Shown in pieces: positions 1 through 64,000 of a DNA stretch of 64,000 nucleotides. Within the stretch, counting starts at the first letter, position 1, and the number at the start of each line of letters is the position of its first letter. The notes below the pieces were generated by a model. That model saw only the letters and a program-made list of their open reading frames with translations. It was not told where the DNA came from and ran no database searches. The stretch is from contig CATNEN010000010.1 of assembly GCA_950097015.1 (NCBI GenBank), positions 2,418,001-2,482,000 on the forward strand, written 5' to 3'. The position numbers and the translations under genes were made by a program. Source of the DNA: Macrostomum hystrix. Lineage: Eukaryota > Animalia > Platyhelminthes.

Positions 1-140
1 TTTTTAACTCGTTAAAAAGTTAAAAAGTTAATTTAATTAACTCCAAAAAAATTAACTGTAACTAGTTAAATATTTAACTTTTGCCAAAAATTTAACTTCT
101 GAAAAGTTAAAAGTTAAAGTTAATTTCTACTTCTCACTTT
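1..140. repeat. AT-rich subterminal repeats (AAGTTAA/TTAACT), probable 3' subterminal region of the adjacent hAT element
   Basis: Dense short AAGTTAA/TTAACT motifs in both orientations downstream of the minus-strand transposase remnant. The TIR is not visible and probably lies left of the window. Confidence 0.45.
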
Positions 141-613
141 TTAAAAGAAATAAATGGAAAAAATCTAGTCAATCCCAATTGGGGTGGAATTTGTCCTGTG
201 GACTGACTGCATTTGGTATCTTAATTGTTGTAAGGGCAGCTGTGCAGCTTGCAAAGTTAATAATAGCAATTTAATTTAAAACATTCATTGCATGCTTAAA
301 TTACTACATACATTACATTCTACTACATTACATTATTACAAAACAAAAGTAAAGTATTTGGAGTTCTAGATTCCCTGGCCAGGCACAAACATAAATAAAA
401 TTGTCAAATCATAACAAAACTGAATATCCTTATGAAGTAATGCTAGGCAAGCCTAAGCCTCAGGTTAAAAAGTATAAATATTAAAAGCTAAAGCTTTTTC
501 TTTTCAAAATAGCATATGAACCAATAAACTAATATAAAATTTTTCATAGTATTTTCATTTAAAATATTGCTTGTCTCATTTGAACTGTTTATTAAATTAC
601 ATGACAAGTTACT

Positions 614-1413
614 TCAGGTGCTGCCATGCAGGTGCTTGTTGCCCCTCAGTAAAAGCAACCATGCAAGTGACAAATCAGACAGCGAGCCCCTTTTAGCACG
701 CAGGACATTGGTCCCCATTGAGAAAAGTTGCTCAACTGCTGCGCTGGATGGAATGGCCGTGTTGAAACGCACAAAAAGCTTTAACAAAACAGGATTGCTG
801 AACCCATGTTCAGAAACGCCGAGATTCGGCTTCCAAATTCCATCCAGCCATGTTGATAGGATTTGTTGAGCCCTCATCCTTGGGGTCTTCACTCGCTGTC
901 CTGACTTTGTAGGTTGAAGTGCACTTGAAAAAAACTCTACTGGGCATACTGACTTCAATGACGACACTGTGTCTGATTCGACTAGTTCAGGGCTGCTGCT
1001 GCTGCTGCTGCTGTTCTGTGTCACATTATCAATCTCCACTTTGATCAGCTGCAACATCCTTTTCTTTATGGACGAAACCTTGGTAGTGTCGTACTGCCTC
1101 AACCATGCAAGTCTGAACATAGGGTGAAAGGCTGCTGCTAGCATGCATGACTGATTATTGAACTGTCATTCAAACCGAGAATTAATGCCATCAAGCAGGG
1201 ACAGCACCAGAGAAAGCAGTACTCGAGTTCAGTTCGGCTCATGCTCTCCAACTTGGATCTTGTTATGACTACTGTTGGTAGTAGGATGCCAAAGTAGGCG
1301 TACATCTCTCCTTGAATTATGTCGAGGGCATGCACAACAGGCATCATGACATGAACATATTCCTTGAGGAATGTGACGTTGTCCACATGGAAAGGTGGTA
1401 TCTGCAGGTGCAA
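614..1413 (-). mobile_element. hAT-superfamily transposase C-terminal remnant, frameshifted
   Basis: ORF 1138-1413 (FLKEYVHVMMPVVHALDIIQGE..YFGILLPTV) followed in another frame by ORF 614-1144 with the hAT dimerisation motif FNTAIPSSAAVEQLFS. Confidence 0.85.
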
Positions 1414-3168
1414 TTGTCCTTGTCCTTTTGCCTTTGTTCTGACTTTAGCTTAGGGGCAGGGCCAGCCATAGAGCTAGCAGTCACAGAAATATACTCAGAG
1501 TCACTGTCACTGATCATTGATTGTGATCTAAGATTTATATTAGGAATACTGGAATAGTCAGACAGTGAGACAGGTACAGGTAGATATTCAGATCAAATTA
1601 AATAGAAAAATAGCAAAGCCAAGGTCAAAGCTGGCTCTTAGTCCAGATCATATTGGGTGGAGACAAGAAAAAAATGAGGAAAAATAGATTTGCATGCTAA
1701 GATTAGACTGTTTTTATTGTACACTTGTGCACGCCAGCATAGTATGCAAAAACAGGTACATCAAAACAAAACTGATAAATGTAATTTAAAAAAAGAAGTG
1801 ACATTTCTAATTAAAAAGTTATTTGTATACTGTAACAGGGTATACAGCAATTAATCAAAAAATATTTATAATCAAACTTATAAACATTATAAATGTTTAC
1901 ACAGCTAATAAAACATGTTGTTTGAGTCATTTAAAGTCTATAATGATTGATATAGTTATGTTAAAGTATGTTGCTATACTATAGTACTTATTAGTTTTAT
2001 ATAATTAATTCTGATTTATTGTAATTTAGAACTATCAGATATTGATAATATATATCAACAAGCAGCATGTTTTATCTTTTTTCAAAGGCACAGATATATT
2101 CCATACATGCCAAAGTGCATTCCAACCCCTTGAAATTTACAATAATGCCCACCTTGTATACCATGCATGTCCCTGTATGTCCCCGCTGAAGATCCATATA
2201 TGTCCCTGCTGAAATGGTATATAAAAATCAAATTGCTGAAAACAAAGCTAAATTTTGTAATAAATATACATCTAATTAGTAATTTTAATTATTGCTATAT
2301 CTCTTTTCTGTGTAATTGTTTTACTCTTATAAAATACAATTAAAATAGGCTTTATGTCCTCATACAAGCAGTTTTGTATTCTTCTAACCATTTTTAACAA
2401 AATCAAAATAAAGATTTCTACTAGTATAATAAAAAGTACTACAAAATTTGCATAAAAGCACCAAGATCATAATAATTCCTAAGGAAAAAGGCTATGCTAT
2501 ATTAAAGTTTGAAAAAATCTGTCAAAAATGTCACTGTCCATAATATCAAATCTCCATTATAAGAGTTTCTATTTTTTGTTAAATGCTTTTTATTACATCT
2601 ATTTTCAAAAAAGAGGGGTCATTTACTAATAAGGTATAGATGTCCATCAAAAACATAATAATACCTTATTGATATGCCTATTTTTTTAGCTAAAAATCAA
2701 GCAGTTATTACATTTACAAGTCTTAGTCTTGAAACTTACATTTGAATTAAATGCTCCAAATTTTAATAAAAGCAACCCATAAAGTAGTTTTCTTTTAACA
2801 TTTGTAAAACTTATTAAACATTAAATGGGTTCCTGCTAAGCCATTTGTTTAAAATAAGCTAGAACTTTCTATTGGTGTTCAGAAAAAAATGCAGACATCT
2901 TCTCAGGTCCAATAGTATGTAGATTAAAGGCTTGGCACTTGATTAATATAAAGATCAAGCTAATATGCACTTTATAGTTAAGAAAGTATGCTACTGACTA
3001 AGCATAATGCTTAAACTTATCGACCAACAAAAATATGACACCAGTTTGATGAATACAGCAAATCACTCTTAATGAATGCTTCTTGCAACTTTTTGTAAAT
3101 GCCTTTGTAATACAATAACTGTCTTGCTATCCAGTAGTAAAAAATAAAAAAATACAAAATTCCACCAG

Positions 3169-3876
3169 GAATCGGCCGCTGTAGACCCTGTAGAGCCAGA
3201 GAAAATTGTTTCCTACCTGCGCGAGCGCGGTCTCTCGCTGAAGTATGTTCTGACCACCCACAATCATCACGACCACGCTGGCGGCAACTCGCGCCTGTTA
3301 AAGCTGCTGCAGGACGAAGGCCTGCCTCGGCCCGAGGTCTGCGGTGGCGGGGACAAGATTCAGGCCGTCAGCCGGCTGGTGTCGCACAATGAGACTCTGA
3401 ACCCACTGGGCTCCACCATCAGCATCCGATGCCTGCACACTCCCTGCCACACTATGGACCACATCTGCTACCTGGTGGAATGCCCCGGCCAGCCGCCGGC
3501 TGTCTTCACCGGCGACACCCTTTTTATAGCTGGCTGCGGCCGCTTCTTCGAGGGCACGCCGCGGCACATGTGCACCGCCCTGCTGGACCGGCTGGGCAGC
3601 CTGCCGCCACAGACTCTGGTCTACTGCGGCCACGAGTACACGCGCAAGAATCTGCAGTTTGCGCAGTCTGTTGAGCCGGACAATGCCGAAGTTCGCGCCA
3701 AACTCGAACGCTGCTCGGCCAATCCAGACGCGCCGACTATTCCGAGCACTATTGGCGAAGAGCTGCTGACCAATCCGTTTATGCGGGTCAGCCAGCCCGC
3801 CCTGCAGACGCACGCTGGCAGCGAAGACATTGTCAAAGTGATGGAGGTGCTGCGAATGCAGAAGGACAAATTTTGA
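3169..3876 (+). CDS. HAGH: Hydroxyacylglutathione hydrolase (glyoxalase II), 3' coding exon; first exon not found in window
   Basis: Acceptor ccaccag|GAA at 3168. Open frame gives AAVDPVEP, THNHHDHAGG (metallo-beta-lactamase motif), HTPCHT.DHICY, FTGDTLFIAGCGRFFEG, YCGHEYT, PSTIGEELLTNPFMR. Confidence 0.93.
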   Translation, partial: ESAAVDPVEPEKIVSYLRERGLSLKYVLTTHNHHDHAGGNSRLLKLLQDEGLPRPEVCGGGDKIQAVSRLVSHNETLNPLGSTISIRCLHTPCHTMDHICYLVECPGQPPAVFTGDTLFIAGCGRFFEGTPRHMCTALLDRLGSLPPQTLVYCGHEYTRKNLQFAQSVEPDNAEVRAKLERCSANPDAPTIPSTIGEELLTNPFMRVSQPALQTHAGSEDIVKVMEVLRMQKDKF

Positions 3877-4397
3877 GCCACGCAATGACTGCCGTACCTG
3901 ATCACCGGCTCTGAACTTTCCTACTTAGTTGACGATTGCACTTTTTTTATGTTTGCGAACTGAAGGGGAGTCGATTAGTATTCATTGATTTAGGCTAATA
4001 GATAAATAATACTAAATTGATTGCCAGTTAAATTGTTTATCGCTTCTGCTTTAGTTAAATGTAACAACAGGTGATTCTAAAACTGATCATGCAAATTCCC
4101 GAAAGTCATTTTCTGATACTGTTTAAAGTTTTGTGTCTGCACTAACTGTTGTAAGTAGGTTATCGGAAGATTTTCTGTATTTGACCAAATAAATCTTCAT
4201 CGTGCAATGTTCTCGTAGCATTGTTCTGCTGTTATATTATTTTTAAACACCTGTTTAGATTGTTAGTGTAATAACTACTTGTTTAAAAATGTTATTCTGT
4301 GTATATTTCCTTTAGCAAAACAAAGCCTTTAAAAACCTATATTGAAGAGATAAAATAAAAACTAGTCGAAAATTTCCCACAGCTTCGCTCAGAAACC

Positions 4398-6003
4398 ATG
4401 GCAACAGTTGAACATGTCTCCGCTGAGGTGGCGGATTTGCTCAACGGTTTGCTGGATCAAATTGTGCTCGAAACCGACGGTTGCGTTATCACAGGCCTCG
4501 AGTTCGGTCTGCATCGCGGCAGAATCGACTCCGAGTCCTCCTGTAGCAGCAGCAGCAACAGCTTCAACGCTTTGGGCCCCGGCGAGGGCGATAGTGATAA
4601 CAACAGCCTCGATGGCGCCACCGATGAGGAGGATCGCGACGATGACGTCGATAGCAGACGGACTGCTGGCCGAGGTCGGGGCCGGAAGCGCCACTCGCAG
4701 CCGCAGCCTTGTCGCCCTCAAAAGAATCCACTGGGCGATCTGGCGGGAATCATCGGTCCGGTAGAGCGGCTGACCCTCACTGTAGCACCGGAGGTGCCCA
4801 TGCGACACTGCGCCACAGTCAGCTGCGTGCTCGGGTCGCTGGTTGTGGCCCAGTCCGAGCTGGACCTTAACCCTCTAGACATCAACTCAGTGCTCTTCCT
4901 GTCCGACAGGCAGCCGCTGGGACAGGTATGTCTTGGCACCTAATGCTGCACTCCAATTTTAGCCAATTTTCGTGGTTAATCCGTTCAGACAGTTCCCCAA
5001 TTATCCTCCAGGACTGATCCTCATTTCACATTCGCCATGCCACACACCACAGGTCATGGATGTGTTCGGCCCTGTTTCGCGGCCCTTCTATTCTATCTTG
5101 CTGCCATCACCGGAGGTTGTCACTGAGTTGGGCTTAGCGGTTGGCCAGAAGGTGCTATTCGCTGATGAGGAAAACCTGCGGCACTTCATCCTGCCCGCTC
5201 GGTTGGCCGCGACACAGCCGCGACCCAGCGACGCCTCCTGGCTCCGCGACCAGGAGCCGCCCTCTGAGTTCCTAGATTATTCAGACGACGAAGCAGAGCG
5301 CCAGGCCAAGCGGCAGAACAACAAAAAGCGGCCGAACGCGGATGCGATGGCGGACGACCCTGAGCCGACGGTGGTGGCTGGCGCCGGAGACAAACTGGAA
5401 GGCGATGCAGCATCTTCAACTGAGCCGCATCCGCCAGCAGACGGCTGGAAGAAGCGACCGTTCGAGGCGCCGACAGCCCAGCCTCAGAACCAGCAGAACT
5501 TTTCTCACCAGCGTCACCCAGTCTATCGGCATCCCAGGCCAGCATTTCATCGACAGCCTTCACCATTTCATCCACCGCCCTGCTATCCGCAGCGACAGCC
5601 GGTCTCTCACCGGTACCCTGTGCCATATCAGCACCCACAGCCTCCTCATCAGCACGTCTATGACGCATCATTTGCGCATCAACAGCCCTATCAGCAGGCG
5701 ACTCAACCGAGGCAGACCTCCCAGCAGCCGCATTGGTATCAGCAGCAGCACCAACAGCATTCAGCCCATATCCGGGGTCAGAACTTCTGTCAGCCGGTCT
5801 TCCAGCAGTATCGGTCGCCGCCTCAGCAGAGCTACAATGCGGCTACTACTTCCAGCGCTTCCGCCGGCTTTGAACAGAATTTACCGCAATGGAACAGTCA
5901 CATCGTTTCAAGTGTTCCTGACGGTGGTGCAGCCAGTAATCACCAGAGCCCAGGAACTACCTGCTGGCCTCCACCTGCTAATCAGCGATCGTCATGGCAA
6001 TAG
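4398..6003 (+). CDS. NAF1: H/ACA RNP assembly factor NAF1; exons 4398-4925, 5053-6003
   Basis: Gar1/Naf1 domain split by a phase-0 GT-AG intron (SVLFLSDRQPLGQ|VMDVFGPVSRPFYSI), SWLRDQEPPSEFLDYSDDEAE motif, P/Q/H-rich tail. Confidence 0.9.
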
Positions 6004-6319
6004 TTTTCAACAGTTTTTTTTATTTCAGACTTTTTACTACAAGCAACAGCTTGTAAAAAAGCCTCCGCTTGTACGAGTTAGCGATTACTGACTCGATTAG
6101 GTCCCGTGTCAGCAGCATTCTCTACCAGCATTGCCTGTGCAGCAATTGCATTTTAAAGGGTGTCAACTCTGTAAAATCAAGCATTATCTTTTGTGCAAAT
6201 AAAACTACAAAGGCCAATAGCTTACATTCCATTTTGGCTTGTTCTCTTCGGTGTAAATTAAAGGTCATTATTTCACATGCCAAAAAAATTACCACTAACA
6301 AGAGCCTTCTGAGCAAAGA

Positions 6320-6920
6320 TGTGTCCAGATAAAAGTACTCAGATCCCTGAGCACAGGTGTGTGCAAAGAGCAGCACATAGATCCCCTAAGCACAGGTGTG
6401 TTCAGAAATCAGTACCTAGATCCCCTAAGCACAGGTGTGTTTAGAAAGCAGTACCTAGATCCACTAAGCACAGGTGTGTTCAGAAATCAGTACCTAGATC
6501 CCCTAAGCACAGGTGTGTTTAGAAATCAGTACCTAGATCCCCTAAGCACAGGTGTGTTTAGAAATCAGTACCTAGATCCCCTAAGCACAGGTGTGTTCAG
6601 AAAGCAGTACCTAGATCCCCTGAGCACAGGGGTGTCTGAGAGCAGTACCTTGATCCCCTAAGCCCAGGGGTGTCTGAGAGCAGTACCTAGATCCCCTGAG
6701 CACAGGTGTGTCCAGAGAGCAGTACCTAGATCCCCTGAGCACAGGTGTGTCCAGAAAGCAGTTCCTAGATCCCCTGAGCACAGGTGTGTCCAGAAAGCAG
6801 TGCCTAGATCCCCTGAGCACAGGTGTGTCCAGAGAGCAGTACCTAGATCCCCTGAGCACAGGTTTGTCCAGAGAGCAGTACCTAGATCCCCTGAGCACAG
6901 GTGTGTCCAAAGAGCAGTAC
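6320..6920. repeat. 39-bp minisatellite upstream of RPS2 copy 1, about 15 units
   Basis: Tandem GATCCCCTGAGCACAGGTGTGTCCAGAGAGCAGTACCTA with variants. Confidence 0.97.
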
Positions 6921-6995
6921 TTATTCCGATCGTTGCCTTTCACTGACTGAGAATCGAAACAAATCGAAAATCCCGCCTTGCAGCTAGCTTAGAAC

Positions 6996-7862
6996 ATGGA
7001 ATCAGGACGAGGCTCTGGTCGTGGCGGATTCCGCGGTGGCTTCGGAGGTCGTGGCGGTGACAGGGGCGCCGCCGGCGGCGGAGAGGGCGGCGAACGTGGC
7101 GGTCGCGGCGGTCGTGGTCGCGGACGCGGACGCGGTGGTCGCGGCGGTCGCGGTGGCCGAGGCGGTCGCGGTGGCGACAAGAAGGAAGAGTGGCAGCCAG
7201 TTACCAAGCTGGGTCGGCTGGTCAAGGACGGCAAGATCAAGAGCCTTGATGAGGTCTATATGTTTGCTATGCCAATCAAGGAGAGCGAAATAATTGACCA
7301 GTTTCTTGGCAGTCGGCTCAAGGACGAGGTGCTGAAGATCATGCCAGTCCAGAAGCAGACCCGTGCCGGTCAGCGCACCCGATTCAAGGCCATTGTTGCC
7401 ATCGGCGACTACGACCGTCACGTCGGCCTTGGAGTGAAGTGCAGCAAGGAAGTGGCCACGGCCATTCGCGGCGCCATTATCCTCGCCAAGCTGTCCGTCA
7501 TCCCGGTGCGCCTTGGCTACTGGGGCAACAAGATCGGCAAGCCGCACACAGTGCCATGCAAGCTCACTGGCAAGTGCGGCTCTGTTGTCGTGCGCCTGAT
7601 TCCCGCTCCGAGGGGTACCGGCATCGTGGGCGCTCCTGTGCCCAAGAAACTGCTGAACATGGCTGGCATCGAGGACGTGTACACCTGCTCCCGTGGCCAG
7701 ACCGCCACCCTCGGCAACTTCGCCAAGGCCACCTACATGGCCATTCAGGGCACCTTCGAGTACCTGAGTCCCGACTTGTGGGTGGAGGCGGCCCCGACTA
7801 ACCATCCCTATGCCGAGCACAGCGACTTCCTCATGAAGGCCGGCCAGCCCTACAGGCACTGA
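6996..7862 (+). CDS. RPS2: 40S ribosomal protein S2 (uS5), copy 1
   Basis: RGG-rich N-terminus, [54 protein letters not shown]; intronless CDS. Confidence 0.99.
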
Positions 7863-8659
7863 ATGGTGCAGTGGTCGCCACAGAAGCATCGTGGACGCCA
7901 CCAGTGCTCACCTGAGACTTGACTCTGGCTAGCTAGCAGTGTGTAGAGCTCAACTGTTAATTTATTGTTTTAAAACGAATAGGATTAAGAAAAGGGTTGG
8001 CACCAACAATGTTGTGTAGCTAAGGGACTCGAGAAAATCATTATAATACGACCTACTTAGTGTTCACTATTCTATTACCATCACAGTTGCCATGCGCTGA
8101 ATTCTATTTGGCTGGCTGAAATTTGCTGTATCTTTTGACGGTCACGGAGGTCGCATTTGCATCTGATGCGTTGCTGTTCGATGTGCCAGCCGCTACCAGC
8201 GGCTTGAAGTAAAAAGTTATAAATGTTATTGTCTTCGGACACAATGGATAATTGCTTTCGTTTTCAATCAGTTTTTTGTGGTGGTCTGACCACGTTAGTA
8301 TTGGGATAATTTAGATACTCCAATGTTCAGGTGCCTTTTTTAAAGGTGTAGTTCTATATGTTTCCCATGCAGTGAAGACTTAGTCCGAAAATAATCCCAA
8401 AAAATGTTTTAAGAAATTTGAAAGCAAACTCCTGACCGTTTTATTTCAATCGAAAATCGCACGGCGTTACCTTCTTTTAAGGTGCTTTTCCTTGTTTGAG
8501 TGCCTTGATCAGCGCTCCGGTCCCAACCCCTCCTCCATCAGGGGAATCAGGAAAGTCGTCTGCGCCCTGACCCTGCCTTGTCTGACTTGCAGCAGGGCAG
8601 TCCGTAGACTCAGCGGGCAGGCGAGTCTCGCCCGTTCCCCTAATCGCTGAAAGGCTGCG

Positions 8660-9175
8660 CCGTCTCTCCATCAGCGCAGCGTCTCCTATCCCTCCTCCAT
8701 CAGCGCAGCCTCTCCTGCCCTCCTCCATCAGCACAGCATCTCCTGCCCTCCTCCATCAGCGCAGCCTCTCCTGCCCTCCTCCATCAGCGCAGCATCTCCT
8801 ATCCCTCCTCCATCAGCGCAGCCTCTCCTGCCCTCCTCCATCAGCGCAGCATCTCCTATCCCTCCTCCATCAGCGCAGCCTCTCCTGCCCTCCTCCATCA
8901 GCACAGCATCTCCTGCCCTCCTCCATCAGCGCAGCCTCTCCTGCCCTCCTCCATCAGCGCAGCATCTCCTATCCCTCCTCCATCAGCGCAGCCTCTCCTG
9001 CCCTCCTCCATCAGCGCAGCATCTCCTATCCCTCCTCCATCAGCGCAGCCTCTCCTGCCCTCCTCCATCAGCACAGCATCTCCTGCCCTCCTCCATCAGC
9101 GCAGCCTCTCCTGCCCTCCTCCATCAGCGCAGCATCTCCTGCCCTCCTCCATCAGCGCAGCATCTCCTGCCCTGC
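8660..9175. repeat. 28-bp minisatellite, about 18 units
   Basis: Tandem CAGCGCAGCCTCTCCTGCCCTCCTCCAT. Confidence 0.95.
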
Positions 9176-10264
9176 GTCTCCAGCCGCTTTTCCATTTGTT
9201 TCTTTTTTCTTTTTATGATTGCTTTCTTAGAAGCTTCCTTCTCCTATCGTCCTTTGCAAATTATAGTTTTGCTGGCATTTTAAGAGCTTTGGAAACCCAA
9301 AAATCCTGAAATGTCAAGCACCACTGCCTCTCGTAAGGCCCGTAAATGGGCTGAACACTTGCCCTTTGCCCAGTTGAATTTAAAACTGAAGCAAATTTTT
9401 TGCAGCTGCAGTTTAACAGCTGAAGTCTGCTGTCTGCTGAGAGCTCAAATGCTAGCTGAGTTCTGCTGTATTTCTTGCCGAATTAGCAGGGCTGTTGGGT
9501 TTTAATTTGCCCCACAAGACGAGAGGCGGTGTGTTTGGTTCTACCCAACGAGAAATTGATTGATTCTGTATTGAGCTCAACTTGGCTCCTTTAATTGCAA
9601 ACTCAAGCTGCTCGATGTATTGATTGAAGCCCTGGAGATTTAAAGCTACCAAAAGCCGCTTACTGGAGCGTCGATACTATTAGGGGAAACTATAATTTAA
9701 AGCTGCCAAAGTGGTTTGCACATTAATTAAAGCTCCCTAGAACCGCAGTTGCAGCTTCGGCAACGTCTATTATGAGGCATTTAGGCCTATCTCATCTGTT
9801 TTAGCATCCAAAAACATGATAACCCTAGCAGCTTTCCATCCGTTCATCTTGTCCTGCCTGCAAACCTTTTGTTGCCATGGAGTGGGGGTTTCTACTTATT
9901 CCTAGTGTGGATTTTGCTGTTACTCTTTACAAACGAGTGGTAAATCTTTCAAGCCGTTGTTTATGTGAAGACTGCCAGAGCTTTCTTATGGGAAATGCTA
10001 AACTAGGAAAACAGCAGTCCAGGCTTTTCAATGCAAATAGGAAGCGCTTTTCATATCCTTAGCGCACAATGGCCTCTGCCTGTGCAAGTAGGTCACGTGC
10101 TCCCTATGGGAAACAATAGTTGCTGCCGAGCTGGCTCAAGCTTGTCGACTATTATAAATCCAAGAGCAACTCGCGCGACTTGCAGACCGGCTGATCCCGG
10201 CTGGACAGCGCTGCGAATGAGATAAGAGAAGACTGTTGCACAGCCCAACTCAAGCAGAACTAGC

Positions 10265-10882
10265 ATGGCTCTGCCCGCTTGGCGTCGCGCCGCTGCAGCT
10301 CTGAAGCGCTTCCACGAGCTGGCGTACAGCCCGCGCTACCTGCTGCTCACCAACCTGGCCACAGTGCCCGCCCTGCTCGGCATCGGCGACCTGGCAGCGC
10401 AGAAGCTAGAGCAGCGCCTGGGCAGCCGGCCGGTCGGCCCCATCGACTGGCACCGCACCCGGCGCATCTGCACCGTCGGCCTCCTGCTGGCCAGCCCGCA
10501 GCACTACTGGTACGTGCTGCTGGACCGCCGTCTGCCTGGTCGGGCCGGCGGCACCATCGTGAAGAAGATCCTGCTGGACCAAATCGGCATGGGCATCGGC
10601 ATCAATTTCTGCTTCTTTCTGCTCATGCCGCTGCTGGAGGGCCGCGGCGTGCGCCAGGCCTTCGAGACGGCCTGCCAGAAGTTTCCAACAGCCTACCTGG
10701 CTGATTGGCTGGTGTGGCCGCCTGCCCAGGCTGTCAACTTCTACTTCCTGCCGCCTAAGTACCGCATCCTCTACCTGAGCTTCATCACCTCCTTCTGGGA
10801 CTTCTTCTTGTCCTTCTATCATCACAGGGAGCAGGCTGGTCACACCCCTGCAGCCGCTGACAAGGAAGCCAAGGCGCATTGA
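10265..10882 (+). CDS. Mpv17/PMP22 family membrane protein (MPV17L2-like)
   Basis: LLTN..LLGIGDLAAQ, DWHRTRR, HYWYVLLD, KKILLDQ, DWLVWPPAQAVNFYFLPPKYRILY motifs. Confidence 0.93.
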   Translation: MALPAWRRAAAALKRFHELAYSPRYLLLTNLATVPALLGIGDLAAQKLEQRLGSRPVGPIDWHRTRRICTVGLLLASPQHYWYVLLDRRLPGRAGGTIVKKILLDQIGMGIGINFCFFLLMPLLEGRGVRQAFETACQKFPTAYLADWLVWPPAQAVNFYFLPPKYRILYLSFITSFWDFFLSFYHHREQAGHTPAAADKEAKAH

Positions 10883-11462
10883 AGTTTGATGCATTTTAGA
10901 CCCGTGATCTGTGTGCAATAAAAAAATATTTTTATGAAATGCGAAGATATCAATATTGCAGGACATTCTCGTCTATTTGAAAATTCTGTATTGATAGTTC
11001 TGCATTTCCTTGTTTTAGTTGAATTCATTATATTAAACCCTAAAAAATTCTACGTCTTACTTATTTTACTGTGTGAGACCTGCTCACGACTTATCTGCTT
11101 CCTGATCGCCTACTTGAGGCCTAGTCTGCTCAAAACGAGCCTTTTGTTTTGTTAAACTGGTTGCCAGTTTCATATATCAGTTTTGTTTCGGTCCTTGTGT
11201 TTTCTAATATGTGGTTTCATAATTTGCCTCCTTAGTTTCGTATAAGTGTTCAGATTTTTTTCCAAATATAAAACCTACTCAAATTCTGGTCTGAAGCTAG
11301 TCTCCCAAGCTCTCATTCGCTGATTTAGCCATTGCGACAAAGCTGAACTATGGGCGGCAGATGTGTATGTCCTACCAGATCATAGTCAGGGCTTAAATAA
11401 TAAACTGCCACTCAGTTTAAATTGCTTGGTATACCAGCTGACTATGCAAAGCGAACAGCTGC

Positions 11463-12100
11463 ATCCAGATACAAGTACTCAGATCCCCTGAGCACATGTG
11501 TGTACAAAGAGCAGTACTTAGATCCCCTGAGCACGGGTGTGTTCAGAAAGGAGTACCTAGATCCCCTAAGCACAGGTGTGTTCAGAAAGCAGTACCTAGA
11601 TCCCCTAAGCACAGGTGTGTCCAGAGAGCAGTACCTAGATCCCCTAAGCACAGGTGTGTCCAGAAAGCAGTACCTAGATCCCCTAAGCACAGGTGTGTCC
11701 AGAGAGCAGTACCTAGATCCCCTAAGCACAGGTGTGTCCAGAGAGCAGTACCTAGATCCCCTGAGCACAGGTGTGTCCAGAAAGCAGTACCTAGATCCCC
11801 TGAGCACAGGTGTGTCCAGAGAGCAGTTCCTAGATCCCCTGAGCACAGGTGTGTCCAGAAAGCAGTACCTAGATCCCCTGAGCACAGGTGTGTCCAGAGA
11901 GCAGTACCTAGATCCCCTGAGCACAGGTGTGTCCAGAAAGCAGTACCTAGATCCCCTGAGCGCAGGTGTGTCCAGAGAGCAGTACCTAGATCCCCTGAGC
12001 ACAGGTTTGTCCAGAGAGCAGTACCTAGATCCCCTGAGCACAGGTGTGTCCAGAGAGCAGTACCTAGATCCCCTGAGCACAGGTGTGTCCAAAGAGCAGT
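11463..12100. repeat. 39-bp minisatellite upstream of RPS2 copy 2, about 16 units
   Basis: Same unit family as 6320-6920. Confidence 0.97.
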
Positions 12101-12164
12101 ATTGCCTTTCACTGACTGAGAATTGAAACAAATCGAAAATCCCGCCTTGCAGCTAGCTTAGAAC

Positions 12165-13031
12165 ATGGAATCAGGACGAGGCTCTGGTCGTGGCGGATTC
12201 CGCGGTGGCTTCGGAGGTCGTGGCGGTGACAGGGGCGCCGCCGGCGGCGGAGAGGGCGGCGAACGTGGCGGTCGCGGCGGTCGTGGTCGCGGACGCGGAC
12301 GCGGTGGTCGCGGCGGTCGCGGTGGCCGAGGCGGTCGCGGTGGCGACAAGAAGGAAGAGTGGCAGCCAGTTACCAAGCTGGGTCGGCTGGTCAAGGACGG
12401 CAAGATCAAGAGCCTTGATGAGGTCTATATGTTTGCTATGCCAATCAAGGAGAGCGAAATAATTGACCAGTTTCTTGGCAGTCGGCTCAAGGACGAGGTG
12501 CTGAAGATCATGCCAGTCCAGAAGCAGACCCGTGCCGGTCAGCGCACCCGATTCAAGGCCATTGTTGCCATCGGCGACTACGACCGTCACGTCGGCCTTG
12601 GAGTGAAGTGCAGCAAGGAAGTGGCCACGGCCATTCGCGGCGCCATTATCCTCGCCAAGCTGTCCGTCATCCCGGTGCGCCTTGGCTACTGGGGCAACAA
12701 GATCGGCAAGCCGCACACAGTGCCATGCAAGCTCACTGGCAAGTGCGGCTCTGTTGTCGTGCGCCTGATTCCCGCTCCGAGGGGTACCGGCATCGTGGGC
12801 GCTCCTGTGCCCAAGAAACTGCTGAACATGGCTGGCATCGAGGACGTGTACACCTGCTCCCGTGGCCAGACCGCCACCCTCGGCAACTTCGCCAAGGCCA
12901 CCTACATGGCCATTCAGGGCACCTTCGAGTACCTGAGTCCCGACTTGTGGGTGGAGGCGGCCCCGACTAACCATCCCTATGCCGAGCACAGCGACTTCCT
13001 CATGAAGGCCGGCCAGCCCTACAGGCACTGA
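12165..13031 (+). CDS. RPS2: 40S ribosomal protein S2 (uS5), copy 2
   Basis: Identical translation to copy 1; offset 5169 bp. Confidence 0.99.
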
Positions 13032-13324
13032 ATGGTGCAGTGGTCGACACAGAAGCATCGCGGACGCCACCAGTGCTCACCTGAGACTTGACTCTGGCTA
13101 GCAGTGTGTTGAATTTATTCAACTGTCAATTGATTGTGCCTCCATTGAGAAGGATTAAGTTAATAAAAAGTAGCGTGATACGATTTTTGTGTTAAGAGTT
13201 GATTTATTGGTTTCAGTGAGGAATGAAGTCGGCTGAATCAATGTGACGACGTTTTTGGACTCAAAAGATCGTTATTGTTTTCATCGTGTCTGTTCTTTTT
13301 CTTTTGTTTAGTTTGGAATAATCC

Positions 13325-13545
13325 AAGCTTGGAGGACCTAACTAAGTCTGTTGGTCAGGTGAAGCTTGGAGGACCTAACTAAGTCTGTTGGTCAGGTGAA
13401 GCTTGGAGGACCTAACTAAGTCTGTTGGTCAGGTGAAGCTTGGAGGACCTAACTAAGTCTGTTGGTCAGGTGAAGCTTGGAGGACCTAACTAAGTCTGTT
13501 GGTCAGGTGAAGCTTGGAGGACCTAACTAAGTCTGTTGGTTAGGT
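13325..13545. repeat. 37-bp minisatellite, about 6 units
   Basis: Tandem AAGCTTGGAGGACCTAACTAAGTCTGTTGGTCAGGTG. Confidence 0.95.
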
Positions 13546-14203
13546 ACGCCATAGTTTGTAGAATTTTACTGAAAGTAAATCAGATAGGAGAAAGGCCAAA
13601 CAAATTAACTGGATTATTATTACATTCGTTGGTCCGACAGCCAGTTGATGAGTAAATTGTCAGGACTTCAACAACAACACTATAATTATGGAACAGAGGC
13701 AGCAGGCATAAATTTCGTTAAAAAATAACTAAAAACAAAAGTCAAAGGGCAATTCATGTACAGGAAACATTTGCACTTGAAGTGCGCATCAGCGTACACA
13801 ATTTCGGACAAAAAGCTTTAATTAACAGATGAGCAACCGATATTGTCAACCTTGAACTCAAGGCGCGCAGGTATTCGCAACAAAATGGTTAATGCATTAA
13901 AATTATCGCTGATTCCGTTATGAAATCTGGGTTAGTAAAAAGAGAATGATCGTAAATAATAAGTTTTTACTGTTTTAACCGTAAATAATAAAGTAAAGAA
14001 GTGAAAACAGCGAAGTGGCATGGTTATTGTTGAAACAATTAAAACTGGAATGTTTTACATAGGACTATCTTCTTGATGTCAACGATTGGCAATATAAGTA
14101 TCTGATCGATGGAAAAGTTATATTAATTTAATGCTAATGTTCTGTGCAAACCCAGAGTGCGTCTCCTTGCCAACTGACAAAAAGTAATTCTACACTAGTC
14201 ATC

Positions 14204-16186
14204 CTACTGATAGTAGACGATTGAGTCTGTAGCTCCGTGTCCGCCCAGAACGCTGGGTGAATAGGCGCTCGTGGCAGGGGCGGCGGCCTGCAGAAAGCCC
14301 GTCTCGGCCGGGTCCGTCTCCGGCTGCTTGGCCGTCCGGAACTGGGTCAGGTCCTGCGTGTACTTCAGCTTGGTGTAGTTGGCCGACAGGGCTCCAATGA
14401 AGCAGAACTGTGGGTGTTATGACCGATATCAGGGATATCAGCGCTTTGGAAAAGTTTACAAATACTAACCTGCGTACTATTTTTGTCTCCGTGCAAAACT
14501 AAAAAAAATCATGTAGGCCTTCCCCTAGTCTGCTATTGTAGATTTATTTTATCCCACAGATCTCCAGATCCTCAAATACCCCACTGAGATCTCCAGATCA
14601 TCAAATACCCCACTCAGATCTCCAGATCCTCAAATACCCCACTGAGATCTCCAGATCCTCAAGTAGCCCACTCAGATCTCCAATCCCTCAAATGGCTGTC
14701 CCATTCTGCCACAATGCCCAGCACAATGCTCCCAGCTGCGGTAAAATTTCTCACCAGACCGAAGATTACAAAGAGCGCCCCGCCCCAGGCGAACATGAAC
14801 AGGGGGCCGATGGTGTTCACCTGCGGAAGTTCAGTGAGATTCACTTATAAAGAGTATTAGACTATGAGACTGCATGTACAGTGAGTTTAACAGTCGAATC
14901 CAAGCAATGAACTGTGCTCACATTGGAGCAGAAATTCTGGAAGGCAGTGGCTGTGGTGATGGTCTCGTTGTACTTCAGTTGCGGATTAAATTTGTACAAC
15001 TTCTTGTAGACGCCTGCAAGGTGGTTTCAGTTGGGAGGTGTTTAAATCTCTATTTCTGATGCCCCATAGCATAGTCAGAATTGATGCAATGCACAGGAAA
15101 GCACCGCCCCCGCACTGACCGTAGTGCGTCAAGTTGAAATGGAAGTAGTTGAAGAACTTGGCGTTGGTCTTCTCGCCGTCAATGTCCAGCCAGTATTTCC
15201 ACTCCTCGGCGCAGATCCGGTCCATGATGAGCCAGCCAGTGGCTGGGAACATGAGGCCGCAGAGCACAGCCAGCCAGCAGAGGCAGATCAGGTAGGACAG
15301 CGCCAGGAACACGAAGGCTGTGCCCCGGCCAGATAGCACCGACCTGTGGCCGCGGTAGATTCTCGCCCTAGTTTCGCCTGTTGCTAGGCAACCAAATGTC
15401 AGCAATGCCGCGGCCACGAGAACTGTGGCTGGAGTGATGATAACGCTGATTGTCTGCGCAATGGACAAGCTGGTGGGGCGGAGCGAAGAGGTCAGTGCGT
15501 GAAAAATCTCTTGACGTATGGATACAAAAGCTAGCAGGCAAGAGTACTCAGCCAATTTTTTTACCTGTCAACAGGATAGAAGGTGCTGCGGAAGTAAGCG
15601 TCTGTTCGGCGCACAGCTTCGTAGAGTGTGCCAGTCATGATGCAGCCGCCCACAAGGATGAACACAAATGAGATCATGGATGGATACGGAATGTTCTCGA
15701 TTTGATCGCCTGAAAATTGGATCATTTGTACACTTTTTTATTATTTTCTGAGCAATAAAACTGCTTCACATGGCCAAGATGTTCCCTTTGCTTTTAATTC
15801 ATACACACGGTCAAGATTTCATATGCTGCAGATTGCTTCTTAAAAAAGGATGATAAAAGCCAATTGAAGTGAAAATGTATATTTGAAATAATTAAAAAAA
15901 TTAAATCTAGATATAGCAAAAAGCTGAAAATATTTTTATTCATGCATTGCTGTTTTCTAGTGACAATTTTATTTAGCCATATTTCATTGTTCTAATTCAC
16001 ATAAACTATGAACCTAATTAAATGTAATTTCTCACATTTTAAAATCTGGAAACAACTTTAACAATGAAAAATAGAAATAGAGTTGATGCATTTTTTGAAA
16101 AGTAGTACGATACAGACATGTAATATGAACGTAAGACATATAATAATTTAAGTAAGACAACATTTTTAGTAATGTGACATACCCAT
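14204..16186 (-). CDS. Myelin proteolipid/M6 family tetraspan protein, 286 aa; exons 16186-16183, 15709-15565, 15469-15120, 15013-14922, 14820-14755, 14407-14204
   Basis: All GT-AG junctions phase-compatible and total 861 nt. MGDQIENIPYPSMISF, GCLATGETRARIYRG..SGRGTAFVF, ALSANY resemble invertebrate M6/GPM6. Confidence 0.85.
14555..14690. repeat. 29-bp minisatellite in last M6 intron
   Basis: Tandem AGATCTCCAGATCCTCAAATACCCCACTG, about 4-5 units. Confidence 0.9.
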
Positions 16187-16874
16187 GATGATTCTGGCCA
16201 AAAATCGTCGAAATCTGGTACTAACTTCTAACTGTGATTTAATATTTAATGCGTTATCTTAAACAAATACCAGATGCCATCAACTAGTGAGATACATTTA
16301 AATTATTAAGGAAAATAATTTCGTTGAAAGTGGCAATCTAAAATGAGCATGTCGCACTTTTCAGAATGGTCATTAAACAAAACAGTCAACTTACAAATAG
16401 ATACAGTAACAAATATTATTATATGTGTGAATAGAAACAATAACTGGATAACATAAGTTTAAGCATTTACCAAATATTTGTTTTGTCAAACATCAACGCT
16501 TTTTAAATTGGGGGGAAGGAGTTATCGCCCCGCCTGTCGTTTGCCGCAAGGTAGTTATTATACTTATAGATATGCACAAATCATGGTAAAGTGTAAATCA
16601 TGGTTTAGTCACTTTTTACTTACAAATACATATTACATTTATCATACAAATGAGCATCATGAGCATCAAAGCGACATCATGTGCATCGTATGATATGCAA
16701 ATTCAGTTTTCTTTTGAATTAAACTGAATATTTTGATAAAAGTAACTAAGCTTTATTTGTCACGACGTGGCTATTAATGTTATAATATTTTACTGTTTGC
16801 CTTTGTAAGCTTTAAGATACATTAGTTGGGATTCTAGTAGGCCTAATTAAAAAAATATAGGTCATTTTTTAGCT

Positions 16875-16939
16875 ATATGTCCTATCTAGTCTATATAGAC
16901 TATAGTCTATATGGTCTATATAGACTAGATAGGACATAT
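16875..16939. repeat. Perfect 26-bp inverted repeat with 13-nt spacer
   Basis: ATATGTCCTATCTAGTCTATATAGAC (16875-16900) and its exact reverse complement (16914-16939). Confidence 0.9.
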
Positions 16940-17019
16940 TAGGACTGAATTACTGAATAGGGCCTATGACAATACTTAGTAGCAGCCCTTACTCTATTTC
17001 AGCTTGCCCTAGTTTGCAG

Positions 17020-17663
17020 GAATACAGGACAGTTCGGTAACAGTTCGGTAACACTCAAGGACAGTTCGCCAGTTCGATAACATACAGGAGACAGTTTGGT
17101 AGGCCTAACACACTGGGGACAGTTTGGTAACAATTGAAAGTCAATAAAATCAATCTAGGTTTGTTCTAACAATGTATCTACTAGGCCTATCGTTGCTAGG
17201 ACACAACTGACTGATGTTACTGATGTATCTGAAACTGACACGTCATTTAGAGTGTGTAAGTAGGGTAAAGGCTCGTTCAAAGGGATGTACAAAGGGATGA
17301 AAAATTAGTGCAAATTGTGTGATCACACGAAATTTGGCCTCACTTGATGACTGTATGAATGGGCTTTAAGTGTGCTAGTTGGCTGCTGAAATACGATTTA
17401 TTGTAGCATTGATATCAATATACAAGAATTGTATTTTATCCAAACTAAATATAAAATAATTTTGCAAAAAATCAATTGTTACCAAACTGTCCCTTGATAT
17501 GTTACCGAACTGTCCTGTGGTGTTACCGAACTGTCCTGTGGTGTTACCGAACTGTCCTGTGGTGTTACCGAACTGTCCTGTGGTGTTACCGAACTGTCCT
17601 GTGGTGTTACCAAACTGTCCTGTGGTCTTACCGAATTGTCTGTTACCGAATTGTCCTGCTACC
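17020..17663. mobile_element. Non-autonomous foldback-type DNA transposon with modular TIRs and 8-bp TSD GTTTGCAG
   Basis: Left arm of GACAGTTCGGTAAC modules; right arm of reverse-complement 21-bp GTTACCGAACTGTCCTGTGGT modules. Inner ends match exactly (GACAGTTTGGTAACAATTGA). Direct repeat at 17012-17019 and 17664-17671. Confidence 0.8.
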
Positions 17664-18851
17664 GTTTGCAGCACTGGAAATGTACAAGGGCCTAGTATAC
17701 CGAGATCCCACAATTGGTCACAATCCCTGAATCTCTCTCTGAATTTAGCTTTGAGTCTCTTGCAAATATCCACATTACAGCATTATGGGCAGCATAATAG
17801 CAGACCATGCCACTAAGTACTAAAGTAGCTACTCTGATAGCAAATAGCTTTGCCTATATATGTCTGAAAATAATATTTGTAGAAATATTGCCTGCACTGT
17901 CTATGTATCTGCCCTGACTTGCTTATTTTCAGGCAGTGAATACTTTCACTGTGCCTTGGAGGTTGGCCCTGAAAGGCATAAATTGCATCACAAGCTCCTA
18001 GAAATCTCATCTCATCTCAAAATAACTTCTTGCATCCTTTAATTTAGAGGAATCACAATTTGACTATTTTTTGTATATATAGCAAACTAATGGAGACAAT
18101 AACAAAAGTGGGGAAAGTTTTTATTGCTAGCTAGTCAGAAAATACAATTTATTGGCTATTATATTTAATTTTAAAGTTTCGAAATACTATAAAAAATATT
18201 AACTAATTAACAATTGAATACACACTAGCACCTAAATTGTATATATAACCAAATTTAATTAACAATAGGATAAATTTTATTTTGGATGGTTTGTGGTAGA
18301 CTTTTAATAATAAAAAATGCATTTATATCTAAATAGAAATTATGTAATTGTTTTATAAAAATTAAATGTATTAAAAATTTTCTGCTTACCAATAATATAT
18401 TATAATAAAATATAATAATATTACATATGCTATACATTTTACTTTATAATTGTAATCATTTTTATAGCTACTGCATTAATTTTGATTAATTTTTAATGTA
18501 AATTTCGTTTAAACAGTTTTTGCTTCTGCAAAATATGTTTTTGTGTGATTACATGTATTAAAAAATTACTCTAAAAAGCCCCCTTTACCTTGCAAATACA
18601 AATTTGTAAATTTTTGTTATATTTTTAAAGAGTAAATTTAAATAGAAAATAAATAGCTTTCTTGCATAAATTTTCTAAAAAAATACAGTTTTCTCATTTT
18701 GACAATTGAGTGCTTTGTCAGTTCAATGTAGAAAACCAGTTCTAGTGATGTAAGTTAAATTAATAAATATATATGCTAAAAATATTCTTTGTATGTTTAT
18801 TCACTTTCAGATTCATCTCAGAATAACTTCCTGCATCCTTTAATTTAGAGG

Positions 18852-20993
18852 ATGACTGAGACAGAGAACTTCTGTGCTATAACAGGTACTTTTTAGTTTC
18901 TTTTTGTATAATTATTAGCCTATTCATTGGTTCATTGCAAATCACCGATGCTATTTGGAAAACCTGCATTAAATGTGTTTTCTACAATTTAATTTTGAGT
19001 AGTTTTAGCAGTCTGGTACTTCTGGTACTGGCAGTCAGATATTTTTGGTCATTAGTGTAAGAAGCTTAATTTCCATTTGCTTTGGTTAACCCGCTGTAAC
19101 ATGGGCACCAGCATGAGCTGTGTATGGGTTTGGGTGTGGTGGCCTCTCAAGTCTAAGGACTGAACAGCTGTAAACGGCCTTTAGCTGCTAATCAATTATG
19201 ACCTATGGCTAGCTGTACACACCCTTGGAAGCCCCGCACCCTAGCTTTGGCCTGCCTATTTTCTTCCATTTTCCTTTTAATCAGGTGCAACAGACACAGT
19301 CGCTGCCCAGTACTTGGCCGCCTGCAACAACAACCTGGAGATGGCGCTCAACATGTACATGGAGACCGGACCGCCCACCCCAGCCAATCACCACCATCGC
19401 CACCTGCGCGATCTCGATGGCCTAGCTGACGATAGCAACGGCGCCGACTCTGGCCTCGTTGCCACGCCGGAGCAGCTCGGCGACCGGGCGCCGATGCCGC
19501 AGGTTGTGGCGCAGCTGGCACCGAATGCTGGCGCCGCATTTGCTGTGGCAGGCAATGGCGGCGCCAGGCAGACTGTGCAGCCCTTTGCCGATCATCGGGC
19601 CGCTATGCTAGACGAAGCCGGAGCTGGCGGCAGCGGCGGCAACCATCGGGCAGGGAAGCGCAGCCTGCACGACTTGTACCGCCCGCCAACCAGCCTCATG
19701 CACCTGGGCAGCCTGGAGTCGGCAATGCAGCAGGCCAGGCTTGCCGGCAAATGGTTGCTGGTTGACCTGCAGGTAACGCGAAGGGCCAACGAAATCCTGT
19801 GAATAATGGCCTTCCAAATTCGGGTATGGGGAGGACCGTGTATTCGGGTATGGGCATGACTTAAATGTTAAAGTAGGCGGAAGTGACTTTGGTCAATAGA
19901 TTAAAGGAAGGAGCGGATGTGCCATTCTATAGATAAAAGAAAGGGGCGGATGTGGCAGTCTATAGATAAAAGAAAGGGGCGGATGTGGCAGTCTATAGAT
20001 AAAAGAAAGGGGCGGATGTGGCAGTCTATAGATAAAAGAAAGGGGCGGATGTGGCAGTCTATAGATAAAAGAAAGGGGCGGATGTGGCAGTCTATAGATA
20101 AAAGAAAGGGGCGGATGTGGCAGTCTACAGGCGATAGGAAGGAGCGGATGTGGCAGTCTACATATTTTAAAAGCGAGTCGCCGATCGCAAACTTACCGCC
20201 GACCGGCATGCCGCAGGATGTCAGCGAGTTCGGCTGCCAGCTGCTGAATCGCGACCTCTGGTCGGACCCGGCTGTTCAGTCAGTACTTGAGGCCAGCTGC
20301 GTGTTCCTTCAGCTGGACAGCCGTTCGTCCGCTGGCAACCGGTTCTCAGTCAATTACCGGGCGCCGAGCGGAGCACCTTTTGTAGCTCTGCTGGACCCGG
20401 TGACTGGCGAGCAGCGCCTGCGGTTTGTCCCCGGCCAGCTTCGCCACATCGACAGCTTTCTGGACCGGCTGACCGAGTTCCTGGCACATTTTGAGCGGCC
20501 GGAGTGCCTGCCGGAGCCCGAGGCGGATACTGCGATGGACGGAGAGGCACCGACCGCGGCCAAGCGGGCCCGATCAAAATCGCCCCCGCCGCCACCGCCG
20601 CCGCTGCCTGCGGAGAAGGGCGAAAATGGAGCTCATCGCACTGTTGAGCACGATGAGGAGGCCGAGGCTGAGCAACTTCGGCGGGCTGTGGCCGCGTCGC
20701 GCCTAGCCGATGGCCAGCAGGAACACCGGCGCTGGCTGGGCGACCCGGACGAGGCCGAGCGCTGTCGGCTGCTGATCCGCTACCCGGACGGCCGGCGTTG
20801 CTCCCTGGACTGGCCGGCAAGCAGCCGGCTGAAGGCGCTGATTGTCCTGCTGGCTGGCGAGGGCTTCCCCGCCGAGGACTACGAACTGCTGGCCACGCAT
20901 CCCAGGCGGCTGTTGTCCCAGCTGAAGCCTCTGGCCAGCCTCCGCGAGCTGGGACTCTGCCCCTCTGACACTGTGTACGTGCAGGCCAAGTAG
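18852..20993 (+). CDS. UBXN7: UBX domain protein 7 (UBA-like, UAS, UIM, UBX); exons 18852-18885, 19285-19772, 20217-20993
   Basis: FCAITG|ATDTVAAQYLAACNNNLEMALNMY, DLYRPP, GKWLLVDLQ|DVSEFGCQLLNRDLWS, LRRAVAAS, RLLIRYPDGRR; phases consistent. Confidence 0.92.
19910..20160. repeat. 33-bp minisatellite in UBXN7 intron 2
   Basis: Tandem GGGGCGGATGTGGCAGTCTATAGATAAAAGAAA, about 7 units. Confidence 0.95.
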
Positions 20994-21039
20994 TGCTGTG
21001 GCCAGCATATATGAATGCGTGCAATATTGCAATATCTGG

Positions 21040-21790
21040 TTCATGAGCCATCTAAATAGCCGAGTGTGGGTCATGACCAACCTAAATATCATGACCAACC
21101 TACGAGCGTATATGTCTTGACCAATCTAAATAGCCGAGTGTGGGTCATGACCAACCTAAATATCATGACCAACCTACGAGCGTATATGTCTTGACCAATC
21201 TAAATAGCCGAATGTGGGTCATGACCAATCTAAGTAGCCGAATGTGGTCATGACCAATCTAAATAGCCGAATGTGGGTCATGACCAATCTAAATAGCCGA
21301 ATGTGGGTCATGACCAATCTAAATAGCCGAATGTGGGTCATGACCAATCTAAATAGCCGAATGTGGGTCATGACCAATCTAAATAGCTGATTGAGTGTCA
21401 TGACCAATCTAAATAGCTGAGTGTGGGTCATGACCAACCTAAACGTCATGACCAACCTAAACGTCATGACCAACCTAAACGTCATGACCAACCTAAATGT
21501 CATGACCAATCTAAATAGCTGAGTGCGGGTCATGACCAATCTAGATAGCCGAGTGAGGGTCATGACCAACCTAAACATCATGACCAACCTAAACGTCATG
21601 ACCAACCTAAACGTCATGACCAACCTAAACGTCATGACCAACCTAAATGTCATGACCAATCTAAATAGCTGAGTGAGGGTCATGACCAATCTAAATAGCT
21701 GAGTGTGGGTCATGACCAATCTAAATAGCCGAGTGAGGGTCATGACCAATCTAAATAGCTGATTGAGTGTCATGACCACATCTAATAGCT
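21040..21790. repeat. Composite 30-bp and 18-bp minisatellite
   Basis: GTCATGACCAATCTAAATAGCCGAATGTGG interleaved with CATGACCAACCTAAACGT. Confidence 0.95.
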
Positions 21791-22569
21791 GATGTACAGT
21801 ATTATCCCCCTACCATAGATAGGTGCTGTTAATTTCGCTTTTCACTCGATGCACAGTTTTATAAAAGCTCAATATGAATGTACTAGCTTGTCAAGAAACT
21901 AGCATTGTCAATGCCATGATTTAATGTTTTAGGAATTCAAGTCCTGATTCTTAAACCCAAACCCGATGGATATTGTGCTGTATTTTGTTCAGTCTGCCCC
22001 GTGGTCATACAACAATGTAGGTAAGCTCTCCAATCAGCATTTTTCAATCGCAGTAACAGCGCTTTTGTTGCAGTAACTTATTTTTTGCCTATTCATAAGC
22101 CTTCTGTTTTATATTGTATGGTTATTGTATTGTATTAGAATGATTCATTTCTAACCCCGAATATTCGATTCCCAATTATCCTATTCAATTATATTGACTT
22201 CAGTTTATACTCAAATTTACGAGTATGTTTACAACAGATGGTAAGAAAATTATCCCCCATAAATTAAATGGGCCCTATAAAAATCCCTATACTCCGGATT
22301 CGAACCCTTGGAAAACTGGTTGGCAGCGCAGCCAGAGTCTTTCTTCACGGAGCGCACAGTTTCCCTCCTGAAACCCTTCCGCAGATTCAAAATGCCATTA
22401 TTCTGGTATTCATTTGCGCGAGGCTATCGATGCCACTGTCTGTACAGTGATTTGGGAATGTTTATTACAACTTAAATACATGCTTATTCTAATCATTTTC
22501 GATTCTCTGCATTGCTTGTCAATCAAGCCTGTGAGTCCGCTTCTTTGAAAATTCAGAAGGATGCTGTGA

Positions 22570-23815
22570 TAATGTCAGACTGGGTAGGTCATGTTCAGCT
22601 GTGAGATCATGTCAGACTAGGTAGGTCATGTTCAGCTGTGAGATCATATCAGATTGGGTAGGTCATGTTCAGCTGTGAGATCATGTCAGACTGGGTAGGT
22701 CATGTTCAGCTGTGAGATCATGTCAGACTAGGTAGGTCATGTTCAGCTGTGAGATCATATCAGATTGGGTAGGTCATGTTCAGCTGTGAGATCATGTCAG
22801 ACTAGGTAGGTCATGTTCAGCTGTGAGATCATATCAGATTGGGTAGGTCATGTTCAGCTGTGAGATCATGTCAGACTAGGTAGGTCATGTTCAGCTGTGA
22901 GATCATGTCAGACTAGGTAGGTCATGTTCAGCTGTGAGATCATATCAGACTTGGTAGGTCATGTTCAGCTGTGAGATCATATCAGATTGGGTAGGTCATG
23001 TTCAGCTGTGAGATCATGTCAGACTAGGTAGGTCATGTTCAGCTGTGAGATCATGTCAGACTTGGTAGGTCATGTTCAGCTGTGAGATCATATCAGATTG
23101 GGTAGGTCATGTTCAGCTGTGAGATCATGTCAGACTAGGTAGGTCATGTTCAGCTGTGAGATCATGTCAGACTAGGTAGGTCATGTTTAGCTGTGAGATC
23201 ATGTCAGACTAGGTAGGTCATGTTCAGCTGTGAGATCATATCAGATTGGGTAGGTCATGTTCAGCTGTGAGATCATGTCAGACTGGGTAGGTCATGTTCA
23301 GCTGTGAGATCATATCAGATTGGGTAGGTCATGTTCATCTGTGAGATCATGTCAGACAGGGTAGGTCATGTTCAGCTGTGAGATCATATCAGATTGGGTA
23401 GGTCATGTTCAGCTGTGAGATCATGTCAGACTGGGTAGGTCATGTTCAGCTGTGAGATCATATCAGATTGGGTAGGTCATGTTCATCTGTGAGATCATGT
23501 CAGACTAGGTAGGTCATGCTACACTGGGTAGGTCATGCTACACTGGGTAGGTCATGTGAGAGTGGGTAGGTCATGCTACACTGGGTAGGTCATGCTACAC
23601 TGGGTAGGTCATGCTACACTGGGTAGGTCATGCTACACTGGGTAGGTCATGCTACACTGGGTAGGTCATGCTACACTGGGTAGGTCATGTGAGAGTGGGT
23701 AGGTCATGCTACACTGGGTAGGTCATGCTACACTGGGTAGGTCATGCTACACTGGGTAGGTCATGCTACACTGGGTAGGTCATGCTACACTGGGTAGGTC
23801 ATGTGCAGCTGTTAG
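22570..23815. repeat. 37-bp minisatellite grading into a 19-bp minisatellite, shared core GGTAGGTCATG
   Basis: GACTAGGTAGGTCATGTTCAGCTGTGAGATCATGTCA (22570-23515) then ACTGGGTAGGTCATGCTAC (23515-23815). Confidence 0.96.
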
Positions 23816-23856
23816 GTCATTATCAATGTCGGCTAATGGAATTGCAGCATTTCGCA

Positions 23857-24054
23857 ATGTCCGGCTGGGTGCGCATGACCATGGTGCTGGTGGAGAGCCT
23901 GGCTGGCACCGGACACACTCGGCTGGCATTCCGGCCGCGCACGTCGCCTACCAAGAAGGAGCTGGTGGCCTTCGACCCGCTGGTGCAGCGGGAGGTGCTC
24001 TACCGCGAGGTGAAGAAGTTGAGGACGCTGAAGAAGCACGGCTCCTCAGATTGA
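23857..24054 (+). CDS. MRPL33: Mitochondrial ribosomal protein L33 (bL33m)
   Basis: MVLVESLAGTGH..AFRPR..KKELVAFDPLVQREVLYREVKKLRTL matches the L33 pattern. Start codon uncertain; an upstream exon is possible. Confidence 0.82.
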   Translation: MSGWVRMTMVLVESLAGTGHTRLAFRPRTSPTKKELVAFDPLVQREVLYREVKKLRTLKKHGSSD

Positions 24055-24346
24055 AGCTCGTCTCCCAGACCGCACGCGTCATATCCCTGTGTAGATAGCT
24101 CACGATAGTAATCAATGTTTTAAATAGCACAGCAATTATACTGTTTGCAAGTGGCCAATGCAGATTATTGGCAAATTAGTTTGTTTACAAAATACTGCGG
24201 TTTTTCTACTTTATTTTCTAATAGTCCATTATCAGCAGTAATAAAAGATTTATTGCTAGTCATAAAATAAGTTTGCCAGTTTTCCAGCTTTACTACTGTC
24301 CATCAGCCAATTCAGTAGTAATCGTAGCCTTTCCAGCCCACGCCGC

Positions 24347-25484
24347 ATGCTGAAGTGGCTGGAGAAGCAACGAAGCGTCTGGCGGGCCAGGCACCGCTGC
24401 CAGACCCGGGCCAGGCCGCACACCGTCTGCCTCCTCTGCTGCCGGGTTATTCGCGCCTGGGGCGCCGTCGGTCTCGGCCAGAGCGAGCTGTGCCACCCCA
24501 TGACCTGCCCGGATCATTTCTGCCACATCAACTGCATGCTGGCCTACATCGGGCGCAGCGACCCGGTCGGCGGTTCCCGCTGTCCGACCTGCGGCCGGCT
24601 GTTCCGCGAGCTCTGCTTCCACAAGATCCGCGCCGGCCGGCCCTGCGGCCAATGCCCGCTGGACGAGCTGGACTGCGAGCCGGCCGGAGCCGCCGCCGCT
24701 GCTGCCGCCACCGGCCTCTGGTGGCTGCTGCCTGCGCCCTTCGAATACGATTTGGACGATGGCGGCGGTGGTGGGGGAGGCAGCGGCAGTGGAATGAGTG
24801 AGGTAGATTGCATCTTGTGCTCAATCTTGTCTGATTAATTCCGTATCTCATTTAGACCCTTCAGTCCCTGACATTCAGTCCCTCAAATTCAGTACCTGAC
24901 ATTCAGTCCCTGACATTCAGTCCCTGACCTTCAGCCTCTGACCTAGGTCTCACCAGTCACGGAGCAGTGCCTAACCAACCCCACCGCTGATTTTCCAGCC
25001 CACTGGCCGAGCCCCAGCCTCGGCGTCCGACTCTCCCAGCGCGGCGGCCGCTGCCGCGGTAGCGCAGGAGCTCCGCCTGGCCACCTACATGCTGGACATT
25101 GGCAGCGACTGCGCCATCTGCTGCGATCGCATCGAGTCGGACGTCGGCGTGCCCGACGCCTGCTGTCACCAGTACTGCTACGCCTGCTTGGCCCGCTGGT
25201 GCCGCACCAGCCCCACCTGCCCCATCGACAGGAGGCCGCTGTCCCACATCTACATCAGGCCCAGTCCTGGCCAGCCGTTTGTTAGGAGAGTTCTGTTCAA
25301 CGGCGAGCCCGACCAGCAGCTCAGCTTTGTGCCGCACTTTTCTCAGCAACTGGCGGCTGCCGCGGCTGCGGCCTCGGGCAGCACCTGTGTCGACGTCAGT
25401 GACACCAGAGTCGTTAACAACAGCGAGGCGCCGACGGCGTCCGGGTTGTCGTCCGCATCGTCTGGCTCAGCGTCGCCGACTTAG
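24347..25484 (+). CDS. Protein with two RING fingers, second one PHRF1/SCAF11-like; exons 24347-24802, 24999-25484
   Basis: CLLC..CPDHFCHINC..CPTC and CAICC..GVPDACCHQYCYACLARW..TCPIDR joined by a phase-0 GT-AG intron. Confidence 0.75.
24860..24940. repeat. 14-bp minisatellite in tandem-RING gene intron
   Basis: CAGTCCCTGACATT units. Confidence 0.8.
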
Positions 25485-26299
25485 TCATCGGCCGGGATCC
25501 TAATCATAGCCAAAACTGCACGCAGCAACTCGCCTGGCTCAGAGGCGTGAATTGCACATTTTTAGTTTAATTCTGAACTCGCTGCTCACTACTTGTGTCA
25601 GTAGTGCGCACATTTTCTGTGAGATATTTTCGCTTTTACTTTTTTTAGCGGCCAATATTAATTGCTATTGAGTGTAGGCGGAGGTAATCCTGTCTGCATG
25701 CCTAATACTGCATCGAAAATGTGTTATTCTGTGTTCTGAATCAGCACTGCGGTCTGCCGTGGCGACTATTTGTAAATAGAGTTTTGCGTATTTCTTATCG
25801 ATAGGTTTTCTAGTCAGCTGCTTCAATTCTAGTCCGCACTGTTAATGCTTTTGCATTCATAATTGCATTGATTGATTACTGCCGGTCTGCTTGCAGCTGC
25901 ATAGTCTGAGTGAGCTGGAGTGCCTAAATATGTTGCTTATTTAACTTTTGCTACTTTGCCATTGCATCTCAGTTACGCGGCGGGGATTTGAAATATAAAT
26001 TGAAGGGCTTGCGCGCCTCTGTCCAAAATGATCTTGTCGCTTGCCCGGCTTCTACAAGCTATTCTTGCTCTAGCGATGCCGTGACCTGTCTTCATTAGAT
26101 TTTGCTTTCTGTGCTCAGTGTAGGCTCAGTGTAATTATGTAGGCTCGAACCGGCGACCTCAACAATAGTGAGAGTTGACTTAAGAGCTGCGCATGACGAC
26201 GATTGTGAGCTGCTCAAGACTTCCAAGGCTAAATTTGCTCTGTTTGCCTGCTTGTTCCAGTCAGCGCTGCCAGCATTTACGCCTGGAAAAAGGCGGCAA

Positions 26300-29200
26300 A
26301 TGACTTCTGCTTCCAGCAGCTCCAAGTGTCTGCTGCTACTGCTGCTACTGCTGCTGCTCAGCGAGGTTCCTCCGGGCCGCTCTGAGGAGCAGCAGGACCT
26401 GTACTCGGTGCTGGGCGTGTCCCGCTCCGCCACAGCGCAGGAGATCAAGCAGGCCTACAAGCGGCTGGCCAGGGCCAACCACCCGGACAAGTCCAAGGAC
26501 CCCGGCGCCTCAGACAAATTCGTCCGCATCAACGAGGCCTACGAGGTGCTGTCCGACCCCGGCAAGCGGCGTGAATACGACATGTTTGGCACCGTCCAGG
26601 CCGACCCGCGGCATGCCAACTTCCACACCTTTCACGCCTCTCCTTTTGCCGAGTTCTTCTTCCAGCAGCAGCAGGAGTCCGAGGCCAGCGGCCCAGCTCT
26701 TGAGCAGATCACCCTGCGCCAGTATCAGGTGCGCATCGCGCCCGACTCCTGGCGCCGGCCGGCCCTCCTATTCGGCCTGGCCGATCTCTGCTTTCCCTGC
26801 ATGCGGCTCAGCCCGCTTTGGCGCCGCCTAGCCGAGGACCTCCTGCCGCTGGGCGTCCCCATGGCCGTAGTGCACGCCGGCATGTCCTCCAACCTGGCCG
26901 AACTGCTCCGCATCGACCAGGTTATCAGATTGAATTGCTTTCAAGTGGCTGTAGGTGCTTGAAAGGTCTCGTGTAAAACATTCTTGGTCACAGTTCTGTG
27001 ATGTGATCCTCTAGGACGGAAACATGACGGCAACCGACGGTAGCGTGGCTATTATGTGACCAAAATCAACGGTCACATTAGTGACCGACCCTGTGACCCT
27101 GCTTTGTGGCCGTGCCATACACGGTAACTATGTGACCGTATCCTGTGACCATGTTTTGTGGTCACAACTTTATTTGACCATCGAATTTTTACTAGGGTGG
27201 TCTTTCGCACCGGCCCAAGTCTGAGGCTCAACTTGAATTGTTGAATTCCAGGTGCCCGCCATCATCGGCGTAGTGGACGGCGTGGCGTATCACTACTCTG
27301 GTCAACTGTCCCTGGCCAGCCTGCGCGACTTCTACCGCTCCCTGTTCCCCGTGGACACCCTGCCGCCACTGACGGACTCTGGCGCCGCCGCCCTCCTGGC
27401 CGGCTGGACGGACAACCGGCCGCGCGTGGTGCTGGCCAAGCCGCTGACCCGGCCGCCGATTCGCTTCCTGATGGCCGCCTACGCCTGGCGCAGCCGCCTG
27501 GCCTTCGCCTACACCGACACGACCTCCAACGATGCGGCCAGCTTCCGTTCCAGCCGGCGGGTTGCCGGCGCGTTGGAAACTGTGCTGCTGTTCGACGAGG
27601 ACGGCGAAGTCGGCCGACTTGAGTCCGCCAGGCTGGAGACCGACACCCTGTCCTCCTGGCTGGAAGCCCGCCGGCACCTCGCCCTGCCGCGGCTCGGCTC
27701 ACCAGACCTGGCTGAGGAGCTGTGCCCGGCCCAGATCAGCTACCGGGAGAAGTTCCTGTGTGCCGTGCTGCTGCTGCGGCCTGGCGAGGAGACTGGACTG
27801 CCTGCCGCTGTGTTCAGGTACATTTCTGCGGCCTTATCTTCCTGTGCTCCATGTCTCATCTCCCTGTGCTCCATGTCTCATCTCCCTGTGCTCCATGTCT
27901 CATCTCCCTGTGCTCCATGTCTCATCTCCCTGTGCTCCATGTCTCATCTCCCTGTGCTCCATGTCTCATCTCCCTGTGCTCCATGTCTCATCTCCCTGTG
28001 CTCCATGTCTCATCTCCCTGTGCTCCATGTCTCATCTCCGTGTGCTCCATGTCTCATCTCCCTGTGCTCCATGTCTCATCTCCCTGTGCTCCATGTCTCA
28101 TCTCCCTGTGCTCCATTTCTCATCTCCCTGTGCTCCATGTCTCATCTCCCTGTGCTCCATTTCTCATCTCCCTGTGCTCCATGTCTCATCTCCCTGTGCT
28201 CCATTTCTCATCTCCCTGTGCTCCATGTCTCATCTCCCTGTGCTCCGTGTCTCATCTCCCTGTGCTCCGTGTCCATCCCATCTTCCAACTGCACTGCATA
28301 TTTTCTTCCAGGCGCGAAGCTCGCCGTTGGGATCGCCGTCGACGCGACGGCGTGGCCGACTCGCGCGTCCGCCTGGTGCACGCGCACGCCGACTCTCAGC
28401 TGGACTTACTGCGCGCTCTGGGCTTCGCCGAGGAGCCGGCTGCCAGCTTCGCCGGCCGCGTTCTGCTGCTCTGGCGCGCCACAGCCACCCGGGTCGGCTA
28501 TCGCTGGCTGTCCGGCCGCTGGAATGTCAGCCTGACAGTCGAACAGCTTCGCGAGACCCTCGCCGCCGTGGCCGAGGATTCCCTGGGCCTGACGGTGCTG
28601 CCAACTGCTCCTCAGCTTGCCGACGAGAACAGGCCGGCGCTGCCCATGCGGATCTGGCGCCGCCTGCGCACCCTGTGGGGCCGGGCAATGCTGCACCTGC
28701 GCCGGACTGACCCCAGCGGCCCGCTGCTGATCGGCCTGACCATTGCCATAGTGCTCGGCACCGCCTTTGTCATGACCCGGCTGGCCCAGTGGGAGGAGCA
28801 GAAGCTGCGCTCTAACAGGAAGGCGCACAGCAACGGGAGTGACACCCGGCGGCAGCAGCAGCAGCGCCAGGCCGGTCCCAGCCCCTGCGAAACTGCCGGC
28901 CGCCGGCCAGACAACAGCCGCATGCTGGCGGAGCTGGAGCCCAGTAACTACCGCCGCCTCATCAGCGCCAGTGCGCAGGGCCAGATCTCCCTGGTGCTGG
29001 TGACGGACACCGAACTTAAGCCCAAACTAGCTGCCGACTTCGCCCGCTGCCTGGCCCCCTTCGCCGGGGTTGAGAGGCTCCGCTTCGCAGTGCTGGACGT
29101 CGGCGACAGGCTGGGCTGGTACCGCACCATCCTGGAGTTTGTCATCGGCCGGAAGCTGGGCGCCTGCAACATTCGGGCGAGGAACTGCTCTGGCACAGTC

Positions 29201-30169
29201 CTGGCTGTCAACGGCTTTCGCAAGTGCGTCTCTGGGGATTAGGAATCCCGTCTAGGGATTAGGAATCCCGTCTAGGGATTAGGAATCCCGTCTAGGGATT
29301 AGGAATCCCGTCTAGGGATTAGGAATCCCGTCTAGGGATTAGGAATCCCGTCTAGGGATTAGGAATCCCGTCTAGGGATTAGGAATCCCGTCTAGGGATT
29401 AGGAATCCCGTCTAGGGATTAGGAATCCCGTCTAGGGATTAGGAATCCCGTCTAGGGATTAGGAATCCCGTCTAGGGATTAGGAATCCCGTCTAGGGATT
29501 AGGAATCCCGTCTAGGGATTAGGAATCCCGTCTAGGGATTAGGAATCCCGTCTAGGGATTAGGAATCCCGTCTAGGGATTAGGAATCCCGTCTAGGGATT
29601 AGGAATCCCGTCTAGGGATTAGGAATCCCGTCTAGGGATTAGGAATCCCGTCTAGGGATTAGGAATCCCGTCTAGGGATTAGGAATCCCGTCTAGGGATT
29701 AGGAATCCCGTCTAGGGATTAGGAATCCCGTCTAGGGATTAGGAATCCCGTCTAGGGATTAGGAATCCCGTCTAGGGATTAGGAATCCCGTCTAGGGATT
29801 TTTCGCAACGCCTAAATGTTGCATCCTTCCGCCTATTTCCTCAGGTACTTCTGCATCTACCACCCCAAGATCAAGTCCGCCATGCAGCGCCAGTTCGACT
29901 GTCGCTTTCTCGGCCTTCACGACTCAGACGAATCCTCCGAGGACTCGTCCGACGATTACGATGGCGAAGCCGCCACGCTACAACGGCGTCGCCGTCGAGG
30001 TGGCAAAAGCGGTGACTACGACGATCCGCTCAGCGATCCGAACGGCCCGCTGTTTGAGCGGGACCTGCTGGCCGGCCTCCCTAACTGGCTGGACCGCCTG
30101 TTCGACGGCCAGCTGCCCAGGGTTCGGGTGGACGCCTGGCCCGACTCGCTGGACGTGCCCGGACCCTGA
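26300..30169 (+). CDS. DNAJC16: DnaJ subfamily C member 16 (signal peptide, J domain, thioredoxin-like, TM); exons 26300-26920, 27252-27817, 28312-29223, 29845-30169
   Basis: [18 protein letters not shown] segment [24 protein letters not shown]|[20 protein letters not shown]; phases consistent. Confidence 0.92.
27838..28275. repeat. 22-bp minisatellite filling DNAJC16 intron 2
   Basis: Tandem CTCCATGTCTCATCTCCCTGTG. Confidence 0.96.
29235..29800. repeat. Perfect 20-bp minisatellite (28 units) filling DNAJC16 intron 3
   Basis: Tandem GGGATTAGGAATCCCGTCTA with no variants seen. Confidence 0.98.
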
Positions 30170-30254
30170 CTGACTGACTGACTGACTGACTGACTGGCTG
30201 ACTGACTGACTGACTGACTGACTGACTGACTGACTGACTGACTGACTGACTGAC
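30167..30254. repeat. (TGAC)n microsatellite, about 22 units
   Basis: Starts at the DNAJC16 TGA stop codon; one TGGC variant. Confidence 0.97.
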
Positions 30255-31077
30255 ATTTGTACAAGTCGGACCGACCTGGGTCGCAAGCAGCTCTCCCTGG
30301 CTCAAATCTGATTGCACTTTTACCGATAATCTATAGTTTTCACTGCGAGCCTGTTCCGGTCCGCACAGTCCAGCTAGTCTCCTCTCTGCTCTCAGTTTGC
30401 AACAGATGTTACATTTTTGTTTCCTTATTATTAAGTTACGCGCTGCCGCGGTACACTATGTTTTGTTTTAACCGCTTTTGGTTAGCTTTAGGTTGCACTG
30501 CATATTTTATATTTTAGCTTTATTGTTGCTAATCGTTCTAGCTATTTCTGGCTAATGTTCTGTTATGCCTGCAAGGCCGCATGTCTCCTTTGTCTCAATG
30601 GAAAAGATTGTTGCTATCTCTCCCTTATTCATCCTGGGTGATAATCCGGAAACTTCTTTTTCTACTTGATCAAATTCAATTTCTATCCGCTATAGTCTGT
30701 TTCCTCTTCTCACTTTCGCACTTTTATATGCCGCTTTCTTCTGCTCTATCCGCAACTGCAGTATTCCGTGTGTTCCGCTAATTGCTTACCTAGTACATGC
30801 CATATAAATATACACTCGCATTGCCAGCATGGCTCATGTGTTGGCTTGCTCTTGCGCATCGAGTTACATCTTAGATTTGCCCTGCCTCTATCAGGTGCCT
30901 AGCTAAATAGTGAATCCCGGCTCACACTCGCCTGTGTTGACCAGTTTCACAGCTGGCCAAAGTGAAACTGCTCAAGCCAGCCCGGAATGCGAACCTGTTC
31001 CATTAGCCATTGTTAGTGATTAGGTGTGCACTCAGGTGCCACAACTGCTCAACTCTGCTCTAATAATTTCATTGCAG

Positions 31078-32914
31078 GAGGTCCACAAGGACACGCAAGA
31101 TACTCCGGATCCGCAGCCGGAGGCGGACTCGAGCCAGGACTGTCTGGTAAAGTTCGGCGAGGCCTACCGGCTGCGCGTGCAGGCGTGCATCACCAAGGCT
31201 GTCGAGGGCATGGTGGATGCGCTCCAGATGCTTGACGCCCCTGAATGGCCCGCCGGCGAAGTCCAGGCGGAAGACGAAGATGTCGACTTGTTCGACGGTG
31301 GCGATATGACCGAGGGCGAAGGCGACGCTGGCGAGGAAGCTGACACCGGCGGCGAGAAGCCGGATGGTGGCGGCGCCGGCGGTAGCAATGGCCACCCAAT
31401 CGAAGCCCAGCTGCACTCGGAGCTGACGGCCGCAGTTCAGGCCGCTGTGAATGAGCTGACGGAGACCGAGAGGTAAGCTGCCCTTCTCCCACCAGATCCT
31501 TCAGTGACCACCGCTGCCCCCGCCAGAGCCATTCCCATCCAATCTCAGGTCTCTGTCGCTACTTGGCATTCTATATTCCCTGTCGCAGAGAAGGTTTGGC
31601 CAGCTTGATGCAGGCTGTGGTGTTTCAAAAATATGTTGTTTCACGAAGCGGCGTCCTTGCCGTGAAATCGGACTAATTAACAGCGCTTCTCATTGATTAC
31701 TAAGCCGGGGCGGCGCACCTGGTGTCCTCTCAGCCAGTCAATAATTGCCCGGTCCAATAGCCTTTTCTGTCCCTTCGGTGCTTCGCTCCCTTACTCTAAT
31801 TTTCCATTGTCCACTCGAAGATTGTTTCATCAGTTGCCTCTTTATTCCAACGCTGAATTACTAATCTAAAATGTTCCTTGAATTATAAATTGTTCCAGAA
31901 CAATCTTGGCCAATTATGTAATTTTGCTTTTGGAAAACCGCTCTCCGTTTGAGTCCATTCTCAGTTTCCTCTAGCGCCGCGCTCGCGCCTCATCTGGCGC
32001 TGGTTCGCCTCTGTGCTTTGTGGCTCTTCAACTGCAGGATAAAACCTGTATTGATTGAACAGCGAGATCTGGGTTTTGCTGCCAGCTGCGGCCACTCGCT
32101 CCGCCCGATGCGGCATGCGCCCTATGCTCTTCTGTTTCGCATGTTTTTTCTAAGAATTAAAATAGTCTGCTGACTGAAATCTGAAAGCAGCGAGCAAGTT
32201 GCAGATCTACATCCAATATGACCTTGTTTATGACAATTATCTGAAGTGACGTGTATTTTTTCATTGCTACTCTGCCTTCGTAAAAATCTGCTAAATTAAG
32301 AAATGCTTGTTATTGATGAACGCCGTAATATTGTGTTCTAAAAGGCATTCATAGCTGATTATAACTTCCCTAAAAAGCTAATACGAGCGTAAAACTAGAT
32401 AGGAATGCTTTTATATATAGCAAGACATTTGTCGCCATACTGATTTCTATTCACAGAAATAAATTAGATCACGACCCACTTTCAGTAAATAGCTATAAAG
32501 TACCTCACTGCTATATGTTCTATAAATAGCAATAAATTACGTCACTGCTATATGTTCTATAAATAGCAATAAATTACGTCACTGCTATATGTTCTATAAA
32601 TAGCAATAAATTACGTCACTGCTAAATGTTCTATAAATAGCAATAAATTACGTCACTGCTAAATGTTCTAAAAATAGCAACAGGCACGTTAAAACGCCCG
32701 TAAACAATTTCCCAGGGAGGAAGCGGACACCTACTGCCAGGAGATGCAGGATCTGGTCACCAACGCTACTGAGATGCTGGCCGATATGGAGAGCGCCGAG
32801 GCTGAAATCAAGCTGCTCCGCAACTTGTGCGACATGCTGGAGCAGCAGCAGCAGCGGGGCGATCAGCCGGCTAAGGCTGGACCGGATGGCGATAGAGGCG
32901 CCTCTGAGCAGTAG
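31078..32914 (+). CDS. Hypothetical acidic coiled-coil protein, last two exons 31078-31472 and 32716-32914; 5' exon not identified
   Basis: GC-rich coding-like segments with cag|/|gtaag boundaries, phase-2 join (TETER|EEADTYCQEMQDLV..AEAEIKLLRNLCDML). No family recognised. Confidence 0.6.
32500..32680. repeat. 37-bp minisatellite in intron, about 4-5 units
   Basis: Tandem CGTCACTGCTATATGTTCTATAAATAGCAATAAATTA. Confidence 0.9.
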
Positions 32915-33444
32915 AGGGCGGCCTAAGTCCAGCTCCATCTAGCGGCTTGGCTTTTTCAAGTTTTTGTTCTTGTTGATCACTTTTGTTAAAAACTTCACTT
33001 GGTTTTTTCAGTAGAACTACCCTAATCTCAACTTGTTTTCTAGTTCATCTTATCCTATCATACTTTTAGTATTCTGTTTTCCTGCATTTGTTGCCAGTTT
33101 ACAAAACCCAGTAATTCATTCAATAGCATTCATCAAAACTCATTCAGTTCTATTTAATAGCCTTGTCAGATGCCCAGCCTTTTTTACAACATTTTTACTT
33201 GCAGTTACTTGCAGTTCATTCCGCTCTGCATTTTCTGTGTTTCTCAGTTTCGGCTTTTGCCCTTGTTAAATAAAAAAAAATTAAATAACTTGCTTTGGCC
33301 TAAAGAGAAGCCTGACCAACATGGTCTTCCAGAAAATTGGAATCTGGCATCTGGTTTTCCAGTGCTTTTTAGCTTTTCATTTTTCTGACAAACTGAGCAA
33401 AACAGCCTGGCCCTCCCAGTCATACACCACCCAGCACCCACCCT

Positions 33445-35850
33445 ACCCTCTCCCAAACAGCTCTCCCATACTGCTTTCCCACCCAGCTCTCCCACCCTGC
33501 TCTTTCACACTGCTCTCCCACCCAGCTCTCCCATACTGCTCTCCCATACTGCTCTCCCACCCTGCTCTCCCATACTGCTCTCCCATACTGCTCTCCCACC
33601 CAGCTCTCCCACACTGCTCTCCCACACTGCTCTTCCACCCTGCTCTCCCACCCAGCTCTCCCACACTGCTCTCCCACACTGCTCTTCCACCCTGCTCTCC
33701 CATACTGCTCTTCCACCCTGCTCTCCCATACTGCTCTCCCATACTGCTCTCCCACACTGCTCTTCCACCCTGCTCTCCCATACTGCTCTTCCACCCTGCT
33801 CTCCCATACTGCTCTTCCACCCTGCTCTCCCATACTGCTCTTCCACCCTGCTCTCCCACACTGCTCTTCCACCCTGCTCTCCCATACTGCTCTTCCACCC
33901 TGCTCTCCCATACTGCTCTTCCACCCTGCTCTCCCATACTGCTCTTCCACCCTGCTCTCCCATACTGCTCTCCCATACTGCTCTCCCACCCAGCTCTCCC
34001 ACACTGCTCTCCCACCCTGCTCTCCCACCCAGCTCTCCCACACTGCTCTTCCACCCTGCTCTCCCATACTGCTCTCCCACCCTGCTCTCCCATACTGCTC
34101 TCCCATACTGCTCTCCCACCCAGCTCTCCCACACTGCTCTCCCACACTGCTCTTCCACCCTGCTCTCCCACCCAGCTCTCCCACACTGCTCTCCCACACT
34201 GCTCTTCCACCCTGCTCTCCCATACTGCTCTTCCACCCTGCTCTCCCATACTGCTCTCCCATACTGCTCTCCCACACTGCTCTTCCACCCTGCTCTCCCA
34301 TACTGCTCTTCCACCCTGCTCTCCCATACTGCTCTTCCACCCTGCTCTCCCATACTGCTCTTCCACCCTGCTCTCCCACACTGCTCTTCCACGCTGCTCT
34401 CCCATACTGCTCTTCCACACTGCTCTCCCATACTGCTCTTCCACCCTGCTCTCCCACACTGCTCTTCCACCCTGCTCTCCCATACTGCTCTTCCACCCTG
34501 CTCTCCCATACTGCTCTTCCACCCTGCTCTCCCATACTGCTCTTCCACCCTGCTCTCCCATACTGCTCTCCCACACTGCTCTCCCAACCTGCTCTCCCAT
34601 ACAGCTCTCCCATACTGCTCTCCCATACTGCTCTTCCACCCCGCTCTCCCACCCTGCTCTCCCATACTGCTCTCCCATACTGCTCTCCCATACTGCTCTT
34701 CCACCCTGCTCTCCCACCCTGCTCTCCCACACTGCTCTTCCAACCTGCTCTTCCACACTGCTCCCCACACTGCTCTTCCACCCTGCTCTCCCATACTGCT
34801 CTCCCACCCTGCTCTTCCACCCTGCTCTCCCATACTGCTCTCCCACCCAGCTCTCCCACACTGCTCTTCCACCCTGCTCTTCCACCCTGCTCTCCCATAC
34901 TGCTCTCCCACCCAGCTCTCCCACACTGCTCTTCCACCCTGCTCTTCCACCCTGCTCTCCCATACTGCTCTCCCACCCTGCTCTTCCACCCTGCTCTCCC
35001 ATACTGCTCTTCCACCCTGCTCTTCCACCCTGCTCTCCCATACTGCTCTTCCACCCTGCTCTTCCACACTGCTCTCCCACACTGCTCTCCCACCCTGCTC
35101 TCCCACACTGCTCTCCCACCCTGCTCTCCCATACTGCTCTCCCATACTGCTCTTCCACCCTGCTCTTCCACCCTGCTCTCCCATACTGCTCTTCCACCCT
35201 GCTCTCCCATACTGCTTTCCCACACTGCTCTCCCATACTGCTCTCCCACCCTGCTCTCCCACCCTGCTCTCCCACACTGCTCTCCCATACTGCTCTCCCA
35301 CCCTGCTCTCCCACACTGCTCTCCCACCCTGCTCTCCCACACTGCTCTCCCACACTGCTCTCCCACCCTGCTCTCCCACACTGCTCTCCCACCCTGCTCT
35401 CCCATACTGCTCTCCCATACTGCTCTTCCACCCTGCTCTTCCACCCTGCTCTCCCATACTGCTCTTCCACCCTGCTCTCCCATACTGCTTTCCCACACTG
35501 CTCTCCCATACTGCTCTCCCACCCTGCTCTCCCACCCTGCTCTCCCACACTGCTCTCCCATACTGCTCTCCCATACTGCTCTTCCACCCTGCTCTTCCAC
35601 CCTGCTCTCCCATACTGCTCTTCCACCCTGCTCTCCCATACTGCTCTCCCACCCTGCTCTCCCACACTGCTTTCCCACCCTGCTCTCCCACACTGCTCTC
35701 CCACACTGCTCTCCCACCCTGCTCTCCCACACTGCTCTCCCATACTGCTCTCCCACCCTGCTCTCCCACACTGCTCTTCCACACTGCTCTCCCATACTGC
35801 TCTCCCACCCTGCTCTCCCACCCTGCTCTCCCACACTGCTCTCCAATACT
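33445..35850. repeat. 2.4-kb 13-bp variant-repeat minisatellite, about 185 units
   Basis: Interspersed CTGCTCTCCCACA / CTGCTCTCCCATA / CTGCTCTTCCACC / CAGCTCTCCCACA. Confidence 0.97.
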
Positions 35851-36240
35851 CCCATACTTCCTCTGCCAAGGCTGTCCGATTGAGCAGAGCTTGAGGGGCG
35901 GCAAGTACTGGGTGGGGCAGTTTGCTTTGGTCTGATACTGGAATATTAATTGCGTCAATGTGCGTGCGCGCGCCTGCCTATCGTGTAGGATCAGTGCATC
36001 AGGAGACACCAGTGTGCATTTCAATGTAATAGGCTAAAGTGCAATCATCAAATCCTTGACTCGCAGAATTAGTTTGAGCTGCTGTCTAGGCTCGCAAATC
36101 ACTTAGTATTGCAACAATTAAGCTCCGATGGGTCCGCGACCGTTTCTTGTCAATGTCTCACAGATTTGTAGTTGGTCTGTGCAGAGTTTTAGGTCAGTTT
36201 CAATTTTATGCTCAACTGTGCTTCTTTTCTCTTGCGAATT

Positions 36241-36680
36241 CTCAGGTTGAGCAGCCATCATTTTCCCTCAGATCCTCAGGTTGAGCAGCCATCATTTTCC
36301 CTCAGATCCTCAGGTTGAGCAGCCATCATTTTCCCTCAGATCCTCAGGTTGAGCAGCCATCATTTTCCCTCAGATCCTCAGGTTGAGCAGCCATCATTTT
36401 CCCTCAGATCCTCAGGTTGAGCAGCCATCATTTTCCCTCAGATCCTCAGGTTGAGCAGCCATCATTTTCCCTCAGATCCTCAGGTTGAGCAGCCATCATT
36501 TTCCCTCAGATCCTCAGGTTGAGCAGCCATCATTTTCCCTCAGATCCTCAGGTTGAGCAGCCATCATTTCCCCTCAGATCCTCAGGTTGAGCAGCCATCA
36601 TTTTCCCTCAGATCCTCAGGTTGAGCAGCCATCATTTTCCCTCAGATCCTCAGGTTGAGCAGCCATCATTTTCCCTCAGA
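36241..36680. repeat. 34-bp minisatellite, about 13 units
   Basis: Tandem TCAGGTTGAGCAGCCATCATTTTCCCTCAGATCC. Confidence 0.96.
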
Positions 36681-37128
36681 TAATCATTTGTTTTCTATCC
36701 TATGCTCTGGTGTGCATCTTTTTGCTCATGGGTTCTCTGTCCTTCCATGTCACCTGCAAGCTGCGGCAGCAAGGCGAACCTGACTCTGGCCAAATTGCAG
36801 GCGGCTCTGGTGCTCTTATCTTCAATGCCACCAACAGCCTTTGAGCAGCCTTTGAGCAGCCTTTGAGCAGCTAGTTAAGGGAATCCTAGTCTTGCAAAAT
36901 AGGCTCCTCCCACACCTGGCTGAAATGTTCTCATAAACTCGGAATTTGCAGGACAATTTGCGTTTATTTATTTAATAGCAGGCGCTGAGTGTGCAGCATA
37001 TCATCTGAAGCGGTCGGCATCACTCAGGTAGACGGGGGGCAGAAATGTATAATGGCAGGTTTGCGGGATCATTGCGAGCAGTTCTAGGGCTGTGCGTTGT
37101 GTGAGTCTTCTCCTCTCTCGCCGTCTGG

Positions 37129-37431
37129 TCAGCCGAAGCGCATGACGCTCCGGCCGCTGCCGCCTCCGCCTCTGCCCTGGCCGCCGGCGCTCAGCAGCCA
37201 GCCGTTGATGAGGCGCTGGCGACGCAGCTTGAACAGCTCGGCCTGCAGCGGCTGGTAGGACAGCTGCGAGGAGATCAGCTTCAGCAGGCGCTTGCTCACA
37301 GTCCGCAGCTGCGGGTAGTCATCGTCGGCTGGCGCCGCGGCAGCCGAGCTCGTCATTGCAAGGAGCAGCAGCAGGAGCGGCAGCCGCCTACTGCAGCCTC
37401 CATCGGTTTGGTGGCGAAGAGCAAGAAGCAT
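37129..37431 (-). CDS. Putative RFamide neuropeptide precursor, 100 aa, single exon
   Basis: Signal-peptide-like LPLLLLLLAMTSSAAA-AP, internal KR and RR sites, C-terminus GRSVMRFG-stop (Gly amide donor). Confidence 0.7.
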   Translation of the reverse strand: MLLALRHQTDGGCSRRLPLLLLLLAMTSSAAAAPADDDYPQLRTVSKRLLKLISSQLSYQPLQAELFKLRRQRLINGWLLSAGGQGRGGGGSGRSVMRFG

Positions 37432-37800
37432 TGTTGTGGGACCTTGCTATGGCTGCAGTTGGTGGTCGAAGCGGAAAACTGCAACAGGTCCGCTCAGTGC
37501 GAGTCCAGATTTATAGGCGGCCCAGACTCCCGGCAACCCCCAAGTCCCGACGCATTCCCAATCAGGACTTCGCAGCATCTCAGATACACCGGCCTAGTTT
37601 GCGATATATTCTATATTCACGGATTGCATATCAATCTACTACTGACATCTCTACTGCGAGTAGCGCAGTTGGTGCATGTTCTTAATAGCGCATGTAGCAA
37701 AATGCCAAACATCAATCTGCTGATTTATTTAAGCTAGATTTCAGTCTAGGGTCATCCAAGCAGCTCCTGGTTAAGATAAATTTGAATATTCTCACACTCG

Positions 37801-37995
37801 TCTCAGTAACTCTCCTATCTCAGTCACTCTCCAATCTCAGTAACTCTCCAATCTCAGTCACTCTCCAATCTCAGTCACTCTCCAATCTCAGTCACTCTCC
37901 AATCTCAGTCACTCTCCAATCTCAGTAACTCTCCAATCTCAGTCACTCTCCAATCTCAGTCACTCTCCAATCTCAGTTACTCTCCAATCTCTCCA
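37801..37995. repeat. 17-bp minisatellite
   Basis: Tandem CTCAGTCACTCTCCAAT. Confidence 0.93.
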
Positions 37996-38418
37996 CAATG
38001 TGACCCACAATGTCCTCATATTTGTTTTTCTGAATCCACTCTCTGCGACCGCTCAGCAGTCAGTGAGCGAAGCCCCCTTTCCAGGAAATGCGCTTTAAGC
38101 TCGAGAATATCCCGATAATAGCAGCGGCTGCGTAAGTTATTGATTTTCCAACCAGCCTTGGTTTATTCCTCTCCCCTGCCAGGACCTCCCGCCCTGCCCT
38201 AATCACCGGGGCCGTCTGTGCTCAAGTTTCTCTTCGGGCGCAGAGATTCCCAGCTCAGCAGCAGCAGCAGCGCGGGTAATTTGAGCGAAACGGAAGCCAA
38301 GAATGAGGCGGCTGCACAGATCTTCGGCCACGGATTTAGGCGGGCCGGGGAATCTTCCAAGCTCCGCTGTCTGTCCCTGCCCTGGCGGCCCGGACAGTTC
38401 TCGGACACAAAGTCCAGC

Positions 38419-41400
38419 ATGGCAGCGGCCTCGCCTGACACCGGCCTGCTGCACAGCATCGCTCAGGCCGACACCGAGATCGAAGCCCAGGTGCGGCTCA
38501 TGCTGGACGCCCGCCTGCGGCACTGCATCAAGTTCAACAAGCTGCCGAAGCTGCGGGCGGCGCTGCACGCAGGGGAGCCGGCCGGAGTCAACCTGCAGGC
38601 CTGCCTGGTCATGGCCGTCAGCGAGCGGCGGCCCGCCATCGTCAGCTACCTCATGCGGGAGCTGGGGGTGAGGCGGGGTGGCTCATGGTCTCAGAGAATA
38701 TGGTCATGGAGGGGGCGGGGTGGCTCATGGTCTCAGAGAATATGGTCATGGAGGGGGCGGGGTGGCTCATGGTCTCAGAGAATATGGTCATGGAGGGGGC
38801 GGGGTGGCTGATGATCTCAGAGAATATGGTCATGGAGGGGGCGGGTTGGCTCATGGTCTCAGAGAATATGGTCATGGAGGGGGCGGGGTGGCTCATGATC
38901 TGATTTGTGAAATGCACTTGCAGGTGCGGCTGCCATTTTATCACAGCGACTACGAGAACTGCGGCTGCAGCATCTGCTCAGCCATGGCTGCCGATCCTCG
39001 CTGTCTTCAGGTGAGCTTAGAGAGAGAACTTCTGCTCCTAGCAGCAATTGAACTGTCCAACTTGAGCAAGCAGTTTGGAATGCAGAAGCACTGACGAAAA
39101 CAATTTACCCGAGACCCTACAAGATTAACAATGGCATAAAGATATGGAAAGATAAGCAATGCACTATACCGCATGAATATAGGGTTGGGGGCACCGGTAC
39201 AGCATGGGTGACACGCTGGCACGCACTCACACAGGTGTGTACATCTGTGGTGTGTGGAGGTTGGCCCTCACGGGCGTACGACAAGCCAACAAGCCTTCTC
39301 TCCGCGGCTGCACCCTGAGTAAATGTGGCCTCAGAGCGGAATCGAGCTCAGGGACATTGGTGTGAGACTCGGACCGCTCGGCCACTCGCCCCTGCCAACC
39401 GTTGCCAAGGCCTCTTTCGAATGCTGCCAACACTTCCCCGCCCAGGTTTACGCCCTGGAGATTTTCCCCTGCGCCGTGTCGCCGCTGTACGTGTTCTGCC
39501 TGGAGACCTCCGAGGCGGCGCCGGACCCGGTCGTCTACTGCCTGCGCATGGCGGCCCGCCTTTGCCAGGCCCGCTCCGGCCTGCTGCAGCGCGGCCTCGT
39601 GAAAGCCTACAAGCTGAGCAAGCGGGCCATCTGCGCCTGCCTCGACCTCCTGCTGGACCAGACCGAGACCCGCCTGCAGGCCCGCCAGCTGCTGCTGCAC
39701 TGCGTTGAGCCTGAGCTGGCGGCCTGCACCAGTCAGTTCAGCCCGCACCTGGGTGAGTCTTCTCAGCCAGTCACTCAGCCAGTCACTCAGCCAGTCACTC
39801 AGCCAGTCACTCAGCCAGTCACTCAGCCAGTCATTCAGCCAGTCACTCAGCCAGTCACTCAGCCAGTCACTCAGCCAGTCACTCAGCCAGTCACTCAGCC
39901 AGTCACTCAGCCAGTCACTCAGCCAGTCACTCAGCCAGTCACTCAGCCAGTCACTCAGCCAGTCACTCAGCCAGTCACTCAGCCAGTCTGCGTCATCCCG
40001 CAGGCCGCACGCTGCTGCTGGCGGAGTTCCGCCTCACCAAACCGCTAGTCCACCGGGCCACCCAGACGGTGCTTGAGGCGGAGTTCTCGCGCGGCTCCGA
40101 GTTCCTTGGCGACATGTGGTCCGTGCTGGGCTTTGCCAAGATGCTGCTGGTCAGTGCAGTGGCGTTCTTTGTCCTGACTCCGGTGTCCATCCTGTTCCCG
40201 CACCCCAGCCTGGTTCGCTTCCTGAAGTCAGCGCGAGTCCTGGCTGTCATGGAGGTGGTTTCCATAGGAACCTACATGACGCTGATGCTGGCCGGGGCCA
40301 ACACCTCCAGCAACGACATCCAGGTTCGGGATCGCCTGCATCTGCCAACCTCCCATTCAGTTCCCTCATCCCCCATTCAGTTCCCTCATCTCCCATTCAG
40401 TTCCCTCATCTCCCATTCAGTTCCCTCATCTCCCATTCAGTTCCCTCATCTCCCATTCAGTTCCCTCATCTCCCATTCAGTTCCCTCATCTCCCATTCAG
40501 TTCCCTCATCTCCCATTCAGTTCCCTCATCTCCCATTCAGTTCCCTCATCTCCCATTTAGTTCCCTCATCTCCCATTTAGTTCCCTCATCTCCCATTTAG
40601 TTCTCTCATCTCCCATTCAGTTCCCTCATCTCCCATTCAGTTCCCTCATCTCCCATTTAGTTCCCTCATCTCCCATTCAGTTCCCTCATCTCCCATTCAG
40701 TTCCCTCATCTCCCATTCAGTTCCCTCATCTCCCATTCAGTTCCTTCATCTCCCATTCAGTTCCTTCATCTCCCATTCAGTTCCCTCATCTCCCATTCAG
40801 TTCCCTCATCTCCCATTCAGTTCCCTCATCTCCCATTCAGTTCCCTCATCTCCCATTTAGTTCTCTCATCTCCCATTCAGTTCCTTCATCTCCCATTCAG
40901 TTCCCTCATCTCCCATTCAGTTCCCTCATCTCCCATTCAGTTCCCTCATCTCCCATTCAGTTCCCTCATCTCCCATTCAGTTCCCTCATCTCCCATTCAG
41001 TTCCCTCATCTCCCATTCAGTTCTCTCATCTCCCATTCAGTTCCCTCATCTCCCATTCAGTTCCCTCATCTCCCATTCAGTTCTCTCATCTCCAATTCGG
41101 TTCCCTCATCTCTCATTCAATTTCGTGTTTCAGTCCATCGTCTGCTTCAACAGCGACGACAGCTACCTGCGCCTTCAGATGTTCGCCCTGGCCTTCATCG
41201 TGGCCCGCCTAATTGATGAGGCCTACAACCTCGGCCTGATGTCGGCAGGGCAGTTCTACGTCAGCATGTTCGACTACCTGCTGACTGTCAGCCTGGCGAT
41301 GCACTTCTCCTCGCTGCTTTTCCTGTCCATCTGGTCCAGCGACGTGGAAATCTTCGGCGTCAGCATGCCGCGCATTAGCCAGAGCCTCTGCAACGGCAGC

Positions 41401-43457
41401 GGGAACAGCTCCGTGCCCGGACCCGACCTGTGCACCGTGCTGCAGGCCCTCTACGACTCCGGCGACAGCCAGGACCTGGGCACCCTGCGCACACTCATGG
41501 AGCCCGTGTTCTACATCAACACCATCACCGGCTTGGGTGCGGCGTGCGGCCGACTGATAGGGGATGCGATGCGATGGGATGGGATGCGATGCGATGGGAT
41601 GGAATGGGAGAGGATGTGAGGGGATGTGAGAGGATGTGAGGGGATGTGAGAGGATGGGAGGGGATGTGAGAGGATGGGAGGGGATGGCAGAGGATGGGAG
41701 GGGATGTGAGAGGATGGGAGGGGATGGCAGAGGATGGGAGGGGATGGCAGAGGATGGGAGGGGATGGCAGAGGATGGGAGGGGATGTGAGAGGATGGGAG
41801 GGGATGTGAGAGGATGGGAGGGGTTGTGAGAGGATGGGAAGGGATGTGAGAGGATGGGAGGGGATGTGAGAGGATGGGAGGGGATGTGAGAGGATGGGAG
41901 GGGATGTGAGAGGATGGGAGTGGATGTGAGAGGATGGGAGGGGATGTGAGAGGATGGGAGGGGATGTGAGAGGATGGGAGGGGATGTGAGAGGATGGGAG
42001 GGGATGTGAGAGGATGGGAGGGGATGTGAGAGGATGGGAGGGGATGTGAGAGGATGGGAGGGGGTGGCAGGTGATGGGAGGGGATGTGAGAGGATGGATC
42101 GGAGAGGACAGATGGGATGGGATCAGAGGGGATGGACAGGAGAGGGGAGAGGATATCATAGCGGAATGGGAGCGGGTCATGAGGCTGGAAGTTGATTAGA
42201 TGCACTCAAGTGTGCAAGCAGCCGCTCACCCCTGCCCGCAGGCAATCTGTTCCTGTTCATATCTCTGGGCAATGTGTTCGTGTGGCAGAAGACCATGGGA
42301 GTCCTGGCCATCACTGTGCAGAGCATGATGAAGGATGTGGCCAAGTTCCTGTCTGTGCTGATCACGGTGCACATTGCCTACACCACCGCCATGACCAACT
42401 TGTACCGCAACTTCCAGTGTGGCGTCAGCGTGTTTGGCAGCACCTTCACCTCCATTGCGGTGACCTTCTTCTGGGCAATGTTCGGCATGACCACGCCGCA
42501 GGACTACACACTGACTGGCACCACCTCCACCTGGGACCAGTTCTTCAGTCCCATGCTGGCTGTACAGTTCGCAACCTTCATGGGTAAGGTTTAGGGCTGT
42601 GCTACTTGAAGGTTGCCTTCTCGATGGTTGCCTTCTCGATGGATGCCTTCTCGATGGTTGCCTTCTCGATGGATGCCTTCTCGATGGTTGCCTTCTCGAT
42701 GGTTGCCTTCTCGATGGTTACCTTCTCGATGGTTGCCTTCTCGATGGATGCCTTCTCGATGGTTGCCTTCTCGATGGATGCCTTCTCGATGGTTGCCTTC
42801 TCGATGGTTGCCTTCTCGATGGTTACCTTCTCGATGGTTGCCTTCTCGATGGTTGCCATCTCGATGGTTGCCTTCTCGATGGATGCCTTCTCGATGGTTG
42901 CCTTCTCGATGGTTGCCTTCTCGATGGTTGCCTTTTAATAGGACCACCCACCCCTCCACTCGAGTTCAGGCCAGATACTGTACGCCAGCTGGATGATCCT
43001 TGGCTTTGTTGTGTGCGTCAACCTGCTCATCGCCATGATGTCTGTCAGCTTCCAGCGCATCCAGAGCGACAAGGACAACAGCTGGCTGCGCGCCCGCACC
43101 CGCCGAATGATCCGCTTCACTCTAGTCCACCACCACCAGCTGCTGCCACTGCCGGTGCCCTACAACCTGGCCAGCCCCATCGTGTTCGCCGCGCACCACC
43201 TGCTCAGCAGCGTGCTGCCTGCTTCGACCGCTGACATTGTCGACGATGGCGACTCCGACAACGAGCGCGATCGACGAGTGCGGCGACAACAACTGCTTGA
43301 GGAGCTGCGGGATCGAATAGCCGTCGACCTCCGGTTGGAGACCTCAGCCGTGACGGCGGCGGCAGCGGCGGCAGCAGCGAGGACCTCCCGGAAAGCAGCG
43401 TCAACCGCTGAAGTTGATGAGCTTGCCTGCTGCGATGACGATGTCTTCAGCCAGTGA
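38419..43457 (+). CDS. Divergent TRPC-like cation channel; exons 38419-38667, 38924-39010, 39446-39752, 40004-40323, 41134-41536, 42242-42583, 42970-43457
   Basis: TRP_2-like H..CGCSIC, AVSPLY..DPVVYCL, KPLVHRATQ, MGVLAITVQSMMKDVAKF, pore FFWAMFG, S6 VNLLIAMMS, TRP-box position SWLRAR; all junctions phase-compatible. Start codon uncertain. Confidence 0.85.
38675..38900. repeat. 42-bp minisatellite, TRP intron 1
   Basis: GGGGTGGCTCATGGTCTCAGAGAATATGGTCATGGAGGGGGC, about 5 units. Confidence 0.95.
39762..39988. repeat. 12-bp minisatellite, TRP intron 3
   Basis: CAGCCAGTCACT, about 19 units. Confidence 0.96.
40348..41120. repeat. 20-bp minisatellite, TRP intron 4
   Basis: CCCATTCAGTTCCCTCATCT, about 38 units. 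Confidence 0.96.
41560..42100. repeat. 20-bp G-rich minisatellite, TRP intron 5
   Basis: GGGATGTGAGAGGATGGGAG units. Confidence 0.95.
42612..42935. repeat. 15-bp minisatellite, TRP intron 6
   Basis: GTTGCCTTCTCGATG, about 21 units. Confidence 0.96.
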
Positions 43458-43509
43458 CGAGCTGTGCGGAGAGACTTTCTTAGGGACTTTTGACTCGTCT
43501 GTCAAAGCA

Positions 43510-43690
43510 GTAGAACGACCACGCTATTTTTCCCCTGGGGAAAGACCGTGGGAAATTTCAAATACCCACTGCCTACTTCACGATAACTCCTTAACCGAAT
43601 GACCGATTTTGTGAAAGTCCTACCCATGGATAAATTTCCCACCCTTTACGATGAACTGACTTTCAAAACCGTCCGAAATCAGTCAGCATC
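43510..43690 (-). mobile_element. Helitron-like non-autonomous element 3' region, copy 1
   Basis: Homologous to 46318-46494. On the minus strand: CACAAAATCGGTCATTCGGTTAAGGAGTTATCG, terminal hairpin TTTCCCC-A-GGGGAAA, then CTAC|T. Confidence 0.5.
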
Positions 43691-44363
43691 GTCGAGATAT
43701 TCAACCATTCTTGTCGAAGGCCCAGGTGACAAGGACAACTGACATTGCTCTGTATAAACAGCCCGAGTGTGCTGCCCGAGCCATTGGTTTGGGCTGCATG
43801 CGCAGGGTCTGTGAAAGATACAATTCAGACTACTGACAACAGTAGAACAGCAAAGACTTGGCTGCAAAACTCTCACATAACACTAAAAAGTATCGCCATA
43901 AAAATGGCAAGCTTAAAAGAGACTTCTGTGCACACTGAGAGTGGTGGGAGAGGACTGCGTGTGACGAAGGCAAACAAGCCAGAAACCGGTCTCGGTCTGC
44001 CAGCGCGAGGTTCGTTCCCCACTTTTAGTGTGTTACAGGGTCACTGCGGCCAAGTCCCACTTTCTCTCCCACCCGAGTTCTGAAACGCATCGAATCTGTA
44101 AATTACGGCTAGAAAGGTGAAAGCGAGCTCGAAATTGCGGACCGAAACGCCCCAACCTGCGACTGCGGTATTAACGGGAGTGAAATAAAAATCGATATTG
44201 GAAATCCAGTCAGCCAGCCGTGTCTCGAGCTGCTTTTTATTATTGCAAAGCTGAAGTGGGAGCGGCACGGCGAGAGAGTTGAGCAGCGAGCAAGGGGAAA
44301 ATTCGCGAACCCTGAAATTCCAATCGACTCATCTCTACTCAACTCGAATCACTTCTCAAACCA

Positions 44364-45886
44364 ATGACTATGCGATTGTCCCCGACAAAGTTGCTGCTGC
44401 TGCTGCTGCTACTGCCAGCGCTACCCTCCGATCAGCTCTCGGTGTCGAAGGAGGACGCTGAGTTCCTCAATCGTCGGCACGCGCGCTTCGCTCGCCTGTT
44501 GAAGTCAGCGGACAATCAGGAGCGGCCACGGTCGCCGGAGCAGCAGTCAGCAGCCGCTGACGCGCTGTGGTCCGAGCTGCTGAACGTCACGAAGGTGGAG
44601 GAGGCAGACTATTACAAGCTGAAATCAGTGGGGTTGAGGGCCAAGGAGCCTCGGCCGCAGTTCGCTCGCAAGCTGGCGACGAAGGATGGGCCCTGCCAGC
44701 GGTTTTGCAACCCGCCGAATCCCTGCCCGCTGGGCCAGACGCCACAATCGACTGGCGGGCGCTGCCAGAACATAACCGCCGCGGACAGCACCGCCGACTA
44801 CAACAAGGCCTACCTGCGGCCCCAGGTGCTGGCGGGCACCTGCATCTGCGACGTGCAGCACAACCCGCTGTTCTGCAACGCTGACACCGCGCGCGAGGAA
44901 GATTCAGGCGATCAGCCAAGACCGTGAGGCACCATGGGACTGCAACTGAGTCTGAGACACTGAGGGGAGAAGGAGACACTGAGGGGAGAAGGAGACACTG
45001 AGGGGAGAAGGAGACACTGAGGGGAGATGGAGACACTGAGGGGAGATGGAGACACTGAGGGGAGAAGGCGACACTGAGGGGAGATGGAGACACTGAGGGG
45101 AGAAGGAGACACTGAGGGGAGAAGGAGACACTGAGGGGAGAAGGCGACACTGAGGGGAGATGGAGACACTGAGGGGAGAAGGAGACACTGAGGGGAGAAG
45201 GAGACACTGAGGGGAGAAGGAGACACTGAGGGTAGATGGACAAACTCAGGGGAGAAGGAGACACTGAGGGGAGATGGACAAACTCAGGGGAGAAGGAGAC
45301 ACTGAGGGGAGAAGGAGACACTGAGGGGAGATGGACAAACTCAGGGGAGAAGGAGACACTGAGGGGAGATGGACAAACTCAGGGGAGAAGGAGACACTGA
45401 GGGTAGATGGACAAACTCAGGGGAGAAGGAGACACTGAGGGGAGATGGACAAACTCAGGGGAGAAGGAGACACTGAGGGGAGATGGAGACACTGAGGGGA
45501 GATGGAGACACTGAGGGGAGAAGGAGACACTGAGGGGAGATGGACAAACTCAGGGGAGAAGGAGACACTGAGGGTAGATGGACAAACTCAGGGGAGAAGG
45601 AGACACTGAGGGGAGATGGACAAACTCAGGGGAGAAGGAGACACTGAGGGGAGATGGACAAACTCAGGGGAGAAGGAGACACTGAGGGGAGATGGACAAA
45701 CTCAGGGGAGAAGGAGACACTGAGGGAGACACTGAGGGGAGAAGGAGAGCAGGAGGAGAAGGAGAGCAGGAGGGAGAAGAGGCAGGCAATGTAACCAGGC
45801 CTTTCAGACGCAGAGGGTATCACAGAAATAAATCAGGGTTAGGGAACACTTTGATGAATCCAGTGATAATGGCAAGAAGAATATAA
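44364..45886 (+). CDS. Neuroendocrine protein 7B2-like PC2 chaperone; exon 44364-44923 plus putative exon 45808-45886
   Basis: Signal peptide, FCNPPNPCPLG motif, C..TADYNKAY..CICDVQH.LFC. The second exon is inferred; without it the CDS ends at 44927. Confidence 0.85.
44950..45750. repeat. 19-bp purine-rich minisatellite with a longer variant
   Basis: GACACTGAGGGGAGAAGGA, later alternating with GACAAACTCAGGGGAGAAGGA. Confidence 0.95.
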
Positions 45887-46317
45887 TTTTCAGATAATCC
45901 AAGAGCCTGCGAGTAAAGGAGGCAGCAGTGGAACCCGCATGACGAAATAAATAAATGCAAGCTTGACTGATAGTCTGACTATGCTCCACACGACCGACTT
46001 TGAGCTTGACTTTAACATTCTTTCAAAGGCAGAAAGCTGCTTAAAACAAGGCTGTGCAGCTGTTGTCTGATGACATTTTAATTGTCACAAATCACCGATG
46101 GATTATGAAAATGTAACGTTTACAGAACAATACCATGATTCTACTTACAGTAGCATAAGAAGTTGGCACAAAACGGACGTTTTTAATTTTTCGACATCAA
46201 AGGATTTTCATGTGGCATCAATGATGGCTGATTGCTAACCGAATTCTGTATCAGTCACCTCAAGGTCACACAAATATTCAAGCAGCTCAACGAACTATTA
46301 CTGAGCGATCCTAAACA

Positions 46318-46494
46318 CTAGGCAGACACGCTATTTTCCCCCTTGGGAAAACCAGGGGGTGTTACAACTACCCACTGACTACTTCACAATTGCTCCAAAA
46401 CCGAATGACAGATTCCCGTGAAAGTTCGCAATATGGATCAAATATTCTCACCTTAACGGTTAATTTACTTTAAAGGCTGTCCGACGTCAGCATC
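46318..46494 (-). mobile_element. Helitron-like non-autonomous element 3' region, copy 2
   Basis: Minus strand ends with hairpin TTTTCCC..GGGAAAA, 12 nt, CTAG|T, the canonical Helitron 3' terminus. Confidence 0.55.
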
Positions 46495-46506
46495 ATAATC
46501 AAAGGG

Positions 46507-47107
46507 TCACTGAGAAATCGCAGCGTGATAATCTGCGTTTTTCAGCGCAGAACAAAAAGTAGAAACACAAGGTTTGAAAACTGATTTATCGCAAAAATCA
46601 ATTGATCTTTGTACTTTTAGACAAATTTCGCACAGCAACAAATGAGCGCACGGCAGGGTCACGTGACTCCGGGCTCTGCGCCTGCAACTGATGCACCTGT
46701 CTGATGCCTCTTCGAAATCACGCTTCCTGCTGCTGGACAATGAATCTGAAGAAGACACTACCCGTTGCCCGGTCTCTGCTGCTCTGCCATCGGTCTCTGC
46801 TGCTCTGCCATCGGTCTCTGCTGCTCTGCCATCGGTCTCTGCTGCTCTGCCATCGGTCTCTGCTGTGCGGACGCTCCCGACGCATCAAGCAATGCGCTGA
46901 CGCTCAGCGCGGCCTCCACGTCGATCCCGTGACCGCAGTCGGGAAGCAGCCGCTCGCACTCGTGGATCAGCTCGATGAGGTCGCCCGGTCTGCTGGCCAG
47001 ACGGTCTCCCTGAGTCATGAAATGACGACAGGCGCAGAACATCACGCTGCTCCTGTCGAAGCCGTACGACTCGACCAGACCGAGCATCGACTTGCGCTCG
47101 AGCAGGT
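46507..47107 (-). pseudogene. IAP-like copy A, 3' part (UBA-like, 4x MAEQQRP, RING), frameshifted before the RING
   Basis: LLERKSMLGLVESYGFDRSS.., repeat, then stop GNG*. RING CISC..HVTLPCAHLLLCEIC is in another frame. Confidence 0.85.
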
Positions 47108-50100
47108 TGTTGTTGTTGTTGTTGGCGTACGGATCCCTCGCTAGGCATATGGGGGGCGCGCCAGCGCGCCCGTCGCCTCGACGAAGATCCGCACCCGATT
47201 CGGGGCCTCCCACAGGAGGGACATTGAGCCAGCAGAATGGAGGAGTTTGTGGCGTTGATCGGCCCACCTGGGGCATTCAAGCAGGAAGTGCCGCGTGTCC
47301 TCCTCGGGAGCGTTGCAGTGAGGGCAAGACGCAGCGGGTACCTTGCCCCAGCGGTGTAGAGTGGCTTGTAGGAAAGGCGCGCGGTTCGCCCTGAGTTGGA
47401 ACAGCGCCACCTCCGCCGCACGAGGCCAGGCACGGCCGACCTGCAGCCGTTTGCCGCCGCTGAGTCGGTGTGGGTGGTCCAGAGGGACTAGGTCTTTGTA
47501 GGCTCGGTCATCTTCCGCTTGACCTTGCCGCTTGAGAGCAGCTCTGAGTGCCGCGACCGGTGTTGGCATGTTCTCTTGCGGGAGCGAGCAGCCCCCGCGA
47601 GCCAGAATGTCGGCTTCCTCATTGAGCGCCAGCCCGGCGTGGCCCGGTACCCAGATTACAGTGGGCCGGTGGTCCGTGGCGAGCTGCTCCAGCAGAATGG
47701 ACGCCTGTGCAGTTGCGTGGTCTGTCTGGCATTTACGCTGTGACTGGAGCCGGTCGAAGAGCGCTTGGGAGTCGAACAGCAGCCAGACGGACATGCTGGG
47801 GCGTCCGTGGAGATTGGCCAGGGCCACCTCGAGACCAGCTGCGGCCGCAGCGGCCTCCGCGGTCGTTGAGCAGGTTAGGTGCCCCGCTGGGACACTGCCT
47901 CTGATGTCCCGGCTCCCTGGGGCCCGCTGCCGAATCAGGTAGCCGCCTCCTCCATTACGGATGCCTTCCTCTGCTGCGCCGTCGGTCCAGATCTGCAGGT
48001 CTGGTGGGTCTTCCTGCCTCAGGCGGTCTAGCAGCTCCAGGGTTCTTGTCCTCCGAACAACTGGTGCCTCGTCGCGGCTGGTTTCGACACGGACGAACCA
48101 GGTCGGGAGACTGCGGGACCAGGGGCGACGAAAGCAGGTGGGGGGGATACGGCCTTCCACCCGGTCGCGGCCTCCTTCCACAGTGCTCAGTGTCTCGATG
48201 GCCGACTCGCGCCAAGAGCTTCGGGTGCCCGCGGTCCTCGCCTTGAGTCTGGTGCGGGTGGCAGACGGGCTGGCCAGATCGCGAAGTAGATGCCCTTCAG
48301 GGAACTGCTGGCAGCGCAGGAGCAGCTCCGCGGCCCTCTGCCGGCAGATGGTGTTGAACGGCTAGAGGCCGGCGTCGTAGATTAGGGCGCGGGCCCGGGC
48401 TCCGGCGCCGACCCGTGTGATGATCCTAGCAGCGGCATAGTTGGCGGATTCGAGACGTTCGCGGTGGGTGGGGGCCAGGAACGGCCACCAAAGTTCAGCC
48501 CCGTATGGCCCTGCCGGACGAACGTAACTGCAGTAGAGGCGGTGTAGAGTCTCAAAGCTCGCACCCCAGGATCTCGCGGCAACGCAGCGGAGAGCCGCGA
48601 GCCTCCTGTGCAGCGCCGCGAGAGACTTCTTTGCTTGTTCAGCGAAATTGAGCTGCGAGTCGATCGTTACTCCCAGGACCTTGATCTCGCGCATGCAGGA
48701 GACGGTGTGTCCGCCGGCTTGCAGAGTGCCGCCGAACTTGCCGTTGAGCTCAGCCGGGTGGGTACTGATAAGGATGGCTTCAGTCTTCGCCGGCGCCAGC
48801 TTGAAGTGGTGTTCCTCGCACCAGCCGCTCACCGCGTCGATCGCGGCCTGCATCTGCACTGTAGCCGTCACCGGGGAGGCGTCTGATATCTTCACAGTGA
48901 GGTCGTCCGCGTATTGGATGGGCCTACACTTGGGTGCCGCCTGCTGAATGGCCCCGGGCAGGGTCCGAGTGGCGATGTTGAAGAGCAGAGGCGAGAGTGG
49001 ACTGCCTTGCGGTACGCCTTCTTTTAGGACTCGGAGTCGACTGAATTGTGTTCCCCAGCGGACGCAGGCGCGCCGGTCAGCCAGAAACGAGCGAAGCCAC
49101 CGCATCCAGCCGGCCGGTGCTCTGGCCCGAGCGAGCTCACGCAGGACCCCTAGGCGCCAAGTGCGATCGAACGCCGCTTGAAAGTCGAACGCGGCAAGCA
49201 AGGTCCTTGTCATTGGCCGTGTCTGAAGAGAGTCGAATGCTGGTTGAGCCAGCTGGGCCACGGCGTCGAGGGTGCTACGACCCGCTCGGAAGCCTGACTG
49301 CTCATCGGGGATCAGGCCGTTCTCTTCGGCCCAGGCATTCATGCGATTGTTGACCATGGCCTCGAGGGTCTTGCCTACACAGCTCAGCAGAGAGACTGGG
49401 CGGTAGGAGGCTGGGTCGTGGTTCGGCTTGTCTTTCTTAGCGATTGGACAAATGATGGCCGTGCGCCACGCTGAGGGGACTCTCCCCTCTCGCCAGCTCC
49501 TGTTCAACAGAGTCAAAAGCGCCCGCCGGCCTTCGTCTTGTAGTTTCTGCAGAAATGCTGAAGGGGCGGAGCCTGCGGAGCTCCGGAGGACGTCCGCCAG
49601 TTCCGCCATGTGAAATGGGGCCCCGCGTGGGTCTTTGCTGCATGTTCCGAGCGCTCTACGGACCTCGAGTCTGGCTCCTTGTTGGTCTGTTTTCGGGACT
49701 CTGAGCCGGCTGACTGCCACGTAGGTTTTAATCGCCAGGTCCGCTTTTTCCCTGTCCGTGGTTGCTGTCTTTTCGCCCTGCCGTAGCGGCGTGTCCGGGA
49801 GCGGCTGCCGGGCCCTACCATCCAGCGCCCGGATTGTCCGCCACACCTTGGATTCAGGTGCGCGGGTGGATAAGCCGGAGACGAATTGCCGCCTGGCTGC
49901 GGCCTTGGCCTGACTATAGACGCGATCCGCATTCTCGCGAGCAGTGCGGTAAGCCGCCGCTGCGTCCTCATCTCCCTGGGCAGCCCTGGAGTCTGCTAGC
50001 GTCTCACGCGTGGCCCGTTGTGCGGTTCGACAGCTGTCATTCCACCAGCTCTTGGGCTTCTTGACACTCCCTCGCGGGATGCAGCTGGCAGCGGAGAGAA

Positions 50101-50958
50101 GGCGTCTGCAGAACTCGCTGTTGGCGGCCTCTATCGATCCGAAAGCATCGGCCGACCAGTGACGGAGTTGCTCATCGGCCTTTCCGGCGAATAGCGGCCA
50201 GTCCGCACGTTTGAGATTGTACTGGGCGGGTTTGCGGCTGCCTTTCGGTTGCGTGAAGGCCACTGTCAGTAGAATTGGTAGGTGATCTGACCCCATGGTG
50301 TCTTTGACGTCCCAGCTGACATGGCTGGACATCTCTGCGTGACACAGCGAAACGTCCGGGGTCGACTCCTGGGTCCTCCTGGGCTTACACGCGTCGGACT
50401 TCCGTCGTTCAAGGTCGTCCAGCTGTGGTTGGTCATCCAGTCTTCGAGCTCTTCGCCTATTGCGTCTGGGTCTCTTAGCTCGTCCCAACTGCCGTGCGCA
50501 TTCAGATCTCCGAGCAGCAGCCAGTTGCTTTCTGTTGGCCACATGTCGGCATGCAGCCTGCCGTCCCGCTCGTCTCTTGCCGAAGTGCGGACCGGCGGTC
50601 TGTAGACGTTACTGATGTAGAGAGGGCGTTTCTTGTTGCCGAGGAGCCGGATCGTGAGGTGCTCCAGCGCTGCGGTCTCTGGGACTCCCAAGGCCCCCTG
50701 GGCCACTTCGTGGGCAAGCCCGTGCCTGACTAAGGTGAGGAGCCCGCCGTGATGGCCTGCTGCCCCCCTGTGAACGGCACGGTCCCGCCGGTGTGCAGAG
50801 AAGCCTGCTATCTTAGGGGTGTGATCTTGTGCTGTCAGATTTGTTTCCTGAAGGACTGCCACGTCCACTTGAAGCTCCTCTAGAAGATGTTCGAGAGCCG
50901 GGCGCCGCATCCGCAGGCCGTTGAGGTTCCATTGCAGGATGCGGATGTCGGCTTGAGA

Positions 50959-51030
50959 AGGTCCGGGATTTTGCTCAATGTCCCCCGACAGTAGAAGACG
51001 GCAGCGAGACTCGTCGGGGTTGGTCTGCTG
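50959..51030 (-). other. 2A-like ribosomal stop-go peptide at start of LINE ORF
   Basis: QTNPDESRCRLLLSGDIEQNPG-P matches D(V/I)ExNPGP; APE domain starts a few residues later. Confidence 0.9.
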
Positions 51031-51085
51031 CCCACCCGAAAACCCGAAGGTCTGGGTGCGGGCACCGAGGCGGCATCCGGTGGGT

Positions 51086-51151
51086 GGAGGCACTTTGCGC
51101 AGTAAAGCTGCGACATCGGTCCCCTCGGGAAGGGGGCCTCCGTTGACCGAC
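51086..51151 (-). ncRNA. HDV-like (CPEB3-type) self-cleaving ribozyme at the LINE 5' end
   Basis: GUCGGUC AAC GGAGGCC CCC UUCCCGA GGG GACCGAU GU CGCAG CUUUA CUGCG CAAA GUGCCUCC: P1 7 bp with G1-U37 wobble, P3 3 bp, L3, GU linker, P4 5 bp, J4/2 CAAA, P2 with one bulged U. Confidence 0.88.
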
Positions 51152-51502
51152 GCTCAAGCAGGTCGCTCCTCAGCTTGGCGAGAGCGCGCCTCAGCTTCGT
51201 CGAGCTCGTCACGCTCGCTCAGCATGCCGGGAGCCACCTTGAGCAGTCGGAGCAGCTCGCACTGCTCGCCGAGCTGCTCGTGAAGGCGCAGCGGCTCCGC
51301 GTCGTCTGTCGACTCGGCGGTGGCGGCTGAGGTTGCCTGCGGCACCGGAAGCTGGCTGCCGCAGTGGAAGCAGCGGACTGCAGCCGCGCCGTCAGTCAGG
51401 AAGAAGCCCGCGTCCGCCCATCGGCATCGGGCCGCCTCGTCCAGGTGGACCGCCGACCTGAGCGACTGCAAACGGCGCGAGCGCAGCGCGAACTCGGGAC
51501 AC
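51151..51502 (-). pseudogene. IAP-like copy A, 5' part (BIR), truncated at its 5' end
   Basis: Near-identical to copies B-D from CPEFALRSRRL to DLLER. Homology stops at 51502, so acceptor and leader are absent. Confidence 0.88.
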
Positions 51503-51975
51503 GGATGACCTACGTATGCACGCAATGACATTCCGGTGAGCTGGTTTATAGTAGGCTAGGCTAGTGCCTTGAGTGTCGCCCTTAGTAAATTTCACTACAA
51601 GTCTTCAAGCCTTCTCACCGCGGCTGCCCAACATCAAATCTATGTCTATGTGAAAGATCTATGTCAAACGGATGACCTACGTATGCACGCAATGACATTC
51701 CAGTGAGCTGGTTTAGTAGGCTAGGCCATATAAACAACTGTCAGTACTTGACGATGCTAAAAATAGCTAGCGGCAGAATGTACACTCAACTCAGTCAATC
51801 CGACGCACAGAACCCGTGCTCTGCTGGCCTTCAAGACGTATGGAAGGCGTACATCGCCCTTCTTCTGTACTCTGTTTAAAGAATTCTGTATAAAAGGGAG
51901 CTCTGCTCTTGACAGACCCTAACCAGAGCATTCACTGTCCCCCCAGATTCTTCGCGGTTCAGAAACAATCAGAAA

Positions 51976-53514
51976 ATGGCAGTGTTTAGCAGACTCATAG
52001 AGGTTCGGCTGGATTCAGTCAGTGCAGCCTACAGATCGGGTAAGCCAATGCGTTCATCTCATAGCCAATGAAGCTTACTAAATCGTTGCTTTAAAACTGC
52101 CTTTATCACAATCCAACAAAACCTAACCTTTCTGCTTCCAGGCAGCCTGGTGTTCTGCGTCACGGCGGCCAGGTGTCCCGAGTTCGCGCTGCGCTCGCGC
52201 CGTCTGCAATCGCTCAGGTCGGCGGTCCACCTGGACGAGTCGGCCCGATGCCGATGGGCGGACGCGGGCTTCTTCCTGACTGACGGTGCGGCTGCAGTCC
52301 GCTGCTTCCACTGCGGCAGCCAGCTTCCGGTGCCGCAGGCGACCTCCGTCGCCACCGCCGAGTCGACAGACGATGCGGAGCCGCTGCGCCTTCACGAGCA
52401 GCTCGGCGAGCAGTGCGAGCTGCTCCGACTGCTCAAGGTGGCGCACGGCATGCTGAGCGAGCGACACGAGAAGGTCGTGACGAGCTCGACGAAGCTGAGG
52501 CGCGCTCTCGCCAAGCTGAGTAGCGACCTGCTCGAGCGCAAGTCGATGCTCGGTCTGGTCGAGTCGTTCGGCTTCGCCAGGAGCAGCGTGATGTTCTGTG
52601 CCTGTCGGCAGTTCATGACTCAGGGAGGCCGTCTGGCCAGCAGACCGGGCGACCTCATCGAGCTGATCCACGAGTGCGAGCGGCTGCTTCCCGACTGCGG
52701 TCACGTGATCGACGTGGAGGCCGCGCTGAGCGTCAGCGCTTCGCTTGATGCGTCGGGAGCGTCCGCACAGCAGAGACCGATGGCAGAGCAGCAGAGACCG
52801 ATGGCAGAGCAGCAGAGACCGATGGCAGAGCAACAGAGACCGATGGCAGAGCAACAGAGACCGATGGCAGAGCAGCAGAGACCGATGGCAGAGCAACAGA
52901 GACCAATGGCAGAGCAGCAGAGACCGATGGCAGAGCAGCAGAGACCGATGGCAGAGCAGCAGAGACCGATGGCAGAGCAGCAGAGACCAATGGCAGAGCA
53001 GCAGAGACCAATGGCAGAGCAGCAGAGACCGATGGCAGAGCAGCAGAGACCGATGGCAGAGCAGCAGAGACCGATGGCAGAGCAGCAGAGACCGATGGCA
53101 GAGCAGCAGAGACCAATGGCAGAGCAACAGAGACCAATGGCAGAGCAGCAGAGACCGATGGCAGAGCAGCAGAGACCGATGGCAGAGCAGCAGAGACCAA
53201 TGGCAGAGCAGCAGAGACCAAATGCAGCGCAGCAGAGCTCAGAGAAAGTCAGTGCTGCAGCTGGTTTTGAGAAGGGCCCCATATCGGAGGACAAGGTCAT
53301 GTCTGGCCGACTTCAGACTCAAATCTCAGTGGAAGAGGAAGGCGAGGAAGCGGCTGAGAGCGACCAGTGCGTGCAGTGCCGCCAGCGCACCCGGGATCAC
53401 GTGACCCTGCCGTGTGCGCACTTTCTGCTGTGCCACGGCTGCATCAGCGGCAGGCGGGACTGCCCTCGGTGCGGCTCGCCCATCTTGGCTGCCCTGAGGG
53501 CCTTCATCTCCTGA
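51976..53514 (+). CDS. IAP-like copy B (BIR, UBA-like, 21x MAEQQRP, RING); exons 51976-52039, 52142-53514
   Basis: RL.S..ADAGFFL..VRCFHC..H.6.C BIR; SFGF..SV UBA-like; CVQC..HVTLPCAH..C..C..CPRC..AFIS IAP-type RING; phase-1 gtaag/ccag intron. Confidence 0.85.
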
Positions 53515-54246
53515 GCTGAGCTGCAAGCTGAGACCTGATCGTCAGACTGGATCCCGACTGACTTTCAGTTAATTGTTTGACGTCAGCTTTCAATGTCAGG
53601 TGGGAATTCTCTCAGTATCTCTCTCAGCCAGTCTTACTCGCTTGTTAAGTGCGGGGATCTCTTTTAAATGCTTTTATCAGCATTTTCTTATTACAGAAGA
53701 CATTTCTTTGAAGAAGAATTCCTTTTAATCATTTTAAACATTTTCGCATTTTTAAGCAGACATGCTGCAACTCTGAACATGTAATTATATTGTTTTGTAT
53801 TTTGTATTTTATTTATGAACTTATGAGCCGTCGGCAAAATTTTTTTTATTTGTCGTAATTTATTCTTGATCTGTTTGGACTTACTTATTTTAAATTTTGT
53901 ATGAATTTCTGGAGTTTCCACCCCGCTATTGAGAGTACTGACTGAATAATGACAAGCCAGCAACACACTTAACGCTATTCCGAGCCATTGTTACGAGTAG
54001 CGAAGTTTTAACTTCAATTGGGTCATTTTTAAGTCTACTTTCTTATTTAGTACGCACATAAATTACAGAAATAGTAAGATTCAGTTACAGGGCATCAGTT
54101 CTTGCTTCTTACTTGAGCATAGAAACCAGCTTAGCTATCTGCTCTACGCAGGTATGTGAAACTGCGCTATTTAAGGAATGCGAAAAATTTAATAAGAATT
54201 ACACAAACGTAAATCGAAACACATTGGTAAGTGCCAACTTAGTGAT

Positions 54247-54680
54247 GTCACTGACCCCCTCTGACCCCCATCTGACGCCCTCAACTTTCGCTGTCACTGA
54301 CCCCCTCTGACCCCCATCTGACGCCCTCAACTCTCGCTGTCACTGACCCCCTCTGACCCCCATCTGACGCCCTCAACTCTCGCTGTCACTGACCCCCTCT
54401 GACCCCCATCTGACGCCCTCAACTCTCGCTGTCACTGACCCCCTCTGACCCCCATCTGACGCCCTCAACTCTCGCTGTCACTGACCCCCTCTGACCCCCA
54501 TCTGACGCCCTCAACTCTCGCTGTCACTGACCCCCTCTGACCCCCATCTGACGCCCTCAACTCTCGCTGTCACTGACCCCCTCTGACCCCCATCTGACGC
54601 CCTCAACTCTCGCTGTCACTGACCCCCTCTGACCCCCATCTGACGCCCTCAACTCTCGCTGTCACTGAACCCCTCTGACC
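54247..54680. repeat. 46-bp minisatellite, left part, about 9 units
   Basis: GTCACTGACCCCCTCTGACCCCCATCTGACGCCCTCAACTCTCGCT. Confidence 0.96.
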
Positions 54681-57473
54681 GCTCGCACCGGCGGGACACA
54701 GTGCCTGTGAGGTATGAGTCAGTCCAGGCCCACGGGCTATGGCCTGCGATGCCTCACACCTGCAGTCGTTTCTTGAGCAGGCCGGGCAGGAAGGAGACCT
54801 GTGCCTTCGGGTACAGGAATCCCTCCGCGCTGTCCCGTCAGCTGACCCATGGGTACACGTCCCGCGAGTGTTCAAGGCTGACCCTAGGGCAGCCGGACAG
54901 AATGGGCAACAGCGCTGGATGACCCATCCAGGGCCTCCGGCCAAACTGGGTACCTCTAGCCCCGGCTGGAGGGAAAGGTGTCACCCTATGACCTTAACAG
55001 GGTATGCGGCCAGTCCGCAGCGTTTTTGCAGCTCAAGGATGGCTTCCTCCATCTCCTCTGCAGACTTCTACGGGCCTGCATCGTGCTGGGCTATGTACCA
55101 GCGCTGTGGCACGAAGCCCGGGTCGTCTTCATCCCGAAGCCCGCCAAAGGCGACTATCGCTCGGTCAAGTCCTATCGCCCGATAAGCTTGACTTCCACCT
55201 GCCTCAAGCTCATGGAAAGACTGGTGCTCTGGCGCCTTCTTACTGTAGAGCTAGGGCGGGCCCCGCTCTCCCCAAACCAGCACGCCTTTCGGGCGGGCCG
55301 GTCCACGGAGAGCGCCCTCCACTGCATCGTGGAGACTCTCGAGAAGGCAGTGCTGGGCAGCGGTTTTGCCCTGGCTGTCTTCCTAGACATTGAGGGGGCC
55401 TTCGATAACGTTGTTTTCGAAGCTTTTGAGGAGGCCCTGGTTTCCAGGGCCACTCACCCCCACCTCGTTCGCTGGGTCATGTACATGATCCGGCATCGCC
55501 ACGTGGTGGCCCACCTCGAAGGCAGGCTGCTCTCGGCACCTGTCCTAAAAGGAGGGCCCCAAGGCGGCGTCCTCACCCCACTGCTGTGGAATCTCGTCAT
55601 GGATGAGCTGCTGAAAAGCACTCGTCCTGACCCAGTCCTGAAGGTGGGATATGCCGACGATGTGACCGCCATCTGCGCGGGCCCCTCGGCGGAAACCACC
55701 AGGGACCTCATCCAGGGCTTTATCAACAGGGCGGTGCGCTGGGCGGACCAATGCGGGCTCCGACTCTCTGAGTCCAAGACCGTTGCGGTTATGTTTACCA
55801 GCAGACTGCTCTGGACCATTAAGCCTCTGACTCTCTATATGGCAAGAATATTGCCATGGAAAAGCAGGTCCGGTGCCTTGGTCTCCTGCTAGACCATAGG
55901 CTTAACTGGACCCCGCACGTCACCACAAAGGCCAAGAGGGCCCTGGCCATACTGGCGCAAGTCAGGCGTGCCGTGGGCACCACTTGGGGGCTAACCCCAA
56001 AGAACCTTTGGTGGATTTACACGGCGATCATTAGACCGTCCGTCGCTTACGCTGGCCTCATCTGGGCCAGCGCCATGAGCATCCAGATCATTGCAGGGCA
56101 TAGGGTGCAGGGCAGAGCCTGTCGTATGACGCTGGGCGCCCCACCCTCCACTCCCTTCGAAGGCATGAATGCTTTCCTCAACGCTACACCCATTGACATT
56201 TTCGTCAAGGGGGAAGCAGCAAAAGTCCACCCGTCGTCTCCTTGATGCGGGTGTCTCCTTCCAGAATTCGCGAGCCTTCTCGAAGCGCTCCCTTCTGCCT
56301 CACTCTGACCTCTGCCTGAAAACTCTGGGCGAGTGCGGAGGGCTCACCATCCTTTCGGACGGGGCCCCGGCCACTTTACTCCGGAGTCACAGGTACAAAG
56401 TCAGCATCTCCCCTCGTAATGAGGTAAAGGACTGCTGGGATGACCCGGCAGTCCACTGTTACACTGACGGCTCTCTGATGAACGGTAAATCGGGATTCGG
56501 AGTGTGCGTCGCCTCGGGTGGTGAGGTCCTCTGGACCCACTCCCAATACTGTGGCAAGAGCTCTAGCGTTTTCCAAAACGAAGTGCTCGCCATCAGCTTC
56601 TGTGCGGCTGAGCTGCGCCAGAGGCAACTGGCTGGTCGGAGGATCTTTTTTCACTCCGACAGTCAATCAGCCCTCAAGGCCCTCAGCCGCTGCACCTCCC
56701 GCTCCAGAACCACCTTGGACTGCAACACCCAGTTAAACGGGCTGGCGCAGTCTAACAAGGTGGAGCTGTTGTGGATCCCTGGGCATGCCGGGTTCACAGG
56801 GAATGAGATGGCGGACCAGCTTGCTAAGGCTGGAGCAGCCAGCTCCCTGATGGGCCCGGGCCCGGAGTCCCCGATCCCCATCTCTGTTGTCAACTCCAGC
56901 ATCAACCGCTGGATGGAGACCCAGCACCGGAGGAGGTGGTCCAGCACCCTGAACTGTCGCCAGTCCAGGGCTGCGGTGCCAACCCCCTCTAGTAACCTGC
57001 GTAAGGCCTTACTCCGGCTTAACCGCAGAGACCTAAGAGCAGTCACTATGGCCCTTTCGGGACATGGCTGCTTCACCAGACACCGCTACCTTCAAGGCCA
57101 CGTGCCTGAGGAAACGTGTCCCTTCTGCTGCTCCGGACGTGAAAATGCAGAGCACTTCATCTGCCACTGCCCGGCCTTCACCCGGGCTAGGCTAAAACAT
57201 CTCGAGCCGGCACCGACTCTTGCCGAAGCCTGCTCGCCCGAGAACATCCCACAGCTCGCCCACTTCCTCCGGGATACCGGCCGAGCTGATTTCTTCCCAG
57301 CCTATGGCGAGGAAGATCGCGCGGCGGAATCGACCGACGGAACACCCTGAGCGGCACCGCCTCGCTGGAGGCTGTCTGGCTGCCAGGGGTTAGCGATATG
57401 GGCGGCATCAGCCGCCTCCTCGCTGCGTCCGTCATGGAGGCTCCCTGCCGCTAAGTCAAGTCAAGTACGTCAA
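54681..57473 (+). mobile_element. 5'-truncated RT-RNase H non-LTR retrotransposon (I group, Loa/R1-like), at least two frameshifts
   Basis: [81 protein letters not shown]; (AAGTC)n tail; 14-bp TSD GAACCCCTCTGACC at 54667-54680 and 57474-57487. Confidence 0.9.
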
Positions 57474-58170
57474 GAACCCCTCTGACCCCCATCTGACCAC
57501 CTGAGTCTCGGCTGTCACTGACCCCCATCTGACCACCTGAGTCTCGGCTGTCACTGACCCCCTTAACTCTCGCAGTCACTGACCCCCATCTGACCCCCTG
57601 AGTCTCGGCTGTCACTGACCCCCATCTGACCACCTGAGTCTCGGCTGTCACTGACCCCCTTAACTCTCGCAGTCACTGACCCCCATCTGACCCCCTGAGT
57701 CTCGGCTGTCACTGACCCCCATCTGACCCCCTGAGTCTCGGCTGTCACTGACCCCCATCTGACCCCCATCTGACCACCTCAACTCTCGCTGTCACTGACC
57801 ACCATCTGACCCCCATCTGACCCCCATCTGACCACCTCAACTCTCGCTGTCACTGACCACCATCTGACCCCCATCTGACCCCCATCTGACCACCTCAACT
57901 CTCGCTGTCACTGACCACCATCTGACCCCCATCTGACCCCCATCTGACCACCTCAACTCTCGCTGTCACTGACCACCATCTGACCCCCATCTGACCCCCA
58001 TCTGACCACCTCAACTCTCGCTGTCACTGACCACCATCTGACCCCCATCTGACCCCCATCTGACCACCTCAACTCTCGCTGTCATTGACCCCCATCTGAC
58101 CCCCATCTGACCCCCATCTGACCACCTCAACTCTCGCTGTCACTGACCCCCATCTGACCCCCATCTGACC
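57474..58170. repeat. Right part of the CTGACC minisatellite, variable-length units
   Basis: GTCACTGACC / CATCTGACC / CTCAACTCTCGCT modules related to 54247-54680. Confidence 0.93.
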
Positions 58171-58822
58171 CACTTAAGTCCGAACATTTTTGAAGGGATT
58201 ACCGAATCTGTAGTCCGTCTGTTGTGTCAGCTTAGCGTTGAATTTGAAAATGCACACAGAGAAATAGTAAAAACCAGTTTGAAACAGCAGCCAGCTGAGT
58301 GAGGGGCCTGGCTGTACGAACAGTTTAAGCAGAGGGTAACCTGCTTTGCTAGAACAGCCAGCGCATTGTACAGGAAATCCTAGCCGCCCCCCCCCAAACA
58401 GCCGAATGTATAATACAAAAAAGGCCATTGAAGCCGTCACCAGAGAGGCCGCCTCGCAAAAGCTATTTTTAGACCGGCAAGACCCCGTGGTCAAACCAGA
58501 TCGGAGATCCAGTTCTGTGAGGCCACAATGCGTGCTTAAAACACGCGCGAATCCTGCGGGCTGTGGCAGAACTGACATTCTCAACCAGCGGATTGACATC
58601 GGAAGAAGCGGCCGACTGCCTTGCTGTGAATGCTGCGCGATGCGGTCTTGGGAAAGAAGACGGCCGAGCGGCTCCAACAGGTCAATGCGGAGTACAGCCA
58701 GAGTAAGTCTGACAATTTTCACCGTGGCTGTGCCAACCTGAACCAGCATGAGCAGACAGGACAGCCGCTTGTGACTGGGCCCAGTAGCATCCTAAATACG
58801 TGTTTTATGCAGATAATCAACA

Positions 58823-59872
58823 ATGTCAACCACAACGTCAGGCAGCCTGGTGTTCTGCGTCACGGCGGCCAGGTGTCCCGAGTTCGCGCTGCGCTCGCGC
58901 CGTTTGCAGTCGCTCAGGTCGGCGGTCCACCTGGACGAGGCGGCCCGATGCCGATGGGCGGACGCGGGCTTCTTCCTGACTGACGGTGCGGCTGCAGTCC
59001 GCTGCTTCCACTGCGGCAGCCAGCTTCCGGTGCCGCAGGCGACCTCCGTCGCCACCGCCGAGTCGACAGACGACGCGGAGCCGCTGCGCCTTCACGAGCA
59101 GCTCGGCGAGCAGTGCGAGCTGCTCCGACTGCTCAAGGTGGCGCACGGCATGCTGAGCGAGCGACACGAGAAGGTCGTGACGAGCTCGACGAAGCTGAGG
59201 CGCGCTCTCGCCAAGCTGAGGAGCGACCTGCTCGAGCGCAAGTCGATGCTCGGTCTGGTCGAGTCGTTCGGCTTCGACAGGAGCAGCGTGATGTTCTGCG
59301 CCTGTCGGCAGTTCATGACTCAGGGAGGCCGTCTGGCCAGCAGACCGGGCGACCTCATCGAGCTGATCCACGAGTGCGAGCGGCTGCTTCCCGACTGCGG
59401 TCACGTGATCGACGTGGAGGCCGCGCTGAGCGTCAGCGCATTGCTTGATGCGTCGGGAGCGTCCGCACAGCAGAGACCGATGGCAGAGCAACAGAGACCA
59501 ATGGCAGAGCAGCAGAGACCGATGGCAGAGCAGCAGAGACCGATGGCAGAGCAGCAGAGACCGATGGCAGAGCAGCAGAGACCAATGGCAGAGCAGCACA
59601 GACCGATGGCAGAGCAGCAGACGAATTTTACGAGTTATGATGTGGGGAGTCTTTCGGCCCACAAAGTGAGCAATGGACTCCAGATGCAATACCCGAAGCC
59701 TGAGTTAGAAGACAGTCAGGACCAGTGCGTGCAGTGCCGCCAGCGCACCCGGGATCACGTGATCCTGCCGTGTGCGCACTTCCTGCTGTGTCACGTCTGC
59801 ATCAGCGGCAGGCGGGACTGCCCTCGGTGCGGCTCGCCCATCTTGGCTGCCATGAAGGCCTTCATCTCCTGA
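58823..59872 (+). CDS. IAP-like copy C (BIR, UBA-like, 6x MAEQQRP plus partial, RING), intact ORF 349 aa
   Basis: Single ORF; acceptor-like ttttatgcag 10 nt before ATG. Confidence 0.88.
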   Translation: MSTTTSGSLVFCVTAARCPEFALRSRRLQSLRSAVHLDEAARCRWADAGFFLTDGAAAVRCFHCGSQLPVPQATSVATAESTDDAEPLRLHEQLGEQCELLRLLKVAHGMLSERHEKVVTSSTKLRRALAKLRSDLLERKSMLGLVESFGFDRSSVMFCACRQFMTQGGRLASRPGDLIELIHECERLLPDCGHVIDVEAALSVSALLDASGASAQQRPMAEQQRPMAEQQRPMAEQQRPMAEQQRPMAEQQRPMAEQHRPMAEQQTNFTSYDVGSLSAHKVSNGLQMQYPKPELEDSQDQCVQCRQRTRDHVILPCAHFLLCHVCISGRRDCPRCGSPILAAMKAFIS

Positions 59873-60190
59873 GATGGACATTTTCCGAATAAACCACCGC
59901 CTAGCTGATAGAGTAGACAATTATCGAAAATATATATTGATATTTAAGTTTATTTGAAACTATGATGCAGCCTATGAAACTTTTATGTGCGGTTCCCAAC
60001 TTCACCTACATGCAATATTTCACCTTTTGCGATGTTTTTGCCTGCAATATTCACTGCTAGAAGCACTGATTATGTGCCTCTGTCATTGTAGTGCGCTTTT
60101 TAGTTTTATCAGTTGTGATAGTAAATGCATAGCTGCTGCCCATGTGAGTTCATTGGTGCTACGAAAGTGCGTTGTCCCATTCTGCTGTAC

Positions 60191-60763
60191 CTGCTGTCTG
60201 AGCTGATTGCCTCATTCGGCAGTACCTGCTGTCTGAGCTGATTGCCTCATTCGGCAGTACCTGCTGTCTGAGCTGATTGCCTCATTCGGCAGTATTTGCT
60301 GTCTGAGCTGATTGCCTCATTCGGCAGTACCTGCTGTCTGAGCTGATTGCCTCATTCGGCAGTACCTGCTGTCTGAGCTGATTGCCTCATTCGGCAGTAC
60401 CTGCTGTCTGAGCTGATTGCCTCATTCGGCAGTACCTGCTGTCTGAGCTGATTGCCTCATTCGGCAGTACCTGCTGTCTGAGCTGATTGCCTCATTCGGC
60501 AGTACCTGCTGTCTGAGCTGATTGCCTCATTCGGCAGTATTTGCTGTCTGAGCTGATTGCCTCATTCGGCAGTACCTGCTGTCTGAGCTGATTGCCTCAT
60601 TCGGCAGTACCTGCTGTCTGAGCTGATTGCCTCATTCGGCAGTACCTGCTGTCTGAGCTGATTGCCTCATTCGGCAGTACCTGCTGTCTGAGCTGATTGC
60701 CTCATTCGGCAGTACCTGCTGTCTGAGCTGATTGCCTCATTCGGCAGTACCTGCTGTCTGAGC
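60191..60763. repeat. 35-bp minisatellite, about 16 units
   Basis: CTGCTGTCTGAGCTGATTGCCTCATTCGGCAGTAC. Confidence 0.96.
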
Positions 60764-61099
60764 TTGTAACTGCTTGCAAAGCATACAGATTCTCTGAATG
60801 GTGTTTGTTACTGCAGTTGGTTGGCATGTACAGCCAGCTGCAGCTTTAGGTTGCGCTTCCAAACAATGTGTACCGCTGTTCATTCTGTAGACTCGGCCAC
60901 AATATCCAATGAAATCTCTGGCACAGTTAATGCTGCAACTCGTTTCTTAGCCAGATGAACTGAAGCAAAGGGAGGAATAAAGTCTTTCACCATGCAGGAC
61001 ACGTGTTTTAATTTCTAAAAGTGCAAAATCATAATCACAAGGTATAGGGCTAGCTTCATAGAACTCCTGGATGAGCCATCAGTACACTACCTGACGGCA

Positions 61100-61730
61100 G
61101 ATGCCTTCAGCATCTGTCATCTCAGCTGGCAGGTGATGAAACGCCGAGTTCAGGTCTGTCAAGCCCGCTCGGGTGTCTGCAGCGTGAGCAGCACCTTCTG
61201 CACCGGCTGCGGGTAGAAGAACTCGGCGTGGAGGATGTGGCCTGCTAGATGGAGTCGCCGACGACGCAGCAGTTTGCTTGGACGTGTCAGGCTGAGGCGT
61301 TAATAGAGCATCGCGCAGGTGACTCGCTCGTCGCTGATCTTGAAAGCGGTGCGCAAAGTTTGCTGTTCGAGTGAGCCAGACGTCAGCATTGTGCAGCACG
61401 ACTGTCTCGAACACCGCCTGGATCAGCACCGCCCCTGCCCGCCAAGCAGAACACCGAACTCATGACATTACAAAACTAGTGCTAACCCAGTCTAGCCCGC
61501 AGCAGATCAGAGCGCCTCGACAGAAAACTGCGGTATTGATCTGTGGAGCACGACGGTCATCCACGTGCTGACCATCCGGCCGACGCTCGCGGCAACGCCA
61601 TCGGCGAAGCCAAGACCCATTCGTCGCCGCAGGAGGAAGCCATCGTCATCGAAAGGAAGAACAGTTCGCAGCGCCCAGTTCAGGACCTGATCGAACAGGG
61701 ACGGCGCCAGTGTGCCCTTGTCTGAAAGGC
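61100..61730 (-). mobile_element. Degenerate RTE-like LINE reverse transcriptase fragment
   Basis: Minus-strand GTLAPSLFDQVLNWALRTVLPFDDDGFLLRRR..LGFADG (degenerate QGDTLAP and YADD regions) and IQAVFETVVLHNADVW. Confidence 0.65.
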
Positions 61731-62239
61731 ATTTGACAGGCTTCCGTTCTCATCACAGCAGCTCTCATAGCACTCAGACCTCGTGACCGAGTTGAATGTC
61801 TATGTTATAACTTGTTGCGTGTAATGGGTTCTGGGCCTCCGGTCAGGCCGTGTGCAGTGTATGCACGGGATCGAATTCTGGACCGCCCGGCGTTTACCGT
61901 GGGAGGGAGAAGCAAGGGAGGGGGGCCGTCAACCGTCGAGGTGCTCCGAAACTCGGGGTCTGTGGGGAGATATTGAATAGACAGGAAGCACACGGAGACT
62001 CCTTATCCAGTAAACGGAATTGAAAACGTTGCCCTGTGAGCGGATGGCCACTCGACGGCAAAAATCATCAGGGGATAATCTCAACCAATGTGATTCCACT
62101 CAGGTATTAATAGCAGTTATAGTGGGGCTACGAAATTACTAAGCCAGAGAATGCAGTGTAGCGTCATTCTGCGCGGCAGGTTCGAATGTACTTCTGATGC
62201 TGTCGGTGGTATTTTAGGATAGCCGGCAATTTGTGCCAT

Positions 62240-62470
62240 GCTCATTTATAAGCACACTGCATGAGGCGGGGGAGGATGGGGCAGCGCGACAGTTAAGACG
62301 GGACAGAGAGGGAGTAAGCTGGGGGCGGGGCTGACCAATCACGCCCCGACCATGCAACGAAAAACTGTTTTGAGTCAGCTGCACGGGATTGGGAGGGGGT
62401 TGGGATCAGGGCTAAAGCCACGAAGAGGCGAGGCAGGGTGAGCGAGAGAAAAGCTTTAACCAATCAGAGA
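62240..62470 (-). promoter_or_regulatory. Pol II promoter-like motif cluster (CCAAT, GC box, TATA)
   Basis: CCAATC at about 62335 and 62460, GGGGCGGGG at about 62322, TATAAAT on the minus strand near 62250. Motif match only. Confidence 0.3.
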
Positions 62471-63393
62471 ACTCCGGATTAGCGAGAGCAAGCCGATCTG
62501 GAGAACCGGATCGGGAGGTGAGCCAGTCGGTTCGGGAAGGCGCAGCGCACTTGAGACGGGACGGGTCAAGGGCGATAAACAAAAACAAGGGAAAGAGTGC
62601 ATCTCACTACATTTACACTCGTACATTAAATGCAGTGGATTAGCAGAGACGAGCTGGTATCTGCATCACTGTACCGCGGTGAGGTGCGCTGGCAACCAAA
62701 ACTTTTCGCTTCATGAAGGAGAAGTTAAGCATCAAATCATTTCTAAAAGAATATTTCTTTACTTTCAAATTTTCTCCGATCGAAAACTTAGCATTTTTGG
62801 GTATCAACGATTGGCCAAGATTTGCTCATTTTGTTCTGGTCTTGGGCTATTTATTTATCCGATCCGAAAAAGATTTTAGCGCAACTGAGGGTTTCACTGT
62901 AGTGGGAAATAGTTTAACTTCATTCTGTTTTCAACTTAAGTTTACGCATTTTCTTAGAAAGCACAGGAGCTGCACAACTTCAGCACATTTCCTTATAGGT
63001 AGCATTCCTATGACAAAGTACTTACGTATTGCTCATTGTCCAATGCAATGCGCTAAGAAATAGACGTTCCGTTTAACGCTCATTCAGTCTATTTTAGTCT
63101 TCGCATGAATCATGGAACAATTGTGTACACCTCTCAGCATCTATTTTTAAACATTAGTACGCGTGAAGCAAGCCAATTTTACCAACTCGCAGAATTTCCA
63201 AGCCGAAGCCATTGAGTGTAAGTTTTATGAATCACTATTTCAGTCCAAGTACAGATAAGGCGTCACAGTGCGAGCTAATTTGAAAGCAAGCCAGCAGGTT
63301 TAAATACCCAAGCAGCCAGGGACTCAGTTTTTGCAACCGCAAGAACACCCAGCAGGCTAAAATTTAAAGCTCCACATTAACAATACGAGAGAA

Positions 63394-64000
63394 ATGCAGG
63401 TCAGCAACGTCTTCAGTCAGACATTCGTCAGAGCACTGACTACGAAGGAGCCTGATGAATACAGCATTAACAGCCTGGTGTTCTGCGTCACGGCGGCCAG
63501 GTGTCCCGAGTTCGCGCTGCGCTCGCGCCGTCTGCAGTCGCTCAGGTCGGCGGTCCACCTGGACGAGGCGGCCCGATGCCGATGGGCGGACGCGGGCTTC
63601 TTCCTGACTGACGGCGCGGCTGCAGTCCGCTGCTTCCACTGCAGGCAGCCAGCTTCCGGTGCCGCAGGCGACCTCCGTCGCCACCGCCGAGTCGACAGAC
63701 GACGCGGAGCCGCTGCGCCTTCACGAGCAGCTCGGCGAGCAGTGCGAGCTGCTCCGACTGCTCAAGGTGGCGCACGGCATGCTGAGCGAGCGACACGAGA
63801 AGGTCGTGACGAGCTCGACGAAGCTGAGGCGCGCTCTCGCCAAGCTGAGGAGCGACCTGCTCGAGCGCAAGTCGATGCTCGGTCTGGTCGAGTCGTTCGG
63901 CTTCGACAGGAGCAGCGTGATGTTCTGCGCCTGTCGGCAGTTCATGACTCAGGGAGGCCGTCTGGCCAGCAGACCGGGCGACCTCATCGAGCTGATCCAC
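63394..64000 (+). pseudogene. IAP-like copy D, runs off window, +1 frameshift in the BIR
   Basis: In-frame leader MQVSNVFSQ..SINSLVFC; TGCAGGCAGC versus TGCGGCAGC in copies A-C at about 63643. Confidence 0.8.

What the first reader, a model, noticed from the sequence alone, without database searches (positions are those of the whole stretch)
50940..51151. Compact ribozyme + hairpin + AUG-less frame + 2A expression cassette
The retrotransposon frame is open from nucleotide 2 of the ribozyme to the 2A with no AUG; an in-frame TGA lies just upstream in the TSD. The only early AUG (RNA 36-38, inside P1) is out of frame. A ribozyme-cleaved RNA is uncapped, so translation must be cap-independent and non-AUG, or frameshifted. 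The 2A then standardises the N-terminus wherever initiation occurs. All of this fits in about 190 nt. A comparable pairing is known for trypanosomatid L1Tc. An animal, probably flatworm, example with the extra hairpin is the best candidate for an undescribed system in this window.
Basis: inference. Interest (0 to 1): 0.85.

Follow-up and report, generated by a model that had tools for sequence, protein, structure and literature searches.

The report
Retrotransposon leader: ribozyme, slip-knot, 2A
The front end of a broken flatworm jumping gene carries a self-cutting RNA and a 2A "skip" peptide (a pairing already known from trypanosome L1Tc), and between them lies something apparently undescribed: a leader with no stop codon in any reading frame that ends in a frameshift-type slippery site and pseudoknot, which suggests how such elements are translated without a fixed start codon.

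Summary
On the minus strand, 51151-50959 carries a 66-nt HDV-like ribozyme fold that starts at the element's 5' junction. Three uninterrupted paralogues of the host gene in the same window fix that junction. A leader with no in-frame AUG follows, then a canonical 2A (DIEQNPGP), then APE-RT-RNaseH-zinc finger. The copy is broken. The host is a macrostomid flatworm.

Relatives are 36-57% identical in protein. They show covariation in all four ribozyme helices.
- The leader, from ribozyme nt 1 to a U-tract, has 0 stop triplets in all three frames in 13 elements (about 20 expected in the first 10; 39 on their antisense strand). Off-frame stops resume just after the U-tract.
- The U-tract is G_GGU_UUU in the +1 frame, an efficient -1 slippery heptamer.
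- Six nt downstream lies a covarying H-type pseudoknot, inside the conserved 29-30 codon 2A unit.

AUGs are scattered over frames or absent.

My reading is that ribosomes enter the leader in any frame, from a variable or non-AUG start or from a host ORF. Frameshifting funnels them into the 2A frame, and 2A trims the N-terminus. Ribozyme plus 2A is already known from L1Tc. The stop-free leader and the slip-knot appear new. No biochemical assay was possible, so cleavage, frameshifting and 2A skipping are all inferred.

The parts
51151..51162 (-). 5' copy of the 12-bp target-site duplication (CCTGCTTGAGCG). It contains the in-frame TGA at 51156-51154, which arose by a C-to-T change.
   Evidence: Alignment with three empty paralogous sites and with the 3' copy.
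51086..51151 (-). HDV-like ribozyme fold, 66 nt. P1 51151-51145/51121-51115; P2 51141-51136/51091-51086; P3 51135-51133/51124-51122; P4 51112-51098; candidate catalytic C at 51097. The predicted cleavage site is 5' of G51151.
   Evidence: Descriptor scan. Covariance model R1 finds it in 12 related loci, including two not used to build the model. Of 21 pairs, 18 have changes on both sides; 86.6% of cells are paired against 65.7% in shuffles, with 0 of 500 shuffles as high.
51114..51116 (-). AUG at RNA 36-38, in the +1 frame relative to the 2A frame. It is open to the slippery site 24 codons on.
51074..51076 (-). Second leader AUG, RNA 76-78, in the +2 frame.
51046..51085 (-). Variable part of the leader. 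It does not align between relatives, yet it has no stop triplet in any frame.
   Evidence: 0 stops against 8.2 expected over 10 elements. The antisense strand of the same leaders carries 39.
51039..51045 (-). U-tract / slippery heptamer GGGUUUU. It reads GGG UUU in the 2A frame and G_GGU_UUU in the +1 frame.
   Evidence: UUUU is invariant in 13 of 13 aligned elements and sits 24-25 codons before the N of NPGP. G_GGU_UUU is listed among the most shift-prone -1 heptamers (PMC5009743).
50983..51032 (-). Candidate H-type pseudoknot, 6 nt after the heptamer. S1 is 51032-51022 / 51012-51000. The loop CCCCGAC (51019-51013) pairs with GUCGGGG (50989-50983).
   Evidence: All 9 S1 pairs have compensatory changes, with 0 of 500 shuffles as high. 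S2 is 87.9% paired, with two pairs covarying at third-codon positions.
50959..51045 (-). 2A unit of 29 codons (GFSGGQQTNPDESRCRLLLSGDIEQNPGP). The StopGo site lies between G (50964-50962) and P (50961-50959).
   Evidence: Translation; motif scan. The unit is 29-30 codons long in the 11 relatives tabulated.
50368..50937 (-). AP endonuclease domain. The frame is lost near 50360.
   Evidence: Pfam Exo_endo_phos, E 6e-15; alignment with relatives.
48662..49435 (-). Reverse transcriptase domain, in a second ORF piece (50542-48365).
   Evidence: Pfam RVT_1, E 2e-36.
47270..48001 (-). RNase H and a C-terminal zinc-binding motif, in a third ORF piece (48181-47144).
   Evidence: Pfam RNase_H, E 1.9e-9; zf-RVT, E 7e-4, below Pfam's curated cut-off.
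47107..47124 (-). 3' tail, (CAA)6.
   Evidence: Sequence at the 3' junction.
47095..47106 (-). 3' copy of the target-site duplication (CCTGCTCGAGCG).
51154..51531 (-). 5' part of the interrupted host gene (BIR domain of a BIR-repeat-RING, IAP-like protein). It is in the sense orientation and in the same frame as the element's 2A frame.
   Evidence: Translation; Pfam BIR and RING hits on the paralogues; repeats.

Best explanation
This is the 5' expression module of an L1Tc-like non-LTR retrotransposon (single ORF: 2A, APE, RT, RNase H, zinc finger) that inserted into an IAP-like gene of a macrostomid flatworm and has since decayed.

Proposed mechanism:
1. The HDV-like ribozyme cuts the element RNA out of a host co-transcript exactly at element nt 1. 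This leaves an uncapped 5'-OH RNA headed by the folded ribozyme.
2. Translation begins somewhere in the leader without a dedicated start codon. It uses whatever AUG or near-cognate codon is present, in whatever frame. For this reason the leader, ribozyme included, is kept free of stop codons in all three frames.
3. At the end of the leader sits a slippery U-tract (G_GGU_UUU in the +1 frame), a 6-nt spacer and an H-type pseudoknot. These shift ribosomes arriving in the +1 frame by -1, and possibly those arriving in the +2 frame by -2, into the 2A frame. Ribosomes already in that frame read straight through. Ribosomes that fail to shift meet off-frame stops within a few dozen nt.
4. The 29-30 codon 2A unit then releases the arbitrary N-terminal peptide by StopGo. 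The APE-RT protein therefore always starts with the same proline.

Shown here: the fold and its covariation, the exact 5' junction, the stop-free leader, the conserved heptamer, spacer and pseudoknot, the 2A motif, and the lack of a conserved AUG.
Inferred: self-cleavage, frameshifting, 2A activity, and where ribosomes come from.
For: Junction and ribozyme:
- Empty-site paralogues place the ribozyme's G1 at the element boundary.
- All four helices covary. This includes P2, which was not part of the model used to align the sequences.
- The model also finds two relatives fetched later, at E 2e-7 and 1e-5.

Stop-free leader, first 10 elements:
- 0 stop triplets against 20.2 expected.
- Per frame: 0 against 6.7, 6.5 and 6.9 expected.
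- Ribozyme part 0 against 11.2; variable part 0 against 8.2.

Controls:
- U-tract to NPGP, off frames: 22 against 10.4 expected.
- Next 600 nt of the ORF, off frames: 74 against 70.7.
- Upstream flank: 33 against 38.4 (all).
- Antisense strand of the same leaders: 39 stops.
- The pattern recurs in L004 and, out of sample, in L091 and L092.
- The first off-frame stops come 4-160 nt after the U-tract.

Slip site and pseudoknot:
- UUUU is invariant and in a fixed register.
- G_GGU_UUU is among the most shift-prone heptamers.
- S1 and S2 covary.

Start codons:
- AUGs fall in F0 in 5 leaders, F+1 in 6, F+2 in 4, and in none in 3.
- AUG triplets are not depleted: 12 observed against 9 expected.

Precedent: HDV-like ribozymes of R2 and L1Tc are proposed to act like IRESs, and ribozyme-terminated RNAs were reported as translated as well as, or better than, an HCV IRES control (PMC6765202, PMC3383444).
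Against: - No experiment was possible. Cleavage, frameshifting and StopGo are all inferred from sequence.
- Four relatives have GUGUUUU, so P-site re-pairing would be poor.
- L007 has two +2-frame stops just upstream of its U-tract.
- -2 shifting is a guess.
- The peptide from GF to NPGP is conserved, so part of the nucleotide conservation is coding constraint.
- S2 covariation rests on few independent changes.
- A stop-free ribozyme is more naturally explained if ribosomes come from upstream of it (rival 1).
- How a 40S subunit would load on a 5'-OH RNA headed by a tight pseudoknot is unknown.
- The window copy is broken, so its own frame relations (AUG36 in +1) could reflect a later indel.
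Confidence: 0.45

Rival explanations
1. Read-in translation on uncleaved co-transcripts. The element has no start of its own. Ribosomes that began on the host gene's AUG run across the junction in whichever frame the insertion created. The three-frame-open leader lets them reach the slip-site, the frameshift funnels them into the 2A frame, and 2A sheds the host-encoded peptide. The ribozyme acts on a different fraction of the RNA, or later, to make the template for reverse transcription.
For: - The stop-free zone starts at ribozyme nt 1 and covers the ribozyme itself (0 against 11.2 expected). This is what one expects if translating ribosomes come from upstream.
- The depletion is strand-specific.
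- The window copy sits in the sense orientation inside a host ORF, in the 2A frame, before the C-to-T change.
- 2A has an obvious purpose under this model.
- No AUG is conserved.
Against: - A fast HDV-like ribozyme would sever the host part before export.
- Most insertions are not in exons.
- Several copies have stops 3-33 nt upstream of the ribozyme or lie in AT-rich non-coding flanks.
- Flank stops are at the expected frequency.
- The in-frame window insertion is a single case, with a chance of about 1 in 6.
Confidence: 0.3
2. Conventional start. The active master copies start at an ordinary in-frame AUG in the leader, as in L091 and L092. This decayed copy lost the frame through an indel. 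The pseudoknot and U-tract then serve another purpose, for example a binding site for the element's own protein as in R2, or RNA stability.
For: - L091 (an ORF open for about 1320 codons) has an in-frame AUG 8 codons before the U-tract.
- L092 has an in-frame AUG at the same P1/J1-4 position where the window has AUG36, out of frame.
- The window copy carries at least two frame breaks elsewhere.
- The R2 protein binds a 5' pseudoknot (PMC6765202).
Against: - L002 and L084, whose ORFs are open for about 1300 codons, have no AUG in any frame of the leader.
- L001, also with a long open ORF, has one only in the +1 frame.
- This model does not explain why all three frames are kept stop-free up to the U-tract and not beyond it.
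- It does not explain the exact slip-site geometry either.
Confidence: 0.15
3. Spliced-leader rescue. In flatworms a capped spliced leader ending in AUG is trans-spliced onto the leader and supplies both the cap and the start codon, in a frame set by the acceptor site. This would select for a leader open in all frames.
For: - The host is a macrostomid.
- From my own knowledge, unchecked here, flatworm spliced leaders end in AUG and that AUG can initiate translation (Cheng et al. 2006).
- About half of the elements have a U-tract followed by YAG within 6-15 nt.
Against: - L001 has no AG after the U-tract.
- The AG, where present, is a paired base of S1.
- The metagenomic relatives are of unknown taxa.
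- The model makes the ribozyme redundant.
- Nothing was tested.
Confidence: 0.05

Closest known systems
L1Tc / ingi non-LTR retrotransposons of trypanosomatids (Pr77/L1TcRz + L1Tc2A)
   Same: - An HDV-like ribozyme occupies the first nucleotides and cleaves at +1.
- A 2A lies in frame just upstream of the AP endonuclease.
- Single ORF: APE, RT, RNase H, C-terminal nucleic-acid-binding zinc finger.
- Target-site duplication of usually 12 bp.
- Cap-independent, IRES-like translation has been proposed.
(PMC5814959, PMC3185411, PMC3383444, PMC6765202)
   Different: - The host is an animal (flatworm), not a kinetoplastid.
- The 3' tail is (CAA)n, not poly(A).
- No test of promoter activity or of sequence homology to Pr77 was possible.
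- The three-frame stop-free leader and the heptamer-plus-pseudoknot are not mentioned in the L1Tc papers I read.
- RT phylogeny was not done.
Ribozyme-terminated non-LTR elements of animals (R2, R4, R6, SART, Baggins, RTE; Eickbush 2010, Ruminski 2011)
   Same: - An HDV-like ribozyme at the 5' junction frees the element from a host co-transcript.
- The ribozyme is proposed to promote translation of the downstream ORF without a cap.
(As summarised in PMC6765202 and PMC3774820. The primary papers were not available.)
   Different: - Those elements have no 2A.
- R2 is site-specific and uses a restriction-like endonuclease.
- No slip-site or pseudoknot module, and no three-frame-open leader, is mentioned in the sources I could read.
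2A-bearing APE-type non-LTR elements of metazoans (Odon et al. 2013: CR1, L2, Rex1, Crack, Ingi-1_AC and others)
   Same: [quoted passage not shown]
- Mostly single-ORF elements.
- The authors note that 5' truncation hides the true start.
(PMC3708506)
   Different: - That paper contains no mention of a ribozyme (0 occurrences) and none of frameshifting in this context.
- Flatworms are not among the taxa it lists.
Coronavirus (IBV)-type -1 programmed frameshift signals
   Same: - Slippery X_XXY_YYZ heptamer, 6-nt spacer, H-type pseudoknot.
- Here S1 is about 11 bp, L1 2 nt, S2 7 bp, L3 10 nt.
- The 0-frame stop follows soon after.
(The heptamer ranking is from PMC5009743. The minimal IBV pseudoknot dimensions are from my own knowledge.)
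   Different: - Here the shift would lead into the main ORF near its start rather than extend a long upstream ORF.
- There is no defined upstream ORF or start.
- All three upstream frames are open.
- Some relatives have imperfect heptamers.
Cardiovirus StopGo next to a -1 frameshift site; arterivirus G_GUU_UUU -2/-1 frameshifting
   Same: - Two recoding events lie within a few dozen codons (PMC5009743).
- A U-rich G_GUU_UUU-type site allows shifts of both -1 and -2 (own knowledge).
   Different: - In cardioviruses the order is reversed (StopGo first) and the stimulator is a protein.
- In arteriviruses the stimulator is a protein bound to a C-rich motif, not a pseudoknot.

Membership tests
HDV-like self-cleaving ribozymes | Nested double-pseudoknot topology (P1, P2, P3, P4) supported by covariation | tested here: met
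   10 sequences and 21 pairs: 86.6% paired against 65.7% in shuffles, and 18 pairs with changes on both sides. All six P2 pairs covary although P2 was not in the aligning model.
HDV-like self-cleaving ribozymes | Cleavage site at the 5' end of a roughly 7-bp P1, with a G.U or G-C closing pair, coinciding with the functional 5' end | tested here: met
   G1.U37 in the window. Family counts at this pair: GU 4, GC 3, CG 1, unpaired 2. G1 is the last base of the target-site duplication, fixed by empty sites.
HDV-like self-cleaving ribozymes | Catalytic cytosine opening J4/2, followed by A-rich nucleotides | tested here: met
   An invariant C followed by (C)AAGU-like nucleotides in all aligned members; C at 51097 in the window.
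HDV-like self-cleaving ribozymes | P1.1 mini-helix between L3 and J1/4 | tested here: inconclusive
   In the window only one Watson-Crick pair (C23-G38) plus a U.U is possible. L002 could form CC/GG. Judged by eye.
HDV-like self-cleaving ribozymes | Match to a curated Rfam model (HDV, CPEB3, drz families) | tested here: not met
   No hit at gathering score, or at E<=10 on a 501-nt slice. From my own knowledge, these models are known to miss divergent HDV-like ribozymes.
HDV-like self-cleaving ribozymes | Self-scission in vitro | not testable with these tools
   Needs a transcription and cleavage assay.
2A / StopGo peptides | C-terminal D(V/I)ExNPGP motif | tested here: met
   DIEQNPGP at 50982-50959.
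2A / StopGo peptides | Upstream tract of about 20-30 residues of suitable, conserved length | tested here: met
   29-30 codons from GF/VF to NPGP in the 11 relatives tabulated, with LxLSGD and PD conserved.
2A / StopGo peptides | Peptide-bond skipping activity | not testable with these tools
   Needs a dual-reporter translation assay.
L1Tc/ingi-type non-LTR retrotransposons | Single ORF with APE, RT, RNase H and a C-terminal zinc finger | tested here: met
   Pfam hits in that order on three ORF pieces; the zinc-finger hit is below Pfam's cut-off. The copy is broken by frame changes. In relatives L001, L002, L084 and L091 the ORF is open for about 1300 codons.
L1Tc/ingi-type non-LTR retrotransposons | HDV-like ribozyme at nt 1, an N-terminal 2A, and a target-site duplication of about 12 bp | tested here: met
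   The L1Tc features are from PMC6765202 and PMC5814959.
L1Tc/ingi-type non-LTR retrotransposons | Poly(A) 3' tail | tested here: not met
   The tail is (CAA)6.
L1Tc/ingi-type non-LTR retrotransposons | RT phylogeny within the Ingi clade; homology of the first 77 nt to Pr77 | not tested
   No reference L1Tc or ingi sequence was obtainable with the tools. The named hits were only distant insect proteins.
-1 programmed ribosomal frameshift signals | X_XXY_YYZ heptamer in phase with the frame to be entered | tested here: met
   G_GGU_UUU enters the 2A frame in 8 of 15 elements, and L004 has U_UUU_UUU. Weaker variants occur in the others: G_UGU_UUU in 4, G_GUU_UUU in 1, G_UUU_UUU in 1.
-1 programmed ribosomal frameshift signals | Stimulatory structure 5-9 nt downstream, supported by covariation | tested here: met
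   The spacer has no gaps in 13 sequences. All 9 S1 pairs are compensatory. S2 has two covarying pairs and is 87.9% paired.
-1 programmed ribosomal frameshift signals | A defined upstream ORF in the pre-shift frame | tested here: not met
   The +1 frame is open in all elements but has an AUG in only 6 of 12 leaders. The other two frames are equally open.
-1 programmed ribosomal frameshift signals | Trans-frame product observed | not testable with these tools
   Needs reporters or mass spectrometry.

The most novel reading that the evidence does not exclude
A frame-agnostic translational hitch-hiking device. The retrotransposon keeps its whole leader, ribozyme included, free of stops in all three frames. 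Ribosomes arriving from any upstream host ORF, in any phase, therefore reach a slippery site and pseudoknot. That module merges the frames into one by -1 and -2 shifting. A 2A then discards the host-encoded peptide. Ribozyme cleavage and translation are alternative or successive fates of the same co-transcript.
Probability: 0.3. Interest if true: 0.9.

Novelty: new variant of a known kind. Interest (0 to 1): 0.72.

Why it matters
How promoter-less, cap-less, AUG-less non-LTR retrotransposons get translated has been open since the R2 and L1Tc ribozymes were found. 'IRES-like' is still the placeholder answer.

This family offers a concrete, testable architecture in under 200 nt. It has a three-frame stop-free leader with a sharp 3' boundary, one of the most shift-prone heptamers, a covarying pseudoknot and a 2A.

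If frameshifting really merges reading frames here, three things follow:
- It would be a new use of recoding: correcting an undefined start rather than setting a protein ratio.
- It would explain why so many single-ORF animal LINEs carry an N-terminal 2A.
- It would extend the L1Tc-type ribozyme-plus-2A pairing from kinetoplastids to animals.

The module could also be useful as a compact element for start-independent expression.

Tried and rejected
- **Rfam.** Scans at gathering score and at E<=10 gave nothing.
- **Siblings in the window.** Blastn found none. The second non-LTR element at about 55.0-57.3 kb (+) is only about 25% identical in protein and shows no APE or 2A.
- **Metagenome scan.** Only about 13 carried a 2A.
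- **Simple model: AUG36 followed by a -1 shift.** It fits the window, L001 and L003. It fails as a family rule, because AUGs are scattered over frames or absent.
- **GUG start placed by a downstream hairpin.** Only 4 elements have GUG at that position; the rest have GGG.
- **U-tract + YAG as a splice acceptor.** The AG is absent in L001 and is part of S1 in the others.
- **Composition or RNA structure as the cause of stop depletion.** Rejected on the dinucleotide shuffles, on the normal off-frame stop density in the ORF and flanks, and on the 39 stops on the antisense strand.
- **Model hit at window 10619-10690.** It lies inside an Mpv17/PMP22-like coding exon and lacks L3, so it is spurious.
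- **Hairpins between the ribozyme and the U-tract (RNA 72-119).** The minimum-free-energy fold of the whole 212 nt is not unusual (z = -1.3). This stretch does not align between relatives.
- **Primary papers.** Ruminski 2011 and Eickbush 2010 are not in the library. I cite them through reviews and from my own knowledge.
- **Clade assignment.** Placing the element by RT phylogeny against named references was not possible.
Full report
**What is at the coordinates.** Read on the minus strand, 51151-50940 begins with GUCGGUC and ends in the start of an AP endonuclease (ILQWNLNGL), just after RLLLSGDIEQNPGP. A degenerate DNA pattern for D(V/I)ExNPGP occurs once in the window against 0.01 expected. 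Downstream, three minus-strand ORF pieces carry Exo_endo_phos, RVT_1, RNase_H and a weak zinc-finger hit. The element is therefore a single-ORF APE-type non-LTR retrotransposon, now broken by at least two frame changes.

**The ends are fixed by the window itself.** The sequences flanking the element (51205-51502 and 46770-47107) lie next to each other, 96-98% identical, in three plus-strand copies at 52.2, 58.9 and 63.5 kb. These are paralogues of a BIR + 7-residue-repeat + RING (IAP-like) gene. Aligning the filled and empty sites gives a 12-bp target-site duplication. The 5' copy is 51162-51151 and the 3' copy is 47106-47095. The element runs 51150/51151 to 47107 and ends in (CAA)6.

The ribozyme's first base, G51151, is the last base of the 5' duplication copy. 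The predicted cleavage site is therefore the element boundary to within one nucleotide.

It is a later C-to-T change at a CpG. Before it, the host ORF (ATG at 51531) ran in the sense orientation and in the same frame into the element.

**Host.** A neighbouring intron-less UBX/thioredoxin-like ORF (19917-20990) has as its best hit, at 76% identity, a Macrostomum lignano protein. The next hits are about 27-40% identical.

**The ribozyme.**
- Rfam finds nothing.
- A descriptor scan for the HDV topology finds a 66-nt solution in the window. It finds equivalent ones 181-258 nt upstream of NPGP in relatives from ENA and JGI metagenomes that are 36-57% identical in protein.
- A covariance model was built with P1, P3 and P4 only. 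It aligns 10 sequences.
- On that alignment the full double pseudoknot has 86.6% of cells paired against 65.7% in shuffles.
- 18 of 21 pairs show compensatory changes, and no shuffle or slid control comes near.
- All six P2 pairs covary, although P2 was not in the model.
- An invariant C opens J4/2.
- Two relatives fetched afterwards are found by the model at E 2e-7 and 1e-5.
- P1.1 is weak. Activity is untested.
- L001 and L091 have a damaged P1 5' strand.

**No conserved start codon.**
- The window has no AUG in the 2A frame between the ribozyme and the 2A.
- It has two AUGs in the other frames: RNA 36-38 (+1) and RNA 76-78 (+2).
- Across 12 leaders, AUGs fall in the 2A frame in 5, in +1 in 6, in +2 in 4, and nowhere in 3 (L002, L084, L085).
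- L002 and L084 have ORFs open for about 1300 codons.
- AUG triplets are not depleted (12 observed against 9 expected).
- The 'AUG-less frame' is therefore a family trait in the sense that no AUG is conserved. It is not a universal absence.

**A leader open in all three frames.**
- From ribozyme nt 1 to a conserved U-tract, the first 10 elements (1485 nt) contain no TAA, TAG or TGA in any frame.
- Dinucleotide-preserving shuffles expect 20.2, or 6.5-6.9 per frame.
- Both the ribozyme part (0 against 11.2) and the unalignable part after it (0 against 8.2) are depleted.
- Controls behave normally. Off-frame stops between the U-tract and NPGP number 22 against 10.4 expected. In the next 600 nt of the ORF they number 74 against 70.7. 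In the 150-nt upstream flank, stops number 33 against 38.4.
- The antisense strand of the same leaders carries 39 stop triplets. Composition and RNA structure therefore cannot be the cause.
- Stops occur 3-33 nt upstream of several ribozymes, and 4-160 nt after the U-tract in the two off frames.
- The pattern recurs in a distant element with 50% GC (L004: 0 sense, 6 antisense).
- It also recurs in the two relatives fetched after the rule was formulated (L091 0/1, L092 0/6).
- L007 is a partial exception, with two +2-frame stops upstream of its U-tract.

**A slip-site and a pseudoknot at the boundary.**
- Peptide conservation starts abruptly at G/V-F, always 29-30 codons before the end of NPGP.
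- At the nucleotide level UUUU is invariant in 13 of 13 aligned elements. It is usually GGGUUUU followed by C or U.
- In the 2A frame this reads GGG UUU. In the +1 frame it is G_GGU_UUU. A recoding review lists that heptamer among the most shift-prone for mammalian ribosomes (PMC5009743).
- After an ungapped 5-6 nt spacer comes a 9-14 bp GC-rich stem. All nine aligned pairs show compensatory changes: 85% paired against 64%, 0 of 500 shuffles, and slid controls 37-53%.
- The loop (CCCCGAC, 51019-51013) is complementary to GUCGGGG (50989-50983), the Ser-Gly codons of LSGD.
- This second helix is 87.9% paired. It covaries at two third-codon positions (CG 5, GC 4, UA 1; and CG 6, UA 4, UG 1).
- L091 and L092 fit by eye.
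- The geometry is S1 11 bp, L1 2 nt, S2 7 bp, L3 10 nt. From my own knowledge, this is that of a minimal coronavirus-type frameshift pseudoknot.

**Interpretation.** A sharp switch from 'all frames open' to 'one frame open' occurs exactly at a canonical -1 frameshift cassette, followed 24 codons later by StopGo. This points to ribosomes reaching the cassette in more than one frame and being merged into the 2A frame. The 2A then removes the variable N-terminal peptide.

The data do not settle where those ribosomes come from. I favour variable AUG or non-AUG initiation on the ribozyme-cleaved RNA (confidence 0.45). It has experimental precedent (Ruminski 2011, via PMC6765202; PMC3383444).

Read-in from a host ORF on uncleaved co-transcripts (0.30) explains better why the ribozyme itself is stop-free. 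It also fits the in-frame, sense insertion seen in this window, but it conflicts with fast self-cleavage. A conventional in-frame AUG lost from this decayed copy (0.15) and spliced-leader AUG donation (0.05) remain possible.

**Comparison with what is known.** Ribozyme at nt 1 + 2A + APE-RT-RNaseH-zinc finger + 12-bp duplication is the L1Tc/ingi plan (PMC5814959, PMC6765202). The differences are an animal host and a (CAA)n tail. Clade membership could not be tested.

The survey of 2A in animal non-LTR elements (PMC3708506) and two recent 2A surveys (PMC12338488, PMC12846837) never mention a ribozyme. They do not link retrotransposon 2A to frameshifting either. Searches for a three-frame-open leader in this context, and for Macrostomum ribozyme retrotransposons, found nothing.

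I therefore class the finding as a new variant of a known kind. The base pairing is known. The stop-free leader and the slip-knot appear to be new, and they can be tested directly.

**Limits.**
- All functional steps are inferred from sequence.
- The relatives are metagenomic contigs of unknown taxa.
- S2 covariation rests on few independent changes.

Noticed in passing
window 52150-53514, 58823-59872, 63501-64000 (+), and the interrupted copy 51531-51154 / 47094 downward (-): A cluster of at least four paralogous intron-less genes encoding BIR + a 21-nt (7-residue) repeat region of variable length + a C-terminal RING (IAP-like). They are 96-98% identical in the aligned parts. One of them is the insertion target.
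   Followed up: partly
window 33310-35900: A large tandem array with a 13-nt period (about 180 copies) and strong GC and AT skew. It accounts for several long spurious ORFs on both strands.
   Followed up: no
window 54978-57350 (+): A second, unrelated non-LTR retrotransposon fragment (RT + RNase H, about 25% identical to the first) lying between two IAP-like genes. No APE, 2A or ribozyme was detected, so it is probably 5'-truncated.
   Followed up: partly
window 19917-20993 (+): An intron-less UBX/thioredoxin-like ORF, 76% identical to a Macrostomum lignano protein. This gives the taxonomic placement of the window.
   Followed up: yes
window 10265-10882 (+): An Mpv17/PMP22-like coding stretch. 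The covariance model gave a weak, spurious hit inside it (10619-10690, E 0.037).
   Followed up: yes
window 6996-7901 and 12165-13070: Two pairs of ORFs of identical length (288 and 299 aa on opposite strands), about 5.2 kb apart. This suggests a segmental duplication or another repeated element.
   Followed up: no
L085 nt 89-91, L090 nt 78-80, window 51156-51154: A TGA in the 2A frame lies 3-5 nt upstream of the ribozyme's first base in three of ten loci. In the window it is a secondary mutation. It could be chance (roughly P 0.04) or a hint of termination-coupled events.
   Followed up: partly
L086 nt 170-189: The ribozyme is directly preceded by an (AGA)n microsatellite. This could be the 3' tail of an upstream tandem copy or a microsatellite target. 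The window element itself ends in (CAA)6.
   Followed up: no
L084 minus strand, around nt 779: A second, different 2A-bearing element (LLLQAGVEPNPGP followed by a Cys-rich motif) lies in the opposite orientation on the same 8-kb contig.
   Followed up: no
L001 nt 103-110 and L084 (ribozyme L3/P3): L3 reads UUCACGUGGGG, which contains CGTG. That is the 4-nt core reported for the L1Tc Pr77 internal promoter (PMC5814959). It hints that the ribozyme DNA could double as a promoter here too.
   Followed up: no

Follow-up and report, generated by a model that had tools for sequence, protein, structure and literature searches.

A candidate HDV-like ribozyme at the 5′ terminus of an Ingi-like LINE inserted in an IAP gene copy of Macrostomum hystrix

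The first 66 nt of the transcript of a LINE in the window (the whole 64,000-nucleotide stretch of Macrostomum hystrix DNA analysed here) very probably form an HDV-like self-cleaving ribozyme with a nested double pseudoknot, for which catalysis and use in vivo are predicted by analogy with known systems. The fold is complete in this copy, its helices covary among related elements, the core bases are conserved and the structure lies at the terminus of the element. As a structure the candidate is well supported, and self-cleavage is its predicted activity. The LINE interrupts one of four near-identical IAP copies in the window, and the features of the element and of its host copy are the following:

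47108..51151, minus strand: LINE with APE, RT, RNase H and a C-terminal zinc motif (Pfam; limits from three empty-site paralogs)
50266-51093, minus strand: Exo_endo_phos ORF (Pfam)
48362-50542, minus strand: RVT_1 ORF (Pfam)
47141-48181, minus strand: RNase_H and zinc motif ORF (Pfam)
50959..51048, minus strand: extended 2A leader, FGFSGG...LLLSGDIEQNPGP (translation)
47108..47124, minus strand: (CAA)n 3′ tail (sequence)
51152..51163, minus strand: 5′ copy of the target site duplication (TSD), 12 nt with G1 assigned to the element
47095..47107, minus strand: 3′ copy of the TSD (self-comparison with the paralogs)
51154..51531, minus strand: IAP (BIR) ORF upstream of the insertion in the interrupted copy; shares its frame with the LINE leader and ends in TGA at 51156-51154 (Pfam)

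In a tblastn comparison the LINE copy is colinear with a single-ORF relative (P0024), with a frameshift near 50359-50365 and an in-frame stop at 48362-48364, and is lightly decayed. The sequence-only reading had described the ribozyme as active or recently active; 'recently active' fits the ribozyme at most, because the LINE ORF carries the frameshift and the premature stop. The element has a single ORF encoding APE, RT and RNase H (via P0024), an N-terminal 2A and no ORF1, and by this domain architecture it classes as Ingi-like.

The fold was located on the minus strand, where the RNA from 51151 to 51086 reads GUCGGUC AAC GGAGGCC CCC UUCCCGA GGG GACCGAU GU CGCAG CUUUA CUGCG CAAA GUGCCUCC. Each helix drawn in the sequence-only reading was recovered base for base at its minus-strand position, and the parts of the structure are:

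51086..51151, minus strand: HDV-like ribozyme candidate, 66 nt, predicted cut 5′ of G1 (51151) (sequence, window-free model R2, covariation)
51145..51151, minus strand: P1 5′ strand GUCGGUC, 7 bp with 51115-51121, including a G1-U37 wobble
51144-51142, minus strand: J1/2 AAC (sequence)
51135..51141, minus strand: P2 5′ strand GGAGGCC, 7 bp with 51086-51093, 7/7 pairs covarying
51122..51134, minus strand: P3 CCC/GGG around L3, 3 bp (strands 51134-51132 and 51124-51122)
51131-51125, minus strand: L3 UUCCCGA, 7 nt (sequence)
51115..51121, minus strand: P1 3′ strand GACCGAU (sequence and covariation)
51113..51114, minus strand: GU after P1; G38 pairs with C23 of L3 as the one-pair P1.1
51098..51112, minus strand: P4 hairpin CGCAG-CUUUA-CUGCG, 5 bp (51112-51108 with 51102-51098)
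51094..51097, minus strand: J4/2 CAAA, with the putative catalytic C55 at 51097
51086..51093, minus strand: P2 3′ strand G(U)GCCUCC, with the U at 51092 bulged

The window copy shows the hallmarks of the HDV-like class. A 7-bp P1 starts from the predicted cleavage site and is crossed by P2 to give the first pseudoknot; P2 closes the fold, its 3′ strand being placed after P4 and J4/2. The 3′ strand of P3 abuts that of P1 with 0 bases between them in the window and its relatives (nine sequences), and P1.1, a single pair between L3 and the bases 3′ of P1, makes the second pseudoknot. The z-score of the nested MFE of the 66-nt region is unremarkable (−1.33), because ordinary folding cannot see a pseudoknot. 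The flanking bases C(−1) and G(−2) (51152-51153, minus strand) are complementary to G38 and U39 (51113-51114), and an extension of P1 by these two pairs could compete with the single P1.1 pair at this insertion. P1 extensions of such a kind have a moderate effect on cleavage by the R2 ribozyme, and the same has been proposed for L1TcRz clones with G at −1 (PMC3185411).

The position of the fold at the end of the element was defined from the insertion site and from other copies. In the self-comparison of the window, the three IAP paralogs without the insertion join 51151-51163 straight to 47107 and the sequence below it, and the 13-mer ACCTGCT(T/C)GAGCG is duplicated (51151-51163 matches 47095-47107 with one T/C mismatch). 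G1 had been placed at the TSD boundary; this stands, with the refinement that G1 is the last duplicated base, which could be element or target on the evidence of this copy by itself. Run X1, a set of DNA contigs from this organism, contains three 5′ junctions of sibling copies; their match to the window ends at 51151 in two and at 51152 in one, after which the sequence is unrelated, and contigs of the empty IAP site from the same run stop at 51151 from the other side. Since the sibling junctions end at 51151/51152, G1 belongs to the element. Judged from these junctions, independent copies begin at G1, the predicted scission site, and the candidate starts at the 5′ terminus of the family, as the earlier placement at the 5′ end of the LINE had implied.

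One sibling contig is identical to the window over 51095-51151; variant positions in the sibling ribozymes lie near contig ends and were left aside. One 372-nt contig from run X1 matches 51082-51151 only, a 70-nt ribozyme region that is followed by 3′ UTR-like sequence (compare 47134-47151), and is possibly a NARTc-like non-autonomous derivative consisting of the ribozyme plus the 3′ end. A second contig of this run skips 50884-51115.

The LINE is co-oriented with the IAP copy that it interrupts (copy A), as had been noted from the letters; it lies on the same strand as the IAP ORF and the two frames coincide. The TGA that ends the IAP frame sits 3 nt before the insertion and is all that separates the IAP and LINE frames. 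At this codon (51156-51154, minus strand) the paralogs have CGA, that is, T in the LINE-bearing copy versus C in the three empty paralogs, and without the TGA the IAP ORF would read on into the leader and 2A of the LINE with no change of frame. The contigs of runs X5-X7 show the uninterrupted IAP form only, with no LINE-bearing contig. Just downstream of the interrupted copy, staggered self-matches mark a tandem array (44954-45779) with a period of about 38 bp and copies that are 84-92% alike.

Relatives were collected with the RT ORF, which retrieved metagenome proteins of 40-57% identity to the window RT; a second search added more, and their contigs were examined. The same architecture occurs about 120-160 nt upstream of the 2A motif in L001, L002, L034, L035, L036, L037, L038 and L041, with helices of quite different sequence: P1 and P2 are CCCUGCC-GGCAGGG and GAAGAAG-C(U)UUCUUC in L002, GCUGGUC-GACCGGU and AGAGGAC-G(U)UCCUCU in L034, and GCCUGCU-GGCAGGU and UGGGAA-U(U)UCCCA in L041. 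A scan of the metagenome with a 2A-APE alignment gave mostly distant exonuclease-like loci; its only relatives were L005, L006 and L010, the first two without a 5′ end. L004, L010 and L039 were parsed by hand, are not significant with the model and were excluded from the statistics. L004 and L010 have the same helices, with mismatches in P1 and P2 of L004, and with a 6-bp P1, no J1/2 and C for G at L3 position 6 in L010. The region L039:1205-1295 holds a variant of the fold that the model does not detect, with a perfect P1 (CCUCGCC/GGCGAGG), a P2 with the usual bulged U, J4/2 CAAA and a 14-nt L3 containing the mini-hairpin GUC-UUCG-GAC.

The candidate precedes the 2A in the RNase H-bearing group (window, L001, L002, L034 and L037) and in the PHD-bearing group (L035 and L041), in a degraded or variant form in L004, L010 and L039 of the latter. 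In the two PHD-bearing elements looked at, L004 and L035, no RNase H ORF follows the RT ORF. In L041 (1501-2036) the called ORF already starts some 470 nt before the ribozyme and continues in one frame across ribozyme and 2A; this frame may have arisen by fusion of host and LINE, or may be open by chance. On the minus strand of L036, the first ~220 nt from the contig end hold a second LINE 5′ region with a 2A-like GVEPNPGP and a GUUUUUUGG motif, whose ribozyme region is unparsable and may be cut off by the contig end.

Searches with covariance models single out the same site. No match to the 66-nt site was found in Rfam 15, either at the gathering threshold or at E values up to 10, and by sequence the site thus falls outside all curated Rfam families, the HDV, CPEB3 and drz models included. 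Model R2, built from four relatives in other assemblies with the window left out, gave one full-length match in the 64-kb window (50.8 bits, E 1.2e-11), on the minus strand at 51086-51151; no other site there scored below E 3. Model R1, built from the window and four relatives and specifying only P2, P3 and two P4 pairs, recovered four elements outside its training set at the coordinates parsed by hand, namely L036 (E 3e-7), L038 (E 9e-7), L041 (E 4e-6) and L035 (E 0.01).

Pairs were counted in a nine-sequence alignment fitted to P2 and P3 by the model, in which P1 and P1.1 were entered as pseudoknots; MAFFT misaligned the nine sequences and model-based alignments were used in its place. Standard pairs make up 92.7% of the pair cells. 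After column shuffles 64.1% of cells were paired, and none of 500 shuffles was as high as observed, and when partners were slid by 1-3 columns, which keeps the relatedness of the sequences, pairing fell to 39-50%. Compensatory double changes occur in 17 of the 20 pairs. P2 is paired in 95.2% of its cells, with all seven pairs covarying, and P3 in 100%. As P1 and P1.1 are absent from the model, their counts are an independent test: P1 is paired in 88.9% of cells, with double changes in five of its seven pairs, and P1.1 (column 23 with 38) is C-G in six sequences, U-A in two and unpaired in one. The unpaired P1 cells come from L001 and L038, where only the last 3-4 bases of the 5′ strand of P1 are paired and the first 3-4 look like flank; these two copies are probably 5′-truncated. 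RNAalifold independently predicts P3 completely and six of the seven P2 pairs, the pair left out being the closing pair beside the bulge. A lack of covariation among siblings had been named beforehand as evidence against the ribozyme; across the nine related elements covariation is strong in P1, P2, P3, P4 and P1.1.

The bases held constant are those of the core. J4/2 is C-(C/A)-A-A in all eight sequences of alignment A6, and L041 has CAAA shifted by one column, so that the putative catalytic C followed by N-A-A starts J4/2 in 9/9. L3 is 7 nt long and reads U-N-N-(A/C)-C-G-N in all nine, with U at position 1 and G at position 6 invariant; it is UUCACGU in L001, L036, L037 and L041 and UUCCCGA in the window copy. 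In the HDV ribozyme the general acid is the cytosine of J4/2, and a reverse wobble between U and G of L3 binds metal. P4 varies from about 2 to 9 bp among the relatives. The second base of the P2 3′ strand stays unpaired in eight of the nine, the exception being L036, which has no clear bulge there; the unpaired base is U in six elements, G in L037 and C in L035. The sequence-only reading had raised the question of an A opposite the bulged U; none was found in the relatives, which keep the unpaired base. The bulge is thus a family trait, and a recent mutation or lesion is ruled out.

Downstream of the ribozyme, the frame of the 2A is free of stops from +1 to the NPGP (64-80 codons) in all ten elements examined, and in nine of them it has no in-frame AUG. 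The offset of this frame relative to +1 is 0, 1 or 2 depending on the element, and the ribozyme region accordingly encodes unrelated peptides. Conservation of the ribozyme is therefore not a coding constraint; what is conserved is the RNA. The spacing from F to NPGP is the same in the window and L002 by hand count, and the other leaders look similar by eye. A motif G(G/U)(G/U)-UUU-U, encoding (G/V)-F-(S/L/C), lies at 51030-51048 of the window and is also found in L001, L002, L004, L010, L034-L039 and L041, about 24 residues before NPGP (hand count, window and L002 only). In the elements inspected by eye, Phe is encoded by TTT and a further T follows in spite of GC-rich surroundings, and in several the motif reads GGGUUUU, a form of the slippery heptamer of −1 frameshifting.

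A sequence of events can be proposed from the analogy with R2 and L1Tc (PMC6765202, PMC3185411, PMC4035085). The element would be transcribed from upstream host sequence, here the IAP gene, and the ribozyme would fold co-transcriptionally, with C55 of J4/2 (51097) catalysing scission 5′ of G1. This would release a LINE RNA starting exactly at 51151 with a 5′-OH, and would leave the IAP 5′ fragment truncated and tail-less. The precise 5′ end would be copied at the next insertion, which is our proposal for why the sibling copies all begin at G1. With the AUG-less frame open from +1 through the 2A, translation would enter from the host ORF or start without an AUG near the ribozyme, and the 2A would discard the leader.

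Three other readings bear on this proposal. A chance match to a permissive structural descriptor would explain the site only with negligible probability. A loose descriptor does return very many matches, and a fairly strict one still finds about 20 unrelated loci in 392 kb, so that descriptor matches alone were rejected as evidence; chance is refuted by the window-free model, with its single site at E 1.2e-11, and by covariation far above both controls, and the motif recurs at the homologous position upstream of the 2A in nine significant relatives and three parsed by hand. The conserved pseudoknot might also be a 5′ element that does not cleave, bound by the protein that the element encodes or acting as an IRES-like start or a Pr77-like internal promoter. 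Precedents are the binding of R2 protein to a 5′ pseudoknot, the IRES-like role suggested for HDV-like folds and the promoter function of Pr77 (PMC6765202, PMC3383444), and an open leader lacking AUG needs unusual initiation. However, the invariant bases are those of the HDV-like catalytic core (J4/2 C-N-A-A, L3 U1 and G6, and a G-U or Watson-Crick pair at +1), and a DNA promoter would not demand compensatory RNA pairs; a purely non-cleaving role is improbable, and such roles are in any case compatible with cleavage in L1Tc or R2.

A self-cleaving ribozyme in the family could also be accompanied by an inert copy at this locus, the LINE being decayed, the IAP copy maybe a silent pseudogene and the flank prone to misfolding, so that the locus stays uncut. 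The frameshift and in-frame stop of the LINE ORF, the TGA stop of the IAP frame 3 nt upstream of the insertion, the capacity of the −1/−2 bases to extend P1 (an effect described in PMC3185411) and the lack of LINE-bearing transcript contigs among runs X5-X7 are all consistent with this. Against it, the 66 nt match the family model at full length with every helix intact, and a sibling contig is identical over 51095-51151; moreover, a ribozyme needs no protein, and decay of the ORF is thus irrelevant to the cleavage of read-through RNA. We regard inertness of this copy as rather unlikely, and self-cleavage of the LINE transcript at G1 as the preferred reading.

More tentatively, it is quite possible that the ribozyme, the stop-free AUG-less leader and the extended 2A of about 30 residues form one conserved three-part 5′ expression cassette, found in animal LINEs of both kinds, the Ingi-like ones with RNase H and the PHD-bearing ones without it, and shared, perhaps by descent, with trypanosomatid L1Tc/ingi. 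If so, an element with no promoter could use the cassette to exploit a host gene in two ways: at the RNA level the ribozyme would excise the element from the host transcript, and at the protein level the product translated from the host ORF or from an AUG-less start at the ribozyme would be separated by the 2A. The candidate itself takes the combination of HDV-like ribozyme and 2A known from L1Tc beyond the trypanosomatids to a lineage of animal LINEs, in a family that is backed by covariation and invisible to Rfam models. The locus is also a natural experiment: a single IAP copy out of four carries the LINE, which lies in the sense direction and in its frame, and the three empty copies can act as controls. 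It opens to testing whether a LINE ribozyme truncates a host mRNA and how uncapped AUG-less LINE RNA is translated. Both the ribozyme class and its role at LINE 5′ ends being already established, the candidate is a solid addition rather than a surprise.

Elements known to start with an HDV-like ribozyme include R2, RTE, Baggins and L1Tc/ingi (PMC6765202), and L1Tc, like the element described here, combines the ribozyme and its single-pair P1.1 with a 2A and a TSD of about 12 bp (PMC3185411, PMC6765202, PMC3708506). The nearest kin of the present candidate, by structure and context, appear to be L1TcRz of L1Tc/ingi and the CPEB3-type ribozymes. In L1TcRz/Pr77 (PMC3185411, PMC4035085), as in the candidate, the HDV-like fold makes up the start of the element (~70-80 nt), a LINE whose single ORF encodes APE, RT and RNase H behind an N-terminal 2A; P1.1 is one pair and the +1 of the element is the cleavage site, which is predicted here. 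With G1 taken as part of the element, the TSD measures 12 nt, the usual L1Tc value (PMC6765202), and a non-autonomous derivative keeps the ribozyme (NARTc in L1Tc, here one deletion contig). Unlike L1TcRz, the candidate is from an animal and not a trypanosomatid host, has G at +1 (in a G-U wobble) in place of the C1 of the mapped trypanosomatid ribozymes, and carries a family-specific P2 bulge; its likeness to Pr77 is one of architecture and context only.

The CPEB3 ribozyme shares with the candidate its compactness (66 nt here) and the one-pair P1.1. It has GU after P1. Its L3, UUCACGU, is identical in L001, L036, L037 and L041, whereas the window has UUCCCGA. In the mouse Cpeb3 ribozyme TTCACGT lies at the same distance from the cleavage site, as judged from a primer 18 nt from the site (PMC10919898). 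The differences are the lack of an Rfam CPEB3 match at E 10, the location at a LINE 5′ end rather than in an intron of a conserved gene, and the P2 bulge.

With the ribozymes of R2, RTE and Baggins (PMC6765202; PMC3774820) the candidate would share the processing of the element 5′ end from a host co-transcript. Those elements have no promoter of their own, and an IRES-like role has been proposed for the fold. The elements belong to other LINE clades, R2 having a REL endonuclease and a fixed rDNA target; R2 ribozymes are larger (about 184 nt), and a 2A peptide is not reported for R2, RTE or Baggins. The N-terminal 2A of a single-ORF APE-type LINE is, by contrast, shared with the 2A-bearing metazoan LINEs (Ingi-1_AC of Aplysia, CR1/Crack; PMC3708506), and a PHD finger between 2A and APE, as in the CR1/Crack elements with 2A then PHD (PMC3708506), is found in L004, L010, L035, L039 and L041. 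The survey of those metazoan elements (PMC3708506) has 0 mentions of a ribozyme, whereas here an HDV-like ribozyme candidate precedes the 2A in both the RNase H-bearing and the PHD-bearing groups.
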